A DNA stretch of 64,000 nucleotides from the IMG/VR virus record IMGVR_UViG_3300037116_000097; one strand, written 5' to 3'. Each line of letters begins with the position of its first letter. The first letter of the stretch is position 1. A program made the translations under genes and the position numbers. Below, one piece after another: positions 1 to 64,000 of this stretch. A model generated the notes under the pieces. That model did no database searches, had not been told where the DNA came from, and was given only the letters and a program-made list of their open reading frames with translations. Source of the DNA: a virus.

Positions 1-225
1 GTCCCGTACGGCTGGCGGGCCATCGAGTACCTGACCCGCCGCACCCCGTCCCGGTTCCTGGCCCCGGACGACGAGATGGCGCTGCGGATAGCACTGTCAC
101 GGCACCCGGCAGGGCAGGGAATGGACGCACGGGACGCGGCGTGGTGGGCCGAGCTGGATGCGCTGGCAGCCTGGGCGGACTGGGACCGGCTGACGGCCGA
201 TAGCGCCGATGAGGACCCCCCGTGA
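1..225 (+). CDS. hypothetical protein, 5'-truncated by window edge
   Basis: Frame 1 open from nt 1 to TGA 223-225, GC3-rich; stop overlaps next start (GTGA). Confidence 0.5.
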   Translation, partial: VPYGWRAIEYLTRRTPSRFLAPDDEMALRIALSRHPAGQGMDARDAAWWAELDALAAWADWDRLTADSADEDPP

Positions 226-407
226 CACCCCGCGAGCGAGCACTGATCTGGTCAGCCCGGAGGCGGCTCCTGAGCACCCGGCGCATGCCCACGAAGGCCG
301 GGGCGCTCGTGCAGGTAGAACTCGCGGCCGGGGAACTCACGAAGGCGCTGAGCCTCGCGGGACCGGCCAAGAAAGACATCACCGACAAGGAAAGGGGGCA
401 GGCGTGA
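222..407 (+). CDS. hypothetical small protein (61 aa)
   Basis: GTG 222 overlaps upstream stop (GTGA); GC3-rich ORF in track. Confidence 0.45.
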   Translation: MTPRERALIWSARRRLLSTRRMPTKAGALVQVELAAGELTKALSLAGPAKKDITDKERGQA

Positions 408-595
408 ATACCGGAATGGTCATAGGCGTTTCCCTGTTCGCCGTCATCTGCATAGTGGTCGTGGTCGCAATGGCGCTTGGCTACAAGATTACCAACACAT
501 TCACCATTGCGAAGCAATACCCGCCGAAAGACAGGGCTGCGGCTAAGGCGGAAGTCACGGGCATTGCGGACAGGCGATCGGCTGGCGCGGCATGA
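404..595 (+). CDS. small membrane protein (about 63 aa)
   Basis: GTG 404 overlaps upstream TGA; G-rich RBS-like AAGGGGGCAGG upstream; hydrophobic helix VIGVSLFAVICIVVVVAMALG. Longer track ORF 209-595 judged an over-extension. Confidence 0.5.
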   Translation: MNTGMVIGVSLFAVICIVVVVAMALGYKITNTFTIAKQYPPKDRAAAKAEVTGIADRRSAGAA

Positions 596-900
596 ACGCC
601 AATGTTGCCCCGCTAGTCGCCGCAGGAGTGGCCCTCATCGAGGCCAAGCGCCCCGGTGCGGTAGCCCTGCTAGACCCGGCCGTCCTGCGCGTGGATTCCT
701 CCTGCGACTGCCCGCTAGGCCAGACCTGGGGCAGCTACGTGAAGGGAAAGAAGGCGCTGCGCCTGGACGAGACGGGAGCGCTCCAGCACGGGTTCACGTG
801 GCCGGCGAGCGGCTACGCGGCTACCCGGTCGTGCGACTTCATCGAGGGCCTGAATGCGGAATGGCGGCGCGTTATCGCGGCTAGGAGGGCAGTCCTGTGA
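592..900 (+). CDS. hypothetical protein (102 aa)
   Basis: ATGA start-stop overlap, GC3-rich, no family recognised. Confidence 0.55.
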   Translation: MNANVAPLVAAGVALIEAKRPGAVALLDPAVLRVDSSCDCPLGQTWGSYVKGKKALRLDETGALQHGFTWPASGYAATRSCDFIEGLNAEWRRVIAARRAVL

Positions 901-1031
901 ATGAGGAAAGATGCGACCTCCTGTGCGCTGAATGCCCTAAGTGTGACTGCGTATGCGAGGACCGCTGCGACGTCGATTGCCATCAGATAACGGCTGGCAA
1001 CAGGGCAGCGAGAGGCGAGGGTGCAGCGTAG
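897..1031 (+). CDS. Cys-rich micro-protein (44 aa), speculative
   Basis: GTG 897 overlaps upstream TGA; VNEERCDLLCAECPKCDCVCEDRCDVDCHQ.. has 9 Cys in 28 residues; ends TAG directly before next ATG. Confidence 0.3.
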   Translation: MNEERCDLLCAECPKCDCVCEDRCDVDCHQITAGNRAARGEGAA

Positions 1032-1958
1032 ATGGCTGACAAGACTGGCATTTCCTGGACGGATGCCACATGGAACCCGACGACCGGCTGCGACCGCGTT
1101 TCACCGGGCTGCGATAACTGCTATGCGATGACGCTGGCGAAGCGGCTAAAGGGCATGGGATCGGCGAAGTACCAGACTGATGGCCACCCGTTTACCAGCG
1201 GTCCCGGATTCGGCGTGGCGGTCCACCCTGACGCACTTGACCAGCCGCTCCGCTGGAAACGGCCACGGCGCATCTTCGTCAACAGCATGTCGGACCTGTT
1301 CCACAAGGACATTCCCGAGGGCTTCATTGCCCGCGTGTTCGCGGTCATGGCCGGGGCGCCGCAGCACACATTCCAGGTGCTCACCAAGCGCCACGGGCGC
1401 ATGCGGTCGCTTGTGGGCAGCGGCCAGTTCCGCGACGCCGTGGCCGATGCCCTGGCGCCGCTGATCACGGACGGCATACCGGGCTTCCGCTCAGTCCCGC
1501 CGTGGCCGCTGCCGAATGTCTGGCTGGGCGTAAGCGCTGAGGATCAGCACTGGGCAGACATCCGCATACCAGCGCTCAACCGGACGCCGGCTGCCGTGCG
1601 GTTCGTCTCAGCCGAGCCGCTGCTAGGGCCGATCAAACTGCACCGGGGACACGGGCACTGCCCGGTCCATGACTTCCCCGGCGGCTTCTGTTCCAGCCCG
1701 TGCGGCGATCTGATCCTGCCTGACTGGCTGATCATTGGCGGCGAGTCCGGACCCGGCGCCCGGCCTATGCAAATCGACTGGGCGCGCGATCTGGTGAGGC
1801 AGTCCCGCGCGGCGGGAATCGCGCCGTTCGTCAAGCAGCTCGGCGCGGTGACGGGCATTCCCCTTGGTGCCGGTTCTCACGGCGCCGACTGGGACGCATG
1901 GCCTGCCGACTTGCGCGTCCGCGAGTTCCCTGCTGCCGCGCAACTGGCCGCGTCATGA
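1032..1958 (+). CDS. phage Gp37/Gp68 family protein (DUF5131-type)
   Basis: N-terminal signature ISWTDATWNPTTGCDRVSPGCDNCYA typical of this family; 308 aa. Confidence 0.8.
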   Translation: MADKTGISWTDATWNPTTGCDRVSPGCDNCYAMTLAKRLKGMGSAKYQTDGHPFTSGPGFGVAVHPDALDQPLRWKRPRRIFVNSMSDLFHKDIPEGFIARVFAVMAGAPQHTFQVLTKRHGRMRSLVGSGQFRDAVADALAPLITDGIPGFRSVPPWPLPNVWLGVSAEDQHWADIRIPALNRTPAAVRFVSAEPLLGPIKLHRGHGHCPVHDFPGGFCSSPCGDLILPDWLIIGGESGPGARPMQIDWARDLVRQSRAAGIAPFVKQLGAVTGIPLGAGSHGADWDAWPADLRVREFPAAAQLAAS

Positions 1959-2170
1959 CCGCCACAGACCACCGCCGCATAGCCACCCAGGCCGTGAGCC
2001 TCCTGCTGACCATCGGCTGCTACGGGCTGGACCGCAGCAAGCAGCGGGAGTTGTGGCAGCGCGCCCTTGACCTTGACCGGCATCTGCACCCGGGCTTCCC
2101 ACCCACCACCGTCTGGACGGCCGGGGAAGGCGACATAGACCCGCCGCGACGAGAGCAGGCGACCGCATGA
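1955..2170 (+). CDS. hypothetical protein (71 aa)
   Basis: ATG 1955 in ATGA overlap with upstream stop; in frame with track ORF 1898-2170. Confidence 0.5.
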   Translation: MTATDHRRIATQAVSLLLTIGCYGLDRSKQRELWQRALDLDRHLHPGFPPTTVWTAGEGDIDPPRREQATA

Positions 2171-2658
2171 CGCGCGGCGCGATTGCCGGCAGCGAGCCGG
2201 GTTTCTTCGCCATCGGCATCTACCACCCGAAGGCTGAGGTCAATGTCGGCTCCCTCTGGCGATCCGCCACCCTGTACGGCGCGGCGTTCGTGTTCACGGT
2301 CGGCCGCCGTTACGAGCCGCAGTGCAGCGATACCCCGGTCACGCCGAAGCGCATTCCGTACTTCGCGTTCGATGGCATGGATGACCTGACCGGCAACCTG
2401 CCGTGGTCGTGCCCGCTGATAGCCGTCGAGATGACCCCGTTCTCGCAGCCGCTGTACCAGTTCAGGCACCCGGAGCGCGCCGCCTATCTCCTTGGCGCCG
2501 AGGATCACGGGCTGCCGCGATCGATCAGTGACCGCTGCCACGACCAGGTAGTGATCGAGGGGCCCGTAGCGGAGTCGATGAATGTCGCCTGCGCCGGCTC
2601 CGTGCTGCTGCATGACCGCTACGTGAAAGCCGATCTGAAGGCGGCGAGGCCGTCATGA
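2167..2658 (+). CDS. minimal SPOUT (SpoU/TrmL-like) RNA 2'-O-methyltransferase
   Basis: 163 aa; FAIGIYHPKAEVNVGSLWRSA.. N-terminus, LLGAEDHGLP and SMNVACAGSVLLHDRY knot-region motifs as in TrmH/TrmL. Confidence 0.7.
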   Translation: MTRGAIAGSEPGFFAIGIYHPKAEVNVGSLWRSATLYGAAFVFTVGRRYEPQCSDTPVTPKRIPYFAFDGMDDLTGNLPWSCPLIAVEMTPFSQPLYQFRHPERAAYLLGAEDHGLPRSISDRCHDQVVIEGPVAESMNVACAGSVLLHDRYVKADLKAARPS

Positions 2659-3101
2659 CCACCTCCCCTATCACTCCCGTACCTGCGGTGGAAGGGAAGT
2701 CCGCCGTAGGTACGGGTTCCACCCCGCGCTCGTGGACGCTGGAGTTGCCCGCGGGCATGCGCCTGCTGTCCCTCAACGGCCGGTACCACTGGGCCGAGAA
2801 GGGCCGCATCACCCGCGACCTCCGCGCCGCAGCATGCGTCCTGGCACGGCAGGCGAAGATCCCTCCGCTCGGGCGCGCCCGCGTGACCGTGACCTACCAG
2901 CCGCCGCTCATCTCCCGTCGCCGCGACATCGATAACGTCGGGCCGGCCAGCGGGAAGCCATGTCTTGATGGCGCGCTCACCGATGCCCGCGTGCTGCTGG
3001 ACGACTCCCCGCAGTACCTGACTGAGGTCACCTACCGCATAGGGGAGCCGTACCCGAAGGGCCGGTTGGTGCTGACCATAACCGAGGTACCGCCATGCTG
3101 A
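2655..3101 (+). CDS. rusA: RusA-family Holliday junction resolvase
   Basis: SLNGRYHW.., RRRDIDNVG..K..LDGL.., LLDDSPQYL.., GRLVLTITEV align with the E. coli RusA pattern. Confidence 0.85.
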   Translation: MTTSPITPVPAVEGKSAVGTGSTPRSWTLELPAGMRLLSLNGRYHWAEKGRITRDLRAAACVLARQAKIPPLGRARVTVTYQPPLISRRRDIDNVGPASGKPCLDGALTDARVLLDDSPQYLTEVTYRIGEPYPKGRLVLTITEVPPC

Positions 3102-3619
3102 GCGACTGCATCCGCGAGGAATCCCCGCTGCTCGTCGGTAGGGCCGCCGCCGTGTTCAGCCCTAGCCGCGCCTACAGGTACCAGCTAAGCCGCACCTGGG
3201 GAACAGCGTCAAGCCTCACCTGGATCATGCTCAACCCCTCCACTGCGGACGCTCTGACTGATGACCCGACGATCCGCCGCTGTACCGGGTTCGCGAAGGC
3301 GTGGGGGTACGGCGGCCTGACCGTCGTCAACCTGTTCGCGCTCCGGGCGACCGATCCGCGGGAACTGACGGTCCACGCCCGGCCGGTTGGCAATGACAAC
3401 GACTGGTTCATCCGCGATGCGGTCCACCACTTCGCGCTGCCCGTCGCCGCATGGGGCGCGCACCCGATGGCCCGTGCCCGCGGCGCTGAGGTGGCCGCCA
3501 TGCTCGACGCCGCTGGGATCCGCCTCACATGCCTGGGCACCACGAAGGCCGGCCATCCGCGCCATCCGCTGTACGTGCGGGCCGACGCGCCGCTGATCCC
3601 GTACGAGGTGACCCCGTGA
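3095..3619 (+). CDS. DUF1643 domain protein
   Basis: YRYQLSRTW.., IMLNPSTAD, DPTIRRC.GFA..WGYGG..V.NLFA.RATDP, GHPRHPLY motifs. Confidence 0.75.
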   Translation: MLSDCIREESPLLVGRAAAVFSPSRAYRYQLSRTWGTASSLTWIMLNPSTADALTDDPTIRRCTGFAKAWGYGGLTVVNLFALRATDPRELTVHARPVGNDNDWFIRDAVHHFALPVAAWGAHPMARARGAEVAAMLDAAGIRLTCLGTTKAGHPRHPLYVRADAPLIPYEVTP

Positions 3620-3828
3620 TAGACGACACCCGCCGCGCCGTCCTGCTCGGCTACCTCCAGCACGCCCCCTACGCGAGAACCGGGGACCTGGCCAGGCTCA
3701 TCCCGGGCTGCAGCTGGGAGTCCGCCCACGACGAGATGACGCGGCTGGAGCTTGCCGGCGCGGTGTGGATGATGCGCACCGGGGGCGGCCCCTGGCACTG
3801 GGCCGCAGCAAACGGGAGCAAGCCGTGA
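3616..3828 (+). CDS. hypothetical protein (70 aa), possibly winged-helix
   Basis: GTG 3616 in GTGA overlap; in frame with track ORF 3529-3828. Confidence 0.45.
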   Translation: MIDDTRRAVLLGYLQHAPYARTGDLARLIPGCSWESAHDEMTRLELAGAVWMMRTGGGPWHWAAANGSKP

Positions 3829-4580
3829 GCGCGCCGTACTTCGATGACGGGCAGGTGCAACTCTGGCTCGGAGACTGCCGGGAGATCCTGCCCGCGCTGG
3901 GCGTGAAGGCTGACCTGTGCGTAGCGGATCCGTCGTACGGGGAGACGTCGCTGGAATGGGATCGCTGGCCAGAGGGCTGGCTCGAGGCCGCTGCCGGGGT
4001 CACGTCCTCGCTCTGGTGCTTCGGCTCGCTGCGGATGTACCTCGAGCACGGCGGCGAGTTCAAGAGCGCCAAATGGAAGCTTTCGCAGGACGTCATCTGG
4101 GAGAAGCACAACGGGTCGGGGTTCGCTGACGACCGCTTTAAGCGCGTCCACGAGCAAGTGAGCCACTGGTTCCGGGGGCGCTGGGATGGCATTTATCACA
4201 AGGCACCGACAACTCCTGATGCAATCCGGCACCAGATGCGGCGCAAGGCGCGGCCGACGCACACCGGGGACATCGGCGCCGCTAGCTACCTCAGCGAGGA
4301 TGGCGGCCCGCGCTTGATGCGCTCCGTGATCTACATGCGATCCATGCACGGGCGCGCACTGCACCCGACCGAGAAGCCGGTCGGCTTGCTTGACCCGATC
4401 CTGCAATACGCCTGCCGTCCGGGCGGACTGGTGGTCGACCCCTTCGCCGGCAGCGGCAGCACCCTGGACGCGGCCCGGTGCTCTGGCAGGCGCGCAATCG
4501 GCATCGAGGCGGACGAGCGGTACCTCGAGCTGGCAGCGCGCCGCCTCTCGCAAGCTGATCTTTTCGGCGGTGCCGCATGA
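3825..4580 (+). CDS. DNA N6-adenine/N4-cytosine methyltransferase (beta class)
   Basis: Motif IV ADPSYG precedes HPTEKP and motif I DPFAGSGST; GTG 3825 in GTGA overlap. Confidence 0.85.
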   Translation: MSAPYFDDGQVQLWLGDCREILPALGVKADLCVADPSYGETSLEWDRWPEGWLEAAAGVTSSLWCFGSLRMYLEHGGEFKSAKWKLSQDVIWEKHNGSGFADDRFKRVHEQVSHWFRGRWDGIYHKAPTTPDAIRHQMRRKARPTHTGDIGAASYLSEDGGPRLMRSVIYMRSMHGRALHPTEKPVGLLDPILQYACRPGGLVVDPFAGSGSTLDAARCSGRRAIGIEADERYLELAARRLSQADLFGGAA

Positions 4581-4948
4581 GCCGCCGGGGAGCCTCCGAG
4601 CATGTAGGCGACATCCACATAGCGCAGGCCGTGTCAGCAGGAAAGCCAGCCGTCGTGATCAGCTCGTTCGGCAACGACGACTCGGTGCTGAGCATGCCGA
4701 GGCTCCCTACCCGGACGCAGGCGCAGAAGGCAGAGGCGGAGCGCCAGGAAGCCGAGGATGCGCTCCTTGCCGCCCGCTGCACGGCCCGCTACCTGATGCT
4801 CCGGGGCCACCGCTGCACAGGGCAGGGATGCCGTAAGAGGGCGCACGAGGGCGGGCTGGGGGCGCTGCGGGAACTGCTGGCGATGCTGGGACTGCGGGAA
4901 GAGGCACCGAAGGGGAAGCGCGGCGGGCCAAGGCGGTTCGAGACGTGA
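4577..4948 (+). CDS. hypothetical protein (123 aa), basic C-terminus
   Basis: ATGA overlap with methyltransferase stop; last gene of first + operon segment. Confidence 0.5.
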   Translation: MSRRGASEHVGDIHIAQAVSAGKPAVVISSFGNDDSVLSMPRLPTRTQAQKAEAERQEAEDALLAARCTARYLMLRGHRCTGQGCRKRAHEGGLGALRELLAMLGLREEAPKGKRGGPRRFET

Positions 4949-4954
4949 GCGGGC

Positions 4955-5200
4955 TTACGGTTCCTCGCCGGGGTGCTTCTCAACCCAATCGCGGTACGCC
5001 TGCTCGTAGGCGCGAACCTGCTGCGGGCCAATCTTCATGTCCCGCGCGATCGTGCTCTGAGACTCTCCGCCGCCCTTGCGGGCCCGGATCATCGCCAGTC
5101 CGAGCGCAGCGCGCTTGCGGGCGACCATCGCGCTTGCCTGCTCGCGGGCAGTGTCGAACGCCTGCCGCGCTTCGAGTACCTCCGTCATGGCGTCGCTCAC
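4955..5200 (-). CDS. helix-turn-helix DNA-binding protein (regulator candidate)
   Basis: Reverse-oriented 81-aa ORF; GESQSTIARDMKIGPQQVRAYEQ resembles an HTH; divergent from replication genes across a 209-bp gap. Confidence 0.55.
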   Translation of the reverse strand: MSDAMTEVLEARQAFDTAREQASAMVARKRAALGLAMIRARKGGGESQSTIARDMKIGPQQVRAYEQAYRDWVEKHPGEEP

Positions 5201-5409
5201 CCTTCCACTATCGCACGAATGCCGCAGAGCGTAACAGCACTCCTGCCCCGTTACCGCCGGCTAACCGGCTGCTCTGCATGAGCATACCTCATTACCTGCT
5301 ATGGTCATGACCAACGCGGGTATAGAGTAGAGATACACACGGGCACTGAGGGGAAGGGCGGGGCGCAGGTGACCGTATCGGCAGCGCAGGGGACCGAGGT
5401 TCCCGGCTA

Positions 5410-6456
5410 ATGGCCCGCAGCCATGCCCGCGTCCTCACCAGCATCTGGGCTGATGGGGACTTCTGCGCGCGGTCTCCGAGAGCACGTGAGATGTACCTGT
5501 TCCTGCTCTCGCAGCCGGACCTTGAGCACTCGGGCGTCATAGGCGTGAGGACCGAGCGGTGGGCCGACGACCTGGCCGGCACGGAACCGGATGACCTGCG
5601 CGCGGCGATGGAGGAACTAGCCGAGCACAGGTTCGTCGTCATCGACTGGCGCAAGCAGGAAGTGCTCGTCCGGTCGCTGATCCGCCGCGACGACGTATGG
5701 CGCCAGCCCAACGTGTTCAAGTCCGCGGCCGGCAGCATCCGCGCAGTGAGGTCACCTGCGATCAAGGCGGCACTCCTGGCCGAGCTGATCCGGCTGGACC
5801 TGACGTCGGCGAACAAGGACGTCATAACCCTCCGGGATGAGTTGGCCGATGAGTTGAACCATGCCCTAGGTAACCCTTCCGGGAACCCTTCGCTAACCCT
5901 TAGTGGAACCCTTCCGTCCGGGTCGGCTGAACCCCTCGCGGGGGGTACCTCGCCGGCCCAGGGGAAGGGGAGTAGTAACGGTGAAGTACCACCAGGGGCC
6001 CCTTCCACTTTCCCCAATCCACTTTCCCCTGCCATCCGGCCCCCGGCCGGCGCGGCTTCGCCCCGCGCCGAGTCAGCCGCCGCGCAGCCTGGCCGCGCTT
6101 CCGGCCGCAAGCCTCGCCAGCCATCAGGCAATGCCGGGGATGTCATCGCTGCCTACGTGGACGGCGCTGTCGGTGCCGGGCTCATGCGCCCCCCGGAGAA
6201 CCTCCGGGAGCGCGTCGGCAAGGACGCAAGGGCGTTGCTGGCGCAGGGCTACACCCTCGATTCGCTGATTGAGTCCGCCGGCCGCATGGGCGCCGGCGAG
6301 TGGAACGACCTCGCCGTGCAACTCCGCAAGGACGACTCGGCGGCGAACGGCAAGCCGAAGGCGGCCGAGTCGCCCGGTGCCCGCAAGGGGCGACAGGCAA
6401 TGGAAGCCGGCGCCCAGGTCCAAGCCATGATCGATGAAGGCAGGTTGAGCCAGTGA
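5410..6456 (+). CDS. putative replication initiator / replisome organiser (function tentative)
   Basis: 348 aa, first gene after divergent gap, two genes upstream of DnaB; N-terminal winged-helix-like region then low-complexity linker. Confidence 0.5.
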   Translation: MARSHARVLTSIWADGDFCARSPRAREMYLFLLSQPDLEHSGVIGVRTERWADDLAGTEPDDLRAAMEELAEHRFVVIDWRKQEVLVRSLIRRDDVWRQPNVFKSAAGSIRAVRSPAIKAALLAELIRLDLTSANKDVITLRDELADELNHALGNPSGNPSLTLSGTLPSGSAEPLAGGTSPAQGKGSSNGEVPPGAPSTFPNPLSPAIRPPAGAASPRAESAAAQPGRASGRKPRQPSGNAGDVIAAYVDGAVGAGLMRPPENLRERVGKDARALLAQGYTLDSLIESAGRMGAGEWNDLAVQLRKDDSAANGKPKAAESPGARKGRQAMEAGAQVQAMIDEGRLSQ

Positions 6457-6800
6457 ACGCAATCGAGGCCGGCAAGCTACTGGGGCTCATGGCCCAGTAC
6501 GACTACCGGGAGACCGCGCCATCGGACGTAGCGGCGTGGCTCCGCGTCATCGGCGATCTTCCCTACGCCGACTGCGAGACCGCCGTCATCGCGTACTACC
6601 GCTCGTGCCGGGACCGCATGATGCCGTCCGACGTCCGGGACCGCGTGACCGACATCCGGCGCGAGCGGCTGAAGAACGCCCCGGCGCTGGAGCCGCCGCG
6701 CGAGGTAGCCGACGACCCGGCCAAGTACGTCGAGTGGCTGGCAGCCGAGCGCAAGAAGATCGCGGACGGCCCGCAGGCGCTCAAGGCGGTGACCTCGTGA
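6453..6800 (+). CDS. hypothetical protein (115 aa), possible helicase-loading accessory
   Basis: GTGA overlap; position immediately upstream of DnaB; no motif recognised. Confidence 0.5.
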   Translation: MNAIEAGKLLGLMAQYDYRETAPSDVAAWLRVIGDLPYADCETAVIAYYRSCRDRMMPSDVRDRVTDIRRERLKNAPALEPPREVADDPAKYVEWLAAERKKIADGPQALKAVTS

Positions 6801-8152
6801 GCGAGGACTTCCTGGCGCCGGCCGAGGCCGTCATCGCCGCGGAACGGGCCGTGCTCGGGATCATCATCGGGTCGCGGCATGCGGCCGAGGAATCGGGTGA
6901 CGCGCTGGTCCCGGACGATTTCTGGCTGCCGAGGCACCAGCTGATTTTCGAGGCAGTGCAGGCGCTGGCCGAGGGCGACGGACCGGTTGAGCCTGCCGCG
7001 GTGATGGCGGTGCTGACCCAGCGCAGGCAGGTCGCGCAGGCAGGCGGCGGCGTCTTCCTCGCCGAGCTTGGCGAGATGCGGGTGCTGGCCCAGTCGCTGG
7101 GCTGGTACCTCCGCGAGGTGCTGAAGGACTCCGGGCGCCGCAAGATGGGGCGCCTGTCGATCCAGCTTGCGCAGATGGCGTCCAGCCCCAGCTACGACCC
7201 GGACCTGGACCCGGACACGGCGCGGAAGCTGCTCGAGGACGCGCTGGCGGCCCGCGGTGAAAGCCGGGCGCTGACATCGGGTGACGTGTTCGTGAACGCC
7301 CTGCGGCGGCTCGAGGAGCCGGAGGACAAGAGCGGGGCGATATCCCCGCCGTGGGATGACCTGCGGGACCTGATCCCGGTGTTCCGGCCCGGCCAGCTCA
7401 TCACCGTAGGGGCCCGGCCGGGTGCCGGCAAGAGCGTCATCGCCAGTGACGTGCTGCGGCATGTCGGGCTGAAGCTGCGGCTGCCGTCGATCTTGTTCTC
7501 GATGGAGATGTCCGAGGCCGAGGTCACCGACCGGATGCTGTCCGCGGAGTCCTCGGTGTCGCTGTCCCGGATCCAGGCCCGCGAGCTGGACGACCACGAC
7601 TGGAACCGGATCGCGCGGCTGGGCGACAGGTTCGCCGAGGGCGCGTTCGTGCTGGATGACACCCCGAACATCTCCCTGGCGCACATCCGCTCGAGGCTGC
7701 GGGGGATGGCCCGGCGCGACCCGGCGCGGATAGCGATCGTGGACTACCTCCAGCTGGTGAAGTCGCCCGGGTCCGCGGAGTCCCGGGAGCGGGAAGTGGC
7801 CGCGCTGGCATCCGGGCTGAAGAACCTCGCCCGCGAGTTCGCTATCCCGGTCCTGCTGCTGGCACAGCTGAACCGCGGCCCGGAGGCGAGGCACGACAAG
7901 AAGCCCACGAAGGCCGACCTGCGCGAGTCCGGGGCGATCGAGAACGACTCCGATGTCGTGATCCTGATCCACCGGCCGGACATGGGTGACCCGGAGTGCG
8001 CGCGCACCGGGGAGGCGGACCTGATCGTGGACAAGAACCGGGCCGGGCCGACCGGGACGCGCACGGTGCTTTTCCAGGGCCACTACGGGCGCTTCTCCGG
8101 CATGGCGTGGACGCCGACTTCATCCCTCGGTGATGACCGGAGGTCGGCATGA
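6797..8152 (+). CDS. dnaB: DnaB-like replicative DNA helicase
   Basis: GTG 6797 (GTGA overlap); ERAVLG N-domain, Walker A GARPGAGKS, IVDYLQL, arginine finger region LLAQLNRG. Confidence 0.9.
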   Translation: MSEDFLAPAEAVIAAERAVLGIIIGSRHAAEESGDALVPDDFWLPRHQLIFEAVQALAEGDGPVEPAAVMAVLTQRRQVAQAGGGVFLAELGEMRVLAQSLGWYLREVLKDSGRRKMGRLSIQLAQMASSPSYDPDLDPDTARKLLEDALAARGESRALTSGDVFVNALRRLEEPEDKSGAISPPWDDLRDLIPVFRPGQLITVGARPGAGKSVIASDVLRHVGLKLRLPSILFSMEMSEAEVTDRMLSAESSVSLSRIQARELDDHDWNRIARLGDRFAEGAFVLDDTPNISLAHIRSRLRGMARRDPARIAIVDYLQLVKSPGSAESREREVAALASGLKNLAREFAIPVLLLAQLNRGPEARHDKKPTKADLRESGAIENDSDVVILIHRPDMGDPECARTGEADLIVDKNRAGPTGTRTVLFQGHYGRFSGMAWTPTSSLGDDRRSA

Positions 8153-8352
8153 GCATCCTTGCGCCCCCGGACAACTGCGGCATGTGCCTGACCCGTGAGC
8201 GCGCGATCACCTGCCGCCCGTACCTCGTCCAGCCAGACGGCGACGGCGGGGTCCGCGCCTCCTACCGCTGCACCTGCGGTCACCGCTGGTGGACGTCATG
8301 GGATACGCGCGGCATGGAGCTTCTGTGGCCGCGATGGGAGGGAGCCGCATGA
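8149..8352 (+). CDS. small zinc-finger-like protein (67 aa)
   Basis: ATGA overlap; CGMC ... CTCGH cysteine pairs. Confidence 0.5.
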   Translation: MSILAPPDNCGMCLTRERAITCRPYLVQPDGDGGVRASYRCTCGHRWWTSWDTRGMELLWPRWEGAA

Positions 8353-8453
8353 ACGCCGACATGCCCGACGACAACCTGACCACCACCAGTCCCGATCCCG
8401 ACCCGTGGCCAGCAGTACCGACACCACCTGATACCTCCTGGCCACCGTTCTAG
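8349..8453 (+). CDS. Pro/Asp-rich micro-protein (34 aa), speculative
   Basis: ATGA overlap with upstream stop; below track size cut-off. Confidence 0.3.
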   Translation: MNADMPDDNLTTTSPDPDPWPAVPTPPDTSWPPF

Positions 8454-8486
8454 GCCATCTGACCGACCTGAGAGGAAACCAAGGAA

Positions 8487-8936
8487 ATGCGCACACGAGA
8501 TGACGAGCGGACCCGGCTGGCCGACGAACTGGCCGCGCTGAAGGGCGAGATCAAGGCGCTGCGATCCGAACGCGACAACACCGAGCAGCTAGCCAAGCTG
8601 CGCCGCGACGTGGAGCAACTGAAGCTCGAAAAAGACCGGCTCACCGAGGACAACGCGCGGAAGATCCGCGAGACCGAACACAAGGTCGGGCTGCTCAAGA
8701 CCAAGCAGGATCACGACGTCGCCAACGCCCGGCGCGAGACCAAGCTCGAGGTCCGCGAGGAGAACCTGACCGCCGACAAGAAGCGCTTCGAGGACGAGAT
8801 GGCGTTCCAGCGCGAGCACATGCAGCGCGAGGTGGACCGGTTCGACGGCATCGCGAAGGCGCTGATGGAGCGGCTGCCGACCATCGAGGTTGAGCTGAGC
8901 GGCGCGGCGCGCACCGGCCCGCGGAAGACGGCCTGA
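8487..8936 (+). CDS. coiled-coil protein (149 aa)
   Basis: RBS GAGAGGAAACCAAGGAA before ATG; heptad-rich charged sequence. Confidence 0.6.
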   Translation: MRTRDDERTRLADELAALKGEIKALRSERDNTEQLAKLRRDVEQLKLEKDRLTEDNARKIRETEHKVGLLKTKQDHDVANARRETKLEVREENLTADKKRFEDEMAFQREHMQREVDRFDGIAKALMERLPTIEVELSGAARTGPRKTA

Positions 8937-8939
8937 GCC

Positions 8940-9110
8940 ATGGGGAAGGACTACGGGCTCTGGACGACCACGAGCGCCAGCACCATGACGCTTAATGTCG
9001 CGCCGGCGACCTACGTGGCGTACCAGCCTGCGCCGGCCAGAACGCGCACGCCGTTCGAGTGGCTTGACGCCGAGGTCGAGAGCACCTGCGCACTCGCGCG
9101 GGCTGCCTGA
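8940..9110 (+). CDS. hypothetical small protein (56 aa)
   Basis: ATG 3 nt after upstream stop, followed by strong hairpin; below track cut-off. Confidence 0.35.
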   Translation: MGKDYGLWTTTSASTMTLNVAPATYVAYQPAPARTRTPFEWLDAEVESTCALARAA

Positions 9111-9115
9111 GAGCC

Positions 9116-9159
9116 GCGCGGGCTGGCCGCAGTAACGACTCCCTGCGGCCAGCCCGCGC
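9116..9159 (+). terminator. stem-loop, likely intrinsic terminator/attenuator
   Basis: Perfect 17-bp stem GCGCGGGCTGGCCGCAG / CTGCGGCCAGCCCGCGC, 10-nt loop, then TTATCC. Confidence 0.6.
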
Positions 9160-9185
9160 TTATCCCGAGAGGAAACGCAGGCAAA

Positions 9186-9671
9186 ATGCATGACGCAAAG
9201 AGGATCTACCTAGCTGCCCGCTACAGCCGCAACGCGGAGATGCGCGGCGTGCGGGATGTCCTGCAAGCCCTCGGCTACGAGGTGACCTCCCGCTGGATCG
9301 ACCAGCACGGCGGGAACTTGCTGGAGTCAATCGTGGCCGGCCAGCTCAACGCCGAGCCGGAAGCGTGCTCGCAGTACGCGGACGTTGACGTTGACGACCT
9401 GACGCGCGCCGACACGGTGATCTCGTTCACGTCCGCCGATGGCGGCGGGAAGGGCGGCCGGCATGTTGAGTTCGGGCTAGCGCTCGGGCTGGGCAGGCGG
9501 CTGGTGATCGTCGGCCCCCGCGAAAACGTGTTCCACACCCTGCCCCAGATCGAGTGGTACCCGGACTGGGCGCACCTCGTGATGGCGTGGTCGCGCGCCG
9601 CCGCGTGCGCAAAGGACGACCGGGATGCGGCAGCCGCTGACGAGGCGCTTGACCTGCTGGGGCAGTCATGA
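9186..9671 (+). CDS. nucleoside 2-deoxyribosyltransferase-like protein
   Basis: KRIYLAARYS start, DDLTRADTVISF, GRHVEFGLALGLGRRLVIVGP match the NDT-like fold pattern. Confidence 0.6.
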   Translation: MHDAKRIYLAARYSRNAEMRGVRDVLQALGYEVTSRWIDQHGGNLLESIVAGQLNAEPEACSQYADVDVDDLTRADTVISFTSADGGGKGGRHVEFGLALGLGRRLVIVGPRENVFHTLPQIEWYPDWAHLVMAWSRAAACAKDDRDAAAADEALDLLGQS

Positions 9672-10141
9672 GCGCCGCTCCGGTTCGCTGCCAGCAGCGG
9701 CCCGTGGAAGCCATGCAGTACGACGGGTCCAACTTCGACGCCATCGCCGGATGGGTGCACGGCAAGGGCGGCATGTGCGCCCAGATGCTCGGGCAGCCGC
9801 GGATCAACGTGGGCACCGGGTGGGCTGAGGCGGGCGACTGGATCATCAGCGGACGCTTCGGGTTTACCCACATCACGCATGTGTGCTTCGAGGAGCACTA
9901 CGACGTGCTGGCGCCGGCCCCGGACATGATCACCGTCTGCGACCGCTGCCTGCGCGCCTGCTGCTGGAAGGGCGTTTTCATGTGCGACGACAGCCAGAAC
10001 GCCGGGACGCGGGAACTGTCAGCCGGGACGCTGGCGATCATCGACCGCGAGCACCCGGACTACTGGGACGGGACCTACGAGCGCCAAGTTGAGGCTGCCG
10101 CCGCCAAGGAGCGCGGCGAGGGAGTGACCGTCAATGGCTGA
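9668..10141 (+). CDS. hypothetical protein (157 aa)
   Basis: ATGA overlap; GC3-rich. Confidence 0.55.
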   Translation: MSAAPVRCQQRPVEAMQYDGSNFDAIAGWVHGKGGMCAQMLGQPRINVGTGWAEAGDWIISGRFGFTHITHVCFEEHYDVLAPAPDMITVCDRCLRACCWKGVFMCDDSQNAGTRELSAGTLAIIDREHPDYWDGTYERQVEAAAAKERGEGVTVNG

Positions 10142-10817
10142 CGAGCAAGAGGGCTTCGCACCCGAGTCCGGACCCGAGCTAGAGCTAGGCATCCCGGCAG
10201 CAGAACCGTGCGACGACCTCCCGTGGCCGCCGTGGCTGGAGAACCTGAGCGACCCTGAGCGCGTCCGGGTGATCGTGCGCGCCGTCGCCTGCTGCTATGC
10301 CGCGCACCCTGGACGCGAGGACGGCGAGGACTGCCCGGACCGTGACCAGCACTGCACGGCGACGATGGCGGAGCACTTCCTGCTCAAGCTGATCGCCGGG
10401 GAAGCCGGGCCGGCCTGCGAGCACGACCGCTGCCCCCGGTGCGACTCGCCCGACCCGAAGATGCACCCGGCCATGCAGGCTGATGGCGGAGAGGTCCAGT
10501 TGTGCCCGCATCCCTGGCACTCTCTCGCGCCGCCGCTGCCCGTAGCGGAGCCGCCACGCCCGACGCCAGGGCCGTCCGCTGCGGGGTCTGCGGACGGCAC
10601 TGGAGCAGGTGCGGGCACTGACATGTACCGCTCGGCCTACTTCAGAGTGCAGGAGATCCTTGACGAGGCTCTCGGCACCGAGGACGAGGACGGCGCGGGC
10701 CAGGGCATCGCTGCCGACGTGGCGCTGCTGGCGGCCCGGTGCAAGGCAGCCGAGTCCGAGGTCATGCGCCTCAAGGGCGTCACGGTCCTGCCGGGAATGC
10801 CGGGGGCTGAGCTGTGA
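10134..10817 (+). CDS. hypothetical protein (227 aa)
   Basis: ATGGCTGA 8-nt start-stop overlap module. Confidence 0.55.
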   Translation: MADEQEGFAPESGPELELGIPAAEPCDDLPWPPWLENLSDPERVRVIVRAVACCYAAHPGREDGEDCPDRDQHCTATMAEHFLLKLIAGEAGPACEHDRCPRCDSPDPKMHPAMQADGGEVQLCPHPWHSLAPPLPVAEPPRPTPGPSAAGSADGTGAGAGTDMYRSAYFRVQEILDEALGTEDEDGAGQGIAADVALLAARCKAAESEVMRLKGVTVLPGMPGAEL

Positions 10818-11236
10818 CCGCCGGGCCAGAGGTCCACGTCGACTGGCGGATGACGCCCGCCGAGTGGGACGAGTTGCGGTCGGCGGTCAAGCACAGCGAT
10901 TCGGACTACTGCATGCGGCTGGACGCCGAGGGGAAACTCGCTGCCGGCGCTGCACTGCCGGTCCCGCTTCCCTTCGGCGAGAACCCGCCTGCTCACGACT
11001 GCGGATGCGGGCCGGACGGAGCCTGCGAGACGCACCTGGACCGGAGCGAGCCGGAGCGGCAGATTGCGGCATCCTCGCTCGCGGCCACCATCGCCGGCTG
11101 GCGCGCTGAGGCCGCGGGCTGGCGGACCTACGCCGACAGGTTCATCGCCGACCAGATCCGTTACGCCGGGTTCCTGACCCGCGCCGAGACGTACGACGCC
11201 TGCGCTGATGCGCTTGAGGCTGAGGTGAACCCGTGA
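10814..11236 (+). CDS. hypothetical protein (140 aa)
   Basis: GTGA overlap. Confidence 0.55.
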   Translation: MTAGPEVHVDWRMTPAEWDELRSAVKHSDSDYCMRLDAEGKLAAGAALPVPLPFGENPPAHDCGCGPDGACETHLDRSEPERQIAASSLAATIAGWRAEAAGWRTYADRFIADQIRYAGFLTRAETYDACADALEAEVNP

Positions 11237-11601
11237 CCGCCCGCGAGGATTTCCGCGCAGCAGTCCGCTCTGCTGCCACCTACGCCGCAGATGAGGGAAC
11301 TCAGGGCTGGCTGCTGACGGAAGCCCAGTTCGCGGCGATCGACGCTGCGGGGGACGAGTACCGGGCTGGTGCCCTGCTCTCCCTTGCTGCCGATCTTGAC
11401 CGCAGGGCCAACGTCCCGTCATCACTCAGCCAGCGGGTCCGCGATGCGTTCCGGGCGGCAGCCCTGATGGCCCGTCGCGCTGCGGAGGGCAACCGTACGG
11501 ACGCGGAGAGTGCCGCCCCGGTGTTCCTGGACGCTGCTGGGCTTAAAACGGCTCTCAGCGCTTCGGCCGCGGATGACTGCATGGAAGCGGGCCCGGAATG
11601 A
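11233..11601 (+). CDS. hypothetical protein (122 aa)
   Basis: GTGA overlap. Confidence 0.55.
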   Translation: MTAREDFRAAVRSAATYAADEGTQGWLLTEAQFAAIDAAGDEYRAGALLSLAADLDRRANVPSSLSQRVRDAFRAAALMARRAAEGNRTDAESAAPVFLDAAGLKTALSASAADDCMEAGPE

Positions 11602-12020
11602 CCGCTGACCTCGCCGAGCGCGCCATGGGCCACCTTGCCGAGCGCATGGTGCCCGTCGCCGCGGAACTGGCCTTCGCCGTCCGGGAGCGGGACGTCAACG
11701 GCATAGCGGAGTTCCTGGCCCCGTACGGCCCGCAGGAAATCTACGGGCTGCTGATCGTGACGGCGGCAATGGTGGACATCGACCGGACCACTGATGACCT
11801 GCTGTCGTGGGTCTCGTGGGACGAGCGCTTCGAGCCGCCGTGCCGTGATGCCGCGCCGAAGCGGGCGCGCAACGACGGCCGGGTGCCTGCGGAGTGCGGC
11901 ACCTATGCGGCGGCGAGACGTCACCAGCAGCGGGGGGAAGCGCTGGACCAGCCGTGCAAGGACGCGGCTAACGAGTACATGCGGGACTGGCGGGCTGGCA
12001 AGAGGGGGAATGCGGCATGA
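11598..12020 (+). CDS. hypothetical protein (140 aa)
   Basis: ATGA overlap. Confidence 0.55.
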   Translation: MTADLAERAMGHLAERMVPVAAELAFAVRERDVNGIAEFLAPYGPQEIYGLLIVTAAMVDIDRTTDDLLSWVSWDERFEPPCRDAAPKRARNDGRVPAECGTYAAARRHQQRGEALDQPCKDAANEYMRDWRAGKRGNAA

Positions 12021-12682
12021 GGCCGCGATTGCTTGACCTGTTCTGCGGAGCTGGCGGCGCGACCGCGGGCTACTACCGGGCAGGCTTCGACGTGACCGGG
12101 GTTGATCTTGCGCCCCAGCCGAACTACCCGTTCCGGTTTATCCGCGCCGACGCGATGACGTTCCCTCTCGGCGGCTTTGATGCCATCCACGCAAGCCCGC
12201 CGTGCCAGCGCAAGTCCCGCATGACGAACTGCCGCCCTGGCGTTGCCGCTACCTACCCGGACCTGATCGGCCCGGTCCGCGACCGGCTGCGCGCATGGGG
12301 CGGCCTGTACGTGATCGAGAATGTGGAAGGCTCCGGGCTGCCTGGCCAGGATGATCTGCTCGGTGCCCACGGCCTGATGCTCTGCGGCCTCATGTTCGGC
12401 CTTGAGCTCTACCGGCACCGCTGGTTCGAGACGAGCTCGCCGGTCCCGGTCCCCGGTCACCCGCGGCACCTGATCCCGGCGTCACGGGCAGGCCACTGGA
12501 AGCCCGGCACGATCATGTCCGTGGAGGGCCATTGCGCCCCGATCGCCGTTGCAAGGGCCGCAATGGGCGGCGTGGACTGGATGACCCGCGACGAGCTCGC
12601 GGAGTCGATTCCGCCTGCCTATACCGAGCACCTTGGCCGGCAGATGCTCGCGGCCATCACGAGAGCAAGGGAAGTCGCATGA
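12017..12682 (+). CDS. DNA (cytosine-5) methyltransferase, unusually short (221 aa)
   Basis: Motif I DLFCGAGG, motif IV SPPCQ, motif VI VIENVEG. Confidence 0.8.
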   Translation: MRPRLLDLFCGAGGATAGYYRAGFDVTGVDLAPQPNYPFRFIRADAMTFPLGGFDAIHASPPCQRKSRMTNCRPGVAATYPDLIGPVRDRLRAWGGLYVIENVEGSGLPGQDDLLGAHGLMLCGLMFGLELYRHRWFETSSPVPVPGHPRHLIPASRAGHWKPGTIMSVEGHCAPIAVARAAMGGVDWMTRDELAESIPPAYTEHLGRQMLAAITRAREVA

Positions 12683-12930
12683 CCGCGCTTGCACCCGTCC
12701 CGGTAACCCCGGCGAAAGTTAGCGTCAGCGAGACCCACTGGGGCGTGCGGTTCCAGAGCCCCTACGGATTCAACATTGACGATCACGGCACTGACGAGGA
12801 AGCGGCGCGCAGGGGTGCTCTCGCGAAGCCGCAGCCACGCTGCACGGTCACGCTGGTCAGGCACCGCGTGGATCATGCCGAGTGGCCGTGGGAGCCTGCG
12901 AGCGGTGCCGGGCTGGACGGTGCAGCATGA
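12679..12930 (+). CDS. hypothetical protein (83 aa)
   Basis: ATGA overlap; in frame with track ORF 12532-12930. Confidence 0.5.
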   Translation: MTALAPVPVTPAKVSVSETHWGVRFQSPYGFNIDDHGTDEEAARRGALAKPQPRCTVTLVRHRVDHAEWPWEPASGAGLDGAA

Positions 12931-13175
12931 CCGCACCGCATCCCGTCGCCGACGCCCTGACGCCCGCTGAGCGGTTCGAGGCTGCCGTCCGCGATGCAGT
13001 GCTTCCCAGGCTGCTGGCCCCGGGTGAGGACACCGGCCCGTACCTGCTGTGCGAGAGCCAGCTAGCTGACATCGGCGCCGCAGCTGACGAGTACGCGGCG
13101 GCGCTTGTGGAGCGGTGCGCGCGTACCCCCCGGAGCCAGGAAGACCCGCTCCAGCCAAGGGGAGCCGCCTCGTGA
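12927..13175 (+). CDS. hypothetical protein (82 aa)
   Basis: ATGA overlap. Confidence 0.5.
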   Translation: MTAPHPVADALTPAERFEAAVRDAVLPRLLAPGEDTGPYLLCESQLADIGAAADEYAAALVERCARTPRSQEDPLQPRGAAS

Positions 13176-13387
13176 GCGCCCTGGACCCGGCGGACGGCAT
13201 TGAGTGCATCTATCACGAGCGGGACAGGCGCTGCCATGAACCTGCGGTCTGGGTGATCCCGGCCACCTGGGCGCACCCCGCGTGGCCGTTCTGCGAGCGG
13301 CACGCCAAGCCCGGGTTCCACCCGCCGGACATGCACAAGCTGCTGCCCGGACGGATCACGCGCGCCATCAGGAGGCACCGGCAATGA
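13172..13387 (+). CDS. hypothetical protein (71 aa), Cys/His-containing
   Basis: GTGA overlap. Confidence 0.5.
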   Translation: MSALDPADGIECIYHERDRRCHEPAVWVIPATWAHPAWPFCERHAKPGFHPPDMHKLLPGRITRAIRRHRQ

Positions 13388-13746
13388 CCGCCCGCGCCAT
13401 GTACCGCGGCTACCACTCCGGCAGCGGCAAGCGAGCCGGCCAGGTCCGCCGCCTCCACGTCATCCGCGAGCACGGCCCGGCCGGCTGGGAACCCGGGAAG
13501 CAAACCCTCTGCGGCCAGCACGCCTGGGCATGCCGCCACTCGGATCCGGTGATCATCTCCCCGCTGCCCGACCGCGCCCCGGACGGCCTGGCCTGGTGCC
13601 CGAAGTGCATCGGGCTTCTCGCCGAGCTGCTCGGGCTGCTCGGCGAGATCGCCGCCAGCCTCGCCGCCTGCGGCTCCTTCCTCGACGTCGCGATCGAGGC
13701 CCGGCACGACCTGCAGCGCGCAGTCCGCGCCGGGGCGGGCGACTGA
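13384..13746 (+). CDS. hypothetical protein (120 aa)
   Basis: ATGA overlap. Confidence 0.5.
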   Translation: MTARAMYRGYHSGSGKRAGQVRRLHVIREHGPAGWEPGKQTLCGQHAWACRHSDPVIISPLPDRAPDGLAWCPKCIGLLAELLGLLGEIAASLAACGSFLDVAIEARHDLQRAVRAGAGD

Positions 13747-13943
13747 TGGCCGTCGCTACTCCCTGCCAGACAAATGGGGCACAGTTCCACGTCAGCATCA
13801 CGGAGACGGGCATCACGGCCACGGTTGACTTCAGCCGCGTGATCCCCTTGACCGAGGACGAGGCAGAAGCGCTGGACGGCACCCTGCACAACGTGCTTGA
13901 GCTTGCGCTGGCGCCGCTGTTCGCGCGGGGTGAGCCAGCGTGA
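13746..13943 (+). CDS. hypothetical protein (65 aa)
   Basis: TGATG 1-nt overlap. Confidence 0.45.
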   Translation: MAVATPCQTNGAQFHVSITETGITATVDFSRVIPLTEDEAEALDGTLHNVLELALAPLFARGEPA

Positions 13944-14056
13944 AGCTCGCCGTCGCCTCCCTCCTCGCTGCTGCCCTTTACCTGGCTGTACGTATCTCCC
14001 GTCATCCCCGGGACCAGCCGTGCCCGGTGTGTGACAGGCCGGGGAGGTACCATTGA
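13940..14056 (+). CDS. small membrane protein (38 aa), speculative
   Basis: GTGA overlap; VKLAVASLLAAALYLAV hydrophobic start then CPVC. Confidence 0.3.
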   Translation: MKLAVASLLAAALYLAVRISRHPRDQPCPVCDRPGRYH

Positions 14057-14232
14057 TGCCCCCGTATCCCTTTCTCGTGGTGAGAAACTGGCGCCTGACC
14101 TGCACCAACATGTCCGGCCTGCGGCTTTCTCAGGGTGAGAGGATTTCTCAGGGCGAGAAGGCCAGCGATACGCCGCCAGCGCGCCTGCCTGCACGACTTG
14201 ACAAGCCTCACGATCAGGGTCTAGGTACTGGG

Positions 14233-14709
14233 TCATCGGTTCTTGCCCCGCGCTCTGTACGCCTCGGCCAGACTCACGCCGCAGTCCTCCGCGAGACTCC
14301 GCAACTCCTCGCCGCCGGGCAGGTCGTAGCCGTAGCCGCGCAGGTAGGCAGCGAGCCGGAGCACCTTGTGAGGGCTGGAGTCCTTGCCGAACGTGAGCCA
14401 GTTCATGACTTCCTCGAACCGCGCCGCGTCATCGGCCGGCCTGCGCAGGCAGCCAGCGGGAACGCCCGACCGGATGAGCGCGTTCCGCGTCTCCGCCTGC
14501 GCGGCTTCCTTGCCGAGTCGTTTCTGGCAGGCGTGGCAGCACCAGACGGCGCGGCCAGTGGCGCCGATGCTCACGGACAGGCTGTGCGTCCGGTCGGCAT
14601 GGCAGGGTGCCAGTGCCCGGTAGCTGTCGCCAGCGTCGCTGATCTTGGGCGCATTGAGCCACGGGCGGACGTGATCGTGGATGCAGGCCCGGCCCGCATC
14701 GCATCCCAT
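14233..14709 (-). CDS. CHC2 (primase-type) zinc-finger protein without catalytic domain
   Basis: APCHADRTHSLSVSIGATGRAVWCCHAC resembles the DnaG CPFH..S..V....CFGC finger; reverse orientation inside early region. Confidence 0.55.
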   Translation of the reverse strand: MGCDAGRACIHDHVRPWLNAPKISDAGDSYRALAPCHADRTHSLSVSIGATGRAVWCCHACQKRLGKEAAQAETRNALIRSGVPAGCLRRPADDAARFEEVMNWLTFGKDSSPHKVLRLAAYLRGYGYDLPGGEELRSLAEDCGVSLAEAYRARGKNR

Positions 14710-14807
14710 CGGCAGTTCAGGCAGTCGCCGGGGATGGCTGAGACCGCGCGGGCTCGAAAGATACCCTCATGCTTGCTGCACCGTTCCCTAGATGTTCGGT
14801 GTGGTAA

Positions 14808-14843
14808 GTCCCCCGCCGGCGGGCTCAATCGCCGGCGGGGGAC
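14808..14843. terminator. strong symmetric hairpin, probable bidirectional terminator
   Basis: Perfect 14-bp stem GTCCCCCGCCGGCG / CGCCGGCGGGGGAC, 8-nt loop, 11 nt downstream of the RHH gene stop. Confidence 0.65.
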
Positions 14844-14853
14844 GCTTCCTTGC

Positions 14854-15087
14854 TTAGTCGGTCTTGCGCGACCTCGACCGCCGCGCCTTGAGTTGCCTGT
14901 CGGCCTCCCAGAACACCGCCTTCTCCTCATCGGTGCCATGCCGGCGCGCGTCATTCCACATCAGGTCGAACAGCCTCCGGGCGCGCAGCACGCCACGCCG
15001 GCGGCAGATGCTGCCGAACGCTGCCCATGCCTCAAGCGGCACGCGGAAGCGCTGGATGGGGGTCTCCTGCGGATCTGGCGTAGTCAC
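14854..15087 (-). CDS. ribbon-helix-helix-like small regulator (77 aa from GTG 15087)
   Basis: IQRFRVPLEAWAAFGSICRRRG..RLFDLMW fits beta-strand/helix/helix. Start placed at GTG 15087, 7 nt after a TAAGAT -10 (leaderless); track ORF extends to 15234. Confidence 0.5.
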   Translation of the reverse strand: MTTPDPQETPIQRFRVPLEAWAAFGSICRRRGVLRARRLFDLMWNDARRHGTDEEKAVFWEADRQLKARRSRSRKTD

Positions 15088-15147
15088 ATCAGCGATCTTA
15101 CCGGAATGCACTTGTGTTGTCACGTGAGCATGCGCTACTGTTGTCAC
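15081..15147. promoter_or_regulatory. compact divergent promoter pair with repeated GTGAC(A/T)AC motifs
   Basis: Minus: GTGACA(15123-15118)-17 nt-TAAGAT(15100-15095)-7 nt-GTG. Plus: TTGTGT(15112-15117)-18 nt-TACTGT(15136-15141)-6 nt-ATG 15148. TGTTGTCAC repeated at 15115-15123 and 15139-15147. Confidence 0.5.
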
Positions 15148-15381
15148 ATGACCACTGCCGCCGCAGCCCTTCACGCACCCACTTGCATCCCGGCCCCGTT
15201 CCGCCCGGCGACAGCGGAGGAGGTCTACTACCACGCGATCGACACGGCATCAGCTAGCTACCAGGCCGACGTTGCCCTGCTGCTCGCACTGGCGGGGCGG
15301 AGATGGGACCGCGCGATGCACGCTGCAGCACAGAGGTACAGGACAGAGACCGCACCAGCCGAGATGGAGGCAGCGCGATGA
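15148..15381 (+). CDS. hypothetical protein (77 aa)
   Basis: ATG 15148, C-terminal part of the 442-aa track ORF 14053-15381 whose upstream part is antisense to better genes; candidate leaderless start. Confidence 0.45.
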   Translation: MTTAAAALHAPTCIPAPFRPATAEEVYYHAIDTASASYQADVALLLALAGRRWDRAMHAAAQRYRTETAPAEMEAAR

Positions 15382-15758
15382 ACCGCAAGCAGATCGGCAC
15401 CGTGGAAATAACCCGCGTGCGCATTTACCGGCTCGACCCGGCCGCGCGCGACGATGACCCGCTGGCGACCACGGTAGTCGTCCAGCCCGGCACCTACCCG
15501 GTGTACCTGGACGGCCTCAGCCGCTACTGGCGCATGACGGGAACCGTCAACCACCGGGCCTACCGCATGGGCGACGGCATGTTCGCGATGAACGAAGGCG
15601 ACGTGCCGAGCGAGGATGAGGTCACGTTCTACTCGCGGCGGCTAGGCCCCGACGAATGGGCGGAGATGCTGGCCGGCTTCGGGCCGGACACCTCGCCCGC
15701 GCTGGTGTTCTCGCTCACGGATGCCGACGACGACGTGCCCGCAAAGACAGACCGCTAG
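15378..15758 (+). CDS. hypothetical protein (126 aa)
   Basis: ATGA overlap. Confidence 0.55.
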   Translation: MNRKQIGTVEITRVRIYRLDPAARDDDPLATTVVVQPGTYPVYLDGLSRYWRMTGTVNHRAYRMGDGMFAMNEGDVPSEDEVTFYSRRLGPDEWAEMLAGFGPDTSPALVFSLTDADDDVPAKTDR

Positions 15759-15799
15759 AACCGGCCACCACCAACCACATTCCGGGGGGAACCACCACC

Positions 15800-16333
15800 A
15801 TGAAGCTCACCGCGCGAACCGCCCGCAGCGCGGCTGTCGGGCTAGGCAGCGCAGCCGCCTTCCTTGCTGCCATTACCTCAGCCGCCATCCCGGCGGATGC
15901 TTCCGCCAACGCTGCCCGCTGCAGGACCGGCCAGCTCGCCATCGTGCTGGAGCACCCTGTAGCGCAGGGCGGTAACCAGGGCTGGACGATCGTGGCGCAG
16001 GACAAGGGCAACACTGCCTGCACGGTCAGCGGCTACCCCAAGCTTGGCTTGCGGGACAGCCGCGGCAACCTCGTGCGCAGCGTCACCAGCGACGGGCGAA
16101 CGTTCTTCCACGGCGACCCCGGCGCGTCGACCGTCACCCTGCTGCCGGGCGGATTCGCGCGGGCATTCCTGTCCTACGGCACGGTGAGCGGGAGCGGGAA
16201 CGTCCGGGCACACGAGCTGACGGTCAGGGTTAAGGGAGCGGCACGGCACAAGACCGGCGTCCTTGCTGCCGGTTCTGTCACCGTGACGCGAGGAGTGCTG
16301 GAAGTTACCGCATGGCAAGCGAGGAAGGGCTAG
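15800..16333 (+). CDS. secreted DUF4232-like protein
   Basis: Signal peptide MKLTARTARSAAVGLGSAAAFLAAITSAAIPADASA; C..GQL...GGNQGW.I.....G..ACTVSGYPKLGLRD pattern. Confidence 0.65.
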   Translation: MKLTARTARSAAVGLGSAAAFLAAITSAAIPADASANAARCRTGQLAIVLEHPVAQGGNQGWTIVAQDKGNTACTVSGYPKLGLRDSRGNLVRSVTSDGRTFFHGDPGASTVTLLPGGFARAFLSYGTVSGSGNVRAHELTVRVKGAARHKTGVLAAGSVTVTRGVLEVTAWQARKG

Positions 16334-16337
16334 GCGC

Positions 16338-17216
16338 ATGAGCAGGGTCTACTTCCACAGCCCGTCGGGCACGGCTGAGCTTTGGGGCGGCGAGCGCGCA
16401 TGGCTCGGCTCGCTGGTGAGCGACCTGACGGCAGGCGTCATGAAGCTGGATTACCAGGGCGAGCGGATCCGCGAGCTGATCCAGCCGGGCCACTACCTGC
16501 ACGGCGAGCACTACCAGGGCCACGACAGGTACCTCGCGTGGCACAACAGCGTGGAGCTGAACCTGTCCACCGCGATAGGCGACTTTCTCGCGTGGAACGG
16601 CCGGGATATCGGCACCTTCTCGCTGGTGCTCAACACGGCCTGCGCGGTTGGCGGTGACGCCGTGAAGCTCGCGGCGCGCATCCACGGGCAGTGCGAGATC
16701 CACTGCTACGTGGAAGGTGTCGACCGCATGTGGCTCGCCGCCATCATTGGTCAGGGCCTGGCTGCGGGAGTGTTCCGCCGCAATACCGGCTACCCGCACC
16801 GCACCGAATCGTGGGAGCACGTGCAGAAGTTCCTGCGCGACCGCGACGATGAGCCGGTGGTCATGTCCTACTCAGTGACCGATAGCTTCCCCGGCCCGTA
16901 CGTGGCTGGCTGGCTGCCGCCAGTGGACTGGCGCCCGGAAGACGTGAGCGCGGCCGAGTGGGAAGCACTGGACGGTGATGAGCGCGCCGGGCGCCGCAGC
17001 GAGGGCACCTACGAGGCGTGGTCCGAGCTGACGGACGCCGAGCACTGGCAGATCGGCATGGACGCGCTCCGGGCCGCGTCGGGTGGCCTGCGCATTGACC
17101 CCGCCGAATGGACCGCGTTCCGGTTCGGTCACGAGCTGACCATGTTCGACCTGCTAGCGGAGGACTACCGCGACCGGCTGGACAAGGCGTTTCCCGTATT
17201 GGCGGTGACCTCGTGA
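16338..17216 (+). CDS. hypothetical protein (292 aa)
   Basis: Long GC3-rich ORF; no family recognised. Confidence 0.6.
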   Translation: MSRVYFHSPSGTAELWGGERAWLGSLVSDLTAGVMKLDYQGERIRELIQPGHYLHGEHYQGHDRYLAWHNSVELNLSTAIGDFLAWNGRDIGTFSLVLNTACAVGGDAVKLAARIHGQCEIHCYVEGVDRMWLAAIIGQGLAAGVFRRNTGYPHRTESWEHVQKFLRDRDDEPVVMSYSVTDSFPGPYVAGWLPPVDWRPEDVSAAEWEALDGDERAGRRSEGTYEAWSELTDAEHWQIGMDALRAASGGLRIDPAEWTAFRFGHELTMFDLLAEDYRDRLDKAFPVLAVTS

Positions 17217-17416
17217 CCACCAAGGAGCCAGCGCCAAGCCAGCCGTTCTACCCGGACTGCTCGGGCTGCGGTCACAACGCCTCTGGCGTCGTTGCAAATC
17301 AGTGCACCGCGTTCGTGCCATACCCGGAAGGTGACCCGAGGGGACTCGCGGGATGGTGCCTGCACCGTTGCGTGGACGACCCGGCAGTCAGGGCGTGGCT
17401 GGGCGGTGACCTGTGA
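17213..17416 (+). CDS. hypothetical Cys-containing protein (67 aa)
   Basis: GTGA overlap. Confidence 0.5.
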   Translation: MTTKEPAPSQPFYPDCSGCGHNASGVVANQCTAFVPYPEGDPRGLAGWCLHRCVDDPAVRAWLGGDL

Positions 17417-17661
17417 CCACCATCAAGGCAGGCGACGAGGTACGGGTGCTCGCCGCGCAGCGTGCCGAAGGTGCCGCCCGCGCTCACTACATCGTCATCC
17501 CGAAGAGCCGCTGGGGCTGCGCGACAGCCGTGCTTGGCCCGATGACCGAAGCCGAGGCCCGCGAGAAGCTGGCTACCTACCTGCCGCTGTACGTGGCGGA
17601 GTGCCCGCCGAAACTGCTGCGGCTGGTAGAGGACTACGACACGACTGACACGGAGGCATGA
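17413..17661 (+). CDS. small protein, MTTIK...TDTEA class (82 aa)
   Basis: GTGACCACCATCAAG start module; ends in repeated ACGACTGACACGGAGGCATGA junction. Confidence 0.55.
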   Translation: MTTIKAGDEVRVLAAQRAEGAARAHYIVIPKSRWGCATAVLGPMTEAEAREKLATYLPLYVAECPPKLLRLVEDYDTTDTEA

Positions 17662-17667
17662 CCGATG
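17641..17667 (+). repeat. 27-bp exact junction repeat, copy 1
   Basis: ACGACTGACACGGAGGCATGACCGATG identical to 18047-18073; encodes ..TDTEA stop plus GGAGG RBS plus ATG. Confidence 0.9.
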
Positions 17668-17745
17668 GGCACCAACTACTACGTCCACGGCAGCGACTTC
17701 CCGGACGCTGACGGCAACCGCTTCGTCCCGCAGGAGTTCTCATGA
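17665..17745 (+). CDS. 26-aa micro-ORF, speculative
   Basis: Uses the same RBS/ATG module as the 171-aa gene at 18071; ends in ATGA overlap with next gene. Confidence 0.3.
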   Translation: MGTNYYVHGSDFPDADGNRFVPQEFS

Positions 17746-17894
17746 CCACCACCGATACCCGCTGGCGCGAGTTCGACGTGAAGGACTGCCCGCCAAGCTC
17801 TGTCGCTGACGCCATCGTCCGCTGGCAGGACGTGCGCGAAGGTGACCTCGTGCTGCTGGATGACCTGCTTGTCATCGCGGAGACCACCCCATGA
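17742..17894 (+). CDS. small protein, MTTTDT...ETTP class (50 aa)
   Basis: CATGACCACCACCGATACCC start module (also at 18582); ends in the 22-bp repeat. Confidence 0.45.
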   Translation: MTTTDTRWREFDVKDCPPSSVADAIVRWQDVREGDLVLLDDLLVIAETTP

Positions 17895-17900
17895 CCACCA
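17879..17900 (+). repeat. 22-bp exact junction repeat, copy 1
   Basis: GGAGACCACCCCATGACCACCA identical to 18571-18592. Confidence 0.9.
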
Positions 17901-18067
17901 TCAAGCCAGTGCCACAGCCGGGCTCACCCTGCCCGGACGGCTGCATGACCGGCTGGCCGCACGACCGCAAGCCGGAACTGCTCACGGTGAACGAGGACGG
18001 CGAGGTTAGCTGCCCGACGTGCTGGGAGTGCTTCGGGATCATCGGCACGACTGACACGGAGGCATGA
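17891..18067 (+). CDS. small Cys-rich protein, MTTIK...TDTEA class (58 aa)
   Basis: ATGA overlap; CPDGC ... CPTCWEC; ends in 27-bp repeat copy 2. Confidence 0.45.
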   Translation: MTTIKPVPQPGSPCPDGCMTGWPHDRKPELLTVNEDGEVSCPTCWECFGIIGTTDTEA

Positions 18068-18073
18068 CCGATG
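18047..18073 (+). repeat. 27-bp exact junction repeat, copy 2
   Basis: Identical to 17641-17667. Confidence 0.9.
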
Positions 18074-18586
18074 ACACTGGGCGAGTTGATAGCGGCGCTG
18101 GCAGCGGCGCCAGCGGGCAAGGCCGTGGCGCACGGTTTCGGCAATCCGCACTCCTACCGTGGCTATTACGACGAGGTGGCGTTCGAGCCGGCCCGCAACA
18201 TCACCGTGGGCGACATGCTCGCAGCGGCCCGTTCTGCGCTCGGCGCGACTTTCCAGGGATGGAAGGGCGGCGACTACGTGATGAAGGAATACACGGACTG
18301 CTGGCTCGCCACCGAGGGCGATTGCGGCGAGACGATCGGCCCCGTCCTGCTGCGGCTGATGCTGGCCGCGCCAGATCCGGACGAGCGGTGGCAGGCACTG
18401 CAGGACTACCTGACCGCACAGATGGCCGAGTGCGAGCGTCACGCCGGCAACGCCAGCCAGAGCATGCAGGAGTCGGAAGGCAGGGTGGCGGAAAACTGGC
18501 TGGTCGCTTACACGGCCAGCGCATCGGCCGCTGCGGCTCACCACTCCGCGCTGGCGAAGATGACGGAATTGGAGACCACCCCATGA
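18071..18586 (+). CDS. hypothetical protein (171 aa)
   Basis: GGAGG RBS 9 nt upstream of ATG; ends ..ELETTP in 22-bp repeat copy 2. Confidence 0.6.
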   Translation: MTLGELIAALAAAPAGKAVAHGFGNPHSYRGYYDEVAFEPARNITVGDMLAAARSALGATFQGWKGGDYVMKEYTDCWLATEGDCGETIGPVLLRLMLAAPDPDERWQALQDYLTAQMAECERHAGNASQSMQESEGRVAENWLVAYTASASAAAAHHSALAKMTELETTP

Positions 18587-18592
18587 CCACCA
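18571..18592 (+). repeat. 22-bp exact junction repeat, copy 2
   Basis: Identical to 17879-17900. Confidence 0.9.
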
Positions 18593-18882
18593 CCGATACC
18601 CCGGTCACGAGCCGCTGTGAATGCGGCGGGCTGGCGAGCCATCAGGATCAGTGCAGGTGGCGTCAGGGCTACGGCAGCATCGTCATCCCATCGGCGCCAG
18701 ATACCCGCTGGGACGACCTCCGCGCAGAGATCCGCCGCTCCCGTGACATCTACGACGACGCGGCTAACGACCACGGGGAGATTCCCGGTCATGACATGCA
18801 GGAGCAGCGGGCCTACGGGCGGGTGGAGATGTGCGATCAGCTGCTGGCATGGATGAAGCGCGCCGATGAGCAGGAGGGCTGA
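18583..18882 (+). CDS. hypothetical protein, MTTTDT class (99 aa)
   Basis: ATGA overlap; in frame with C-terminal part of track ORF 18064-18882. Confidence 0.5.
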   Translation: MTTTDTPVTSRCECGGLASHQDQCRWRQGYGSIVIPSAPDTRWDDLRAEIRRSRDIYDDAANDHGEIPGHDMQEQRAYGRVEMCDQLLAWMKRADEQEG

Positions 18883-18885
18883 CCT

Positions 18886-19197
18886 GTGACCACCATCAAG
18901 CTCACCGATGGCGAAGTGACCATCGAACTGCCGGGCCTTACCGCCGTCCGGATCGACACCGAGCGGCGGCTGATCGCCGTTGACGGCATCAGCGGCAGCG
19001 GGAAGTGCGCGCCCGAGTGGTCCGTCGCGGACCTGCGGGACGGAACCTACGGCGGATTCCACCGGCTCCTGCCCGCTGGCGAGTGCATCGACGTTGACTG
19101 CATTGAGTCGGGGCAGCACTGCGACTTCACTACGGCACGCCGGCAGATCGAGGCCCTAGCCGAGGTAGCACGCACCTTCACTGACACGGAGGGCTGA
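18886..19197 (+). CDS. hypothetical protein, MTTIK...TDTEG class (103 aa)
   Basis: GTGACCACCATCAAG start module; C-terminal ..TFTDTEG supplies GGAGGG RBS for next gene. Confidence 0.55.
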   Translation: MTTIKLTDGEVTIELPGLTAVRIDTERRLIAVDGISGSGKCAPEWSVADLRDGTYGGFHRLLPAGECIDVDCIESGQHCDFTTARRQIEALAEVARTFTDTEG

Positions 19198-19200
19198 GAG

Positions 19201-19368
19201 ATGGCCACCTGCAAGAACTGCCGCAAGCCGATCCTCCGCTGCGCGCCTGGCGACGCTTGCGCGTCCATGAGCGAGTTCGAGGGCTGGTTCCACGCAGACG
19301 GCGGCTCGCATTGCTGCGGCGCGGACACGCGACCCGTGGCTGAGCCTGACACGGAGGCAGGCAAGTGA
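19201..19368 (+). CDS. small Cys-rich protein (55 aa)
   Basis: RBS ACGGAGGGCTGAGAG-ATG; CKNC ... HCC; ends ..PDTEAGK with GTGA overlap. Confidence 0.45.
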   Translation: MATCKNCRKPILRCAPGDACASMSEFEGWFHADGGSHCCGADTRPVAEPDTEAGK

Positions 19369-19598
19369 AGCTCGTCATCACGCTGCGGAACGGCGTGCAG
19401 ATCAAGACCGGGGTCGAGACATTCACGGTCACCCGCAACAACCTCACGGGCGAGTTGCGGGGGATCAAGTGGGAGGCATCCGACGACGCGACGGCCTCCC
19501 TCAACTGGCTGGACCTCGCCGAGGTCGTGGCCATTCACGCCGAGCACGAGCCGGGAACCGACCGGGAGAACAGCGGCAAGCTCGGTGACGAGCGATGA
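19365..19598 (+). CDS. hypothetical protein (77 aa)
   Basis: GTGA overlap. Confidence 0.5.
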   Translation: MKLVITLRNGVQIKTGVETFTVTRNNLTGELRGIKWEASDDATASLNWLDLAEVVAIHAEHEPGTDRENSGKLGDER

Positions 19599-19750
19599 CC
19601 ACCACCGCTACCCACTGGGAAGATGACCCCTTCTGGCGATGCCCGGATCACGACGTCACCCTCACCCTTGCCAACGCCGGGGACCTTGGTGACGGGCAGG
19701 ACCACTGGGTGTGCCCGGACGGATCCTGCAAGTTCGGGAAGTGGGTCTGA
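19595..19750 (+). CDS. small protein, MTTTAT class (51 aa)
   Basis: ATGA overlap; CPDH ... CPDGSC. Confidence 0.4.
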   Translation: MTTTATHWEDDPFWRCPDHDVTLTLANAGDLGDGQDHWVCPDGSCKFGKWV

Positions 19751-20025
19751 TGCCGGTAACCATCACGCTCAACTGCGGCGGCTGTGACGCCAGGGCCGAG
19801 GGCACCGCTCCCCTCCGGCGCAATTTCGTGAGCTTCAGCGGCCAGGATCACGGCTTTGGCCAGTTCCGCACCGGCACCGTCGAGGACATCACGCCCGAGG
19901 GCTGGATGCCCTACGACCCTTACACCCAGTGCACCTACTGCCCGAAGTGCTGGGCGTCAATCGAGGCGCATGCAGATACGCCGGGCGATGAGCTTGACCG
20001 CCTAGCGCGGCAAGGGGGGAAGTGA
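19750..20025 (+). CDS. zinc-ribbon-like protein (91 aa)
   Basis: TGATG overlap; CGGC ... CTYCPKC. Confidence 0.5.
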   Translation: MPVTITLNCGGCDARAEGTAPLRRNFVSFSGQDHGFGQFRTGTVEDITPEGWMPYDPYTQCTYCPKCWASIEAHADTPGDELDRLARQGGK

Positions 20026-20402
20026 TGGCTGACCTATCACCCGCAGCCGAGCTAAGGCAGGCTGCTGCGCTGATGCGAGAGCGCGCCGAAGGGGCAGCGG
20101 CGCATTCGCCGGGGCCGTGGATTTCAGGTGCCGAGGAGGCCGGTTCGCTGCACCGGGTAGTGACTGCCGACGTGCACGAGTGGTGCATTGCCCGGTCACT
20201 GCCGAGCGCCGCCGCTCACATCGCAGGCATGCACCCCGGAGTAGCCCTTGCTGTCGCTGACTGGCTGGACACCGAAGCGGGCGAGTACGAAGAACTCGAC
20301 GCGCCAACGCAGGCATTCCTGGCTGGTGACTCAGGCGGCGATCCTGACGGGGCGATCGTCGTTGCCCGTGCCTATCTCAACAGCAGCACCGAGGAGAAGT
20401 GA
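20025..20402 (+). CDS. hypothetical protein, paralogue A (125 aa)
   Basis: GTGATGGCTGAC junction; shares MAD..AA.LMR..EG..W and ARAYL with next gene. Confidence 0.55.
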   Translation: MADLSPAAELRQAAALMRERAEGAAAHSPGPWISGAEEAGSLHRVVTADVHEWCIARSLPSAAAHIAGMHPGVALAVADWLDTEAGEYEELDAPTQAFLAGDSGGDPDGAIVVARAYLNSSTEEK

Positions 20403-20617
20403 TGGCTGACCGCCCCGTTGACGAGATGTACGAGGCCGCCCGCCTGATGCGCTCCCAGCACGGCGAAGGACATCCGCGGCAGGCGTTCTGGTCCGCGCTG
20501 AGCCGCTGGCTGCACACGGAAGCGCGGCAATCCGACGGTGGGCCGGACGGCATTGACGTGGTTGACAACCTACCGCTCATGACTGCCCGCGCCTACCTGG
20601 AGGCTGACCGTGGCTGA
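20402..20617 (+). CDS. hypothetical protein, paralogue B (71 aa)
   Basis: Same GTGATGGCTGAC junction as 20022. Confidence 0.5.
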   Translation: MADRPVDEMYEAARLMRSQHGEGHPRQAFWSALSRWLHTEARQSDGGPDGIDVVDNLPLMTARAYLEADRG

Positions 20618-20870
20618 CACCGAGGCCGCCGCACTGCGAGACGCCCTGGCCGCCATCGCGGAGGCGCTAACGCCTCCGGGCAGCGACGCCCCGGGGGCGG
20701 ACCGGCAGGCATGGCGGGAGAGGGTTCCCGTCCGCGCCATCCTCGTGACAGGCGTGGCGGAGGCGATCCTCGCGGGAAACGCGCCTATCGCGGATCATGT
20801 CCGCTACCTCCGTGACCAGATCAGCACCGAGGGCAAGAGCAGCACCGAGGGGAGCAAGGACGATGGCTGA
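20610..20870 (+). CDS. hypothetical protein (86 aa)
   Basis: GTGGCTGA 8-nt overlap module. Confidence 0.5.
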   Translation: MADTEAAALRDALAAIAEALTPPGSDAPGADRQAWRERVPVRAILVTGVAEAILAGNAPIADHVRYLRDQISTEGKSSTEGSKDDG

Positions 20871-21090
20871 CGAGAACCTGAGCGCCGCCCTGCGCCGGGG
20901 GATTCTGGCCCCGGACGCGCCGGCCGTCTATGCCGCGATGCTGGAAGCCGTCGAGAAGCCATGCCCGAACGATCCGCTCTGCGAGCATCCCGAGTCCGCC
21001 CACGATCCGGATGCAGGATCACCCGGTGAACCTCCGTGGTGCCTCGACTGCGACTGCGGCGACAGGAACGCCGAGGGGTGGCCGCGATGA
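20863..21090 (+). CDS. hypothetical Cys-containing protein (75 aa)
   Basis: ATGGCTGA 8-nt overlap module. Confidence 0.5.
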   Translation: MADENLSAALRRGILAPDAPAVYAAMLEAVEKPCPNDPLCEHPESAHDPDAGSPGEPPWCLDCDCGDRNAEGWPR

Positions 21091-21329
21091 AGGACGGCAA
21101 CGTGACCGCTGCCCAGGTAGATCAGTGGACACGCCATCTCTGGCATGTCTCCCAGCACAACAAGATGGTCATCGTGCTCGGCGGCCGGCTACAGCAGATC
21201 GTGCACGAGATGCGCGACGCTGCGGGGCTACCGGAGTTCGGCTGGAACACGGCGTTCCCTGATGCCGACTTCGGGCAGTGCACGGTTCACGTTGAGGGCT
21301 GCGCAGGACAGGAGACTCACAATGGCTGA
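21087..21329 (+). CDS. hypothetical protein (80 aa)
   Basis: ATGA overlap. Confidence 0.5.
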   Translation: MKDGNVTAAQVDQWTRHLWHVSQHNKMVIVLGGRLQQIVHEMRDAAGLPEFGWNTAFPDADFGQCTVHVEGCAGQETHNG

Positions 21330-21726
21330 CGACGGAACAACGGCAGGCCCGGAAGCCGCAAGCTGCACCTGCACTCCCGGGATGTGCTCACGCGGGGATT
21401 TCCGTGACCACCAGGGCAGGCCGATCGGGTGCATGTCCTGCGCGGACCTGGACCCGGATCAGCCGTGCTACGCCGGGCCAACACGCGGCGACCCGGTAGC
21501 CGCAAGACTCGGCTACCTCCGCGCCTGCATGGAGGCCGCTGACCCGGTAGCCGCCCGTCTGGCTGCGGTGCGCGTGCAGATGGCCGCGCTTGTCCTCACC
21601 TGGGAGGGCGAGGCGGCCGAGGCGGAGGAACTCCGCGACTATTACAACGTGGGCCGCGCCGCCGTCCTGAACCGTTGCGCTCAGGCGCTCAGGCTGCTGG
21701 GAGAGGACGGCACCGATGACCACTGA
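21322..21726 (+). CDS. hypothetical protein (134 aa)
   Basis: ATGGCTGA overlap module. Confidence 0.5.
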   Translation: MADDGTTAGPEAASCTCTPGMCSRGDFRDHQGRPIGCMSCADLDPDQPCYAGPTRGDPVAARLGYLRACMEAADPVAARLAAVRVQMAALVLTWEGEAAEAEELRDYYNVGRAAVLNRCAQALRLLGEDGTDDH

Positions 21727-22336
21727 CCCTCCCGCTGACCCGGTAGGCGCCTACCTGGCAGACGCCCGGTTCGACGCCGAACGGCAGGGACTGAGCGACG
21801 AGCAGGCCGCCCGTCTCCTTGCTGCGCTCGAAGCCGCCCTGGCGATGCACTCGCCCGATCTCACCGAGGCAATCCCGTATCCCTGCAAGAGCGACCCGTT
21901 CGTGTGGCCCTGTCCTACTTACCGGGCCATCTCTGCCGAGCTGCCAGGGACTGCCGATGATGAAGCTGAGGCATCCCGCGCGGATACCGACTGCATCTGC
22001 AAGTCAGGTGACGGCGAGGACTGCCCATGCGAAGCGGACGGTCCGGACGGCTTGTGTGCCTGCTGCCGGACAGGTGATCACCGGGGGGCCTGTGCTGCCG
22101 CTCTCCCGGGGGAGGCCGGTACCGATGGCCCCGCCACCATGGGCCACGCCGGGCATAAGCCGGCCGCCCCCGGTGCCCAGGGCGATGTTCACTGCCAGCG
22201 CTGCGGCCTGCGCATCTACCAGAACACTGGCAGCCTGATCCGCGAGCGTCATCCGGATGAGTGGGGCCACGCGGCCCCTGCTGGCGATAGCACGGGATTC
22301 CTGTTCACCTGCCCGGCAGGTCCCGATGGCAACTGA
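21716..22336 (+). CDS. hypothetical Cys-rich protein (206 aa)
   Basis: ATGACCACTGA 11-nt overlap. Confidence 0.55.
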   Translation: MTTDPPADPVGAYLADARFDAERQGLSDEQAARLLAALEAALAMHSPDLTEAIPYPCKSDPFVWPCPTYRAISAELPGTADDEAEASRADTDCICKSGDGEDCPCEADGPDGLCACCRTGDHRGACAAALPGEAGTDGPATMGHAGHKPAAPGAQGDVHCQRCGLRIYQNTGSLIRERHPDEWGHAAPAGDSTGFLFTCPAGPDGN

Positions 22337-22565
22337 CTACGAGACCGGCCTCCCCGAAGTGCTCAGCCAGATGATCTACGAGCAGGGAAAGGTCATCATC
22401 GACGCCGCGATAGACGAGGCCATGGCCGGCGAGCGGGCCGCCATCCTTGACGGCCTGCGCCCGGCCACGGTCCTGCTGCGGGCTGCTGACGGCCAGGAGG
22501 TCGCAGCGGTCCCGTGGTCAGTGGTCCTGGAAGTGCTCAGCGCGAGGGAGATGCCCGGTGCGTAG
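22326..22565 (+). CDS. hypothetical protein (79 aa)
   Basis: ATGGCAACTGA 11-nt overlap module. Confidence 0.5.
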   Translation: MATDYETGLPEVLSQMIYEQGKVIIDAAIDEAMAGERAAILDGLRPATVLLRAADGQEVAAVPWSVVLEVLSAREMPGA

Positions 22566-22773
22566 GACCGCGCTTCCCGGTCACGCGCTGCGCTCCGAGG
22601 GCAAGCCCTACCGACTCGCCGGCAAGGACGATGGCGGCCTGGACGTACGCGCGACCGGCTCTGGCGGCTACGGGCTGTGCGAGTGCGGCACCTCGTCCGG
22701 CTGGCTGACCTCGGACGGCGCCCGCAAGCGCTGGCACAAGGAGCACAAGGAGGCGATCCGCAATGGCAACTGA
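22558..22773 (+). CDS. hypothetical protein (71 aa)
   Basis: GTG 22558 overlapping upstream stop region; in frame with track ORF 22447-22773. Confidence 0.45.
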   Translation: MRRTALPGHALRSEGKPYRLAGKDDGGLDVRATGSGGYGLCECGTSSGWLTSDGARKRWHKEHKEAIRNGN

Positions 22774-23083
22774 CCAGCCAATCCGCGAGCAGCGCGGCCA
22801 GGCCGTACGCGAAACCTGGGTCACATGGGCCAAGCGGCAGCGCGCCCCCAAGCCCGCCTGGCTGGTGCCGTGGTGCAACCTGGACGACGGGCAGCGGGAA
22901 GTGGACATGCTCATCGGTGATGCCCTGACTGCGGCTGAGCGCGAACGGGTCAGGGTGGCAGCGACAGAGGCGAGCTTCACCCTGTTCCGTCCCGGCAACG
23001 GACCGGCGCACGGGCAGGCACTGGCAGTCCTGCCGCTCGGCGAGTTGCTGGCCATTCTCGGCGAGGAGCCTGGCCTTGGCTGA
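22763..23083 (+). CDS. hypothetical protein (106 aa)
   Basis: ATGGCAACTGA 11-nt overlap module (second copy). Confidence 0.5.
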   Translation: MATDQPIREQRGQAVRETWVTWAKRQRAPKPAWLVPWCNLDDGQREVDMLIGDALTAAERERVRVAATEASFTLFRPGNGPAHGQALAVLPLGELLAILGEEPGLG

Positions 23084-23318
23084 CTCAACCAAGCACGTCC
23101 TCGACGTCCTCACCCTGGCAGTAAGCGTCCAGGCTGTAGCCCGCCACCGGGGGATGAGCATGCGCCAGGTAGCCGGGGAGACCGGGCTGTCGCCGTCGAC
23201 GCTCACCCGGCTGGCGAACGGGCAGAAACCCGACGCTGACGGGCTGGTGTCCCTGCTGGCATGGCTGGGGATCAAGACGGGCTTCGCGATCGAGAGGGGA
23301 TCGACCCTTGGCAGCTAA
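23076..23318 (+). CDS. XRE-type helix-turn-helix protein (80 aa)
   Basis: TTGGCTGA overlap module; MSMRQVAGETGLSPSTLTRLANGQ is a classic HTH. Confidence 0.6.
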   Translation: MADSTKHVLDVLTLAVSVQAVARHRGMSMRQVAGETGLSPSTLTRLANGQKPDADGLVSLLAWLGIKTGFAIERGSTLGS

Positions 23319-23529
23319 GCCGAAAATCCGCCTCACCGATGAGCAGTCGGCCGCCCTGGAGCCCTTCATGATCGCTGGCCTGGACGGCCTGCACCGCTCC
23401 CGCTGGAAGCCGGGCGATCCCGTCGAGTACCTCGTGGCGCCCATCGTGCTCCGGGTGATCATCGCCGTCTCCAGGGAGTTCCGGATGGGCGAGCTGATCA
23501 AGGAGGGGAGTGGCAATGGCCAAGCCTGA
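23308..23529 (+). CDS. hypothetical protein (73 aa)
   Basis: TTGGCAGCTAA 11-nt overlap. Confidence 0.45.
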   Translation: MAAKPKIRLTDEQSAALEPFMIAGLDGLHRSRWKPGDPVEYLVAPIVLRVIIAVSREFRMGELIKEGSGNGQA

Positions 23530-23884
23530 GATCAAGCCGACACGCCGCAACAAGCGCGTCCTGCTGGTGCTGCTGACGGGAGCCGCGAACCTGTCCTGCT
23601 ACCCGATCTGGCGCCTGGCCGGCAGCACCGCCGGGGGCGTCTACCTCACCCTGGCGACGCTTGAGGACGCGGGCTGGGTAACCGGCGAATGGGAAGCCGG
23701 CATCGCGCCGGGCAGCCCGCGCCGCCGCTTCTTCTCGCTCACATGGAAAGGCTGCGTCAAGGCGATGGAGATGCTGGGGCTGGAGATACCCGGCTCGCAG
23801 TGCCTGTGCACGCGCCCGGGACGCACCGGATGCGACCACGCCGGGCAGCCATCCTGCTGCTGCGGGAAGCTCGGGGGAGAGTGA
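23516..23884 (+). CDS. PadR-like winged-helix transcriptional regulator
   Basis: VLLVLL.., YPIWRL.., VYLTLATLEDAGWVTGEWE.....PRRRFFSLTWKG pattern; Cys-rich tail. Confidence 0.55.
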   Translation: MAKPEIKPTRRNKRVLLVLLTGAANLSCYPIWRLAGSTAGGVYLTLATLEDAGWVTGEWEAGIAPGSPRRRFFSLTWKGCVKAMEMLGLEIPGSQCLCTRPGRTGCDHAGQPSCCCGKLGGE

Positions 23885-24303
23885 TGGCTGAGCCGCAGCG
23901 CATCCAGCTCAGCCGCCGCAAGGGCTCGCGGATGCCGGCTGGCGCGATCAAGGTCGATCGCACCACGGATTGGGGCAACCCGTTCCGCGTCGGCGAGACC
24001 ATCGGCCAGGACGACGAAGACCTGTGGCCCTACGTCGCCCGGCTGCCCGGCGTGGCTGGTGATCCCCGGCGCGGCCCGCTGTACGCGCCGCTCACATCGG
24101 TGCGGATCACCGGTGCGCAGCTAGCCGTGGACCTGTTCTCCTGCTGGTTCATCGAGCAGCCTCACCTGATGATCCGCGCGTTCGAGGAACTGCCCGGCAA
24201 GTCGCTGGCCTGCTGGTGCAAAATCGGCAGTCCATGTCATGCGGATTGGCTTCTCGGCGCGGTGAACGAGGGGCTGTTCGTCGCGGAGGATGACGATGGC
24301 TGA
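23884..24303 (+). CDS. DUF4326 domain protein
   Basis: DWGNPFRVG, LPGKSLACWCKIGSPCHADWLL. Confidence 0.65.
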   Translation: MAEPQRIQLSRRKGSRMPAGAIKVDRTTDWGNPFRVGETIGQDDEDLWPYVARLPGVAGDPRRGPLYAPLTSVRITGAQLAVDLFSCWFIEQPHLMIRAFEELPGKSLACWCKIGSPCHADWLLGAVNEGLFVAEDDDG

Positions 24304-24784
24304 GCCGTATCGCGTGCTTGTGACCGGCAGCCGCTACTGGGGTGACCCGGCAGGCATCAGGCTTGCCCTGAAGCGGGCGGACGCCGCCCATCCGCAGTGC
24401 GTGCTCGTCCACGGCAAGTGCGACCCCCGCCATCCGCGGACGGCCCGGCGCATCCCGTGGAGCGACGCGGAGAAGCTGCCGCGCGATGAGCGGTTGCTCC
24501 TGCTCGGCGCCGACTGGCTGGCCGACCGCATCGCCCGCGATCTCGGCTGGGAGGTTGAGGCAATGGCCGCGGACTGGGACGCGCACGGAAAGGCGGCCGG
24601 GTTCGTCCGCAATCACGACATGGTGAAGCGCGTCAGGCTGGGGACCGGCGAGTGCTGCGCTTTCATCGCCGAGTGTGCTGACCGGAACTGCCGCAGGCCG
24701 CGCCCGCACGGCTCCCACGGGGCATCTCATTGCGCGGGACTGGCGGAAGCCAGCGGAATCGAGACACGGAGGTATGGGCCATGA
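24296..24784 (+). CDS. DUF2493 (SLOG-superfamily) protein
   Basis: RVLVTGSRYW, VLVHGKC, GADWLADRIARDLGW, ADWDAHGKAAGFVRNHDM. Confidence 0.65.
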   Translation: MAEPYRVLVTGSRYWGDPAGIRLALKRADAAHPQCVLVHGKCDPRHPRTARRIPWSDAEKLPRDERLLLLGADWLADRIARDLGWEVEAMAADWDAHGKAAGFVRNHDMVKRVRLGTGECCAFIAECADRNCRRPRPHGSHGASHCAGLAEASGIETRRYGP

Positions 24785-24815
24785 CGAACGCCACGAAGAT
24801 CAGGGAGGAGCTGCG

Positions 24816-25388
24816 ATGAACCTTTCAACCATCGTGATCCCGGAGGACGAGGCCCGCGCACGGCTGGCCGAGTACGAGGCCGCGGTCCGCGAGGAACGCA
24901 ACGCCCAGGACGAGGCGCTGGCCATGGGCTACCGGGCCGCGGTGCGCGGCCTGCCGATCATCAGGCTGTCCGAGACGGTCGCCGCCGGCGGCTTCTTTGA
25001 CGACGGCCTGCCGAGGATCGCGGTCGTGCGCGCCGGCGAGACCGAATGCTACGTGCGGTGGGACGGCAGCGCCCTGATGTACAACGACGGGGTGTCCCAG
25101 AACCGGGGGGCGCTGGTCGGCAAGTGGACAGTGCGCGTGCCCATGGCCGCCGCGAAGCCCGCGAAGGTTACGTGGAAGGGCGGCAGCACGATCGTTCCCA
25201 GCATCCCGCCGCGCCACCGGCCGAAGCCCCGGCGGCTTAAGCACTGCCACATCCTGTGGGAAGTCGAGTCGTGGACTCCCGTCCCGCCGCACGACCCGGC
25301 CCTGATCCGGCATATCCGGGGCGACCTTTGGGCCGTGCTGGCCGTGTGGGACCTCAGCGAGCTTGAGCGCGCCGTACTGGCGATGTGA
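24816..25388 (+). CDS. hypothetical protein (190 aa)
   Basis: RBS AGGGAGGAG 7 nt upstream of ATG 24816; track ORF starts earlier at 24675. Confidence 0.55.
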   Translation: MNLSTIVIPEDEARARLAEYEAAVREERNAQDEALAMGYRAAVRGLPIIRLSETVAAGGFFDDGLPRIAVVRAGETECYVRWDGSALMYNDGVSQNRGALVGKWTVRVPMAAAKPAKVTWKGGSTIVPSIPPRHRPKPRRLKHCHILWEVESWTPVPPHDPALIRHIRGDLWAVLAVWDLSELERAVLAM

Positions 25389-25633
25389 CGGTGAACTCCA
25401 GATCCAAGCCGGACTTGGAGATCACTGGTAGTTCGCCGCGCAAGGACTGGCGCACGAAGGAAACCCGCCAGCGGACCCACCTGGTAGGCGTCCGCCTCAG
25501 CCCTGCCGAGTCGGCCCTACTCCGGGCTGAGGCAAAGCGGACAGGACTGACGATGGCCACGGTGCTGCGAGAGGCGTTCCTGGCCAGCGTGAAAGCGGGT
25601 ATAACGCCCGGCCCGCCGCGCTCTGACCGGTAG
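25385..25633 (+). CDS. ribbon-helix-helix (MobC-like) protein
   Basis: THLVGVRLSPAESALLRAEAKRTGLTMATVLREAFL fits RHH. Confidence 0.5.
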   Translation: MTVNSRSKPDLEITGSSPRKDWRTKETRQRTHLVGVRLSPAESALLRAEAKRTGLTMATVLREAFLASVKAGITPGPPRSDR

Positions 25634-25720
25634 TGGGTCAGTGAAGCGCGAACCTCTGGCAGTTGCCGTATGAGCGGCAGCCAGGAATCTCCGTCGTTTA
25701 CGGCGAGAGGATGTCAATTC

Positions 25721-25888
25721 ATGGCAGGCTGCAAGAGCCTGTCCACCAGCCAGCTCCGGGAGCATGAGGCATCGGGAGCATGCCGGGAATGCAGCGAGCG
25801 GGCACGAGGGATCGCCGCGGAGGCTGCCGCAGCCGAGCCCGGACGCGCGCTCCTGGCCATCCTGGACGGGACAGAGAGGGAGCGATGA
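25721..25888 (+). CDS. small Cys-containing protein (55 aa), start uncertain
   Basis: GAGAGGA RBS before ATG 25721; track ORF 25670-25888. Confidence 0.35.
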   Translation: MAGCKSLSTSQLREHEASGACRECSERARGIAAEAAAAEPGRALLAILDGTERER

Positions 25889-26559
25889 CCAGCGTCTGGT
25901 ACACCGCCGATACCCACTTCACGCACCGCATGGTTGCGGAACTGCGCGGGTTTGCCAGCAGCGCCGGGCACGATGAGGTGATCGTCGCCAACTGGAACGC
26001 CGTGGTTGGCCGCGACGACACGGTGTGGCACCTCGGCGACGTCGGGCTCGGCAAGCCGGCCCTGATCCTGCCGTGGGCCGCGCGGCTGAACGGGGCCATC
26101 CACCTCATCACCGGGAACCACGATGCGGTCTGGCCCGGTCACCGGGACTCGCACAAGCACCAGCGGGAATGGCTGGAGCACTTCGCCTCGGTGCAGTCCT
26201 TTGCCCGGCGCAAGATCGGCGGCCGGTACGTGCTGCTATCCCACTTCCCCTACGACGGCGACCACACGGCAGAAGACCGGCACCGCCAGTTCCGGCTGCG
26301 CGACGAGGGAACATGGCTCCTGCACGGCCACACGCACGGCAGGGAGCGGCTGGGACAGGTCACGCTGCCGCCGGTCACATTCGGCGGCGAGGGCGCGTGG
26401 CGAGGGCGCCAGCTTCACGTAGGGCTGGACGCATGGGACCTGCGGCCCGTACCGCAGTGCGAGGTGGAGCGGCTGATAGCGGAGCGGACGGCGCTGGAGA
26501 CTGCCGCGCCGGACATGCCATACCTGACGCCGCTGGACCTGTCCGCAATGAATCGCTAG
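25885..26559 (+). CDS. calcineurin-like metallophosphoesterase
   Basis: WYTADTHFTH, HLGDVG, ITGNHD, LLHGHTH motifs in canonical order. Confidence 0.8.
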   Translation: MTSVWYTADTHFTHRMVAELRGFASSAGHDEVIVANWNAVVGRDDTVWHLGDVGLGKPALILPWAARLNGAIHLITGNHDAVWPGHRDSHKHQREWLEHFASVQSFARRKIGGRYVLLSHFPYDGDHTAEDRHRQFRLRDEGTWLLHGHTHGRERLGQVTLPPVTFGGEGAWRGRQLHVGLDAWDLRPVPQCEVERLIAERTALETAAPDMPYLTPLDLSAMNR

Positions 26560-26683
26560 CCAGCCGGTAATCCAGGCCGGTGACCGGGGGAGCCACCAGC
26601 CCGGATGCCGGTACCCTCCCTCCGCTCACCACGGGGAAACACTCAAGCTCAGGGTGACTCCGGGGTGACGGGGTGTCAAGAGG

Positions 26684-27226
26684 TCAGGCCGCAGCAGCGA
26701 AGCACGCCCCAGTCTCGGCGCAGTCCCTGGCGCACCAGCGGGCGTATAGTTCTGGCACTCCCGCCAGCCGGGCAGCCCGGCCGATGGCATCCTCCTGGTC
26801 ATATCCGCCACGCATGACTGCGGCGGTGATCAGGCAGAGGCCGAGACCGCCGGGCCGTGCCCATCCGCCGCCGCCCTGTACCCAGAGGATCGCGGCGTAG
26901 CCTTCCCCCGCATCGAAGCACGGCATCTCCCGCCGGTTGCACCTATAGCACAGCGGGACGATGTTCTGCACGCCGTCAAGACCGTAGGAGCACCGGTCAA
27001 CAAGATGAGAGCGCTCCAGCCAGCCGAGTGCCGAATCCCACCGCTTCGCCGGAGGGCCCTCGTCGTCGCAAGGCCCCTTCCTCCAGCAGGCAAAGCAACT
27101 AGGAACGGCGGGGTCAAACTCGAACTCGGGCCTCTCGCTCCAGTAGGCGACGATCTTGCTGAGCCTCGGCATGCGTCGGCCCGGGCGGTCACGCGCGGGC
27201 TCCCATCCCCAGTCCCAGTAGCCCAT
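26684..27226 (-). CDS. HNH endonuclease-like protein
   Basis: ERSHLVDR..GLDGVQNIVPLCYRCN; start ATG 27226 overlaps xis stop by 1 nt (TGATG); track ORF extends to 27277. Confidence 0.6.
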   Translation of the reverse strand: MGYWDWGWEPARDRPGRRMPRLSKIVAYWSERPEFEFDPAVPSCFACWRKGPCDDEGPPAKRWDSALGWLERSHLVDRCSYGLDGVQNIVPLCYRCNRREMPCFDAGEGYAAILWVQGGGGWARPGGLGLCLITAAVMRGGYDQEDAIGRAARLAGVPELYARWCARDCAETGACFAAAA

Positions 27227-27426
27227 CAGCTTGCCTGCCGCGCTGCCGTTTCCTCGGCCTCGGCGCTGGCTTCCCACTCGGCAACGGCGGACTCGCGGTA
27301 GAACACGCGCTTGCCGGCCCGGAAGAACCGGGGCCCCTTGCCCTTGTACCGCCAGTCGGTCAGCGTGGCCGTGGTGATGCCGTGGTAGCGCTCGGCCAGA
27401 TCGTCAGGCGTCAGAATCGCATCCAT
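27226..27426 (-). CDS. xis: excisionase-family DNA-binding protein
   Basis: ILTPDDLAERYHGITTATLTDWRYKGKGPRFFRAGKRVFYRESAVAEW; GGAG RBS; divergent from repressor/integrase. Confidence 0.75.
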   Translation of the reverse strand: MDAILTPDDLAERYHGITTATLTDWRYKGKGPRFFRAGKRVFYRESAVAEWEASAEAEETAARQAS

Positions 27427-27523
27427 CGGCTTTACTCCATGTTCGTGTGCGGGTTAACATCAGTCTCATGCTACAACGGTTCGGGCTGCGGCGGTACACG
27501 ATCGGGTTGTATCGTCCTTACGC

Positions 27524-27991
27524 ATGGATGAAGCTGACCGCCGGTTCGCTGAGAACCTCCGGTTCTACCGCGAGCAGGCCGGGGTGACTCAGGCTGAGCT
27601 GGCCGGGCGGATGAAGGAAGCCGGGTTCGGCGCGTTCCGCCAGCAGACCATCGCGCGCATCGAGAGCCTCGGCCGCCGGGCGAGCCTCGGGGAGGCGATC
27701 GCGCTCGGCCGGTCGATCGGCACCACGGCCGACGCGCTGGCCCGGCCGCACGGGCTCGCCCGCGAGGCATCCCATGTCCTTAATGCGGGACGGCAGGTAA
27801 TAGCCATCCACAACGACCTGCGCGACCTGGTGCGCAGGTTCGGCCAGCGGCAGGAAAGCCTGCGGCTGGTGATGGAGCGCATAGAGACCGAAGGCCACGC
27901 CGCTGAGCTGGCCATCGAGATGTCCGTGGCGCGGCGCGCTGCTGCGCTATCCCTCGCGGACATCACCGGCAGGAGCATGGAGGCAGTCTGA
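27524..27991 (+). CDS. XRE-family HTH protein, immunity repressor candidate
   Basis: FAENLRFYREQAGVTQAELAGRM; stop overlaps integrase ATG. Confidence 0.6.
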   Translation: MDEADRRFAENLRFYREQAGVTQAELAGRMKEAGFGAFRQQTIARIESLGRRASLGEAIALGRSIGTTADALARPHGLAREASHVLNAGRQVIAIHNDLRDLVRRFGQRQESLRLVMERIETEGHAAELAIEMSVARRAAALSLADITGRSMEAV

Positions 27992-29211
27992 TGGCGTGGA
28001 CGGAAGATCGCTGGATCGTCAGGGTCGCGAACGATGACGGCAGCAAGACGGACGTGCACTCGTCCCGCTACGGCTATGGCCTGCGCTGGCGCGTCAGGTA
28101 CGAGACGGCGGACGGCGCGGAGCGCAGCAGGTCGTTCGCGCGCAAGCCCGACGCCGACAGGTTCCGCACCGAGACGGAAGCGGACCTCATGCGCGGCACC
28201 TACCGCGACCCGGACGCCGGGAAGATAACCCTGCAGAGGTACGCCGGCCAGTGGCTGGAGAACCAGACCTTCGATGATTCAAGCCGGGAGAACATCGGCT
28301 ACCGGATCGAGCACGTCAATGCCGGGCTCGGCGGCAAGCGCCTGGATCAGGTCACCCCGTCGATGGTGAACGCCTGGATGCGGGGACTGCGGCTGGCGCC
28401 GTCGACAAAGCGGCAGTGCCTGACGGCGCTGTCCAGCATCTTCGCCGCAGCCGTGGATGATGGCCGCGTGGCGGTCAACCCCTGCCGTGCCCGCTCGGTG
28501 AAGGCACCGAAGGCCGACCGGCACGAGGTCGTGCCGCTTGAGGAAGCCCATCTCGCGGGACTACGTGACGGATTTCCTGCCCGGTACCGGGCGATGGTGG
28601 ACGCCGGCGCGGAGTGCGGGCTGCGGCAGGGCGAGATATTCGGCCTCTCCGTCGATGAGATTGACTTCCTGCACCGGGCCGTGCACGTCGTGCGGCAGGT
28701 AAAGATCGTCGGCGGCAGGATGGTGTTCGCCGCCCCGAAGGGCCGCAAGAAGCGTGACGTCCCGCTGCCCCGGCTCACTGCGGAGACGTTCGCTGAGCAC
28801 GTCCGCAAGTTCCCGCCCGTCCCGGTCACGCTGCCCTGCCATGCGCCGGGCACCCGCCAGCACGGAAAGCCGGTCACGGTACGGCTGATCTTCACGTCGC
28901 CGGTCGCCCGGATGGCGGTGAGCCGGCACAGGTTCAATACCAACGTCTGGAAGCCGGCGCTGAAGGCCGCGGGCATCCCGGCGACGCGGGAGAACGGGAT
29001 GCACGTGCTGCGGCACTCCTACGCCTCGGCGCTCCTGCACCGCGGCGTGGACATCAAGCGCGTCGCCAAGTGCCTCGGCCACGACGATCCGGGATTCACT
29101 TTGCGGACCTACACGCACCTGATGGAGGGAGGCGATGAGCAAGTCCGCCAGGCCATCGACGCGGGAGCTACCGTACCCTCACCGGCCCCAGCGCTCCGAG
29201 AGGTTAGATAA
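27991..29211 (+). CDS. int: tyrosine integrase
   Basis: C-terminal catalytic region LRQGE, HVLRHSYASALL, LGHDDPGFTLRTYTHL. Confidence 0.9.
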   Translation: MAWTEDRWIVRVANDDGSKTDVHSSRYGYGLRWRVRYETADGAERSRSFARKPDADRFRTETEADLMRGTYRDPDAGKITLQRYAGQWLENQTFDDSSRENIGYRIEHVNAGLGGKRLDQVTPSMVNAWMRGLRLAPSTKRQCLTALSSIFAAAVDDGRVAVNPCRARSVKAPKADRHEVVPLEEAHLAGLRDGFPARYRAMVDAGAECGLRQGEIFGLSVDEIDFLHRAVHVVRQVKIVGGRMVFAAPKGRKKRDVPLPRLTAETFAEHVRKFPPVPVTLPCHAPGTRQHGKPVTVRLIFTSPVARMAVSRHRFNTNVWKPALKAAGIPATRENGMHVLRHSYASALLHRGVDIKRVAKCLGHDDPGFTLRTYTHLMEGGDEQVRQAIDAGATVPSPAPALREVR

Positions 29212-29515
29212 GCGCAGGTCAGAGAGTTTACTGGCCCTAACGACATCCGACTGAACATCGCGATCCGGTGACCTGCGGAGCAAGATCAAGTACGGGTCTC
29301 AGCGGGGCTTACATCTCTTGGGTGTGCGCTCTCACATCCGGTTGAGTCCGGTTACCTACCGGCCCATGACCGGCCCAGGGGATTTGATCTTGACCGGCCC
29401 CGCCCACGCAGGGAAAGTCCCGCACCCCGCCACTACCCGTCACCCGCCGCGCACTAGCGGTAGCGTGAAGCGCCCCGCCCCGAAGGTCCTGAATCCCCCA
29501 GGAAAGGAACGACCC
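29212..29515. other. candidate attP / regulatory non-coding region
   Basis: 304 bp non-coding next to int; inverted 9-mers CAAGATCAA (29281-29289)/TTGATCTTG (29384-29392); ACCGGCCC(A) at 29358, 29369, 29393. Confidence 0.3.
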
Positions 29516-30229
29516 TTGAGAATCGTAAGCCGCATCACCGCGGTAGCCGGCGCGACAGCCCTCGCGCTGAGCCTCACGGCAGCCTCCGCAGGTGCCGCCA
29601 TTCACCCGTCGCCTGCCACGCCCGTGGGCCAGACCGTGACGGCCTCCACCAGCGTCACTGACCACCCGGACAGCGGCACGCAGGGCGACAACTGGGCGAA
29701 TGACAACTTCACCCGGGTCGCCACGGTTAAGCGCCTCCCCGGCACCGTCCCCCTCGCTGACTGCCCCGGTTCCACTACGGGGTTCTGCTACCCGTGGTCG
29801 GGCACCCTGACGGACTCCGGGCACTTCACCACGGTCGCCGGCGCCGATTCGCCGCGGACGACGACGCTGCTGGACCAGTCGCTCACCGGCACGTTCAGCG
29901 GCGGTAGCAAGACGATCCAGTTCTACAGCTCATGGAAGACCGCGAGCGCCGCGCTGGTGGCTAAGCACGTGGACGGCGAGGTGTCCAGCCGCGAGACCTC
30001 GACAGACTGGGTGGAGCAGTTCTTCGGCGGCACCGCGACGTTCGGCTCGGCTGCGAGCCCCGGTGACGTGGATCTCGGCCAGTGGTCGTGGAAGTACACG
30101 ATGAACTTCGGGTCGAACAGCGCCTGCCCGAACGACGCCTACCAGTGGATTGACGCACTCGCCAGCGGCGACGGAGCGCAGAACGCGGACGGGAATGTCC
30201 TCACCCCGGATGCGGCCGACTGCACGTAG
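29516..30229 (+). CDS. secreted protein of unknown function (moron candidate)
   Basis: TTG 29516 after AGGAAAGGAA RBS; signal peptide LRIVSRITAVAGATALALSLTAASAGA; two Cys pairs. Confidence 0.6.
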   Translation: MRIVSRITAVAGATALALSLTAASAGAAIHPSPATPVGQTVTASTSVTDHPDSGTQGDNWANDNFTRVATVKRLPGTVPLADCPGSTTGFCYPWSGTLTDSGHFTTVAGADSPRTTTLLDQSLTGTFSGGSKTIQFYSSWKTASAALVAKHVDGEVSSRETSTDWVEQFFGGTATFGSAASPGDVDLGQWSWKYTMNFGSNSACPNDAYQWIDALASGDGAQNADGNVLTPDAADCT

Positions 30230-30260
30230 CCTCATAGCGCCTGTCTCAGGACAGCAAGAA

Positions 30261-30304
30261 GCCGCCCCGGTCCCTTAGCCCGTGATGGGCCAGGAACCGG
30301 GGCG
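30261..30304. terminator. hairpin between convergent genes
   Basis: CCGCCCCGGT / ACCGGGGCGG 10-bp stem with 24-nt loop, followed by TTCTGCTGCC. Confidence 0.45.
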
Positions 30305-30325
30305 GTTCTGCTGCCTAGCTGAAGT

Positions 30326-30547
30326 TCAGGGCTTCGCCGGCACTCTCAGGATGATCTCGGCCGGCAGCGGCGACGAAGGCGCGAGCGTGCCGCTGAAAAC
30401 ACCGTTGATGTAGTCCGCCAGCCCGGCCGCGAACCGGCCGTCACGCACCACCGTGAGCCGCAGGATCCGCCCCGCATCACAGCCGTGTGCCGTTGCAATG
30501 GCAGCAAGGGAGAGCTTGCCGTCAGAGCAGTAGTCGGTCACGCTCAC
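30326..30547 (-). CDS. hypothetical protein (73 aa), last gene of lysis operon
   Basis: GTGA overlap with endolysin stop. Confidence 0.5.
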   Translation of the reverse strand: MSVTDYCSDGKLSLAAIATAHGCDAGRILRLTVVRDGRFAAGLADYINGVFSGTLAPSSPLPAEIILRVPAKP

Positions 30548-31398
30548 TCGGCTGCCACGTCCACGTCCCCGGTTCCCGCGTCAGTACGGGTAACCCTGGC
30601 AGCGTGGCAGCCAGCAGGAGGGGATGCGATCCGGGAACCCTCAGCGCCGGCCCACGACAGGGCGACGGCGAGAATGTCGGCCTGGCCGTGGAACTCGACG
30701 GAAAGCTCAGCGGTGCCGGCGGCGCAGAACCTCAGCGCCGTGGCGCCCTCCGGGACGGCTACCGGGGTCACTGCCCCGGCACCTGAGTTGAGCAGCATGG
30801 GTCCTTCTCTCCTGAGTTTCGGCTTCTTGGGCTTGGGCGGCTCGCCGGCGCGGATGGCCTTAGCGATCCTGATCAGTTCGGGCCTCTGTGCCTTGCGGAC
30901 GTCGCCGGGGCACTCCGGGTGATCACCCCACGGAACTCCGCCGTCCCCGTGGGTGATGAGCCCGGTACCGCTCACGTTGTCGGTGATCACCAGCGGGAAG
31001 CCGTCGTAGGCCGAGCACGCTTCGAGGATCTGCGCGAACGTCGCGAGCTGGGGCGCCGTCATCGGCTGCCCGGTCTTGGTCTTGTCCTCGTTCTCGCAGC
31101 TGCGCCAGTAGGGGTTGCCGTCGCCTTCGGCCCACGCGACGAGGCCGCGGCCCACGGGAAGAAACTGCTGGGCAGCGCCGTCTTCCGATACTCCGAAAAA
31201 CGCGGAGACCTCGGTAGCGGGGTTCATGAAGGTCTCGACGGTGCCCGCCGTGAACCCGTCCTCGGTGTGCTGCACCATCCCCTGCGCCTTGCTGGCGAAC
31301 CCGGACGGGTAGTGGTTCGGCGACATGTAGTGCGTGATGCCGATCGGGCCGCGGAGCCAGCCATCGGCGTCGAAGTGGCAGCGTCCTGGAATGGTCAC
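30544..31398 (-). CDS. endolysin, N-acetylmuramoyl-L-alanine amidase (amidase_2/PGRP type)
   Basis: GMVQHTEDG, WAEGDGNPYWRSCENED, ITHGD..GDHPECPG; Lys/Pro linker then ~85-aa C-terminal domain. Confidence 0.8.
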   Translation of the reverse strand: MTIPGRCHFDADGWLRGPIGITHYMSPNHYPSGFASKAQGMVQHTEDGFTAGTVETFMNPATEVSAFFGVSEDGAAQQFLPVGRGLVAWAEGDGNPYWRSCENEDKTKTGQPMTAPQLATFAQILEACSAYDGFPLVITDNVSGTGLITHGDGGVPWGDHPECPGDVRKAQRPELIRIAKAIRAGEPPKPKKPKLRREGPMLLNSGAGAVTPVAVPEGATALRFCAAGTAELSVEFHGQADILAVALSWAGAEGSRIASPPAGCHAARVTRTDAGTGDVDVAAE

Positions 31399-31967
31399 GC
31401 CTTCCCCTTCCCCGGTGCCCGCAGCTTCGGTCCCGCCGCCGTCGCCGCAGCGACCTTGGCCGCCGTGGTGCCCTTCGCGGGCGCCAGTACCTCGGCAGGC
31501 GCGGCCAGCGCCCTTGCTGCTGCCTCAGTGCGCGAGGTCTCGGCCGCGATCAGCCGCTCGAGGATGGCGTCCTGCGCGGCGAGGTGGTCCTGGAGTTGCA
31601 TGCACTCGTGCAGCACCATCTCCGCGTCCTGGTAGGTGGCCTCCGCCCGCTTATCCGCGCCCGCCGCACCGAGGTTCTGGCCCAGCTGCAGGACGGCCAG
31701 CATGACGAGCTGGATGAACGTCTGGGACACCCAGGCCACGATCAGCAGCGAGCGGGCGGGCAGCGCGCTGAAGCCCAGCACGCCGGGCAGCGCGATGAGC
31801 GCCAGCAGGGCGAACAGGTAGGCCGCCTGCATGGTCCCGACGAGGGCTGTCAGCCGCAGCGCGATCCTGCCGTTGGCGCCCCCGCCTGCCTGGTCGGCTA
31901 CCTTCACCGGCCCTGCCTCGGCGCGCTGGTGACGCCAGGGATGGGGGACGTGCTGGTATGCGCTCAC
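31395..31967 (-). CDS. membrane protein, DUF1003-like; holin/lysis-regulator candidate
   Basis: AAGGAGG RBS before GTG 31967; two TM helices then QNLGAAGADKRAEATYQDAE.. coiled region; GTGA overlap onto endolysin. Confidence 0.5.
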   Translation of the reverse strand: MSAYQHVPHPWRHQRAEAGPVKVADQAGGGANGRIALRLTALVGTMQAAYLFALLALIALPGVLGFSALPARSLLIVAWVSQTFIQLVMLAVLQLGQNLGAAGADKRAEATYQDAEMVLHECMQLQDHLAAQDAILERLIAAETSRTEAAARALAAPAEVLAPAKGTTAAKVAAATAAGPKLRAPGKGKA

Positions 31968-32034
31968 GCGGCCTCCTTGGCGCTGAGATGGGATGCCCGG
32001 AGCCGCTCCCTCGGCGGCTCCGGGCATGCGGCGG

Positions 32035-32574
32035 CTACTCCGCGACCGGGGTGCCCGGCGTCAGGACGAGCTGCGTGACCGGGCCGGCCGTGACCAGGAT
32101 CTGATCCGAGGCGGACAGGGTGCCGTCGGTCACGCTGATGTTCGCGGTGCCGGGATCGACGGCGGCGAACACGCAGGACAGCGTGTCGGCGGACGGGGTG
32201 AGGGTGACCACGGCGCCGTTGTCGTCGCTGGACCAGGTGAGGGTGTCGGAAACCGCGACGCCCTTGCTGTCCTCCGCGGCTACCGAGTAGGTCACGGCCT
32301 CGCTGTCGGTCATGGTTACGGACATGTCGTTTTCTCCTTGGTGCTTCGTTGGCACGCCGGGACCGGGATGGCCTTCGGCGAAGGTGAAAGGCGCGGGCCG
32401 CAGCCGCAGCCGCGCGGGCCGGGCCAGCAGCCAGTTAGCGAACTGCCCTGCCGTGGCCAGGACGCGCTCAGGCAGCGGCTGCTGCTGGAACGGCTGCCAC
32501 GGCTGGTCGTGTGCCGCGTGCAGTTCCACGGCGAGCCTCAGCCCTTCGAGGCGCGCGGCATTTACGTCGGTCAC
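32035..32574 (-). CDS. Ig-like (BID_2-type) domain protein; possible internal start at 32325
   Basis: GGAGG before GTG 32574; second strong RBS AAGGAGAAAACGAC-ATG at 32325 gives a 96-aa Ig-like product. Confidence 0.5.
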   Translation of the reverse strand: MTDVNAARLEGLRLAVELHAAHDQPWQPFQQQPLPERVLATAGQFANWLLARPARLRLRPAPFTFAEGHPGPGVPTKHQGENDMSVTMTDSEAVTYSVAAEDSKGVAVSDTLTWSSDDNGAVVTLTPSADTLSCVFAAVDPGTANISVTDGTLSASDQILVTAGPVTQLVLTPGTPVAE

Positions 32575-32640
32575 GGGGCAGCCTCCGGGCATGAGGGAAC
32601 GCGCCGGGGATGCCCCGGCAGGGACGTGCGGATCCGGGAA

Positions 32641-32838
32641 TCAGGGGCCGGCGAAACCAGCTGCGGCCCACAGGGCGAGACCCGCGGCGACCAGGCCGAG
32701 AGCGGCGCCACCGGAGATCTTGATGGTCCCGAATGCCTCAAGCGCCGCGAGGATGAAGCACAGGATCGCGGCGATGACGAACAGGGTGCCGAAGTTCACG
32801 CCGCTGTAATGGCGGCGCGGGGTTGTCTCGTTACTCAC
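32641..32838 (-). CDS. small two-TM membrane protein, holin candidate
   Basis: AGGAGG RBS; FGTLFVIAAILCFILAALEAF and AALGLVAAGLALWAAAGFA. Confidence 0.55.
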   Translation of the reverse strand: MSNETTPRRHYSGVNFGTLFVIAAILCFILAALEAFGTIKISGGAALGLVAAGLALWAAAGFAGP

Positions 32839-32875
32839 GGGTACCTCCTGGTGATGGGCTTGTGATGGTGCGTCC

Positions 32876-33361
32876 TCAGCGGGAGTTGCAGCCCAGGTCG
32901 GCTCCTAGCTGGTCGAGCGTCGCGTGGAGGCGCTGGTCATAGGCTCGACTTGGATTAGCCGCCGGGTTGCCGGCCGGCGGCCTCAGTGCCGCGAGTTCCC
33001 GCATGGTGGTGCAGATCTTGCGCTCGACCATCGCGCTCTGCCGCTGCGCTGCCGTCTGCCCGGCTCTCTGCGCGGCCTGGGATGCCGTTGCCAGGTGCCA
33101 GGACCAGAACAGGTTGACGGCAGCGAGAGCGAACATCAGCACGAACAGGGACGCGAACGCGCGGCGGATCCGGGGCGGGATGACGCCGGGGATACCCTTC
33201 GCGCCTGCTGCGCCCGTGGCGCCGCGCTCGCCCTGGTCGCCCTGGTCGCCCTGGTCGCCCTGGTCGCCCTGGTCGCCGTGCTCGCCCTGCTCACCGCGCG
33301 GCGGGCGCGGGTCGATGCCCAGCCGCCAGTCCCCGGTGCCGGGCGCCGGCCCCTCACTCAC
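32876..33361 (-). CDS. collagen-like (Gly-X-Y) repeat protein with C-terminal-side TM helix
   Basis: GEQGEHGDQGDQGDQGDQGDQGERGATGAAGAKGIPG then FASLFVLMFALAAVNLFWSW; GTG 33361 in GTGAGTGA overlap. Confidence 0.55.
   Translation of the reverse strand: MSEGPAPGTGDWRLGIDPRPPRGEQGEHGDQGDQGDQGDQGDQGERGATGAAGAKGIPGVIPPRIRRAFASLFVLMFALAAVNLFWSWHLATASQAAQRAGQTAAQRQSAMVERKICTTMRELAALRPPAGNPAANPSRAYDQRLHATLDQLGADLGCNSR
33232..33276. repeat. perfect 9-bp tandem repeat x5
   Basis: CCTGGTCGC x5 on + strand, encoding (GDQ)5 on - strand. Confidence 0.95.
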
Positions 33362-33623
33362 CGGACGCCCCCGGCGGCGATGAAGGCGATGGCAGTGATC
33401 CCGGCTCCCCACCAGAAGGCGATGAGGGCAAGGTGCCCGAAGCGCCAGGCCCTGGCAGCAGTGCCCTCACGTGCTCGGCCACGCTCGGCACGGTGAGTGC
33501 CAGGCCCGCGCCGATCAGGAGCCCGTCCGGGTGCGCCGAGCGGATCTGCGACCAGATCGTCACCACGCCAAGCCCGGTCAGCAGTACGTCCTTGATTACC
33601 AGCCAGCATGTACCCCAACGCAA
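33354..33623 (-). CDS. membrane protein (89 aa), holin candidate
   Basis: TTG start; two hydrophobic helices then Pro/Ser/Gly tail. Confidence 0.45.
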   Translation of the reverse strand: MRWGTCWLVIKDVLLTGLGVVTIWSQIRSAHPDGLLIGAGLALTVPSVAEHVRALLPGPGASGTLPSSPSGGEPGSLPSPSSPPGASGE

Positions 33624-33703
33624 GCTCGCCCCCTATTTCGTGCCGGCCAGGACACTCCGCTCATGCGCTCCCTTGCTGACGTGCTTGGCATAAACGAGAC
33701 AAA

Positions 33704-34216
33704 CTACTGCGAAATATAGCTTATTTCGATGGAGGGGTACCGTCCCGGCGCGGACACGTCGATGCTCACTGACGCCGAGGTCCATGCCTCGCCCTGCACC
33801 GTGTCAATCCCGCCGATCAGGAAGATCAGCAGGGATGCCCCGGTGCCGCCCTCGGTGGAACTGGTGCAGGTGACTTCCGACATTTCGTACGGGGCGTAGG
33901 AGATGAGGGGCACTGCCTCGGTGATCGTGACCGCCGTCGAGATCGAGTGCTGGAGGGTGATCTCGTACCAGCCGGTGAACGGCGCCAGCCACGCGAAGGT
34001 GCTGCCATTCCACCCGCCCCACGGGTCTTCGAGGACCGTGTCGTACTCGATGAGCGTGAAGCCGGACAGCGACTGGCTGGTGTGCTGCTCGGCGCGGAAC
34101 ACGACCTGCGTGGTGAGGAACCCGAAGCTGTCCTGAATCCAGTTGTTCATGTCGGACGGCAATGGCGGGTAGCCGGCCGGGAACACGGGGACCGGCGGCG
34201 GCGAGTAGAGGGTCAT
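33704..34216 (-). CDS. tail fibre-associated protein (170 aa)
   Basis: Immediately follows the 384-aa tail protein; position-based. Confidence 0.5.
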   Translation of the reverse strand: MTLYSPPPVPVFPAGYPPLPSDMNNWIQDSFGFLTTQVVFRAEQHTSQSLSGFTLIEYDTVLEDPWGGWNGSTFAWLAPFTGWYEITLQHSISTAVTITEAVPLISYAPYEMSEVTCTSSTEGGTGASLLIFLIGGIDTVQGEAWTSASVSIDVSAPGRYPSIEISYISQ

Positions 34217-35371
34217 TCAGGCCGCCTCGAACACGATGATGATCCGCGACAGCCAGGAGCCGCTGGTGTTGAGCGCGTTCGACGCCGCCGAGGAGTCCTT
34301 CTGGAACCCGGCGAGCCGGATCGTGTCACCCGCGTTGAGCCGCAGCCGGCGCCGCACGTTGTTCACGCTCACGGTGGATGCGTTCGTGGCCATCGTCCCG
34401 CCCCAGATCGTGTACGTGGACCCCGAGTTGTAGTTGCTGCTGTTCACGGTCAGCCCGGCGGCCATCGACACCGCCCCGGCGGCGGTGGTTAGCGCTACCT
34501 GCCCGTAGGCGTAGTAGAGGCCGGAGACCGGAGCGGTCCACGTGCTGTTACCCGTGTCCCACGCGCCGTAGGTGTCGACGGCGGTGGAGTTGCTGCCCAT
34601 CGCTATCGTCGTCCCGGTGCCGGGGACCGCGCTCTGGGACGCGAGGTTCTGCGAGGCTTCCTGCTGCGCCTCGAACACGGGCGGGTAGATCAGGAAGTTG
34701 ATCGTGTCCCGCACGTTGGCGTTCATGAAGGCATGCCCGAGGACCGTGGGCGGGGAAGGCCAGGAGGGGTTGGCGGGGACGGGCAGCGGCTCGCTGCCGG
34801 TCAGGGCGCCCACCCACCGGGCCGACATGTAGGGGAACTTCGTGGCACTGTTGGTCAGGGCAGCCGGGCTGCCGGAGGACTGGTAGACGGCGGCCTGCAT
34901 GAAGTCGCCGGACCCGTAGCCGGGGATGGCGACCGTCATCAGCTTCGCCGCGGTGGCCGTCGTGGCGTGGCCGTTGTTGTTCGGGGTCCGCATCCCGCCG
35001 AACCAGATCTGCGGGCCGCCGCCCTGGACGCCGCCGATCTGCGCCGACAGGGTGCCGGCCGGGGGGCTGCCGGTGTTCACCAGCGGGACCGTGGCCTCGC
35101 ACAGGTAGTAGCCAGTCAGCATCCCGTAGTACCGGGACGGGTCGGTGTCGATCTGGTGGCCGCTGAAATTGTCGTATAGCTCGGTATCGAGCGTGATGGT
35201 CGTGGTGGTTGAGTCAGGAATTATCTGGTTGGCGACCGTCTGCTCGCCGATGAACATGGGCCGCGCCGCCAGCAGGGCGACGGCGTCGGACACCTGGGCA
35301 CGGAGCGCGGGGGCAAGGACCAGTTCCTCACTGCTCCAGGTGGTGGCTACGGGCAGCGAGGGGAGGGGCAT
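34217..35371 (-). CDS. minor tail / fibre protein (384 aa)
   Basis: Thr/Ser/Gly/Asn-rich beta-type sequence, position distal to tape measure. Confidence 0.55.
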   Translation of the reverse strand: MPLPSLPVATTWSSEELVLAPALRAQVSDAVALLAARPMFIGEQTVANQIIPDSTTTTITLDTELYDNFSGHQIDTDPSRYYGMLTGYYLCEATVPLVNTGSPPAGTLSAQIGGVQGGGPQIWFGGMRTPNNNGHATTATAAKLMTVAIPGYGSGDFMQAAVYQSSGSPAALTNSATKFPYMSARWVGALTGSEPLPVPANPSWPSPPTVLGHAFMNANVRDTINFLIYPPVFEAQQEASQNLASQSAVPGTGTTIAMGSNSTAVDTYGAWDTGNSTWTAPVSGLYYAYGQVALTTAAGAVSMAAGLTVNSSNYNSGSTYTIWGGTMATNASTVSVNNVRRRLRLNAGDTIRLAGFQKDSSAASNALNTSGSWLSRIIIVFEAA

Positions 35372-35478
35372 TGCTCACCCCGCCTGCACCGATCTTGCGC
35401 TAGAATAGAGGTACGAAAAACCCCGGCGACGGCGGCTTAGACCGTCCCGGGCTCGGCCGATCTGGATAGGAGACCGAC

Positions 35479-36153
35479 ATGAGTGATGTTACGCCCGAAA
35501 CCTGGCTGCCGGTGGTTGGGTTCGGCGAGGGGTTCTATGAGGTCTCCGACCTTGGCCGTGTCCGCAGCCTTCACCACGGACGGCAGCGGATTCTCAGGCC
35601 GGGCACCAGCGGCACATCCCGCAAAAAGGGCTACCCGATGCTGATCCTCTACGTGGACGGGCTGCGGGAGAAGCGGTTCGTGCACAAGCTTGTCGCCGAG
35701 GCGTTCATCGGGCCGTGCCCCGAGGGTGAGGAAATCCGCCACAAGGACGGGAACCACCAGAACCCGGCGGCATCCAATCTGCTCTACGGGACTTCGCACG
35801 AAAACCACATGGATGCCGTGGAGCACGGCACATGGTTCTGGTCACAGCGAACCCAGTGCAGCAGCGGACACGAGTACACCGAAGCCAACACCTACTGGCA
35901 TGAGGGGCATCGCGTCTGCCGCAAGTGCCGCGCGGCGCGGGTCACTGAATGGAACGAGCGCAATCCGGAGTACAGCGCTGCGTATAAGCGGAGCAAGCGC
36001 CAGCGGCGCGGGCAGTGGCGCAAGGATCTAACCCACTGCAAGCACGGCCATGAGTTCACGCCCGAGAACACGATCGTGACCAGCAAGCAGCGCCGCTGCC
36101 GGACCTGCAAGAACGAAGAGGACGCTCGCTACCGCCAGCGGAAAAAGGGATAG
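35479..36153 (+). CDS. free-standing HNH homing endonuclease (NUMOD4 + HNH_3 type)
   Basis: WLPVVGFGEGFYEVSDLGRVRS, HKLVAEAF..IRHKDGNHQNPAASNLLYGTSHEN; opposite strand to flanking tail genes, lower GC. Confidence 0.8.
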   Translation: MSDVTPETWLPVVGFGEGFYEVSDLGRVRSLHHGRQRILRPGTSGTSRKKGYPMLILYVDGLREKRFVHKLVAEAFIGPCPEGEEIRHKDGNHQNPAASNLLYGTSHENHMDAVEHGTWFWSQRTQCSSGHEYTEANTYWHEGHRVCRKCRAARVTEWNERNPEYSAAYKRSKRQRRGQWRKDLTHCKHGHEFTPENTIVTSKQRRCRTCKNEEDARYRQRKKG

Positions 36154-36157
36154 ACAT

Positions 36158-39100
36158 TCACCAACCTAGACAATTGGCTCCATTTAGTAGTCCGTTGACC
36201 GGATCGTCTAGTTGCAAGGTGTTGCCCTCCGGCGCGGGGTCGATAAGCAGGCTGACTGATGCGGTTGGCGACATCCCGGACTCGAAGGTCCGATCCGTCT
36301 GCGTGACCCGGCCCGTGACGGACACGATCACGTCGTTCTGCGCCACCCGGTTCACGGTGATCATGTCGCCGGGCGAGACTCCCAGGACGAACGGCCACAG
36401 CGTCGGGTTGGAGGATGCCTCTACGGTGATCGCCGACAGCCGCAGCCTCGGCGCCGCGAAAGTGGTGGCCAGGTAGTCGGCGAGGTCCGTCAGGCCCGGC
36501 CCGGCATTCAGCGGCGACAGCGAGTCGTTCTCCAGGTACCCGGTCTGCTGGTAACTGATCGTCCCGTACTCGAGCTGCGACGCTGTTTCCTCCGCCGTCA
36601 CCGAGGGCACGGTGACCGACTGGTCATCAAGCTGGGTGAGCTGGATCTCGTTGACGATCCGGGTCGGGTCCCAGTCGAAAACCAGGTCGCCCCTGAACGG
36701 GATCTGGCCGCTGGCGACATCCTGGCCTAGCACCCATACGACGGGCTGGTTCCAGGCGAACTGCTTCGCCAGGTGATACATCTCCCCCGGTGGCGTGATG
36801 TAGAACACTGCCGGGACGAGGCTGGTGGTGATGTTGGCGACGTCCTGGGAGGCGGGGCTCCCGGAGATGTCCTGGCAGGACACCACCGCATCCACATTGG
36901 TGCCGGCCTCCTGCAGGATGACGCGGCGCCCGGTGGCCTGCCCCGCCTGGAGCAGCCGCTCGATCCGGCCGGACGACGCCTCCCCCGCCAGGGCCGTGGA
37001 CCCGGCGAGCCAGTGGGTATTGATCCGCTGCTGGGACAGGATCCGGTCCCAGACCGCGACGTGGCCGGTGAACCCGGAGTACGCGCCGCCGTCGAAGTTG
37101 GAACCGATGGGGGTCCCGGCGCCCTGCACCCCGAGCATGGAGCACATCAGGTACGTGAAGCCCGGCGGGATCGGGCTGGAGAATGACCCGTTCACGGCGG
37201 CGGCGCCGTTGTAGAAGATCTCGTAGGTGTCCTGGGTGAGCGTGACGACGAGCTGGAAGATGTTCCCTGCGCCGGGATCCGCCACGCCGGTCTGGGCGCT
37301 TGCCCCGGTCGCCGTGGTGTAGCCGAAGACCAGTCCGCCGGCGACATCGGGGCCGGTGGTGAAGGTGATGAACTGGTCCTGGCTTGTGCCCGCGATGCCC
37401 AGCAGGGTTCCCAGGGCGGCGGAGGTGGCGATCCCCTCGATCTGGAACCAGCCCTCGATCGTGATCCCGTCAGCGATGGACGGGAAGGTCGTGTCGAGGC
37501 ACTGCAGGCCGTAGCCCTGGTTGTAGGCCGTGGCCGATGTGACGACCTGCCCCCACATGCCGGACTGCGACGATGCGCGGAACGACCCGGAGGACGTCAG
37601 CAGCAGGGTTCCCTGGGCGCCGAGGATCGCACTGGAGTTCCCGCCGAACGCCTCCGTCGCGGACCCGGCGCCGTACTTGGAGCGCACCAGGAACAGGGGG
37701 TTCTGGTTGCCCTGCGCCTGGTTCGCCGCCGCCTGCGACCCGGCAGGGTCGGTGCAGGGCCAGTACCAGCCGGGGTCATCGTTCTGGATCTCGTCTATCA
37801 GGATCGGGTTGGGGACGTAGTTGACGCCGGCCCAGGCGTCCACGATCGTCGCCTCGACCTTGCCCCGCAGAAGCTCATCCCAGGACTGCGGGAGCCGCTC
37901 CAGGAACCCGGAGAACGGGATGTACCACGGGCTCACGTTCGGCGGCCCCGCCGGGTCCGGGGCGAACGCCGCCAGGGTGGAGACGGTGGCATTGTCCTGC
38001 GCGGTCCACGAGATCGCGGGCGGGATGAACAGGTAGCGGGGGGTGCCGGAGGAGAACACGGCGGCGGCGTAGAACGTCACCGCCGCGGCCGGGGTACCCG
38101 TGGCGGCGATGACCAGCTCGATCAGCGCCGTATTCGCCGGCGCCGTGCCGGAGACCGTGGCGATCCCGGCGGCGAGCCCGGTGACGGATGAGGATGTCAC
38201 CGAGGAAATGAGCGTGCCGCCGGACTGCCGGAAGTTCATCGTCAGGTGCACGCCGGAGGAGTAGTACGGGGAGCATCCCAGCCACGCCGACGCTGAGTAA
38301 ACGGTCCCCGGCGCGCCGGGGTAGATGTTCCCGGTGCTGATCCGCGGGCTGGCCGTGGAGCCGTTGCCGTGGAACGACACCTGCCAGGAGCCGCCCGGCC
38401 ACGCCGTCCGCAGCCGGTACGGGGTGCCGGACGTAATCCCCGCGAAAGACCCCGTGCCGGGCGGCAGCAGTGCCCCGTCGGGGTTGTCGAGCAGCAGCGT
38501 GCCCTCGCCCGTGGACAAGGTCGCAAGCTCGTACTGGCGGCCCTGGGTGGCGGACATCTTCAGGTAGCGGGCCGTCGTCGCCGTCCAGGCCAGCGTGTCC
38601 GGCGGTGACCCGATCCCGGAGCCGGGGGCCATCTCCGCGATGGTCACCGGCCAGTACGGGGACGGCTGGCCCGGCTTCACGGCGGAGACGAGGACCCCGC
38701 CGAGGACCCCGGAGAAATCCTGGCGGGAACCGGAGTACCCCGCCGACGACGAGGAGGACGTGACCTGCCATGCGGGGGTCTGCTTAAGATCCGACGTGGC
38801 GTCCGTGCCGTTGGTGGCCGTTACCGCCGGCAGGGACGTCCAGCCGGAACCGGAGCGGCTGATGCTGCCGGCGAGCAGGTCGGACGAGCAGGCGGTGATC
38901 AGGAACGCCGGGGCACCGGGTGCGCCGAGGGTCAGCGCACCCATCGACAGGGCGGAGTTCGCGAACCCGGCAGCGACCCCGGTGAGGGTGTACCACGGCT
39001 GCATCCCGGCGGCGTCCAGCACCGTGCACGCCACGGACAGGTACCAGCCGGTGGGCGCGATGTAGACGGTCGAGCAGGCCCGCGCGGCGGGCGCCACCCA

Positions 39101-40957
39101 GACCGCGGTGCGGGTCACCCCGTCAGCGCCGGAAGTCCCCGAGGGATTGCCGAGCGGGTCCCACCAGTTGTGGCCCGGCGTCCCGCTGGTGCCGAGAGCG
39201 TCATCACCGACGGACCAGGTGACCGGCGGGGTGCCGGGTGCCTGCCGCCAGGAGATGATCGCGAACATCCAGTGCCCGGTGAAGTTCACCACCGGTACCG
39301 GCAGGGAGAGAGTCCCCGGGTCGGGGATGCCGGCGGCGGCGAGCGGGAACGCGAACGACGCGGACCCGGCCACGGTGACGGTGACGGTGGTGACGCCCGT
39401 GCTGACCGCGCCGCCCGGAGCCGCGAGGGACAGTGCCGCGACCGCTCCGGTAACCGCGGCCCCGGCGCTGACCGACCCGGCGGGAGCCGCGAGGGTGAGG
39501 CCGGCGACCTGCCCGGGGACGGTGATCCCGGTGAGCACCGACCCGGCGGGAGCCGCGAGGGTCAGGCCGGCCACGCCCCCGGTAACCGACGACCCTGCGC
39601 TGACCGAGCCCGCAATCGCGGCGAGCGCGAGGCCGGCGACGGCGCCCGTTACCCCGGTGCCCCAGGTCAGCTGAACCTGGCCGGCGAACCCGGCGCCGTT
39701 AGTGGTGCTGGTATAGCCGGCCCCGCCGCCGCCGCCTCCGGGCCCTGACGCGGGCGCTGAGCCGGGGCCGCCGGCGCTGCTGCCGCCGCCGCCGGGACCG
39801 CCGCCCGTGACCGCGGTGGCCCCCGCGCCGCCCGTGACCGTGGAGCCGTTAGACCCCGCATTGCCGCCGGCCGCCGGGCCTGCCGAGCCCCCGCCCCCGC
39901 CGCCTCCGGTGGTCCCGTCCGTGCCCCCGGCGCCGCCGGCGAAGGCAGCCGTGTTCGCGCCCGCCGCGCCCCCCGCGCCGCCGGTCCCGTCCGATGCGGA
40001 CACCACGCCGTGCAGGGCAGTGACGGTAACCGCGTCGCCGGCGATAACCGAGCTTGTCCCCGATGCGTTCGACGCCCCGCCCGCGCCGATCGTGAACGGG
40101 TAGGAGCCTGCCGCCGTGACCGCCAGGGACGGCTCGCCCGCGTAGGCACCCGCCCCGCCGCCCGCGCCGCCGGAAGTGCCGGTCTGGAAGCCGCCAGCGC
40201 CGCCGCCCCAGCACTCCGCGTGGATCGTGGTGATCCCCGCCGGGACCGTGAACGCCCAGGCGGTATCCGCCGAGGTGAACAGGGCAGGGGAGAGGATCGT
40301 GACGGTGATGATGACCCGGCCCGGCTTGCCCGCGCCGCCCGCGACACTCGCATCGCCGCCGCCGCCGCCCGCGCCGCCAGGCCCTGATGCGGGCGTGCCC
40401 CCGGCCGCGGTGCTGGTGCCGCCCGCGCCTCCCGGGCCGCCCCCGGTGACCGCGGCGCCGCCCGCGCCGCCCGTCGAGGACGACGAGGCCGCGCCGGCAT
40501 TGCCCGCAGCGGCACTGCCGCCGGAACCGCCGCCGCCGCCGCCGCCGTCTGACTTCCCGCCCGACGTGCCGCCCGCGCCGCCGTTGTTATGCGTCGTGTT
40601 AGACGACCCTGTGCCGCCCGCCCCGCCCGCGCCGGAAGTCCCCCCGGTGCCGCCGTGCGCGACGACGGACGTGGACGCGAACGTGGAACTCCCGCCCGCG
40701 CCGCCCGCCCCGCCCGCAGTCGCCCCCGCGGTCCCCGCAGCGCCGACGACGACGGTATAGCTGCCCGCCGCGACGGTCAGCGAAGGCTCGGCCGCGTACT
40801 CGCCGCCGCCGCCGCCGGAACCCGCCACCGAAGTGGAAGACCCGCCGGAACCGCCCGCGCCGCCCGCGACGCACTCGACCTTCGCCGACGTCACCCCGGC
40901 AGGGCACACCCACGTGTAGGTTCCGGCGACCGCCTGCGTCCAGGTGAAGACCGCCAC
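36158..40957 (-). CDS. giant glycine-rich minor tail / fibre protein (1599 aa)
   Basis: Two N-terminal Gly-rich modules (YTWVCPAGVTSAKVECVAGGAGG; WAFTVPAGITTIHAECWGGGAGG), 4x22-aa repeats, large C-terminal region. Confidence 0.7.
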   Translation of the reverse strand: MAVFTWTQAVAGTYTWVCPAGVTSAKVECVAGGAGGSGGSSTSVAGSGGGGGEYAAEPSLTVAAGSYTVVVGAAGTAGATAGGAGGAGGSSTFASTSVVAHGGTGGTSGAGGAGGTGSSNTTHNNGGAGGTSGGKSDGGGGGGGSGGSAAAGNAGAASSSSTGGAGGAAVTGGGPGGAGGTSTAAGGTPASGPGGAGGGGGDASVAGGAGKPGRVIITVTILSPALFTSADTAWAFTVPAGITTIHAECWGGGAGGFQTGTSGGAGGGAGAYAGEPSLAVTAAGSYPFTIGAGGASNASGTSSVIAGDAVTVTALHGVVSASDGTGGAGGAAGANTAAFAGGAGGTDGTTGGGGGGGSAGPAAGGNAGSNGSTVTGGAGATAVTGGGPGGGGSSAGGPGSAPASGPGGGGGGAGYTSTTNGAGFAGQVQLTWGTGVTGAVAGLALAAIAGSVSAGSSVTGGVAGLTLAAPAGSVLTGITVPGQVAGLTLAAPAGSVSAGAAVTGAVAALSLAAPGGAVSTGVTTVTVTVAGSASFAFPLAAAGIPDPGTLSLPVPVVNFTGHWMFAIISWRQAPGTPPVTWSVGDDALGTSGTPGHNWWDPLGNPSGTSGADGVTRTAVWVAPAARACSTVYIAPTGWYLSVACTVLDAAGMQPWYTLTGVAAGFANSALSMGALTLGAPGAPAFLITACSSDLLAGSISRSGSGWTSLPAVTATNGTDATSDLKQTPAWQVTSSSSSAGYSGSRQDFSGVLGGVLVSAVKPGQPSPYWPVTIAEMAPGSGIGSPPDTLAWTATTARYLKMSATQGRQYELATLSTGEGTLLLDNPDGALLPPGTGSFAGITSGTPYRLRTAWPGGSWQVSFHGNGSTASPRISTGNIYPGAPGTVYSASAWLGCSPYYSSGVHLTMNFRQSGGTLISSVTSSSVTGLAAGIATVSGTAPANTALIELVIAATGTPAAAVTFYAAAVFSSGTPRYLFIPPAISWTAQDNATVSTLAAFAPDPAGPPNVSPWYIPFSGFLERLPQSWDELLRGKVEATIVDAWAGVNYVPNPILIDEIQNDDPGWYWPCTDPAGSQAAANQAQGNQNPLFLVRSKYGAGSATEAFGGNSSAILGAQGTLLLTSSGSFRASSQSGMWGQVVTSATAYNQGYGLQCLDTTFPSIADGITIEGWFQIEGIATSAALGTLLGIAGTSQDQFITFTTGPDVAGGLVFGYTTATGASAQTGVADPGAGNIFQLVVTLTQDTYEIFYNGAAAVNGSFSSPIPPGFTYLMCSMLGVQGAGTPIGSNFDGGAYSGFTGHVAVWDRILSQQRINTHWLAGSTALAGEASSGRIERLLQAGQATGRRVILQEAGTNVDAVVSCQDISGSPASQDVANITTSLVPAVFYITPPGEMYHLAKQFAWNQPVVWVLGQDVASGQIPFRGDLVFDWDPTRIVNEIQLTQLDDQSVTVPSVTAEETASQLEYGTISYQQTGYLENDSLSPLNAGPGLTDLADYLATTFAAPRLRLSAITVEASSNPTLWPFVLGVSPGDMITVNRVAQNDVIVSVTGRVTQTDRTFESGMSPTASVSLLIDPAPEGNTLQLDDPVNGLLNGANCLGW
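39402..39665. repeat. 4 tandem 66-bp repeats inside fibre gene
   Basis: Units start CTGACCG../AGCACCG..; encode VTGxVAGLTLAAPAGSVSxGxx x4. Confidence 0.8.
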
Positions 40958-40959
40958 TT

Positions 40960-41322
40960 TTACTCGTCCAGCCGGTCAGGCCACACGGGCGGTATCCCGG
41001 TTGCCCCGTACCTGGCCTTCCGCCCGGCGCAGCAGTCCGGCTTGTGGCTGCCGTCCACCTTCAGGCCGTGCGCTATCCCCCGGTCAGTGTCCGGCTGGAA
41101 CATCACCGAATGGCAGTCATCGCACCAGAACCGCAGGTAGCCGTCGCCGTGCGGCTCGCAGCGCAGGCAGGTGACCTGCCCCAGGATCCAGGCAAGGTCG
41201 TGTACCGAACGGGGTCCGGTCTGCTCCGGGAACGGCTCCCCGAGGCGGTACAGGTGCGCCAGGAGCGCGGCCGGCACGTGCGGTGCGCAGGCGTCCAGCA
41301 GTTCCCTCGCGGCGGCATCCAC
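40960..41322 (-). CDS. hypothetical Cys/His-rich protein (120 aa)
   Basis: GTG start 4 nt after upstream stop; CLRCEPHGDGYLRFWCDDCH. Confidence 0.5.
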   Translation of the reverse strand: MDAAARELLDACAPHVPAALLAHLYRLGEPFPEQTGPRSVHDLAWILGQVTCLRCEPHGDGYLRFWCDDCHSVMFQPDTDRGIAHGLKVDGSHKPDCCAGRKARYGATGIPPVWPDRLDE

Positions 41323-41326
41323 CGGG

Positions 41327-41785
41327 TTACGACGCCGTTGCCGTGAGAAGTCCTGACCCGTTTATCGTCAGCGTAAATGTCGAGGACGTGACGGTGACCG
41401 CGCCGCCGAAGTCCCAGAAGCAGATCAGCTGATAGGTGCTGGCCGACGACTCGTAGTACACGGCCTGGTTGGCGGTGAAGCTCGCGCTGGTCCAGTTCGG
41501 GTTGGATGCGCTGGTCCAGGTGGCGACAGTGTTGTTGGAGCCTCCCGCCGTGAAAGTCGGCGAGGAGACGGCCACGCCCCCGGTGGTGTAGCCGGTGCCG
41601 GTGATCTCCGTGACGATGGAGGTCCAGTCGGTGAACAGCTTCGCGGTGGAGATCCCGGACGTCGCCAGCCCGATCGGCCCGGCGGCGTTGCCGAGGGCTA
41701 CCTTGTAGGTGCCGCCGGTCATGGCTATATCGCCCACGCCGAGCCCGATGGCGAACTGGGGGAAGACGTGCGAGGTTACGCTCAT
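41327..41785 (-). CDS. minor tail protein (152 aa)
   Basis: Thr/Ser/Gly-rich beta-type sequence; position. Confidence 0.5.
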   Translation of the reverse strand: MSVTSHVFPQFAIGLGVGDIAMTGGTYKVALGNAAGPIGLATSGISTAKLFTDWTSIVTEITGTGYTTGGVAVSSPTFTAGGSNNTVATWTSASNPNWTSASFTANQAVYYESSASTYQLICFWDFGGAVTVTSSTFTLTINGSGLLTATAS

Positions 41786-42330
41786 TCCAAGTGCCTTTCG
41801 AGGTAGTGCGCGGCCTCAATGAGCCACTTGGGGTTGTCATTCATGTTCCCGAGGGCGAGGTTGCACGGCCGGCACAGCAGCCCGCGGAACTTGCCAGTCA
41901 GGTGGTCGTGATCAATGCAGAGCCGCCTGGCCTTCCTGCGCGTCTCATCCCTGTCTGCGGGTGGCTGCCCGCAGATATCGCACAGGCCGTTGTGCGCACG
42001 AAAGTGCGCCACGACCTCTTCGACATCAAGGCCGTACTCCTTGGCCCGGCGCCGCAAATCAGCCGGCATCCACTTCTGCGGGTTCTTTTGATAACGCAGC
42101 CGCTGTAGCTCGTTGTCCCTATCCCGGTTGCCGTCTCGCCACGCCGGCCTGCCCGCCGCCCGCTTGTTGTGACAAGCCTTGCAGCGACTCCGCCGCTCAC
42201 CCGGCTTGCGGTCCTTCAAGTAGAAGTCCTCGACCGGCAGCACCAGATTGCAGCCTGTGCATGCCTTTGTCGCGCTAGGTGCCCGGAAGGAGATGTCATC
42301 GAAAAGCGTGAGGGCAGGCGTATCCTGCAT
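41782..42330 (-). CDS. endonuclease VII-family (T4 gp49-like) HNH nuclease
   Basis: LCIDHDHLTGKFRGLLCRPCNLALG signature; AAGAGGTG RBS. Confidence 0.8.
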   Translation of the reverse strand: MQDTPALTLFDDISFRAPSATKACTGCNLVLPVEDFYLKDRKPGERRSRCKACHNKRAAGRPAWRDGNRDRDNELQRLRYQKNPQKWMPADLRRRAKEYGLDVEEVVAHFRAHNGLCDICGQPPADRDETRRKARRLCIDHDHLTGKFRGLLCRPCNLALGNMNDNPKWLIEAAHYLERHLE

Positions 42331-42362
42331 GTGCGTCGCACCTCTTACCCAGGTGTGGCCAC

Positions 42363-42404
42363 GACCCCCGCTTCCTGTTGCTTGTCGGTACAGGAGCGGG
42401 GGTC
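42363..42404. terminator. long hairpin between tape measure and EndoVII genes
   Basis: GACCCCCGCTTCCTGT / ACAGGAGCGGGGGTC, 15 bp with one bulge, 11-nt loop. Confidence 0.45.
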
Positions 42405-42557
42405 CTTTACGTCGAACAGTCTAGCGGATTTCGTCCGTCAGCGTGCGTTCCACCACCCGCCTGGCCATCTGCGGGGGTCCTCTCGCTTCAGCCACGGGAG
42501 GATTGCCCGCGCGCCGGTAACAGGGGAAGGGGAAGGCGTGCGGGGGCGGGCTGTGAG

Positions 42558-45500
42558 TCAGTGCAGGCGGCCGGGGAGATACCCCTGCGTGCCGGAATTG
42601 CGGAAATTCTTCCGCAGGCCCGAGCCCTGCGCGGCGCGGGCAAGCTGCTGATCAGAGAGCACTGACCCGGCGATGTGCTGGTGGACGATCATCACCGAGT
42701 TGCCGGCGCCGCCCTGGCCGCCCTGGTAGTGCCGGCCGCCGCCGCCGGGAATCGAGCCGCTGGTCACGAAGTCCGTGGTGATGGTGTACGTCGCGCTGTG
42801 CAGCTTGGCCTGCGCCGCCGCCAGGGCGCTGACGTGCCCGGCGGCCGTCACCGCTTTCTTGCCGGCCTCGGCGTACGCAGCCGCTGCCTTTGCCTCCCAG
42901 TAGGCGGCGTCATGCCCCGTGGTGTTGTTCTTGCTCATGGCCTTGGTGAGGTTGTTGATGTCGGTGTAGAACCCTGACGATTTCAGCGCGGCGCTGGAGA
43001 TCGCCGAGGTCACCTGGGAACTCATCACGTCAGCCGTGTTCTGCGCCATCTTCGACAGGTTCGCCAGTGCCCCGGACGTCGTGGCCGTGATGCTGTTGAG
43101 CCCGTCAAGGGAGGCGTGGCTTTTCTTGATCGCGTCCTCAAGCTGCGGGAACGTATTGACGTTCAGGCCCTGCGCCTTCGCGAACGCGACCAGGTCAGAC
43201 TGCCCCTGCTTGCTCTTAGCGGCGAACTTCACCATCCCGGCTGCCATGTCCAGGAACGCCTGCTGCATCTTCCCGCTGGTGATGGCGCCCTCGGCGCCGG
43301 CCGTGCGGAACCAGTCCGCAAGCTGCGGCATGGTGGAGCCGACGATCTGCGTGAAGTTCGTCCACGCCCCGGCGCCCTTCACGGTGCCCTTCCCGAGTTC
43401 ATCCGCGAACTGCTTCACGCTCAGGGTCATGCTCTTGGTGGACGTACCCAGGTTGTTGGTGGTGGTGCCGGCGACCTGGCCGATGTTCTTGATGCTGGTC
43501 ACGAACCCGGCGACCCCGGACTGGCCGCCGGTAACGCCGGCCATGAACGCATCCAGCGCCTGGTTGACCTGCGACACCTTCGTGTCCGCGATCCCTGACT
43601 GGATGGCGAGCGCTTCCATGTCGGCGTTGACCGAGCCGGCCGGGCCGCCCATCTGGGCCATCCCGGTTTTCAGGTTGAGCAGCTGCTGCGCCTGCCGCTT
43701 GATCGCGTTTGTCAGCAGGGGAACCGACGTGCCGGCCGCCGCGGCGGCAGCGAAGCTTATGCCGTGCACCCCGTTGACGTAGTTCTTGGCGGTCTGCTCG
43801 GAGGTACTGAGTGCGTGGGTAAGCTTCAGGATGCCGCCGGACAGGTTCTCCAGGGTAGGCGGCGCGCTCTCCACCGACTTGATGAGGTTCTGCTGCGCGC
43901 TGGCGGCCCGGTGAGTCGCCAGGTACCAGGCGCCGAGACCGAGGACAAGCGCGCCGATGGCGATGCCAACGGGCCCCATCAATGTCGCTATGAGGGGGGT
44001 CAGGATGCCCTCCAGGAACGTCATGGCCCCGGCGAGGATGCCGAACTCCGCTGCCGTCGCCACCGCCTCGATGCCGAGCGCGGCGAGATACTTGATCGCA
44101 TTCACGATCGCCGTCCCGCCGAGCCAGTTGAAGATGGTGACGGCCAGTTTCCCGTACCGGTACAGCGCCGACAGCGCGGCGGCGACGCCGATGATCCACG
44201 ACGCGATCTTGTTGCTGGTGATCGCGAGGATCCCGCGCGAGATCGCGACCAGGACGTCCAGCAGGATCTGCCCGACACCCAGCATCGCCGCGGACACGTT
44301 CAGGATCGAGTGGCCGAGGTTCCCGAGAACCTGCCCCCACTGGATCATGTACTTGACGGCGTTCTGGAAGAAGCCGGCTAGCTGCTGGCCCGCCGGGCCG
44401 GCCAGGTCAGACGTGATCTTCGACGCGAACGAGGCGAGGGCATTCCCGGCGCCCTGCGCCATCTTCGAGAAGACCCCGACCTTCCCGGACAGGTCGTTGA
44501 TGAGGCTGCCGAAGATCTGGTAGGCGGCCGGGGCCATCGCCTTCGTCAGCGTTCCGAACCCGAGGCCGATCGTGTGCAGCGGCCCGACCGAGTGCAGCAG
44601 GGCCTGCCTGACGCCGCCCGAGGCGATGACCAGGTCGCTCATCCTCGCGCCGATGGTGTCGAATGTCGAGGCCATCCCGGCAATCCCGGCGCCGAACGCG
44701 ACAAGCGCGGGCAGCGCCGTGGAGACGATCTCCAGCGTCCCCATGATCAGCCAGTGGATGGCCTGCCCGGTCAGCCGTATCCCGGTGCCCCACAGGCGCA
44801 TGCCGCCGCCGGCAGCCGCCGCGGCCCGCGCGCCGGCGGCATCCGATGCCTTCCCCAGCGCGCCCGTGGCGAGAGCGGCCCCCAGGGTCGCGTTCCGCAG
44901 GTTGTGCATGGCCCCGGTGCCTGCTTCCGCGGCACCGGCATCGTCGTCCAGCGCCCTGGCCATCCGGTCGAACTGCCCGTCGGCGTACGCCGCGAGCGCC
45001 GCCGCCTTCCCGATCGAATCCCGCCAGTCATTCATCGCGGATGCAGCCGTAGTGGCAGCCGTATTGGCCGCCAGTGACGCCGCGACAATGTGCCGTTGCA
45101 GCAGGTCAGCCGTGGCAGCCGCTTCCGCCTCGGCGTTCCGCAGGTCATTGATCCCGGTCGCGGCACCACGCGACTGGGCGCCGATCGCGTCTATGGCCGC
45201 AGCGGCGTTGTCCAGGCGCTCCCGCGCCTCCAGGGCGAAGCGGGACATCATCTCGAAGTCGCCGCCGAGTTCCCCCACGGCATCCCCGGCGATATTGGTC
45301 TCGTGCGCCATCGCCTCCGCGCCGAGCGCGGCGCCCGCCATCGCGTGGCCGGCTGCCTCGGATTCCCTGGCAAGGGACTCATCCGCCCCGGCCGCCCCTG
45401 CCGCCGCGTTGCGGACGTCGTTGATCCGGCCCGCCGCCGCCGCGGCAGGGCCGGCCATGTCCGTCATCACGTCATCGAGGCGGACAATCGACTCGGCCAG

Positions 45501-45617
45501 GGTGTCATTAGCCTTGGCTGCCTCCAGGGCAGCCGTGCGCATGTCGCGGACCGGGCCGAGGTATTTGTCCGCTTCTGCCAGGAATGTCGCAACAACCGGG
45601 TCCAGGTAATCGGCCAT
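42558..45617 (-). CDS. tape measure protein (1019 aa)
   Basis: Size, Ala-rich helical N-part, central multi-TM/hydrophobic block, position after chaperone genes. Confidence 0.85.
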   Translation of the reverse strand: MADYLDPVVATFLAEADKYLGPVRDMRTAALEAAKANDTLAESIVRLDDVMTDMAGPAAAAAGRINDVRNAAAGAAGADESLARESEAAGHAMAGAALGAEAMAHETNIAGDAVGELGGDFEMMSRFALEARERLDNAAAAIDAIGAQSRGAATGINDLRNAEAEAAATADLLQRHIVAASLAANTAATTAASAMNDWRDSIGKAAALAAYADGQFDRMARALDDDAGAAEAGTGAMHNLRNATLGAALATGALGKASDAAGARAAAAAGGGMRLWGTGIRLTGQAIHWLIMGTLEIVSTALPALVAFGAGIAGMASTFDTIGARMSDLVIASGGVRQALLHSVGPLHTIGLGFGTLTKAMAPAAYQIFGSLINDLSGKVGVFSKMAQGAGNALASFASKITSDLAGPAGQQLAGFFQNAVKYMIQWGQVLGNLGHSILNVSAAMLGVGQILLDVLVAISRGILAITSNKIASWIIGVAAALSALYRYGKLAVTIFNWLGGTAIVNAIKYLAALGIEAVATAAEFGILAGAMTFLEGILTPLIATLMGPVGIAIGALVLGLGAWYLATHRAASAQQNLIKSVESAPPTLENLSGGILKLTHALSTSEQTAKNYVNGVHGISFAAAAAAGTSVPLLTNAIKRQAQQLLNLKTGMAQMGGPAGSVNADMEALAIQSGIADTKVSQVNQALDAFMAGVTGGQSGVAGFVTSIKNIGQVAGTTTNNLGTSTKSMTLSVKQFADELGKGTVKGAGAWTNFTQIVGSTMPQLADWFRTAGAEGAITSGKMQQAFLDMAAGMVKFAAKSKQGQSDLVAFAKAQGLNVNTFPQLEDAIKKSHASLDGLNSITATTSGALANLSKMAQNTADVMSSQVTSAISSAALKSSGFYTDINNLTKAMSKNNTTGHDAAYWEAKAAAAYAEAGKKAVTAAGHVSALAAAQAKLHSATYTITTDFVTSGSIPGGGGRHYQGGQGGAGNSVMIVHQHIAGSVLSDQQLARAAQGSGLRKNFRNSGTQGYLPGRLH

Positions 45618-45623
45618 AACGCC

Positions 45624-46028
45624 CTAAACCGCCGCTCGCAGCGCGGCGCCGAAGCCCTCGGCCGCCGCTTCCGTCAGCGTCCCGTCACCTGCCAGCTTGC
45701 TCAGTGTCGGCTGGAGGTAGGGACGGGGAGGCAGGGCGTGACCAGTGCTGTGATGCCAGATCCCGGGCGGCTGCTGCCAGTGCATCATCGGGTGACCCGG
45801 CATCCACCCGCCCAGTTCCTGTATCCGCCCGTACCGGGTCGTGGGACCAGACCGGGAACGCCACGTCTCCGGCGCTATCTCGATCGCCGCGTCATTCAGC
45901 ATCGACCCCGCCAGCGCCCCGGAGATCGCCGCGGGCGGCGTCTCAGGCTGCGAGGGGGTCTGCGTCGAGAAAGCGTGACTGCGGGCCAGCAGGACGCTCT
46001 GGACCGCCGGCTTGAAGACATCCGCCAT
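45624..46028 (-). CDS. HK97 gp10-like tail component (tentative)
   Basis: GRIQELGG..., ALPPRPYLQPTL resembles the ..A.PFLRPA.. motif; unusual position between GT and tape measure. Confidence 0.4.
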   Translation of the reverse strand: MADVFKPAVQSVLLARSHAFSTQTPSQPETPPAAISGALAGSMLNDAAIEIAPETWRSRSGPTTRYGRIQELGGWMPGHPMMHWQQPPGIWHHSTGHALPPRPYLQPTLSKLAGDGTLTEAAAEGFGAALRAAV

Positions 46029-46133
46029 CGCATTTGCCGCAGCTTCCGCGCCGGGATTCGCGGCACCCTCAAGCCTGCCGATCGCCGCGACGTGCTCCGC
46101 GAAGGTGGCTATGCGCTCACCGCCTCACGCTGC

Positions 46134-46708
46134 TTAGTGCTTGTTCCCCGGCCGGTCAGGGTCCTGCATCGCGCTCAGGCACTCCCACAAAGTGGGCAGA
46201 TATCTCCAGTGACGCAAGGGAATCGACCGGATCACGTCAGGAGTCCAGTTCTGGTTCCTCGCGTACAGGGCGATGCACCGCACGTCCCAGGAGTCCAGGT
46301 CGGACGGCAGCGGCCCCTCCTTGCCCTGCAGGAGCGCTAGGAGGCGGTATCTGTCTCGCCAGCGCTCAGGTCGTTTGGGTCGTTCGCCAGCTCCTCCATG
46401 TGCGGCCTGATCGCGGCCCGGAGCGGGCGCAGCTGCGACAGTTTCAGCGCCCTGATGTTCAGCACGTTGACGGGCTGCGGCAGGGACCAGGACGTGATGA
46501 CGCGGGCCAGCATCGCGTACTCCATCAGCGTCGTCCCGGCCGCCGTGGCGGTGAAGCCCTCGGACTTCTCCCCGCCGTCATCCTCCCCGGCGCCCCTGAT
46601 CTTGACCGCTGACCGGACCTTGACCTCGTCCTCGCCGGTGAGGCTGTCCGGATCGCGGACCTCTGCCCAGTTCTCGCCGTCCAATGGCACTCGTGTGGTC
46701 ACATGCAT
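46134..46708 (-). CDS. tail assembly chaperone G-T fusion via -1 frameshift
   Basis: -1 frame open from slippery site to TAA 46136-46134, GC3-rich (..LLALLQGKEGPLPSDLDSWDVRCIALYARNQNW..). Confidence 0.65.
46337..46708 (-). CDS. tail assembly chaperone (G-like)
   Basis: 123 aa, acidic, directly after major tail gene; GGGAG RBS. Confidence 0.7.
   Translation of the reverse strand: MHVTTRVPLDGENWAEVRDPDSLTGEDEVKVRSAVKIRGAGEDDGGEKSEGFTATAAGTTLMEYAMLARVITSWSLPQPVNVLNIRALKLSQLRPLRAAIRPHMEELANDPNDLSAGETDTAS
46373..46379 (-). promoter_or_regulatory. -1 programmed ribosomal frameshift slippery heptamer C_CCA_AAC
   Basis: X_XXY_YYZ in the G frame (ga C CCA AAC), 12 codons before G stop. Confidence 0.65.
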
Positions 46709-46728
46709 CTCCCGTTGTCCGGTTTGTG

Positions 46729-48003
46729 TCAGTATGTCGGCGTGTTATTGGTGAGAGTGAGCTGAAGTGGGCTGTATCCAGCACTATTGCCCGTATTTGT
46801 GGTGTTCCCCACCAGCTCCATCCCCGCGTTGTAGCCGAGCAAAGCCTTACTTGGCTCGATGACGGCGGTTTCCCACGCGGTGACGGCGCTGTCGATCTGG
46901 AGCTTGATCAGGTTCGTGCTGGCCAGCCCGTTGGTGGCAATCGCCTGCGTCTGCGGCTGGGTGTTGTTGAGCAAATTCAGGAGAGGATAGTCGCCGGTCG
47001 TCGCTCCGCTGGCGGCCTGCTGCGCTGCGGGTGCAAAGTTATATTTTGCGGTACTTGTGCATTTTCCGCGCCCGAAAACGTACGGATTCTGACTTCCGTC
47101 CGCCGTCCAGTAGGGCTCGACCACGCGGGTAATGACGTACTCCCAGGTGCCGACGTTATACACCGGCGAGCCGGCCACGGTGCCGCCGATGCCGACCTGG
47201 GAGTTCCACGCGGGCTGCTGAGCCACGGTGGACACGTTCACCGTGGGGATAGTGCCGGGGATGGCGTTCGCGAACCCCATCGCCTTGCCGGACCACATGA
47301 GGATTCCGTCGGCGTTGCCGGTGATGGTCACCTCGGAAAAACACGAATACGGGTACCAGCGGGCAAGAACCGTGTTGATATAGTCATTATCGGTCAGAGT
47401 GTGCGTGGGCGGCTGGCAGTTCCCGGTGCCGTTCAGCAGCGAGAACACATGCGTGTACGGCCCGGTGACCTGCGTGACCGGCGCGGCGTTGGCGTGCACC
47501 AGCCGCGTCGGCGTGGTGGTGGCGATGGTCGCCGAGGTCGCCGTGGCCCCGGTGATCTGCACGATCTCGGACGTGGTGGTCGTCCCGATCTGCACGTACC
47601 CGGCACCGAACCCGCTGCCCGCCGTGATCGTGATCGCGCCCGTCGTCCCCACCGGGTAGCCGGGCGCGTTGTTGACCGTGGTCGTGATCGTCCCGGACTG
47701 GACGCCCTGCGCGGTGTAGTCGCCTAGGACGTTGAGAAGTGCGTGACCGAATGTGTCCCCGTAGATCGGGGATGCGTCGATCGTGATGTCCGCGACGTAA
47801 ACACCCTGCGTGTAACCATAGTTTCCCGCCATGGAGGAACGCAGGGATTCGTCCAGCAGCCCCGTGACCTTGTTCTCCGGGACGTAGCCCTTGACGGGGA
47901 TGGTGTACGCCGGCGCCACGCCCGTGCCCGGCACGGCTTCCTTGGCGATGGCCAGCGACCGGCGCTCCGCCGGGTAGATGGCGCTGGGAACGGTGAGTGC
48001 CAT
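46729..48003 (-). CDS. major tail protein (424 aa)
   Basis: Position immediately upstream of chaperone pair; beta-rich Thr/Gly/Asn composition. Confidence 0.65.
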   Translation of the reverse strand: MALTVPSAIYPAERRSLAIAKEAVPGTGVAPAYTIPVKGYVPENKVTGLLDESLRSSMAGNYGYTQGVYVADITIDASPIYGDTFGHALLNVLGDYTAQGVQSGTITTTVNNAPGYPVGTTGAITITAGSGFGAGYVQIGTTTTSEIVQITGATATSATIATTTPTRLVHANAAPVTQVTGPYTHVFSLLNGTGNCQPPTHTLTDNDYINTVLARWYPYSCFSEVTITGNADGILMWSGKAMGFANAIPGTIPTVNVSTVAQQPAWNSQVGIGGTVAGSPVYNVGTWEYVITRVVEPYWTADGSQNPYVFGRGKCTSTAKYNFAPAAQQAASGATTGDYPLLNLLNNTQPQTQAIATNGLASTNLIKLQIDSAVTAWETAVIEPSKALLGYNAGMELVGNTTNTGNSAGYSPLQLTLTNNTPTY

Positions 48004-48006
48004 GCC

Positions 48007-48273
48007 TCAGCCCTCCGCCTTCTCTGCGGCACCAGCCGCTGCCGGTGCCGGCGCGGGGACCGCAGCCGGGGTCTTCACGGACGCGGCGGGAGGGGATGCC
48101 GCGGCCTGCCACCACCACGACGGGCCGGGCGGTTCCTCGTAGCCCGCGTTTTCCTCGCCGCCGAAGTCGTAGGACTCGCCGGGGCGCAGCACGAGGGTGC
48201 CGGGCTCCCCGTCGAGCGCCCGCAAGTGCGGAAAAACCTGCTCGGACGGCCCCACGTAGATCTGACTGGCCAT
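48007..48273 (-). CDS. hypothetical protein (88 aa), Pro/Ala-rich C-terminus
   Basis: CCGGAGGTGC-ATG RBS; coupled to major tail gene. Confidence 0.5.
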   Translation of the reverse strand: MASQIYVGPSEQVFPHLRALDGEPGTLVLRPGESYDFGGEENAGYEEPPGPSWWWQAAASPPAASVKTPAAVPAPAPAAAGAAEKAEG

Positions 48274-48332
48274 GCACCTCCGGGTGATGGTTGGTGATGT
48301 GGTACCGTGGCAGCATGGTTGATAGCCACGCG

Positions 48333-48473
48333 ATGACGATCCGGCTGCCAGGGCCGGTCTATGAGGCCCTGCGCCGTGAGGCGTTCGACCGGCGCGTGCC
48401 GATGACCGAGATCATCACCGAAGCGCTCCAGGCGCACATGGATGACTACTTCTCGAAGCATCCGAAGGCGTAG
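48333..48473 (+). CDS. ribbon-helix-helix (CopG-like) protein (46 aa from ATG 48333)
   Basis: MTIRLPGPVYEALRREAFDRRVPMTEIITEALQAHM; track ORF starts at GTG 48291. Confidence 0.5.
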   Translation: MTIRLPGPVYEALRREAFDRRVPMTEIITEALQAHMDDYFSKHPKA

Positions 48474-48478
48474 CGCCC

Positions 48479-49678
48479 ATGTCCCGCTACCGGCTGACTC
48501 CGACGCCTGCGCAGGAAGCCGTGATGCGGGAGCATTGCGCCCATGCGCGGTTCGTTTGGAACCTCGGCCATGAGCAGCGGCTGATGTACCGCGCCGGTCG
48601 CGGTCGCACTCCCAGCTACCTGGAGCAAAGTCGGCAGCTAGCAGAGGCTCGCGCCGCTGAACCGTGGCTTGCGGCCGGGGCGCATGTGGTTCAGCAGCAG
48701 GCACTGAGAGATCTCGATGAGGCTTGGCGGTACTTCTTTTCCGGAAAACACCGCAAGCCGACTTGGCGGAAGGCATTCCGCAAGGAAGGTTTCCGCATTA
48801 CCGGCAAGCTAGGCCGGGACTGGAAGCTTCGGCGCCTGTCAAAGCATGTTGGTGAGGTGTGGATCACCAAGATCGGCTGGGTGCGCTTCCGCTGGTCGCG
48901 CGCCGTGCCGCCGGCTAAATCGTTCCGGGTCACGGTTGATGGCGCTGGGCGTTGGCACATTGGATTCGCCGCGTGGCCCGCCCCGGCAACACCCGGTCCG
49001 GGAATCGGCGAGGTCGTCGGCATTGACCGGGGCATTGCGGTCTCGGCTGCCCTGTCCACTGGCGAGATGCTGCACTGCCCCGGTCTGAGCGAAACTGAGC
49101 GTGCGCGCATCCTGCGGCTGGAACGCAAGTCCGCCCGTCAGCGCATTCGCGGACAGCCCGCATCTAGCCGGCTTGATCGCACCTACCGGGCCGTCGCTAA
49201 GCTGCGAGCGCGCGCGACAGATCGACGCAAAGACTGGGTGGAAAAGGTTTCCACGGACATCGCGCGCAGGTTCGACGTGATCCGGGTAGAAGATCTCAAG
49301 GTCAGGCATTTGACGCGCTCGGCAAGGGGATCCGCCGCTAGGCCAGGGCGTAATGTCCGCCAGAAATCTGTCGTAAACAGGGCCATACTCTCAAGCGGGT
49401 GGGCACCCCTGGTCTGTCGGCTTGAGGACAAGGCACCCGGCCGGGCGCAGAAGATCAACCCGCGCTACACATCCCAGCGGTGCTCGGAGTGCGGGCGCAT
49501 CGCAGCTGAGAACCGCAAGAGCCAAGCGGTTTTCGCCTGCGTGGCCTGCACTTATACCGGCAACGCTGACGTGAACGCGGCCAAGAACATCGCGGCAGGG
49601 CATGCCGTGACTGCGCGGGGAGGTCCCCAGTTGGGGCCGCTGAACCGCGAACCTCAGCTTGCGCTTCTATCTGCGTAG
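48479..49678 (+). CDS. tnpB: TnpB (IS605 OrfB) RNA-guided endonuclease family protein
   Basis: RuvC triad candidates GIDRG, IRVEDL, NADVNAAKNI; zinc finger CSECG...CVAC; typical N-terminus YRLTPT..Q. Confidence 0.85.
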   Translation: MSRYRLTPTPAQEAVMREHCAHARFVWNLGHEQRLMYRAGRGRTPSYLEQSRQLAEARAAEPWLAAGAHVVQQQALRDLDEAWRYFFSGKHRKPTWRKAFRKEGFRITGKLGRDWKLRRLSKHVGEVWITKIGWVRFRWSRAVPPAKSFRVTVDGAGRWHIGFAAWPAPATPGPGIGEVVGIDRGIAVSAALSTGEMLHCPGLSETERARILRLERKSARQRIRGQPASSRLDRTYRAVAKLRARATDRRKDWVEKVSTDIARRFDVIRVEDLKVRHLTRSARGSAARPGRNVRQKSVVNRAILSSGWAPLVCRLEDKAPGRAQKINPRYTSQRCSECGRIAAENRKSQAVFACVACTYTGNADVNAAKNIAAGHAVTARGGPQLGPLNREPQLALLSA

Positions 49679-49739
49679 GCTGGAATCCTCGCCCTTTCGG
49701 ACGGGGAGGATGTCAAGACGGCGTCAACGATGAAGGCGC

Positions 49740-50252
49740 CTAAGCCTGGAAATCCTCAAGGATCCGCGCTGCGATCCGCGCATCATAACGGAGTATGCGC
49801 TGATCAGCGTTCACACCCCTCGGCACGGCTACATCGTAGCTCAGGCGCTCTCCTGTGCCGTAGATCTGGCTGTAGCGGCCCGTCACGGGATCTGAAAGCA
49901 TCACCGGATCCTGGCAACTTCGCAGTACATCCAAGATCGCATCCACGATCACCGGGAACGAGGCATCAGGAGTCGGGTCGCTGTCGTCCTGGAACCAGAC
50001 CGTCCAGATATCTAGCTGGTGCGTCATCGTCTTCCACCCGGACTGCGTAGTGCCCAGGTTGGGCACGGGCGCTCGCGGGAGAGACTGACGGCCTTCCGAC
50101 CCCGTGGACGGCCAGACGTAGACGTGGGGGTCGAGCTGGTCTTCTTCCGGGTTCGGCGGGGTGACGAAGACCTCGAGCGGCGTGGCGTTGCCGGGGATCG
50201 GCATCCCGTTCAGGATGCTGTAGACCCAGGTCTGGGCTGTGAGGATGGGCAC
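49740..50252 (-). CDS. head-tail joining / tail completion protein (170 aa), tentative
   Basis: Position between adaptor and tail genes; GTG start. Confidence 0.45.
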   Translation of the reverse strand: MPILTAQTWVYSILNGMPIPGNATPLEVFVTPPNPEEDQLDPHVYVWPSTGSEGRQSLPRAPVPNLGTTQSGWKTMTHQLDIWTVWFQDDSDPTPDASFPVIVDAILDVLRSCQDPVMLSDPVTGRYSQIYGTGERLSYDVAVPRGVNADQRILRYDARIAARILEDFQA

Positions 50253-50286
50253 GCATCACCGCCCGCATCCGGGGTAAGCTTGACCT

Positions 50287-50360
50287 TGCGGGGTGGCGCA
50301 GTTCGGTAGCGCGGCGGGCTCATAACCCGCAGGTCGCGGGTTCAAATCCCGTCTCCGCAT
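50287..50360 (+). tRNA. tRNA with CAU anticodon (Met; initiator-like stem, or Ile2)
   Basis: Manual cloverleaf: acceptor TGCGGGG/CTCCGCA, D GCGC/GCGC, anticodon stem GCGGG/CCCGC, loop CTCATAA, T stem GCGGG/CCCGT, loop TTCAAAT; no encoded CCA. Confidence 0.85.
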
Positions 50361-50377
50361 CTAAAGGGCGAGCCGCC

Positions 50378-51338
50378 TTACCAGATTCTCTTGAAGTCGC
50401 GCACCATCAGCTTCGCGGCCTTCATGAGCGCGTCGGCTCCGCTGCCCGTACTGACACCCGCTGGCGAGATGGTCTGCGGCGTCGTGGCCGTAGCGCCCCT
50501 CGTAAGGGCCTGCGCGACACCGAAAAGTATCGATGCCCACTGCAGTTGTCCCGGAAGTGCACTAAATATGATCCCGGTCGAGTGCGGCCAGGTGAGCGCC
50601 GTGGCGAGCGTCAGCGTCCCCGGTCCCTGCGCGGCTGATGCCGTGAGAACCGTGGCGGTCTCCTGGTAGCCCCCGCCTTCGGGGTCGTAGATGGTCCCTG
50701 ACGCCCCCTGGGCGGCTCCTGCGGGCGGTCCCCACCCGGTGCAGTCGTCAACTGCGATCGTGGTTGCGCCGGCAATGGAAGCAGCAGTGAGGGAGCAGTG
50801 GGGCCAGCCGTTGACGTACTGGGTCTGGAGGAAGTAGCCGCCGCGCCCGTTCCAGGTGCTCACGTAGCCGCCGCCGAGGGTGACCGACTGCCCGAACTCG
50901 CCCGCGTCGGCGGGCAGTCCCGTGGCATACGCACTCAATGGAGGCGAATCGACCACGTACATATTGGCCGGGATCGTCGTCCACTGAAGCGGCGGGATGG
51001 CGGGAGCGCACTGGCCGCCGAGGATGGACAGGATCGGGCTGCGCGCCAGGATGAGCGTGGCGTTCCCGATGCTGTCGATCTGGAAGCGGGTAGTTCCGGG
51101 GCCCTTGAGCTGCTCGGTCGTGATCGTGGCGCGGAGGATCTGGCCGGCCGCCGTATCGGTAAATCCCGTAGCTCGCTGGCAGATATTAAACTGTTCAGCT
51201 AGCTGTTGTGCCGATGTTGACTGTCTTGTCGGAATTGTGCTCCAGGAGACCGGGTAAAATGCCTGTCGCGGCAGAAGTCAGGATAGCTGGGTTGATATAG
51301 GGCGTTGGCGTCTGATACGGGGTGGGCATTTTCGACAT
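50378..51338 (-). CDS. head-to-tail adaptor protein, reading frame broken (+1) near T4 run 51259-51256
   Basis: Frame A MSKMPTPYQTPTPYINPAILTSAATGI.. stops at 51195; frame B ..VSWSTIPTRQSTSAQQLAEQFNICQRATGF.. has no start until 50962 but is coding-like. Confidence 0.55.
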
Positions 51339-51392
51339 CACCTCCCCGCGAGCATCCGGGCGCTCTCGGCGCGATGGTGGCAGGCTGCGGGG

Positions 51393-51587
51393 ATGAGCTG
51401 CTGTGATGACGAGGAAGATCCGCCGAGCGTCCGCCACCTGATCCACGACATGTCCTCGTACTGGATCGACCAGGGCAAGCCGGTGTACGTCAGCGTCGGC
51501 AGTGATGTGTTCCTGGTGACCGGCATCACGAGCACGGCGCGCGGGCAGTCGTTCAATCTGCGGCCTGTCGATTGGCCGACGGGATGA
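51393..51587 (+). CDS. hypothetical protein (64 aa)
   Basis: GC3-rich, divergent from adaptor gene. Confidence 0.4.
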   Translation: MSCCDDEEDPPSVRHLIHDMSSYWIDQGKPVYVSVGSDVFLVTGITSTARGQSFNLRPVDWPTG

Positions 51588-51793
51588 GCGAGGACACCCG
51601 AGCGCAGGACTCAGCCGGGCACATGGACGACCCGTCGTGGGGAGTCTGCGCCCGCTGCATGGAGCTAGGCCCGTGGATGCCGTTCTTCCAGGGCTACCTG
51701 TGCCCCTCGTGCGTGCGGTGGTATCAGGAGGAGCTAGAGGCGGGGCGGTGGCCGTTCACCGCTGCCTTCGACGGCGCTAGTCCCGCCCTATGA
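51584..51793 (+). CDS. small zinc-binding-like protein (69 aa)
   Basis: ATGA overlap at 51584; CARC ... CPSC. Confidence 0.4.
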   Translation: MSEDTRAQDSAGHMDDPSWGVCARCMELGPWMPFFQGYLCPSCVRWYQEELEAGRWPFTAAFDGASPAL

Positions 51794-51977
51794 CCGTCAG
51801 GTCGAAGGACTTAGCGCAGACGTAGCAGACATGCTCCCGGCCCACGGTGTCCCACCTGACATGCCTTTCGCAGACCGGCTCGCCGCATCTCGCGCACTGG
51901 GCTACGGGCTGGGCGGCGCGGGCCTGACTTCCCCGCCGCCGCCCTCCGCAACGTCCGCACAGTCCGCCCCTCGCCAT
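51777..51977 (-). CDS. small zinc-ribbon protein (66 aa)
   Basis: AGGAG RBS; CGRCG, CARCGEPVC, CYVC. Confidence 0.5.
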   Translation of the reverse strand: MARGGLCGRCGGRRRGSQARAAQPVAQCARCGEPVCERHVRWDTVGREHVCYVCAKSFDLTVIGRD

Positions 51978-51983
51978 GCGCTC

Positions 51984-52226
51984 CTAGTAACCGCTCGCGA
52001 CGCCGAGATGGCCCGTCGTGTGCGGGACGAAGCCCGGCATGCCCAGGGTGCGGCAGTAGAAGCCGCTCGGGAGCGCGACGGTGATGGCCGCCAGCGGCGA
52101 ATGGGCGTCGCAGGACAGGTGGTCGGTGCCGAAGCTGCTGCCCCAGGCGACGGTGGCCGGCTCCTGGCAGGTCTCGCAATTCAGCTCAGGGATGCTGTAC
52201 GGCACATGGCTGATGACGTGAGCCAT
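51984..52226 (-). CDS. hypothetical protein (80 aa)
   Basis: TGATG coupling to upstream gene. Confidence 0.45.
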   Translation of the reverse strand: MAHVISHVPYSIPELNCETCQEPATVAWGSSFGTDHLSCDAHSPLAAITVALPSGFYCRTLGMPGFVPHTTGHLGVASGY

Positions 52227-52867
52227 CAGGCCGCCACCTTCCCGGCAGCCCGGATACGGCCGATCAGGGCAGCCCTGTCACCGTGCGCCGGCAGTCCCAG
52301 CCGCTTCGCCTCGGCGCGCAGGTCGTCAGCACGCCAGTCCTTGAGCGGCTTCGGGCGTCCTGCTGCCTTCGGGGCCGCTGCGGGCCGCTGCGGGCCGCTC
52401 AGCGCCGCCTGGGAGGCATCAGGGACAACGGCACCGGGGAGGGAGCCCATCGGGGAGCCGCACTCCCCGCAGAACTTCACGCCCGCCGCGTTCGGGTGGC
52501 CCGCGGTGCACTGGACTGCGCCTGCCTGCGCTAGCCCCAGGAGGGGCGCCAGGGCTGCGGCGAGGGCCGGGCCGAGTGCGCCCGCCAGGTTGCCGGGGAG
52601 ATTCCCGAGGGCCTTCTCCTGTTCGGCGGAGGCGTTCTTCTCGCGGCGCTCGCGCTCGATCTTCTCGTCGTAAGTCTCGGGGATCTCCTGGATGGTGCCG
52701 GACCAGCCGTCATCGTGACGCAGGTGGTCCTCGCACTGAGGGCAGGTCAGTGCCCAGAGCTTGACGGGCGCGCCGTTCTCAACGGGTCGGACATGGCTGG
52801 AGCCGCATCCTCCGTGAGCCCGGCTCAGGCCGACGTACACCCTGTCAGCCGCAGCGTAAACGGTCAT
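52226..52867 (-). CDS. zinc-ribbon + SAP-like domain protein (213 aa)
   Basis: CPQCEDH, CTAGH..FCGECGSPM, C-terminal LRAEAKRLGLPAHGDRAALIGRI. Confidence 0.5.
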   Translation of the reverse strand: MTVYAAADRVYVGLSRAHGGCGSSHVRPVENGAPVKLWALTCPQCEDHLRHDDGWSGTIQEIPETYDEKIERERREKNASAEQEKALGNLPGNLAGALGPALAAALAPLLGLAQAGAVQCTAGHPNAAGVKFCGECGSPMGSLPGAVVPDASQAALSGPQRPAAAPKAAGRPKPLKDWRADDLRAEAKRLGLPAHGDRAALIGRIRAAGKVAA

Positions 52868-52905
52868 GGGAACGGGATTCCTTTCGGTGGTGGGACGATG
52901 GACGG

Positions 52906-53160
52906 ATGAGCGAGCATCGTGAACTGGTCGGGCGCCTGTACAAGCCAGACCTGAGTTTGAGAATCCCCAACGATGACCCGCGCTGTCACTGCGCGCTAGA
53001 GCCGGATCTTCCCGTCGCTGAGGGCGTAACGGTCATCGGCATCGCGGAGGGGCGCGTTGCGCTGCACGCCGACTGCCCGCATCACGGGCCTGTTGCCCGG
53101 CGGATGAACCAGTCGGTGCTGCGCGGCGGTTTCAGCGTCGGCCCTACTCAGGCTCCGTAG
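52906..53160 (+). CDS. hypothetical protein (84 aa)
   Basis: Moderately GC3-rich + strand ORF, tail-to-tail 17-nt overlap with next gene. Confidence 0.35.
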   Translation: MSEHRELVGRLYKPDLSLRIPNDDPRCHCALEPDLPVAEGVTVIGIAEGRVALHADCPHHGPVARRMNQSVLRGGFSVGPTQAP

Positions 53161-53422
53161 GCGAGCCGCACTTAGGGCAGTCGAGACTCCAGACCTGCCA
53201 GCGCCGCCCCCCGCAGGGCACGCACACCCGCCCCTTCCTGGTGCCGATCACGGTCCCCGGATCAACGGTGATCATCCCGATGGACGTGTGAGCGGACTGC
53301 CGGAGCCTCGCGGCGTGCTCGTCGGAGACCTCAACGGAGGTACCGGGCTTCGCGTCGTAGCGGGAGCCATCTGCGCTCGTAAATCCGCCGCAACCAGGCG
53401 GAAGCTGTATCTTCTTGGACAT
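53144..53422 (-). CDS. small zinc-ribbon protein (92 aa)
   Basis: GAGAGGGG RBS before ATG 53422; CVPCGG...CPKCG; longer track ORF 53144-53761 is antisense read-through. Confidence 0.5.
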   Translation of the reverse strand: MSKKIQLPPGCGGFTSADGSRYDAKPGTSVEVSDEHAARLRQSAHTSIGMITVDPGTVIGTRKGRVCVPCGGRRWQVWSLDCPKCGSPTEPE

Positions 53423-53433
53423 CGCCGCCCCTC

Positions 53434-54111
53434 TCAGGTGATGTAGTTGGTGCGGCCGGTGCGCTTGTGGTCCCAGTAGTGGACTGCCACGGCGCCGGGC
53501 GGGGGAACCCACGAGGGTGTCAGCAGCCCCAGCTCGGTGGAGTGCACCGGGTTGAACGTCTCGCGGGGGAAGGCGTGCAGGACACCCGGACGGGCTGCCA
53601 TCGCCTCGCCCATCAGCGCGTTCCCGGTCGCGTCGGGGATGATGCCGTTGCCCTCGGCCTTCATCCGCCAGTACCGCGCTGGCAGGAGGCCGGTGACCAC
53701 GGACTCCCAGAACGGGTGCCCGGCCGGCCCGCCGAACGCGGCGTTGACGACCCCGCGCCACTCCTCATCGCTCTCCCACGACGCCCACGGCTGCCGGGTA
53801 AGGACATCGCCGAGGAGGGACAGCGGGCGCAGGGGCCGGATGTCGCAGTTGACGTAGGTGCCGCCGAACCTGTTCACCAGGTCGTAGGCGATCACGTCCG
53901 CGAGCGCGACGGCCATCTCGATCGAGCCGCCCTTGGTGCAGCGGCCCCGGATGTCCTCCAGCACGTCCTCGTTAGCGAGATCCTCGGGCAGGTTGTGCCA
54001 GCCCCACTCGATGACCTTCGCGCCGGGGTTGAGTTCCTGCCATTTCTTCCCGAAGCCGCGGAACGGCGCCGGCATGGGCCGGGGGCCGAGCCACATGCGG
54101 TGAATCAGCAC
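53434..54111 (-). CDS. glycosyltransferase, GT32/OCH1-like (DXD sugar transferase)
   Basis: IHRMWLGP..P, LADVIAYDLVNRFGGTYVNCDI pattern. Confidence 0.65.
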   Translation of the reverse strand: MLIHRMWLGPRPMPAPFRGFGKKWQELNPGAKVIEWGWHNLPEDLANEDVLEDIRGRCTKGGSIEMAVALADVIAYDLVNRFGGTYVNCDIRPLRPLSLLGDVLTRQPWASWESDEEWRGVVNAAFGGPAGHPFWESVVTGLLPARYWRMKAEGNGIIPDATGNALMGEAMAARPGVLHAFPRETFNPVHSTELGLLTPSWVPPPGAVAVHYWDHKRTGRTNYIT

Positions 54112-54992
54112 CCGGCCAGCTCCCGGTAGTGCGCGACCGTCCGGGCGAGCCCGTCCTCGAGCGGGACCGCTCCCGGCAGCCCGGCTTTCGCGAGCACGAC
54201 GCTGCCGGGTGTCTCGCCGGGCCGCATCGGCAGGAAATCCACCGTGGCCGTGATCCCCGTCTGCCGCTGCACCTCAGCGCGGGTCAGCCACGCTACCTGC
54301 GCAACCGTCGTCGCCCGCCCGGTGCCGGCTTCCAGCGGCTCATCCGGCACATCCCCGGCGGCCAGGCCCTCCAGCGCGGTCACGAGCGCCCCGGAGACAT
54401 CGGTCACGTAGACCATGTCCATCACCTGGGAGCCGTCGCCGTAGACCTCTACAGGCTCGCCGTGCAGTGCCCGCATGATGAACGACGGGATGATCTTCCG
54501 CACCCTCGACGTGCCGTAAGGCGCGGCGACCGACTGGCCCGGCCCGTAGGCGTTGAAGGCCCGCACCGACGCGACCGGCAGGCCCCGGTACCGCCGGTAC
54601 ATCCCCGCGAACCGCTCCGCCGCGTTCTTCGTCACCGAGTAGGTGGAGAACTCGAACCAGTTCCCGACCGCGATGTTCACCAGCGGCACCCCGTACTGGG
54701 CGCATGCTTCCAGCACGTTCAGGGCGCCGAGGATGTTGACCTCCGCCGCCGGCCTCGGGTTCGTGATCGTCTCCGCCGTGCCGAGGACGCCGGCAAGGTG
54801 GATGACGCCCTCGCAGTGCGCGACCGCCTCCGTGACCGCCGTCGCGTCCCGGACATCGCCGAGGATCACGTCATGCGCGCAGTCGCGGTCCCGCAGCCGG
54901 TCAAGGACCAGCGGGGAATGACCTGCTGCTATCAGGGCGTCACACGTATTCCGGCCGATGAATCCCGCGCCCCCGCTGACCATTACCCTCAT
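54105..54992 (-). CDS. NAD-dependent sugar epimerase/dehydratase (SDR)
   Basis: MRVMVSGGAGFIGRN Rossmann motif; YSVTK catalytic YxxxK. Confidence 0.85.
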   Translation of the reverse strand: MRVMVSGGAGFIGRNTCDALIAAGHSPLVLDRLRDRDCAHDVILGDVRDATAVTEAVAHCEGVIHLAGVLGTAETITNPRPAAEVNILGALNVLEACAQYGVPLVNIAVGNWFEFSTYSVTKNAAERFAGMYRRYRGLPVASVRAFNAYGPGQSVAAPYGTSRVRKIIPSFIMRALHGEPVEVYGDGSQVMDMVYVTDVSGALVTALEGLAAGDVPDEPLEAGTGRATTVAQVAWLTRAEVQRQTGITATVDFLPMRPGETPGSVVLAKAGLPGAVPLEDGLARTVAHYRELAGC

Positions 54993-56116
54993 GCGGTGAT
55001 CCTCGCTTCCAGCTCGGCGAGAGCCGGGGCCCAGTGCTCCTTCAGCACCCGGTCAGCGTCGTACTGCGCGGCGAAGGGGACGCACTTAGCCCGCCTGGCC
55101 TCGTAGACCTTCCCCCGCAGGTACGCCTGCTCATACGCCCGGTGGATGGCGGCGATCGACGGGCGGGTCCAGCAGGCGTTGTGGACCGGGTTCCAGAACG
55201 GCTCCCCGGCGACTTTCCACCCGCCGCCGCACATCTCCGCCATCGCCCCGGCATCCGTGACCACAACCGGAATCCCGCAGCTCTGAGCCTCTAGCGCAGT
55301 GATCCCGAAGCCCTCGCCGAAACTGGCCTGCGAGTACAGGTCAAGTGCCCCGTACCAGTTCGCCACCTGCTGGCTGGTGATCATCCCGGTCAGGTACTCG
55401 TACTGCCCGCAGAACTTCACCGCGTCCTGGATGCCCAGGTGGTGCGTCACCTTCGACAAGTCCACTGAGCCCACCTCGTGGACCAGCCCGTGGATCAGCA
55501 GCAGCGTGTCCGGGTGCGCCGCGTGCAGCCTCGCGAACGCCGCCAGCTGCTCGTACATGCCTTTACGGAAGCTGTCCTTGTTGTTCGCGTTGATGCCGAT
55601 CGTGAACTTCCCGGCGGCCCCCAGGATCTCCCTGGTCTCCTCCCGGATCGGCGACGGCGAGAACAGGGCCGTATCGATCCCGTGGGGCACGTAGAGCGGC
55701 GAGTATCCCGCTGCCCTGAGCCGTGCCTCCCCGGCGCGTGACATCGCGATCGGGATGGCCCCCGAGGCGTCCAGGAACGTCCTGTCGGCGCTCGACAGCG
55801 GCTCGGAGTCCGAGGGCATCCAGCAGGCCAGGGGCTGGCCTTTCAGCGGCGCCGGGTCCAGCACCCACACGTCCATCAGGGTGATGATCAGGTCCGCCCC
55901 GTGCCGTGCCCGGTGCTGCGGCAGGATCCCGGCGCCGTACGGGTCGCCGGGGAACGCGCCGGGCAGGACCGTGATCCCGTTCCACGCCAGCGGCGACCCG
56001 CCGAGGCCGTGGAACGCGGAGATGACTACCTCATGGCCGAGCTGCGGCAGGCGGGTCGCAAGCATGGCGGTTTGCGTACCATATCCTGAGCGTTCCCATG
56101 GAGCATTTGATCCCAA
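54989..56116 (-). CDS. GT-B glycosyltransferase family 1 (GT4-like)
   Basis: C-terminal GEGFGITALEAQSCGIPVVVTD motif; N-terminal start (TTG 56116) uncertain. Confidence 0.8.
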   Translation of the reverse strand: MGSNAPWERSGYGTQTAMLATRLPQLGHEVVISAFHGLGGSPLAWNGITVLPGAFPGDPYGAGILPQHRARHGADLIITLMDVWVLDPAPLKGQPLACWMPSDSEPLSSADRTFLDASGAIPIAMSRAGEARLRAAGYSPLYVPHGIDTALFSPSPIREETREILGAAGKFTIGINANNKDSFRKGMYEQLAAFARLHAAHPDTLLLIHGLVHEVGSVDLSKVTHHLGIQDAVKFCGQYEYLTGMITSQQVANWYGALDLYSQASFGEGFGITALEAQSCGIPVVVTDAGAMAEMCGGGWKVAGEPFWNPVHNACWTRPSIAAIHRAYEQAYLRGKVYEARRAKCVPFAAQYDADRVLKEHWAPALAELEARITA

Positions 56117-56147
56117 AATGACCTTTATCGGGCCACCCCCGCCCGGG

Positions 56148-56618
56148 TCATGCCGCGACCACGAAATACTGCACGTTGACGGTCTGGGTCGGCGCGACCG
56201 ACCCCGAGTTGCTGACCGTGAACCCCGTAGTCGCCAGCGCGGTTGCCTCCACCGTGGTCACGCTCGCCACGGATCCGGTCGTGTTGGTGGCCGTCGCGAA
56301 CACCGCCACCGGGGCAGCCGGCAGCGCAGTCCCGAACGCCACGGTGGCGATCGTCCCCGCCGCGACCCCCGAGGAGTCGACCGTGAGCAGGAAGTTCCCG
56401 CCCATGTCATGGCCCTTCGGCACCGACGCCACGCAGTGCGTGACCCCCGTGATCGTCGGCAGCGCCCCCCCGCCGTTGAGCGCGACGGCAGTAAGGCCGC
56501 CCGCCCCGTGGACGTTCAGGGAGCCGCCCTGCTCGCTGATGATCACGGCACCCGAGAACGTCACGTTCGCGGTTTCGCTCTTGGTCCCCGGTGCGAGGTT
56601 CTTTCCGGCTAGCGACAT
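56148..56618 (-). CDS. hypothetical structural protein (156 aa)
   Basis: GGAG RBS; beta-rich Thr/Ala/Val/Gly sequence downstream of capsid gene. Confidence 0.5.
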   Translation of the reverse strand: MSLAGKNLAPGTKSETANVTFSGAVIISEQGGSLNVHGAGGLTAVALNGGGALPTITGVTHCVASVPKGHDMGGNFLLTVDSSGVAAGTIATVAFGTALPAAPVAVFATATNTTGSVASVTTVEATALATTGFTVSNSGSVAPTQTVNVQYFVVAA

Positions 56619-56723
56619 GCATCTCCAATGCTTCCGGGACTCACCCGGCAGGGAAAAGGCGAACAGGGATGAGGGGCCGCGGCCCCGGCGGGAGCTGAGT
56701 ACCGCCGGGAACCGCGAGCCCGG

Positions 56724-57008
56724 TCAGACGACTGACTCCACGGTCGCCAGCCCGCCCAGGGCCTGCGACGTCTTGGCCGTGTTGCAGATCGCGTAGATGC
56801 TGATCTCCTGCCCCTGCAGCGTCACCTGGTCGCCCGCCGCCACCAGCAGCCCCGTGGCGTAGGTGACCGAGGACGTCCCCAGGGCGAACGTGTTAGGTCC
56901 CTGGTTGATGACGGTGGGGTTGACCTGCAGCCCCCCCGAGGTGGCCGTGTAGACGAGCGTGGCGACGGTGCTGACGGTGGTTGCGGATCCGGGCCCGAAG
57001 AGAGCCAT
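56724..57008 (-). CDS. hypothetical structural protein (94 aa), decoration candidate
   Basis: AGGAGG RBS before ATG 57008; track ORF extends to 57119. Confidence 0.5.
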   Translation of the reverse strand: MALFGPGSATTVSTVATLVYTATSGGLQVNPTVINQGPNTFALGTSSVTYATGLLVAAGDQVTLQGQEISIYAICNTAKTSQALGGLATVESVV

Positions 57009-57175
57009 GCGCCTCCTGTTAGTGGTGACTGGCGGCATGGCCGCCCTGTTGCGGGTAGTGCGGGAAGTTGGGGAGCGATGCGCGGGCCGGGCGCCCTTGC
57101 TGAGCACCCGGCCCGGCACCGCTGTGAGACTCTGGCTACCCTGCCTGTCCTAATCGGACATAACAGGATGAATGC

Positions 57176-58335
57176 TCAGGAATAAGGCGTAACGTCACTA
57201 ACCTGGAGTCCCTGGAGCAAACCGGAGAAGAACGGTGCGTTCGCGATCAATGCCCCATACCAGAAGATGCTGAACCTAAAGGTCGCATCTATGACAGGCC
57301 AGGCGATACTGGCGTAATCTTGCACCATTCGGGCTTCCCAGGCATTGCTGATCTGGGAGTAGGTCATCGGCGGCTGGTAGGTCATGAAGGCCGCCGTGCC
57401 CTGCGTGAACCAGGGGTGGACGACCAGCTTGAGGATGGAGCGGGTGATCGGGTTCTGGAACTCGCTGACGGCGCCGCCGACGCGCATTCCCCCGACATCC
57501 TGCTGCTCCAGGAACAGGCGGTAGTTCGTCGCCGTCCCCGCCGAGATCACGTCGTTGGACAGGCGCATGATGTCGCCGCCGTCGCCGACGATCTCCTGCG
57601 GGTCCGCCTTGAACGCGCCCGGACTCGTGGTGTTGGACTCCCACAAGGCGTCCAGCGCCGTGTAGATGGCGTTGTAGGACAGGTGGGTGCCCACGGACTG
57701 GTTGACGTAGCCGCCCTGCCAGCCCGCCGGGTAGACCCCGGCTGCGGCAGACGCGCCGGAAAGCGTCGGGATGACGCCCTCCATCCGGGTGTTCTTCCCG
57801 GTGCCGGTGTCAGTCGCCGGCGGGACAACGGCGCTCGGCAGGGACGCGAAGCCCTGGAGGGTGTACTTCGTTCCGCCGACGCCCGATGCCAGCAGGTAGT
57901 AGCTGGTAGCGGACGTGTAGCCGTAGATGCTGTACGTCATCGCGCCCGCGGACGGGGCGATCGTGACATCCACGACCTGGCCGGAAGCCACGGCGAACGT
58001 GGACGACGCGGCCGAGACGGCGGTGGAGCCGAAGTAGTTGGTCGCGGCCACCTTGACCGCGGTGAGGTTGGTGTTGAGCGCCGTCTCGTTGGAGCCGGCG
58101 GTGCGGACGGCGCAGGTCGGTGCTGCGGGAACGGCCAGCGGAGCCGAGGTTCCGGCGATGAACTGGTACTCCTCGCCGAGCATGGCCTCCTGAAGCATGA
58201 TCAGGTTGGCCAGGCCGGCAATGTCCTCGAAGCCCTGCCCTGCGAACTGCGCGAGCCACGAAAGCTGCTCGCTGATGCCGAAGAAGCGGTACGGAACATT
58301 CCAGTCGTTGTTACTCGCCGCCAGAGGCGGCGGGG
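57176..58335 (-). CDS. major capsid protein, exon 2 (boundary approximate)
   Basis: Frame open back to 58348, well upstream of first ATG (58198); ..NNDWNVPYRFFGISEQLSWLAQFAGQGFEDIAGL.. is coding-like. Confidence 0.6.
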
Positions 58336-59368
58336 CTAGTCGTTTCCGCTAGCCTCCTGCGCTCTCACGCAGGCTCGGACTCGATCATGATCTGAACTTA
58401 TGCAGCGACCGGCAGGCCAAGCTTCCTGGCCATATGCTGCCGGCGCCTAGTCAGGTCCAGCTCGCCTAGCAGGCGAGCGCCCTTCCATCGATTACATGTG
58501 CTGTGTGCAGGCAGGATGTTGCCGGCAGTGTGCGTGCCGCCCCTCGCCAGCGGGATGACATGGTCGAAATCCATCGCATCGGCGGAAGGTATCTCCAGCG
58601 TGCAGATGTGACAGACCATGCCGTGCTCGGCGAGCAGGGCCTCCAGGTCCACGCGCTCGGTCCTGGTGGTCCGCTTCTGAGCTTTCCGGCGCCGGACGAA
58701 GCCCTTGTAGAGCGCGGGGCGCTTCGCGTACTTCTGCCGCCCGTAGGCGCGAACGGCGTCCGGGTCCCGGGCCATCGCGTCATCCCGGTTGCGCTTGACG
58801 ACTGCATGGAAGCAGTCGTTGCAGGTCCGGGCAAGCCAGACGCGATCGCCGGTCTTGTTCGGCGCCGGCCGGAAGAACTCGATGGTTAGCGGCTTCGGCT
58901 CTCCGCAGTCCCGGCAAACCCGAAACAGTTCGGGCGGTGCCTGGCAGGCGAGAGAGCAGAACCGGCGCCCCGTGTAGTCACGGAACTCCTTGCCGCATGA
59001 GCAGCGGACTATCTGGCCGCCTTTGCGGTAGGCGCTAGCGTAAGCCGTCGTCCAGGCACGGCATTTGTCACACAACCTGGCGCCGCCGCGCGGCCCCATC
59101 GTTGCTGGCTGCTTCTCGCACCTGATGCACAACACATGTTTATCGTACTAGTGTTCAGACCCCGCGTGCAGAGTCTCTGAACCTTTCCCGTGGGCGTGTT
59201 GCCTTTAGGGACTCGGCTGCTGATTGCCCCTCTGTGCTGCTTGCTTTTTGAACCATCACGCTCGGGCTTTCGCCCCACGTTGTGGTGCAAGCAGGTGGCT
59301 CGGGTATTCCAGCAATTCTCGCGGTTTGCACTCACCCGTCACCGGATGAGGTCCCAATCAGTTCAGGA
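58336..59368 (-). ncRNA. group I intron (about 1.03 kb) with internal HNH ORF
   Basis: P 59318-59303, Q 59226-59215, R 59183-59169, S 58388-58377; P1 GAGGTCT/GGACCTC with U.G; terminal G 58336; lower GC. Confidence 0.7.
58398..59135 (-). CDS. intron-encoded HNH endonuclease (245 aa)
   Basis: DFDHVIPLARGGTHTAGNILPAHSTCNRWKG HNH core; multiple CxxC N-terminal fingers. Confidence 0.8.
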   Translation of the reverse strand: MLCIRCEKQPATMGPRGGARLCDKCRAWTTAYASAYRKGGQIVRCSCGKEFRDYTGRRFCSLACQAPPELFRVCRDCGEPKPLTIEFFRPAPNKTGDRVWLARTCNDCFHAVVKRNRDDAMARDPDAVRAYGRQKYAKRPALYKGFVRRRKAQKRTTRTERVDLEALLAEHGMVCHICTLEIPSADAMDFDHVIPLARGGTHTAGNILPAHSTCNRWKGARLLGELDLTRRRQHMARKLGLPVAA

Positions 59369-60053
59369 AGACCTCGGTCTGACTGCCCGAGGGAGGCAGG
59401 TTGAGAGGCCAGTTCGAGAACGTACCGCCGCTCTGAACCAGCTCGGTGATGGAGACGTCGAGGACGCCCTGGCCGCCGGTCTGGCTGCCAGAGATGCCGG
59501 TGATGACCCGTTCCTGCGCACTCGTGCCCTGGCCCTGGGGCCGGGGAAACTTGTTGCGGAAAACGGTATAAACCGGATAGATCAGACGACTCGGGCGCAT
59601 GAGATCAAACGGCACCAACCCGTACACACTGCCCACGCCGAGGTTCCCGGCCGTGAAGTTCTTGAACGCCTCGCTGCCGCCGGGCATGCCGGCGAAGACA
59701 CCCGACAGGGTGTCCATCAGCGAAGGCGCGGTCAGGGCCGTCTTCAGGTACCCGAACTGGTTCAGGAACCCCTGGTTCATGCCCTTGACCACGGCGGGCT
59801 TGTCGTTGATGCCGTTCCAGGTTGACTGCCGCAGGTCGATAGCGGCCTGGCTGGCCTTGGTCATGATCTGGATCTCGTCGGTGAGGGGGGCGTTGCCGAG
59901 TCCGGCGTAGCCCGCTCCCTTGACGAGGTTGGGGAGCCGGGCCTTCAGCATCTCTCCCGTGCGGGAGAACTGCTGGACGTTGCCGGCTACCTCGGCGCCC
60001 GTGGGGCTGAGCTGGTCAGCCGGGGCGATTGTTGCTTCGAGAATGTCTGCCAT
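59369..60053 (-). CDS. major capsid protein, exon 1 (ORF runs to TGA 59358 inside intron)
   Basis: AAGGAG RBS before ATG 60053; 228 aa up to predicted 5' splice site. Confidence 0.6.
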
Positions 60054-60179
60054 GCACTCCTTAATGGGTGCTGGTAGTTGCGTTCTTGTTGTCTCCTATG
60101 GGGTCTGGCCCGTGCGCGCCGCGCTAGGGCAGTCGTTACCTCTCAGCACCGCTGAGGGGGACGTTTGAGGGTGTGCCGG

Positions 60180-60464
60180 TCAGGCCGCGCGGCCAGCGTT
60201 GCGCAGATCCCGCGCCATCGCGCTCTTGCGGATCTGGCGGGCTAGCTGCTGGTCGGTGACTACGCTGCCGGCCACGTGGTAGGTGACGGTAACTCCCGGC
60301 ATCGCTGGCGGCGTGAAAGTCGTGGCGCCGCCTGACGTGCCCGGGCCCGGCCAGATGGTCGTCGCGGGACCGAGCACGCCTGTGGTGCCGCCCGAGCACG
60401 GGCAGCAGTCAAGGTCAGGGGAGTTGATCCGCTGGCAGGCAGGGCAGCGCCATCCTTCACGCAT
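60180..60464 (-). CDS. zinc-ribbon protein with tape-measure-like C-terminal motif (94 aa)
   Basis: ATG 60464 (ATGCGTGA overlap); CPACQ...CCPC; YHVAGSVVTDQQLARQIR resembles tape measure C-terminus. Confidence 0.5.
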   Translation of the reverse strand: MREGWRCPACQRINSPDLDCCPCSGGTTGVLGPATTIWPGPGTSGGATTFTPPAMPGVTVTYHVAGSVVTDQQLARQIRKSAMARDLRNAGRAA

Positions 60465-60693
60465 CGCGGGACGCCGTTGCGGCAGCGCACTCGCGCTCAA
60501 AGCGGCGGGCACCGAGGAATGCGCGCAGCGGCGTCTTGTGGCCGCCTGCGCCCACCGGGCCGGCCGGGCCGTACTGGACGCCGCAGGACCATGAGCGCCG
60601 GGGAGCACCGGGAGGGTAGACCTCATGCTGGAAGGTGTAGCGGCCGATCTTCCACCCGCGCGGGGGCGACTCGGCGCCGTCGAGAATGGTCAT
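60457..60693 (-). CDS. hypothetical protein (78 aa)
   Basis: GGGAGGA RBS. Confidence 0.5.
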   Translation of the reverse strand: MTILDGAESPPRGWKIGRYTFQHEVYPPGAPRRSWSCGVQYGPAGPVGAGGHKTPLRAFLGARRFERECAAATASRDA

Positions 60694-60733
60694 CGCGCTT
60701 CCTCCCTTGGTGCGGTCAGCTCGCCCTGCCCGG

Positions 60734-60892
60734 TCACAGCCAGTGCCTCCGGCCGCCGACTGGATGGCCGGCGTGGCCGAGGACGAGCAGGATCAGGCCG
60801 GCGATCAGGACGACGGCGCCGGCCGTGACCAGCACGGCGAGCTTTGCCACGAGCAGCCCGATGACGAGCAGGATGATGCCGAGGGTGATCAT
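60734..60892 (-). CDS. small hydrophobic membrane protein (52 aa)
   Basis: AAGGAG RBS before ATG 60892; MITLGIILLVIGLLVAKLAVLVTAGAVVLIAGLILLVLG. Confidence 0.5.
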   Translation of the reverse strand: MITLGIILLVIGLLVAKLAVLVTAGAVVLIAGLILLVLGHAGHPVGGRRHWL

Positions 60893-60902
60893 TACGTCTC
60901 CT

Positions 60903-63662
60903 TTACCGCACGCCGCCCGCGACATTCAGCAGCCTGGTCAGCTCCTGCCACGCGACTTCGCGCTTGCCGGGGTCCGGGTCGTTGCGGGCCTGGTGCTGGA
61001 GGTCCCGGATGAGGGATTCCTGCACGTTGCTGGCTGCCTTCTCCACGGCGCTCCGCTCGGGGACCGCCGGGGATGGCTGCATGGCCTTCGGGCGCACCCC
61101 GCCTGCGCCTACGGCCTTGAAGGGGGCGTAGCGGGGGTCAGGGGCAGAGGCCATCTGGTCGATGAGCTCTCCCTGCTGCTCAAGCTTCGCGGCAAGGGGG
61201 GCGACGGCCTTCTCGACGGCTGCCTGCAGCGCCGCGGCGTCCAGCGACGGGACGGGCAGGGCAGCGACGACGGGAAGCGGGTCCGCTGCCTTGGCCGCCA
61301 TGTCGCCCTTCACGGGCATCTTGTCGCCGCAGCCGGGGCAGAACTTGCCGGGCCGTGCCTTCTTGCCGCACTTGCAGTCCATCTTGGCCGGCTTGCCCGG
61401 CGCGGCTGCCTTGGTGACGGGCAGGTCGCCCTCGTACTGGACGCCCGTGGTCTCCCCGGACGCGCCGTCTGCCTTCCGGGCTCCCGGCACCGGGACGGGG
61501 CGCGCGCCAGCGGGCGGCTGCCCGCCGTGACCGGGCCCGTGCATGGGGCACAGGTCAGGGAACGTTCCCGCAATGTGGTCGTGCATGGACGCCATCGCGG
61601 ACCTGGCGCCGTCACGGCTCGTGTTGCGGTAGAACGTCCGCTGCGGCTTCCCCGGCACCGAGGGGACAGCCTGGGAGCCGTTGTCCCCGCCGGGCTCGCT
61701 GGAGGCTTCCTGGCCCCCGGTGAGAGGACCGCGGGTGAAGTCCGTAGCGGAGATGTGCTCAGCGGTGATGGTCATCGGGCTCGCGCCGCTTGCCGCCGTC
61801 GTGTTCGACTGGTCCATGCCGGACAGGGCCGGGCGGCGGAACGACTGCGGGCGCAGCTCGGACGGGGCCGGGTAGGTGGAAGGGCCGGGGTTCGCGTCGG
61901 CGAACGCCTTGTGCGCCTCCCAGCGCAGGCCGGTGACCGTCTCCGCGTCGGTTCCGGCGATGGTGAGGGCGTCCTGCCAGCGGCGCTGCGCCTTCCCCGC
62001 CTCGGCCAGCGGCGCGTCGATCGCGGCCGACAGGGCCTTCGACTGCCATTCCGCCGGGTCCGCGACCATCGCAAGCGTCTGGCCGGGGTAGGACTTCGCG
62101 GTCGCGTCCGGGGAGAACGCCGGGCACAGGAAGTCGTGCAGCATCCCCTCGCCCCACGACGCGCCCGCGTTCCTGATGTGCCACGACGCGGCCTCGGAGC
62201 CCGCGGTCTTGCCCGTCTGCGCCATCTCGGCAGCAGGAGGGGCCACAGCGGCCTCGGCTGCCCGCTCGGAGGGCTCGTCCGGGTTGGTGCCCTCCAGGTG
62301 CGCGTCGTCCTCGAGCTGTTCCATCGCCACCCCGTCAGGCTCCCGGTGAGGGGTAACGGGGTCGGTCGGCGCGGAGTCCTTCACGCCATCGGCAGGAGAC
62401 GGGGACGCGGCCTTGTCGGCAGCATCGGGCTTGTCGGGGGTCATCTTCTTGCCGCACTTGAAGCAGAACGGGTTCTTCGCGCCGGACTTCTTGCCGCACG
62501 ACGGGCACGCCATCTTCGGCTTCGCGGCCTTGTCGGCGACAGGAACGGCGGGCGCGTCATCGGCCGTGGCGGCCTTCTCCGCGTCGTCGGTGAGCGGGTT
62601 GGCGACGCCCAGTTCACTCGCGCGCTTGGCGATCAGCGCCTTCGCGGCGGTGACGTCACCGTGCCCGGAGCGGGCCAGGATCGCGGCGTTGCCCAGATCC
62701 TCCGCGTTGGCGATCGGATAGGAACCGTCGCTCAATGCGTGGCCCTTGCCAGCCAGTTCCTTGCGCTCGGCAGCGGACACGTCCCGCTTCCAGATCGCCG
62801 ACTCGACGGCCTTCAGCGCGTCGGCCACGGCAACCTCTGCCGCGTCCGTTTCCGCTGCCTTCGGCATGTCCGTGTCATCCGGGGCGTCCATGTCAGCGTC
62901 GGATGCCTCGTCCTCCTGGTCAGCCGCAGCGTTGTCGCCGCCGGCCTCGTCGGCTCCCGCAGCTGCCTTCTGCGCTTCAGCGTCCTCGGCGATCTCCCGG
63001 TGCTTCAGCAGCTTCGCGAGGTCGGACGGGGAGAACGTGAGGGACGCCTTGATCACGTCGGGCTCGTCTGTCTTGGTGGTCGTGCCATCGCCTCCGAGCA
63101 TCTTGCCGACGAACTCCGGGCCGCCATCGGCTGCCGCCTTGAACAGCTGGAAAGCAGTGCCGAAGTTGGAACCGCGATCAACGACTGAGATCTCGCCGAG
63201 CCCGGTCATGCCGTCCGCGCGGTCGGTGATGACTCCCCGGACCGCCTTGTGCTCAGGGTCCAGGTGGTTGAAGCGCGGGTCGCCGACGCGGATGTCCGGG
63301 TGGCAGATGCCGATGCTCCAGTCGTTCAGCACCTTGGTGCGGATCTTGTGCTTGGCGTCGGGGTCGGCGATCAGGCCCTTGACGAAGTGGCCGTCGACCT
63401 CCAGCCCGCGCCCGACCGCCTTGCGCGGGTCGTGCTGCATGCGGATGTTGGCCTTGGTGTCGAACCACTTCTTGATCCACCGGAGGCTGGCTTCGGGGTC
63501 TACGACCTGAAGATCTCCGTCGAGGGTGCCATCGGTGACCTTCCCCCAGATCTCTATGTCCGGGGTGCCGTCCACGGGGTTAATCGTCCCCGTGTCCTCT
63601 GACTTCGAGATCGGCATCGAGAAGTGGACCATCTCGTTGCCGGCGGTCAGTGTGTTCGCCAT
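60903..63662 (-). CDS. capsid maturation protease (HK97/S78-like N-domain) fused to long scaffold-like region with two zinc ribbons
   Basis: GGAGGTGC-ATG at 63662; IRMQHDPRKAVGRG and NDWSIGI (His/Ser candidates); CPSCGKK..CFKCGKKM and CKCGKK..CPGCGDKM in Ala/Asp/Pro-rich region. Confidence 0.6.
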   Translation of the reverse strand: MANTLTAGNEMVHFSMPISKSEDTGTINPVDGTPDIEIWGKVTDGTLDGDLQVVDPEASLRWIKKWFDTKANIRMQHDPRKAVGRGLEVDGHFVKGLIADPDAKHKIRTKVLNDWSIGICHPDIRVGDPRFNHLDPEHKAVRGVITDRADGMTGLGEISVVDRGSNFGTAFQLFKAAADGGPEFVGKMLGGDGTTTKTDEPDVIKASLTFSPSDLAKLLKHREIAEDAEAQKAAAGADEAGGDNAAADQEDEASDADMDAPDDTDMPKAAETDAAEVAVADALKAVESAIWKRDVSAAERKELAGKGHALSDGSYPIANAEDLGNAAILARSGHGDVTAAKALIAKRASELGVANPLTDDAEKAATADDAPAVPVADKAAKPKMACPSCGKKSGAKNPFCFKCGKKMTPDKPDAADKAASPSPADGVKDSAPTDPVTPHREPDGVAMEQLEDDAHLEGTNPDEPSERAAEAAVAPPAAEMAQTGKTAGSEAASWHIRNAGASWGEGMLHDFLCPAFSPDATAKSYPGQTLAMVADPAEWQSKALSAAIDAPLAEAGKAQRRWQDALTIAGTDAETVTGLRWEAHKAFADANPGPSTYPAPSELRPQSFRRPALSGMDQSNTTAASGASPMTITAEHISATDFTRGPLTGGQEASSEPGGDNGSQAVPSVPGKPQRTFYRNTSRDGARSAMASMHDHIAGTFPDLCPMHGPGHGGQPPAGARPVPVPGARKADGASGETTGVQYEGDLPVTKAAAPGKPAKMDCKCGKKARPGKFCPGCGDKMPVKGDMAAKAADPLPVVAALPVPSLDAAALQAAVEKAVAPLAAKLEQQGELIDQMASAPDPRYAPFKAVGAGGVRPKAMQPSPAVPERSAVEKAASNVQESLIRDLQHQARNDPDPGKREVAWQELTRLLNVAGGVR

Positions 63663-63746
63663 GCACCTCCGGAAAGGGCAGATCGGGTAGACCGCCGTGG
63701 CGGCAAGGGGGAGAACGAAGATCACTAGGGGGGGGATGCGGCGGCG

Positions 63747-64000
63747 TCAGGACAGGTAGAGATAGGCGGTAGTACCTGCAATCAGGTTGCCGCCGCTGAC
63801 CGTCGCGATTTTGACGGACGTGATAGCTGACGTGGACCGCCACGCCACAACCCCGGTCTCGGTGACGCAATCCGCGGTGGCGGCGGCACCGTCAGCGAAC
63901 CCGGAACGCCAGAAACCGGTTTTCTGGAAGGTAGTCCCGGTATAGAGGGGGATCGTGATCTCCAGGAGCCCGGCGACCCCGGCCGTCGCCGACGCACCGG
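63747..64000 (-). CDS. hypothetical head-module protein, 5'-truncated by window edge
   Basis: Open GC3-rich frame from window end to TGA 63749-63747 (..LEITIPLYTGTTFQKTGFWRSGF..AYLYLS). Confidence 0.5.
   Translation of the reverse strand, partial: GASATAGVAGLLEITIPLYTGTTFQKTGFWRSGFADGAAATADCVTETGVVAWRSTSAITSVKIATVSGGNLIAGTTAYLYLS

What the first reader, a model, noticed from the sequence alone, without database searches (positions are those of the whole stretch)
48274..49739. Intact TnpB with an RHH partner and no TnpA, inserted antisense in the structural operon
Position: the whole 1.47-kb gap between two minus-strand structural genes (48007-48273 and 49740-50252) is occupied by a plus-strand pair. 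The pair is a 46-60 aa CopG-like RHH ORF (48291/48333-48473) followed 5 nt later by a 399-aa TnpB.

TnpB integrity: the RuvC triad candidates (GIDRG, RVEDL, NADVNAAKN) and the CxxC...CxxC finger are all present.

Missing transposase: there is no Y1 (TnpA) or serine transposase anywhere in the window.

Possible right end: downstream of tnpB lies a hairpin (ATCCTC..GAGGAT, 49685-49711). It is followed by TCAA twice (49713-49716 and 49724-49727), which resembles IS608-type right ends. The omega-RNA guide would begin at such an end.

Possible target motif: upstream, TGAT occurs twice (near 48285-48300). This could be a TAM/target motif.

Interpretation: an RHH-TnpB pair in a phage could be either a self-maintaining homing-type element or a domesticated, RHH-regulated RNA-guided nuclease used against competing phages. 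The RHH-TnpB gene pairing is not an arrangement I know to be characterised.
Basis: partly seen in the sequence, partly recalled or inferred. Interest (0 to 1): 0.7.

Follow-up and report, generated by a model that had tools for sequence, protein, structure and literature searches.

The report
Stranded TnpB nuclease beside phage repressor
A phage genome carries an intact RNA-guided TnpB nuclease with its guide-RNA scaffold but no left transposon end, joined behind a small phage repressor-type gene; this is a variant of an already described arrangement, not a new system.

Summary
48479-49678 (+) encodes an intact 399-aa TnpB. It has the RuvC residues D183/E271/D364 and a CxxC..CxxC finger, preceded by a small ribbon-helix-helix (RHH) ORF.

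The right end is real. Homology to about 60 relatives stops exactly after GGAGGATGTCAA at 49716, and a three-stem guide-RNA (omega-RNA) scaffold shows covariation. The guide would start at 49717.

- No left-end hairpin exists anywhere in the window, so the unit cannot be excised in the canonical way.
- The likely target motif in relatives is TCAY, not TGAT.
- The RHH is a phage gene module. An 81%-identical copy with the same promoter-like block sits in another context without TnpB.

RHH-TnpB pairing is already published ("Arc" repressor in IS605 elements, 2026 preprint; archaeal RHH/MazE-TnpB, 2023). Six of 225 related TnpB loci carry Arc genes.

A related phage has the same backbone but different cargo in this slot.

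A second, TnpB-less 89-nt scaffold lies at 25629-25717, just after another RHH gene. Its flank matches related phages next to TCAC, so it is a relic of an older insertion.

Most likely this is an immobilised IS1341-type TnpB/omega-RNA unit transcribed from an RHH-controlled phage promoter. Any homing or competitor-exclusion role is unproven.

The parts
48007..48273 (-). Conserved 88-aa phage backbone gene. Its start codon and GGAGG ribosome-binding site (the reverse complement of 48274-48284) form the left border of the variable slot.
   Evidence: Homology to the related phage L161 runs up to 48284.
48285..48298 (+). 14-nt junction carrying most of the direct repeat GGTGATG (48283-48289 and 48293-48299, 10-nt spacing). 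It shows no homology to the related phage or to the RHH module in L254. It may be an RHH operator. It is not a demonstrated target motif.
48299..48314 (+). Promoter-like block GTGGTACCGTGGCAGC. It contains a TGN-extended -10-like TACCGT (48303-48308) 6 nt before the ATG at 48315, the arrangement of a leaderless transcript. This reading is inferred.
   Evidence: The block is conserved with the TnpB-less RHH locus L254 (GTGGTACCGTGGGTGCATGGTT). The sigma-70 consensus scan found nothing.
48315..48473 (+). RHH gene of 52 aa from the conserved ATG. In-frame alternative starts are at 48291, 48297 and 48333.
48479..49678 (+). tnpB, 399 aa, with an intact RuvC triad (D183/E271/D364) and zinc finger.
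49617..49716 (+). Omega-RNA scaffold / right end. Order: stem-loop 1, conserved linker GAACCGCGAACCTCA, stem-loop 2, GGAAT, terminal hairpin (49685-49711), GATGTCAA. The right end stops at 49716. Conservation to relatives begins further upstream, inside the ORF, at about 49522.
   Evidence: In one search, 85% of cells are paired against 39-53% in slid controls, and 0 of 500 shuffles reach the observed covariation.
49717..49732 (+). Predicted guide, GACGGCGTCAACGATG. This is the flanking DNA that the omega-RNA would carry.
   Evidence: Its position follows from the right-end boundary. Its 57 exact 16-mer matches in viral contigs extend by at most 2 nt, as expected by chance.
49740..50252 (-). 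Conserved 170-aa phage backbone gene. Its stop codon is the right border of the variable slot.
25385..25633 (+). Second RHH gene (NikA-like, 82 aa). Compared with relatives, its last codons are replaced where the solo scaffold begins.
   Evidence: PF21983, 28.9 bits against a cutoff of 27.
25629..25717 (+). Solo 89-nt right-end / omega-RNA scaffold with no tnpB. It has the same three-stem architecture with compensatory changes and ends in GATGTCAA.
   Evidence: nhmmer E = 8e-9. Its boundaries were defined against L341 and L317.
25718..25733 (+). Guide-like flank of the solo scaffold, TTCATGGCAGGCTGCA. The related phage L317 matches 29/29 nt after CCAC. L341-L343 match 15 nt after TCAC.

Best explanation
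The locus is the right-hand portion of an IS200/IS605-family, IS1341-type (tnpB-only) element that has become stranded in an actinophage genome.

Shown:
- tnpB is intact and has the canonical catalytic residues.
- The right end and omega-RNA scaffold are intact and end at TCAA (49716).
- The left-end hairpin that all chromosomal relatives carry is absent.
- No Y1 transposase is in the window.
- On its 5' side, tnpB sits 5 nt behind a small RHH gene that also exists, with the same upstream block, without TnpB elsewhere.
- The whole unit occupies a slot between two conserved phage genes that holds different cargo in a related phage.

Inferred:
- RHH and tnpB are co-transcribed from the RHH gene's own, probably leaderless, promoter.
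- The RHH represses that promoter, as the Arc proteins of IS605 elements do. This would keep nuclease and guide RNA low.
- The 3' part of the transcript is processed into an omega-RNA whose guide is about 16 nt, starting at 49717.
- TnpB then cuts DNA that carries a TCAY-type motif followed by that sequence. Such DNA would be alleles of this phage region lacking the insert. The unit would therefore behave like a free-standing homing or exclusion nuclease during co-infection, not like a mobile transposon.

The TnpB-less scaffold at 25629-25717 is a relic of an earlier insertion of the same kind. That insertion landed 3' of TCAC and was later truncated by deletion.
For: - TnpB identity and catalytic integrity.
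- Right-end boundary is identical in about 60 relatives. nhmmer E = 8e-49.
- Scaffold covariation. Folds of both window copies and of relatives share the same architecture.
- No left end: an nhmmer left-end profile built from 28 relatives has no hit in the whole window at E <= 10. The same profile finds the left ends of L003, L085, L090 and L091.
- No TnpA.
- The nearest TnpB clade is TnpA-less.
- The slot is variable. In the related phage L161, homology stops at 48284 and resumes at the 170-aa gene, with 375 nt of other ORFs between.
- The RHH is an independent phage module. L254 has an 81%-identical RHH and the conserved upstream block, followed by an unrelated ORF.
- RHH GC3 is 0.85, like the phage genes (0.78-0.89). 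TnpB GC3 is 0.72.
- RHH fold.
- Precedent for RHH repression of tnpB promoters: Moon et al. 2026.
- Arc genes occur in 6 of 225 related TnpB loci.
- Relic reading of the second scaffold. L341-L343 carry ...GTCAC|TTCATGGCAGGCTGC with about 1.1 kb of phage genes in place of the 89-nt scaffold.
- TCAY abuts the left end in 26 of 28 relatives.
Against: - No expression data exist for the operon or for any omega-RNA.
- The promoter is inferred only from a conserved TACCGT-N6-ATG block. The sigma-70 consensus scan found nothing.
- No natural target (TCAY + GACGGCGTCAACGATG) was found. The viral-contig hits are chance 16-mers. The one related phage has a diverged sequence at that position.
- The target motif comes from relatives only 55-65% identical and may differ for this protein.
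- Keeping the tnpB ATG while losing the whole left end needs a precise deletion or recombination that I cannot reconstruct.
- Both scaffold-bearing units abut the 3' end of an RHH gene. Independent accidental deletions do not explain that coincidence.
- Within the phage lineage all copies are about 100% identical, so selection on tnpB cannot be measured.
Confidence: 0.6

Rival explanations
1. The RHH is transposon cargo, an Arc-type repressor. RHH-TnpB-right end is then one mobile (or recently mobile) element whose left end is short or unrecognisable.
For: - Arc (Pfam PF03869) genes lie inside related elements, between the left-end hairpin and tnpB, in L003, L085, L090, L091 and probably L238. 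In the viral contig L001 the Arc gene is in the sense direction and overlaps the tnpB start. No left-end hairpin was found in the 369 nt available there.
- hhalign places the window RHH in register with that Arc group (probability 65%, E = 6e-5).
- Arc + tnpB-only elements are reported by Moon et al..
- A 67%-identical TnpB (P0009) also has a 67-aa ORF 4 nt upstream, but no DNA is available for it.
Against: - The RHH with its own upstream block occurs without TnpB in L254.
- jackhmmer from the window RHH finds no counterpart upstream of 225 related TnpBs.
- Identity to the Arc group is 18%.
- RHH codon usage matches the phage, not tnpB.
- There is no left-end hairpin or TCAY junction left of the RHH.
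- Only one copy exists, and only in this phage lineage.
Confidence: 0.17
2. TnpB has been domesticated by the phage as a multi-guide weapon. The cis omega-RNA and the orphan scaffold at 25629-25717 both load TnpB and direct cleavage of related co-infecting phages (exclusion or homing), under RHH control.
For: - The orphan scaffold keeps all three stems through compensatory changes, plus the conserved linker and GATGTCAA end.
- It lies in the 3' UTR position of an RHH gene, so it could be transcribed.
- Its flank matches related phages: 29/29 nt in L317, and 15 nt after a TCAC motif in L341-L343.
- tnpB is intact although immobile.
- Protein homing endonucleases do exactly this in phages (review PMC13565253).
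Against: - Any relic right end would have a flank matching the uninterrupted allele, so the match is not evidence of function.
- The two scaffolds are diverged (29 bits against 160 bits to the family profile). Cross-loading is unknown.
- L317 has CCAC rather than TCAY, and L341 has mismatches from guide position 16.
- No target was found for the first guide.
- There are no expression data.
Confidence: 0.13
3. The unit is inert debris. A transposon landed in a dispensable phage slot, lost its left end, and has simply not yet decayed. The RHH adjacency has no functional meaning.
For: - The left end is lost and no TnpA is present.
- A second, further-decayed copy lies in the same genome.
- The slot tolerates arbitrary cargo.
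- TnpB GC3 is lower than that of the phage genes, which would fit a recent arrival.
- TnpB genes are common passengers in phages: 459 phage records have tblastn hits.
Against: - The 399-codon ORF, all catalytic residues, the zinc finger and the whole scaffold are intact.
- The 5-nt spacing behind a promoter-bearing gene gives it a route to expression.
- The nearest relative is only 68% identical, so the gene has been separate from every sampled relative for some time without acquiring a stop codon.
Confidence: 0.1

Closest known systems
IS1341-type (tnpB-only) members of the IS200/IS605 family, i.e. OMEGA systems such as ISDra2 TnpB
   Same: - Same domain set and the same D-E-D triad, aligned to ISDra2 D191/E278/D361.
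- The omega-RNA scaffold overlaps the 3' end of the gene.
- The right end has a subterminal hairpin and terminates in TCAA.
- The guide is the flanking DNA.
   Different: - There is no left-end hairpin or TAM junction.
- It is a single copy in a phage.
- It is fused behind a foreign promoter-bearing RHH gene.
Arc-containing IS605-family elements (Moon, Zedaveinyte, Wiegand, Sternberg; bioRxiv 2026, 10.64898/2026.09.24.754181)
   Same: A small RHH protein is encoded next to tnpB. The published function, repression of the tnpB promoter, is the most economical reading here. Arc + tnpB-only elements are among those they tested.
   Different: - The window RHH is below the Pfam Arc threshold and only remotely similar to the Arc genes of sister elements (18% identity).
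- It is co-directional and upstream of tnpB rather than divergent.
- It lies outside any recognisable transposon boundary.
- A close homolog exists without TnpB.
Archaeal RHH/MazE-TnpB pairs proposed as toxin-antitoxin modules (Altae-Tran et al. 2023, PMC10691335)
   Same: [quoted passage not shown]
   Different: Those TnpBs are archaeal and have a rearranged catalytic site. This one is actinobacterial/phage with the canonical triad. No evidence here points to RHH-TnpB protein contact.
Free-standing homing endonucleases of phages (T4 Seg/Mob; 'intronless homing', localized marker exclusion)
   Same: A nuclease gene is wedged between conserved phage genes in a slot that differs between related phages. 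Its expected target is the allele lacking it (review PMC13565253).
   Different: Recognition would be RNA-guided. Neither cleavage nor any biased inheritance has been shown.

Membership tests
TnpB (RNA-guided endonuclease, IS200/IS605 family) | Profile match above the curated cutoff, with the HTH / OrfB_IS605 / zinc-ribbon domain set | tested here: met
   NCBIfam NF040570 scores 192 bits against a cutoff of 100. Pfam PF12323, PF01385 and PF07282 are all above their cutoffs.
TnpB (RNA-guided endonuclease, IS200/IS605 family) | Canonical RuvC D-E-D triad and C4 zinc finger | tested here: met
   D183, E271 and D364 align with ISDra2 D191, E278 and D361. CSEC starts at residue 335 and CVAC at 354.
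TnpB (RNA-guided endonuclease, IS200/IS605 family) | Structured omega-RNA scaffold spanning the 3' end of tnpB and the right end | tested here: met
   nhmmer E = 8e-49. The three-stem structure shows covariation: 85% of cells paired, and 57 double-change cells against 23 in shuffles, with 0 of 500 shuffles reaching that value. Whether the RNA is actually produced cannot be tested here.
IS200/IS605 transposon (mobile element) | Right end with a subterminal hairpin and a conserved cleavage tetranucleotide | tested here: met
   Hairpin at 49685-49711 and TCAA at 49713-49716. Homology to about 60 relatives ends exactly there.
IS200/IS605 transposon (mobile element) | Left end with a subterminal hairpin abutting the target motif (TAM) | tested here: not met
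   The left-end profile has no hit in the 64-kb window, although it detects the left ends of sister elements. No TCAY junction lies at 48284/48285.
IS200/IS605 transposon (mobile element) | Y1 (HUH) TnpA in cis, or evidence of recent mobility (multiple near-identical copies) | tested here: not met
   tblastn with the phage PIS136 TnpA gives a best E of 0.57 in the window. Identical copies occur only at this same phage locus. A TnpA acting in trans from a host cannot be tested here.
Arc-containing IS605 elements | RHH-fold protein encoded adjacent to tnpB | tested here: met
   5-nt spacing. RHH fold: the model has pLDDT 87 and the Foldseek matches include Arc, CopG, RHH-type antitoxins and NikA.
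Arc-containing IS605 elements | The arc gene lies within the transposon boundaries | tested here: not met
   There is no left end. The RHH plus its upstream block occurs without TnpB in L254.
Arc-containing IS605 elements | Membership of the Arc sequence family (Pfam PF03869 or the transposon-associated Arc clade) | tested here: inconclusive
   There is no PF03869 hit, only RHH_1 at E = 0.027. hhalign to the Arc genes of sister elements gives probability 65% and 18% identity. Those sister Arcs do pass PF03869.
Arc-containing IS605 elements | Sequence-specific binding to, and repression of, the promoter driving tnpB | not testable with these tools
   Only candidate sites can be named: the GGTGATG repeat at 10-nt spacing and the conserved TACCGT block.
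RHH/MazE-TnpB (archaeal, TA-like) | Rearranged RuvC catalytic site; archaeal distribution | tested here: not met
   The triad is in the canonical positions. Relatives are Actinomycetota and their phages.
TldR / nuclease-dead exapted TnpB | Loss of catalytic residues | tested here: not met
   All three catalytic residues are present.

The most novel reading that the evidence does not exclude
An actinophage keeps an immobilised TnpB as an RNA-guided homing or exclusion nuclease with two guide RNAs: its own 3' omega-RNA, and an orphan scaffold 23 kb away in the 3' UTR of a second RHH gene. Each scaffold-bearing unit would be transcribed from an RHH-gene promoter. The nuclease would cut the corresponding alleles of related co-infecting phages. 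This would be a proto-CRISPR-like, multi-guide use of TnpB by a virus.
Probability: 0.1. Interest if true: 0.7.

Novelty: new member of a known kind. Interest (0 to 1): 0.3.

Why it matters
As it stands, the locus adds one more phage-borne TnpB and one more RHH-TnpB pairing to arrangements that are already described. That is useful mainly as a correction.

Two details are worth keeping.
1. It is a natural case of an intact TnpB/omega-RNA unit that has lost its left end and is driven by a borrowed, RHH-associated promoter. This is the kind of intermediate expected on the path from transposon passenger to host-owned (here phage-owned) nuclease.
2. The same genome holds a TnpB-less scaffold whose flank matches sister phages next to a TCAC motif. 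That gives a concrete, testable pair (phage plus sister allele) for asking whether TnpB mediates inter-phage homing or exclusion the way protein homing endonucleases do.

Tried and rejected
- Megablast of 46000-52000 against 50,697 phage records gave no match, so annotated relatives could not be used.
- PHROG and Pfam searches on the flanking 'structural' proteins gave no hits. The capsid/structural label therefore stays unverified.
- tblastn of the window RHH against 160 TnpB loci gave only chance hits away from tnpB.
- jackhmmer from the window RHH over the six-frame upstream regions of 225 loci found only itself.
- The first tblastx of the closest viral TnpB loci against the window was swamped by high-GC noise. 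After a bit-score filter no shared flanks remained, so those phages are unrelated.
- I considered that the CATGCACC... similarity between L001 and the window marked a shared left end. I rejected this because the same bases are phage backbone shared with L161.
- I considered that the C-terminus of the 82-aa RHH2 (ASVKAG...) derived from a TnpB tail. I rejected this because the TnpB-less homolog in L341 has the same residues.
- Exact 16-mer scans of viral contigs for both guides gave numbers of hits expected by chance. The one exception was the related phage L317 for guide 2.
- A MAFFT alignment of 57 right ends was too poorly aligned for RNAalifold to recover stems 1 and 2. A 23-sequence alignment with a structure derived from individual folds was used instead.
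- Rfam gave only sub-threshold hits: HgcC at E = 0.01 and 0.44, and sot0042 at E = 0.59.
- The context of P0009 (a 67-aa ORF upstream of a 67%-identical TnpB) could not be read because the sample has no DNA file.
- The metagenome, genome and 5.8-billion-protein searches found no TnpB closer than 68% outside this phage. The element's ends could therefore not be defined from near-identical copies.
Full report
**1. What is there**

The 1.47-kb gap between the minus-strand ORFs 48007-48273 (88 aa) and 49740-50252 (170 aa) holds two plus-strand ORFs. One is a short ORF ending at 48473. The other is a 399-aa ORF at 48479-49678.

The long ORF is a TnpB.
- NCBIfam guided_TnpB scores 192 bits against a cutoff of 100.
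- Pfam HTH_OrfB_IS605, OrfB_IS605 and Cas12f1-like_TNB are all above threshold.
- A HMMER alignment to ISDra2 TnpB (PDB 8BF8/8EXA) places GIDRG, RVEDL and NADVNAAKN on D191, E278 and D361. The triad here is D183/E271/D364, and both CxxC pairs are present.

The short ORF has only sub-threshold RHH hits: Pfam RHH_1 E = 0.027 and PHROG Arc-like E = 0.009. Its AlphaFold2 model has pLDDT 87, with an extended N-terminal segment followed by two helices. The top Foldseek PDB matches include Arc, CopG, RHH-type antitoxins and NikA. I accept it as an RHH.

**2. Right end and guide RNA**

I collected 240 related TnpB loci from viral, genome and metagenome collections. The best are 57-68% identical. They come from Streptosporangiaceae, Kribbella, Nonomuraea, Frankia and related Actinomycetota, and from several viral contigs.

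In about 60 of the closest loci, downstream homology ends at the same point...GGAATCCCCGCC-loop-GGCGGGGAGGA(C/T)GTCAA. The window equivalent ends at 49716. The second TCAA is flank.

A profile of these ends hits 49522-49726 with E = 8e-49.

The region folds into three stem-loops separated by a conserved single-stranded GAACCGCGAACCTCA segment. On a 23-sequence alignment, 85% of cells pair against 39-53% when partners are slid. There are 57 double-change cells against 23 in shuffles, and 0 of 500 shuffles reach that value.

By the established organisation of TnpB systems, the guide is the roughly 16 nt after the right end: 49717 GACGGCGTCAACGATG. Rfam gives only sub-threshold hits to HgcC and sot0042. 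To my knowledge sot0042 was described as a transcript overlapping the 3' end of an IS1341-type transposase gene. I treat this only as a hint.

**3. No left end, and the likely target motif**

Chromosomal relatives carry a left end of about 100 nt between the flank and the tnpB ATG. It has a hairpin resembling the right-end hairpin.

In 28 aligned left ends, unrelated flank sequence gives way to homology at a quartet that is TCAT in 22, TCAC in 4, CCAT in 1 and TCTT in 1. I infer that TCAY is the target motif. It often coincides with the start codon of an opposite-strand gene.

A profile of these left ends has no hit anywhere in the 64-kb window at E <= 10. The same profile finds the left ends of sister elements. 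tblastn with the Y1 TnpA of Saccharomonospora phage PIS136 finds nothing in the window. It does find TnpA next to more distant (about 40%) TnpBs in the locus set.

The unit therefore lacks a defining feature of a mobile IS200/IS605 element. The TGAT repeats at 48285-48298 are not at a transposon boundary.

**4. The phage background**

A 113-kb viral contig (IMGVR_UViG_3300014501_000001; L161, L317) shares the backbone at about 82% nucleotide identity.
- Homology runs to 48284. This includes the start codon and GGAGG ribosome-binding site of the 88-aa gene.
- It resumes at the 170-aa gene.
- Between these points the relative has 375 nt with a 67-aa plus-strand ORF and a 52-aa minus-strand ORF. 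It has no RHH and no TnpB.

The site is thus a variable cargo slot, not an empty site.

The identical RHH-TnpB locus occurs in contigs from three other samples. One of them (L253) is 99-100% identical across 48000-48642 but only 60-80% identical across the adjacent 424-aa gene.

**5. Is the RHH part of the element?**

Evidence that it is not:
- A search of 5.8 billion proteins returned only the phage's own RHH and one homolog, P0002, at 81% identity.
- P0002 lies on a 1-kb phage-like contig (L254). DNA homology to the window spans 48299-48431 and starts at a conserved block, GTGGTACCGTGGnnGCATGGTT. The RHH there is followed by an unrelated overlapping ORF, not by TnpB.
- That block contains TGG-TACCGT followed 6 nt later by ATG (48315). 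This is the layout of an extended -10 element driving a leaderless mRNA in Actinobacteria, which is my inference from known promoter architecture. The sigma-70 consensus scan found nothing.
- RHH GC3 is 0.85, like the phage genes (0.78-0.89). TnpB GC3 is 0.72.

Evidence that RHH genes do recur with this TnpB clade:
- Six of 225 loci carry a Pfam-Arc protein upstream of tnpB. In L003, L085, L090 and L091 it is antisense, between the left-end hairpin and tnpB, and separated from the tnpB ATG by a roughly 28-nt palindromic spacer with a TATAAT-like box. L238 also has an antisense Arc. In L001, a viral contig, it is in the sense direction and overlaps the tnpB start, and no left-end hairpin was found in the 369 nt available.
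- hhalign relates the window RHH to this group only weakly (probability 65%, 18% identity).

I conclude that the window RHH is a phage gene module to which tnpB has become joined. It is functionally analogous to Arc, but it is not demonstrably transposon cargo.

**6. Literature**

The pairing is not uncharacterised.
- Moon et al. (bioRxiv, 28 Sep 2026) show by ChIP-seq, reporter assays and mutagenesis that the IS605-encoded RHH 'Arc' binds and represses the native tnpB promoter. Their set includes elements with arc and tnpB only.
- Altae-Tran et al. 2023 describe archaeal RHH/MazE-TnpB pairs and propose a toxin-antitoxin role.
- TnpB genes are common in phages: 459 phage records give tblastn hits.

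**7. A second, TnpB-less scaffold**

The right-end profile has a second hit at 25631-25725 (E = 8e-9). The 89 nt at 25629-25717 keep the three stems through compensatory changes, the conserved linker and the GATGTCAA end. tblastn finds no TnpB remnant nearby.

This scaffold directly follows an 82-aa NikA-like RHH ORF (PF21983, 28.9 bits against a cutoff of 27). Related phage fragments L341-L343 have the RHH2 homolog, then about 1.1 kb of small genes, then ...GGACCGTCAC|TTCATGGCAGGCTGC. L317 has ...CGCCAC|TTCATGGCAGGCTGCAAGAGCCTGTCCAC, a 29/29 match to the flank after 25717.

The simplest reading is as follows. An element once inserted 3' of TCAC, consistent with the motif inferred above. A later deletion removed its left end, its tnpB and the phage genes back to the end of RHH2. 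The flank match to sister phages is what any such relic would show. It also means that, if the scaffold is transcribed and loaded, it would guide cleavage of those sisters.

Both scaffold-bearing units abut the 3' end of an RHH gene. I cannot explain that coincidence.

**8. Mechanism and verdict**

Most likely (confidence about 0.6), this is an immobilised IS1341-type TnpB/omega-RNA unit. It would be co-transcribed with, and probably repressed by, a phage RHH from that gene's own promoter.

Its nuclease would be programmed against TCAY + GACGGCGTCAACGATG. That makes it a potential homing or exclusion nuclease rather than a transposon.

Expression, RHH binding, the target motif and any target allele are all unproven. 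No target for the first guide was found.

This is a new member of a known kind. Interest is modest.

Noticed in passing
window 25629-25717 (with the RHH ORF at 25385-25633 and the flank from 25718): A TnpB-less 89-nt right-end / omega-RNA scaffold lies directly after a NikA-like RHH gene. Its 3' flank matches related phages: 29/29 nt in L317, and 15 nt after a TCAC motif in L341-L343. It is probably a relic of an older insertion that was truncated by deletion.
   Followed up: yes
window 25670-25888 (+): This 72-aa ORF is chimeric. Its first 16 codons are encoded by the solo scaffold. The rest (FMAGCKSLSTSQL...) is a phage gene whose N-terminus in relatives is VTAAELIESLDRH. The insertion or deletion therefore gave the phage gene a new start.
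   Followed up: partly
window 50287-50361 (+): A tRNA-Met (CAT) gene lies on the plus strand between two minus-strand genes. The related phage L161 has only 6 nt at this position. This makes a second insertion polymorphism about 600 nt from the TnpB slot.
   Followed up: partly
L253 (ENA ERZ27313174 k141_453033) against window 46508-48642: The two are mosaic. They are 99-100% identical at 46508-46607 and 48000-48642 (88-aa gene, RHH, start of TnpB), but only 60-80% identical across the 424-aa capsid-like gene. Possible causes are a swapped gene allele, co-conversion around the nuclease locus, or an assembly chimera.
   Followed up: partly
L081-L131 and other chromosomal TnpB loci, left junctions: The TCAT abutting the left end is very often the reverse complement of the ATGA start of an opposite-strand gene. 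These elements therefore sit immediately upstream of gene starts. The last roughly 15 nt before the tnpB ATG carry a TAGNNT box, as for a leaderless transcript.
   Followed up: partly
L003, L085, L090, L091 (spacer between the antisense arc start and the tnpB start): The roughly 28-nt spacer is palindromic, for example GACACCATAGTAGTGATAGAATGGTGTC. It contains a TATAAT-like box and looks like an Arc operator overlapping the tnpB promoter.
   Followed up: no
L001 5587-5769 (-): The viral contig with the sense-oriented Arc-TnpB pair has a second right-end / TnpB 3' hit on the opposite strand about 4 kb away.
   Followed up: no
window 52226-59135: The region labelled 'structural' also encodes a GT4 glycosyltransferase (54989-56116), an NAD-dependent epimerase (54105-54992), an HNH endonuclease (58398-59135) and a SAP-domain protein (52226-52867).
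   Followed up: no
P0009 context (ENA ERZ1426829, no DNA available): A 67%-identical TnpB has a 67-aa plus-strand ORF ending 4 nt before its start. The same sample also holds a homolog of the second RHH (P0005). This could be another RHH-TnpB pair, but it could not be read.
   Followed up: no
window 49620-49729 and 25646-25730: Both scaffolds give sub-threshold Rfam hits to HgcC (E = 0.01 and 0.44). The first also hits sot0042 (E = 0.59).
   Followed up: partly

Follow-up and report, generated by a model that had tools for sequence, protein, structure and literature searches.

Evidence that an HK97-fold major capsid gene of a virus is split by a group I intron carrying an HNH endonuclease gene

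HNH endonucleases encoded in phage introns are said to have been described by Goodrich-Blair and Shub in 1996 and by Landthaler and Shub, for SPO1 and SP82 (I-HmuI, I-HmuII) and for Bastille (I-BasI). In a capsid gene, splicing was established for mycobacteriophage LittleE by RT-PCR together with N-terminal sequencing of the protein over the junction, in a report that also refers to an intron in the capsid gene of lactococcal phage Tuc2009 (PMC3706429). According to the part of PMC6669764 that cites Landthaler and Shub (1999), the orf142 gene of phage Twort contains three group I introns. A literature search for capsid introns in Streptomyces phages found nothing relevant. Here we analyze a 64,000-nt stretch of viral DNA (the window; IMG/VR record IMGVR_UViG_3300037116_000097), in which positions 60053-57176 of the minus strand very probably constitute one gene, encoding a 604-aa HK97-fold major capsid protein and split by a group I intron (Table 1).

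Table 1. Positions of the capsid exons, the intron and its parts, and the endonuclease gene in the window.
Feature	Coordinates	Strand	Size	Description
Capsid exon 1	59365..60053	-	689 nt	Codons 1-229 and first two bases (CU) of Leu230
Group I intron	58302..59364	-	1063 nt	Begins GAACUGAUU, ends GUAACAACGACUG; omega-G at 58302
Internal guide sequence	59352..59355	-		GGGA; forms P1 with UCCU at the end of exon 1 (59368-59365); 5′ site marked by the U59365.G59355 wobble
P2 hairpin	59331..59350	-	8 bp	GNRA-capped: CUCAUCCG-GUGA-CGGGUGAG
Catalytic core, 5′ part	59162..59324	-		Based on RF00028 and covariation
P3	59324-59320 with 59166-59162	-
P4	59314-59309 with 59223-59218	-
Extended P5/P5a/P5b	about 59305-59227	-
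P6	59216-59208 with 59189-59182	-
P7, 5′ strand	59175-59171	-		GACUC
P8 stem	58390..59160	-		GUCUGAAC (59160-59153) with GUUCAGAU (58397-58390); HNH gene in loop
HNH homing endonuclease gene	58398..59135	-	245 aa	GTG start
3′ domain	58302..58388	-
J8/7 and P7, 3′ strand	58382-58378	-		GAGUC
P9	58373-58356	-
P9.1	58354-58334	-		7/8 pairs covary
P9.2	58332-58316	-
3′ tail	ends at 58302	-		AGUAACAACGACUG, ending in omega-G
Capsid exon 2	57176..58301	-	1126 nt	Includes stop codon; starts G AAU GUU CCG UAC

The two capsid-like ORFs named in the preliminary description of this DNA (60053-59358 and 58198-57176, minus strand) were found where it had placed them, and a reading of the letters bore out that the frame of the second is open upstream to 58348. 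Left unspliced, the exon 1 frame runs into a TGA at 59360-59358 and gives a product of 231 aa. In the spliced product of 604 aa, the start of exon 2 completes Leu230 and the sequence continues NVPY..., so that the junction peptide is TEVFLNVPYRFF, as in homologues. That the two ORFs are the N- and C-terminal parts of one capsid protein was upheld by at least 800 uninterrupted homologues (about 600-615 aa in length, with up to 73% identity and 100% coverage) and by phrog_13692, which matched the spliced product in a single stretch running across the junction. Both exons retain all invariant residues of the capsid family, with no frameshift or stop codon. Searches of 50,697 phage records by megablast and tblastn, with the region and the protein as queries, gave no match, and consequently no annotated relative was usable.

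An AF2 model made from close homologues only (pLDDT 51) was too poor for a fold search and was replaced by one made from a diverse alignment (pLDDT 83.4, pTM 0.71). Foldseek searches against the PDB returned 127 matches at E≤1e-3, with target TM values up to 0.70; the best 50 of the 127 consisted of 49 phage capsid chains, almost all of them HK97-fold major capsid proteins, and one encapsulin shell protein of the same fold. Examples of the PDB matches were Pa223 (E 9e-13), SU10, SPO1, D3, HK97, and T5, and matches in BFVD, down to 1.5e-13, were nearly all named major capsid proteins. The model and the Foldseek matches agree with the HK97 fold (long β-hairpin, spine helix, P-domain sheet, and A domain), and the "large capsid protein" proposed earlier can be specified as an HK97-fold major capsid protein. 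The protein is further predicted to have an N-terminal helical, scaffold-like domain and a β-rich insertion domain. As for curated capsid sequence families, no Pfam match was obtained for the window protein; PF17236 (SU10_MCP) matched only 3 of 78 distant relatives (E 1e-3), PHROG 13692 is without annotated function, and profile searches against PDB sequences yielded no meaningful relative. Gene order in the related loci L200 and L202 fits a head module, in which the capsid gene comes after a 940-1535-aa gene and before small genes of head-tail type and a long protein with an SLT domain. This synteny suggests that the protein is the major component of the virion shell.

The preliminary description assigned the spacer between the ORFs to a group I intron, and both a partial Rfam match and covariation support that assignment. 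Its P, Q, R, and S strings lie exactly at 59318-59303, 59226-59215, 59183-59169, and 58388-58377, and the proposed P-Q (P4) and R-S (P7) pairings were found in the same register by Rfam and RNAalifold. The suggested search with RF00028 produced a match at 59318-59168, exactly on P3-P7 (27.9 bits, E 8e-5), which falls under the gathering score of 50 bits and spans only model positions 56-151 of 253 because the 0.78-kb HNH gene in the P8 loop splits it; at the gathering threshold, Rfam reported only a single tRNA in the whole window. Sister introns in other alleles of the capsid gene exceeded 50 bits (63.9, 60.7, and 50.6). Using nhmmer and a seed of related introns, matches were obtained at 59375-59094 (E 4e-62) and 58404-58291 (E 2e-27), and the window intron, reduced to 337 nt by deletion of its ORF, aligned over its whole length with 22 ORF-less relatives, three of them scoring above the Rfam cut-off. 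In this alignment of 23 sequences, RNAalifold identified 71 pairs, and compensatory changes were present in 53 of these. With P7 added, 56 of 77 pairs covaried and 97.6% of cells paired, compared to 31-38% when the partners were slid, and none of 500 shuffles reached the observed values. The window's own row forms 76 of the 77 consensus pairs and contains all invariant core nucleotides; its sixth P7 pair is U x C. Failure of the core pairings had been named as possible counter-evidence, and P3-P9, with the P3/P7 pseudoknot, were found to covary. All eight pairs of P2 covary as well, the version in L203 being compensatory (CCCAUGCG-GCGA-CGCAUGGG), and P1 is only 4 bp long with a loop of 9 nt. 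An exact 20-mer of the P element was not found in viral contigs. The lower GC content ascribed to the spacer held for the ribozyme parts (0.57-0.62) and not for the HNH ORF, which at 0.64-0.70 is exon-like. With regard to subgroup, the 3-nt P7-P3 junction, which leaves no room for P7.1/P7.2, would speak against class IA2 (T4-type); the extended P5 and the P9.1/P9.2 helices have an IC-like appearance.

The 245-aa HNH ORF reported previously is intact and matches Pfam PF01844 (35.9 bits, 8.5e-9; cut-off 21.4) and PF14279 (30.2 bits; cut-off 27.5) at residues 175-223, as well as the PHROG HNH and EndoVII families (1035/338; down to 4e-20). The protein has an N-terminal CxxC...CxxC region and an HNH motif at residues 175-221. 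Its ORF lies wholly within the P8-closed loop, with the stop codon (58400-58398) directly abutting the 3′ strand of P8, and leaves the ribozyme core undisturbed, in line with the general rule that intron ORFs occupy peripheral loops (PMC3984707). No convincing Shine-Dalgarno sequence was seen upstream of the GTG start. We found 78 homologues, the N-terminus being conserved in L202, and no close relative of this HNH protein in the other capsid introns. Between the window and L203 the gene shows 34 synonymous and 12 non-synonymous codon differences, and it is under purifying selection.

Four independent lines of evidence place the predicted splice sites after U59365 (P1 UCCU/GGGA) and after G58302, so that the sites proposed earlier were off by 4 nt at the 5′ end and 34 nt at the 3′ end. 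The ligated message would read ...GAG GUC UUC CU|G AAU GUU CCG UAC..., i.e., ...GAGGUCUUCCU|GAAUGUUCCG (in DNA letters, ...GAGGTCTTCCT|GAATGTTCCGTAC...), and no other junction yields the homologue consensus TEVxLNVPYRFFG with the correct length. The positional rule relating guide to exon holds in 22 of the 23 related introns, where nine guide variants covary with the exon, and also in L202, L206, L094, and L190; the guide GGGA is conserved in L203. Wherever the protein sequence fixes the junction, omega-G is located 5-7 nt after GUAACA (+7 in the window); in the open-frame test of the 3′ site, approximately half of the relatives had neighboring introns or gene ends within 120 nt. L203 has a diverged tail with the same UG|GAAUGUUCCG junction and an identical exon start, and L206 and L195 carry introns at the identical codon phase, one of them ORF-less and in another genome.

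A competing pairing of 4-7 bp occurs 4 nt upstream (GUCU or GAGGUCU with GGAC or GGACCUC), and a real intron could be read in a register with omega-G at 58306 and the 5′ splice site after U59369. The junction would then be ...GGUCUUCCU|GAAUGUU... (DNA: ...GGTCT|ACTGGAATG) and the protein ...TEVYWNVPY..., also 604 aa. Frame and length would be right and the potential P1 longer (GUCU/GGAC, extendable to GAGGUCU/GGACCUC, with a U.G wobble and at most 7 bp), yet we regard this register as highly improbable: Trp would stand where all aligned homologues have Leu or Ile, three base pairs of the covarying P2 would be lost to the extended P1, the guide is one base off the position used in 22 relatives, and omega-G is just 3 nt past the GUAACA tail motif, compared to 5-7 nt elsewhere. 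Moreover, the equivalent position in L203 is not a G, and L206 and L195 splice at CU|N phase. The same GAGGUCU/GGACCUC pairing had been taken as P1 in the preliminary description; GGACCTC, given there as 59353-59347, is in fact at 59354-59348, and the helix overlaps P2 (59350-59331) by 3 nt in a register that the relatives do not use. The junction drawn from it, U59369 with G58336 (...TEV-SPPPLAASNND-WNVPY, 614 aa), is in frame and free of stop codons but scarcely credible, as its ten-residue insertion (SPPPLAASNN D) is present in none of 18 aligned homologues. G58336 also falls inside the stem of P9.1, with two more helices and the GUAACA tail downstream, and splicing there would make exonic both P9.2 and the invariant tail, which are conserved as RNA across unrelated exon contexts.

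It is very unlikely that the intron has decayed and no longer splices, leaving the capsid gene a pseudogene in a defective prophage. The element may lie in a prophage, which could be defective, given the integrase gene (27991-29211) in the window, and a TnpB gene, the Rfam score below the cut-off, and the one non-standard P7 pair point the same way. Against these stand the intact consensus pairs and invariant core nucleotides, exons that keep every invariant family residue, the intact HNH ORF, itself under purifying selection, and a 93%-identical copy in another sample in which helix changes are compensatory rather than disruptive. For the remaining possibility, that the two ORFs are normally separate genes or that the insert is an intein or a group II intron, nothing speaks beyond the bare existence of two ORFs, and we consider it practically negligible. 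Uninterrupted homologues are the rule, which refutes separate genes. An intein was rejected on the grounds of the in-frame TGA after exon 1, the stops in the exon frame of the insert, and the independent start and stop of the HNH ORF; L059 and L036 also have inserts with many stops. A group II intron was rejected because there is no reverse-transcriptase ORF and no match to an Rfam group II family.

For a capsid gene interrupted by a group I intron with junction U59365/G58302, splicing would follow established group I chemistry. The pre-mRNA would fold into P1-P9.2 with the P3/P7 pseudoknot, the 4-nt guide GGGA would pair with the exon end UCCU and present the U59365.G59355 wobble, exogenous guanosine would attack after U59365, and the freed exon 1 would then attack after omega-G 58302, with ligation restoring the codon of the conserved Leu230 (CU|G). 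Judged from its sequence, the window intron is predicted to be self-splicing, and we infer both its catalysis and the efficiency of splicing. Because the unspliced message gives only the truncated 231-aa product, virion assembly would depend on RNA splicing. By analogy with intron-encoded HNH enzymes, the HNH protein may cut or nick intron-less capsid alleles of co-infecting relatives, at a candidate target such as GAGGTCTTCCTGAATGTTCCGTACCGC, and the intron would be copied into the cut allele by recombinational repair (homing).

The intron shows presence/absence polymorphism, at least 70 of 80 IMG/VR alleles being uninterrupted. The site used in the window is also occupied in L203, L206, and L195, and L202, L094, and L190 carry an intron 10 nt downstream of it; some single capsid loci have four or five intron copies in or beside the capsid gene. 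Endonuclease cargo differs between copies, the window copy having HNH and the L094 copy another ORF, of 313 aa. We propose tentatively, at somewhat less than even chances, that one group I intron lineage has an exceptional hot spot in this capsid family (~600-aa HK97-fold genes of soil actinophages whose genomes measure about 105-135 kb), with swapped endonuclease cargo and about eight site clusters (codons ~139, ~143-145, ~151-160, ~164, 230, 233/234, 272/273, and ~551-574). If true, this would be the most intron-dense phage structural gene known to us and would be compatible with a role of intron endonucleases in competition between co-infecting phages. One lineage at many capsid sites also provides a natural data set on how guide sequences change when new sites are colonized, and its recurrence is relevant to a possible role of homing endonucleases in competition among related phages (compare PMC11620839). 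For annotation, automated gene callers report two "hypothetical proteins" and an HNH gene in place of one capsid gene, as seen in L202; once the coordinates are corrected, the true capsid protein of 604 aa is obtained.

Copies in the sister alleles L040, L036, and L206 have nearly identical P, Q, R, and S strings and share the P2-P9.2 architecture, the GUAACA tail, and the host gene family. These copies are ORF-less, about 270-340 nt long, and located at codons around 139, 143, 150, and 260, whereas the window copy has the 0.78-kb HNH insertion in P8 and is located at codon 230. The introns of SPO1, SP82, and Bastille reportedly also belong to group I and have a peripheral loop that contains a free-standing HNH gene, and related introns and enzymes are said to occur there at nearby, non-identical sites in homologous genes. 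They are said to interrupt DNA polymerase genes, in low-GC Bacillus hosts, and to belong to another intron subgroup; the target in the window is instead a virion structural gene of high-GC actinophages. The Staphylococcus myovirus Twort offers, as its orf142 is cited in PMC6669764, an earlier example of one phage gene with several group I introns, although orf142 is outside the capsid family of the window, where some loci have four to five intron matches. The intron would add another case of virion production depending on RNA self-splicing, in a high-GC host lineage with few introns described. The view that such an intron was not known in actinophage capsid genes has to be withdrawn, since splicing of the LittleE capsid intron was shown experimentally in 2013 (PMC3706429). 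No sequence relationship links the capsid proteins of LittleE and the window (tblastn against the 50,697 phage records found nothing), and the LittleE intron is 819 bp long, compared to 1063 nt in the window. The endonuclease of the LittleE intron, for which the coding strand is the opposite one, is LAGLIDADG-like and has an HNH-like tail, in contrast to the same-strand HNH gene in the P8 loop of the window, and the type of the LittleE intron was given as "most likely group I" without a structural model, whereas the RNA structure in the window is supported by covariation. In both, an actinobacteriophage major capsid gene appears as two ORFs, exon 1 ends in U and the intron in G, the intron contains a homing-endonuclease gene, and sister phages have intron-less alleles (PMC3706429). 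The window intron is thus not new in kind, the LittleE capsid gene already having a spliced, endonuclease-bearing intron (Pope, 2013).

The preliminary description read two frames on the minus strand as the N- and C-terminal parts of one protein, and this was upheld. PHROG 13692 (491 positions) gave a single continuous match over the spliced protein, crossing the junction, and a search of 5.8 billion proteins returned 800 matches, the best 120 of which were uninterrupted and ~570-630 aa long (identity ≤73%, coverage mostly 95-100%). The upstream opening of the second frame was borne out by reading the sequence, and the spacer holds a 245-aa ORF. By sequence comparison, the two frames are one predicted gene, not two. 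None of the capsid homologues carried a name; a few came from Streptomyces and Actinoallomurus assemblies, and IMG/VR held at least 222 loci with the capsid gene, many on contigs of 105-135 kb.

The capsid protein had no match in Pfam and no relative among PDB sequences, and neither it nor its gene region matched any of 50,697 phage records; only three of 78 remote relatives matched PF17236 (SU10_MCP), and weakly. An AlphaFold model from close homologues alone failed (pLDDT 51). With relatives down to 24% identity added by exhaustive HMMER search, a second model reached pLDDT 83.4 and pTM 0.71, and the Foldseek matches of this predicted structure are almost exclusively HK97-fold capsid shells. 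In the PDB, 49 of the top 50 were phage capsid chains, for example of Pa223 (E 9e-13), SU10, SPO1, D3, HK97 and T5 (target TM up to 0.70), the other being an encapsulin of the same fold; in BFVD, nearly all were named major capsid proteins, including that of Arthrobacter phage Jasmine. Synteny in intron-less relatives is consistent with a head module. The capsid label is supported by the modelled fold and by gene context, with no curated sequence family behind it. In the AF2 model, the N-terminal part (residues 1-121 and 130-151; window 60053-59600) consists of an all-helical domain and, after it, a low-confidence linker, an arrangement that resembles the delta domain with which HK97-type capsid proteins scaffold assembly; a beta-rich insertion domain, separate from these, spans residues ~290-380.

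Features of the window, with the related loci that share its intron lineage
Feature	Coordinates	Strand	Remarks
Capsid N-terminal ORF	60053-59358	minus	231 aa
Group I intron (predicted limits)	59364-58302	minus	1063 nt
HNH endonuclease ORF	59135-58398	minus	245 aa, GTG start at 59135
Capsid C-terminal ORF	58198-57176	minus	340 aa; no stop in frame upstream as far as 58348
940-aa ORF	60903-63725	minus	immediately upstream of capsid gene
Group-1 glycosyltransferase (375 aa) and NAD-dependent epimerase/dehydratase (295 aa)	54105-56116	minus	
tRNA	50287-50360	plus	anticodon loop CUCAUAA (anticodon CAU)
IS605-type OrfB/TnpB gene	48479-49678	plus	Cas12f1-like TNB domain; adjoins tRNA
Tyrosine integrase	27991-29211	plus	PHROG 1, E 2e-52
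DnaB-like helicase	6536-8152	plus	
Capsid homologues interrupted by same intron lineage			L036, L040, L041, L059, L067, L094, L122, L129, L165, L173, L190, L195, L198, L202, L206

The P, Q, R and S strings previously proposed as group I core elements occur exactly where they had been placed. The spacer had also been called lower in GC, which is true of the ribozyme parts (0.57-0.62, below the exons) but not of the inner ORF (0.64-0.70). Rfam at its gathering threshold gave no match at the intron; run against the spacer alone, as had been suggested, the group I family RF00028 matched in part (59318-59168, spanning P3-P7) at 27.9 bits (E 8e-5), under the 50-bit cut-off, because a 0.78-kb ORF is inserted. 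ORF-less introns in sister capsid alleles, their cores nearly letter-identical to that of the window, scored 63.9 (L040), 60.7 (L036) and 50.6 bits (L206); capsid-gene alleles elsewhere are interrupted at other places than in the window. The Q...R core string was present in at least 119 viral contigs, and nhmmer found many full-length ORF-less relatives. The window intron, its P8 loop swapped for GAAA, was aligned with 22 relatives, and RNAalifold recovered P2, P3, P4, P5/5a/5b, P6, P8, P9, P9.1 and P9.2 from the 23 sequences (71 pairs, 53 with compensatory changes). With the P7 pseudoknot included, 97.6% of cells were paired, against 31-38% with slid partners, and 56 of 77 pairs covaried, values reached by none of 500 shuffles. 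The window itself forms 76 of the 77 consensus pairs, and this alignment supports reading the spacer as a group I intron. In all likelihood, the major capsid gene contains an HNH-bearing group I intron that is functional or was so until recently.

Ligation of 59369 to 58335, as first proposed, would yield ...TEV-SPPPLAASNND-WNVPY..., an insertion absent from all 18 aligned homologues, which read TEVxLNVPYRFFG; moreover, G58336 falls inside P9.1, and the P1 drawn with it is a rival pairing whose formation would disrupt P2. When all U...G combinations were compared, only U59365/G58302 gave TEVFLNVPYRFF at family length (604 aa). In L036, whose junction is fixed by protein alignment, the guide is the 4 nt immediately 5′ of 'C+P2'; this rule locates a complementary NNNU, at 5-14 nt upstream, for 22 of the 23 introns (nine guide variants) and gives UCCU/GGGA for the window. 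The omega-G, the last intron nucleotide, lies 5-7 nt past the invariant GUAACA in every intron where its position could be established; G58302 falls at +7, and the alternative G58306 would sit at +3. L203, a 93%-identical copy from a different sample, has P2 and P9.2 rewritten by compensatory changes and a diverged tail; it retains the guide GGGA and the junction of UG with GAAUGUUCCG, with no G at the alternative position. Introns in L206 (an Actinomycetota MAG) and L195 lie at exactly the window's phase of the same Leu codon. Taken as a whole, homologue consensus and length, the guide rule, the omega-G spacing and these three loci yield the tabulated intron limits, and the predicted junction U59365/G58302 is very likely exact. 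The intron interrupts the most conserved motif of that part of the protein (Q225, E227, L230, N231, V232, P233, Y234, F236, F237, G238); homing targets are typically conserved motifs, as here. By group I chemistry, the pre-mRNA would fold, exogenous guanosine would attack after U59365, and exon 1 would next attack after omega-G 58302 to give the 604-aa capsid protein; left unspliced, the RNA could encode no more than a 231-aa fragment.

The HNH ORF, described earlier as intact, exceeded the cut-offs of both Pfam HNH and HNH_5. It lies wholly inside the P8 loop, its stop codon adjoining the P8 3′ strand; a peripheral loop such as P8 is the usual location of intron ORFs (PMC3984707). Its 78 homologues include nearest relatives at 95%, 70%, 63% and 60% identity, and the codons that differ from L203 comprise 34 synonymous and 12 non-synonymous. 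An N-terminal CxxC...CxxC region is kept in L202 (a 170-kb contig), upstream of the gene caller's start, which supports the GTG start. The 60%-identical HNH of L202 resides in a related intron whose site is shifted 10 nt downstream (junction between LNIP and YRFM; guide GGGG, exon CCCU); this site is also occupied in L094 and L190, with different cargo. The enzyme presumably cuts intron-less alleles, which would promote homing. A second endonuclease VII/HNH-like ORF (41782-42330, minus; 182 aa; PHROG 2633, E 8e-33), flanked by 1019-aa and 245-aa ORFs, is probably a free-standing homing endonuclease, since nhmmer found no intron-core copy nearby.

Among the at least 119 loci found by intron core alone, 15 carry the intron inside homologues of the capsid gene, in about eight site clusters (tblastn boundaries with nucleotide-level checks). 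Single capsid loci with four or five intron matches were seen (L122, L165, L190, L206), and endonuclease cargo varies among copies, L094 having an unrelated 313-aa ORF. To our knowledge, no described phage structural gene is as intron-dense. A shorter (~260-nt) ORF-less variant (L067:6490-6750; L206:2735-3000), not detected by Rfam at E<0.001, has the S/P9/P9.1/P9.2/GUAACA 3′ domain in common and a different, compact P3-P6 region; in L206 it sits at exactly the window's insertion site. The L206 capsid frame also shifts twice within exons (3050-3055 and ~4900), both shifts probably being artefacts of assembly.

The window probably belongs to a temperate actinophage or prophage. The 940-aa ORF, whose long middle part is acidic and rich in Ala and which has a weak zinc-ribbon match only, might encode a head protein of the scaffold/protease type; its position is taken by a 951-aa gene in L202 and a 1535-aa gene in L200. 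The glycosyltransferase and epimerase genes, which follow the capsid gene ~1-3 kb downstream, past two small ORFs and in the head-gene region, might serve virion glycosylation.

The preliminary description was right in substance (capsid, group I intron, HNH) but not in its junction, nor in its suggestion that a spliced actinophage capsid gene might be new. In mycobacteriophage LittleE, RT-PCR and N-terminal sequencing showed that an intron of 819 bp, probably of group I and bearing a homing endonuclease, interrupts the major capsid gene (Pope et al., 2013; PMC3706429). The same paper cites lactococcal phage Tuc2009 for another intron in a capsid gene; the present case is therefore not new in kind. 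It differs from LittleE in that its endonuclease is of the HNH type and is encoded on the same strand, within P8, its capsid family is unrelated, and its intron RNA structure has covariation support.
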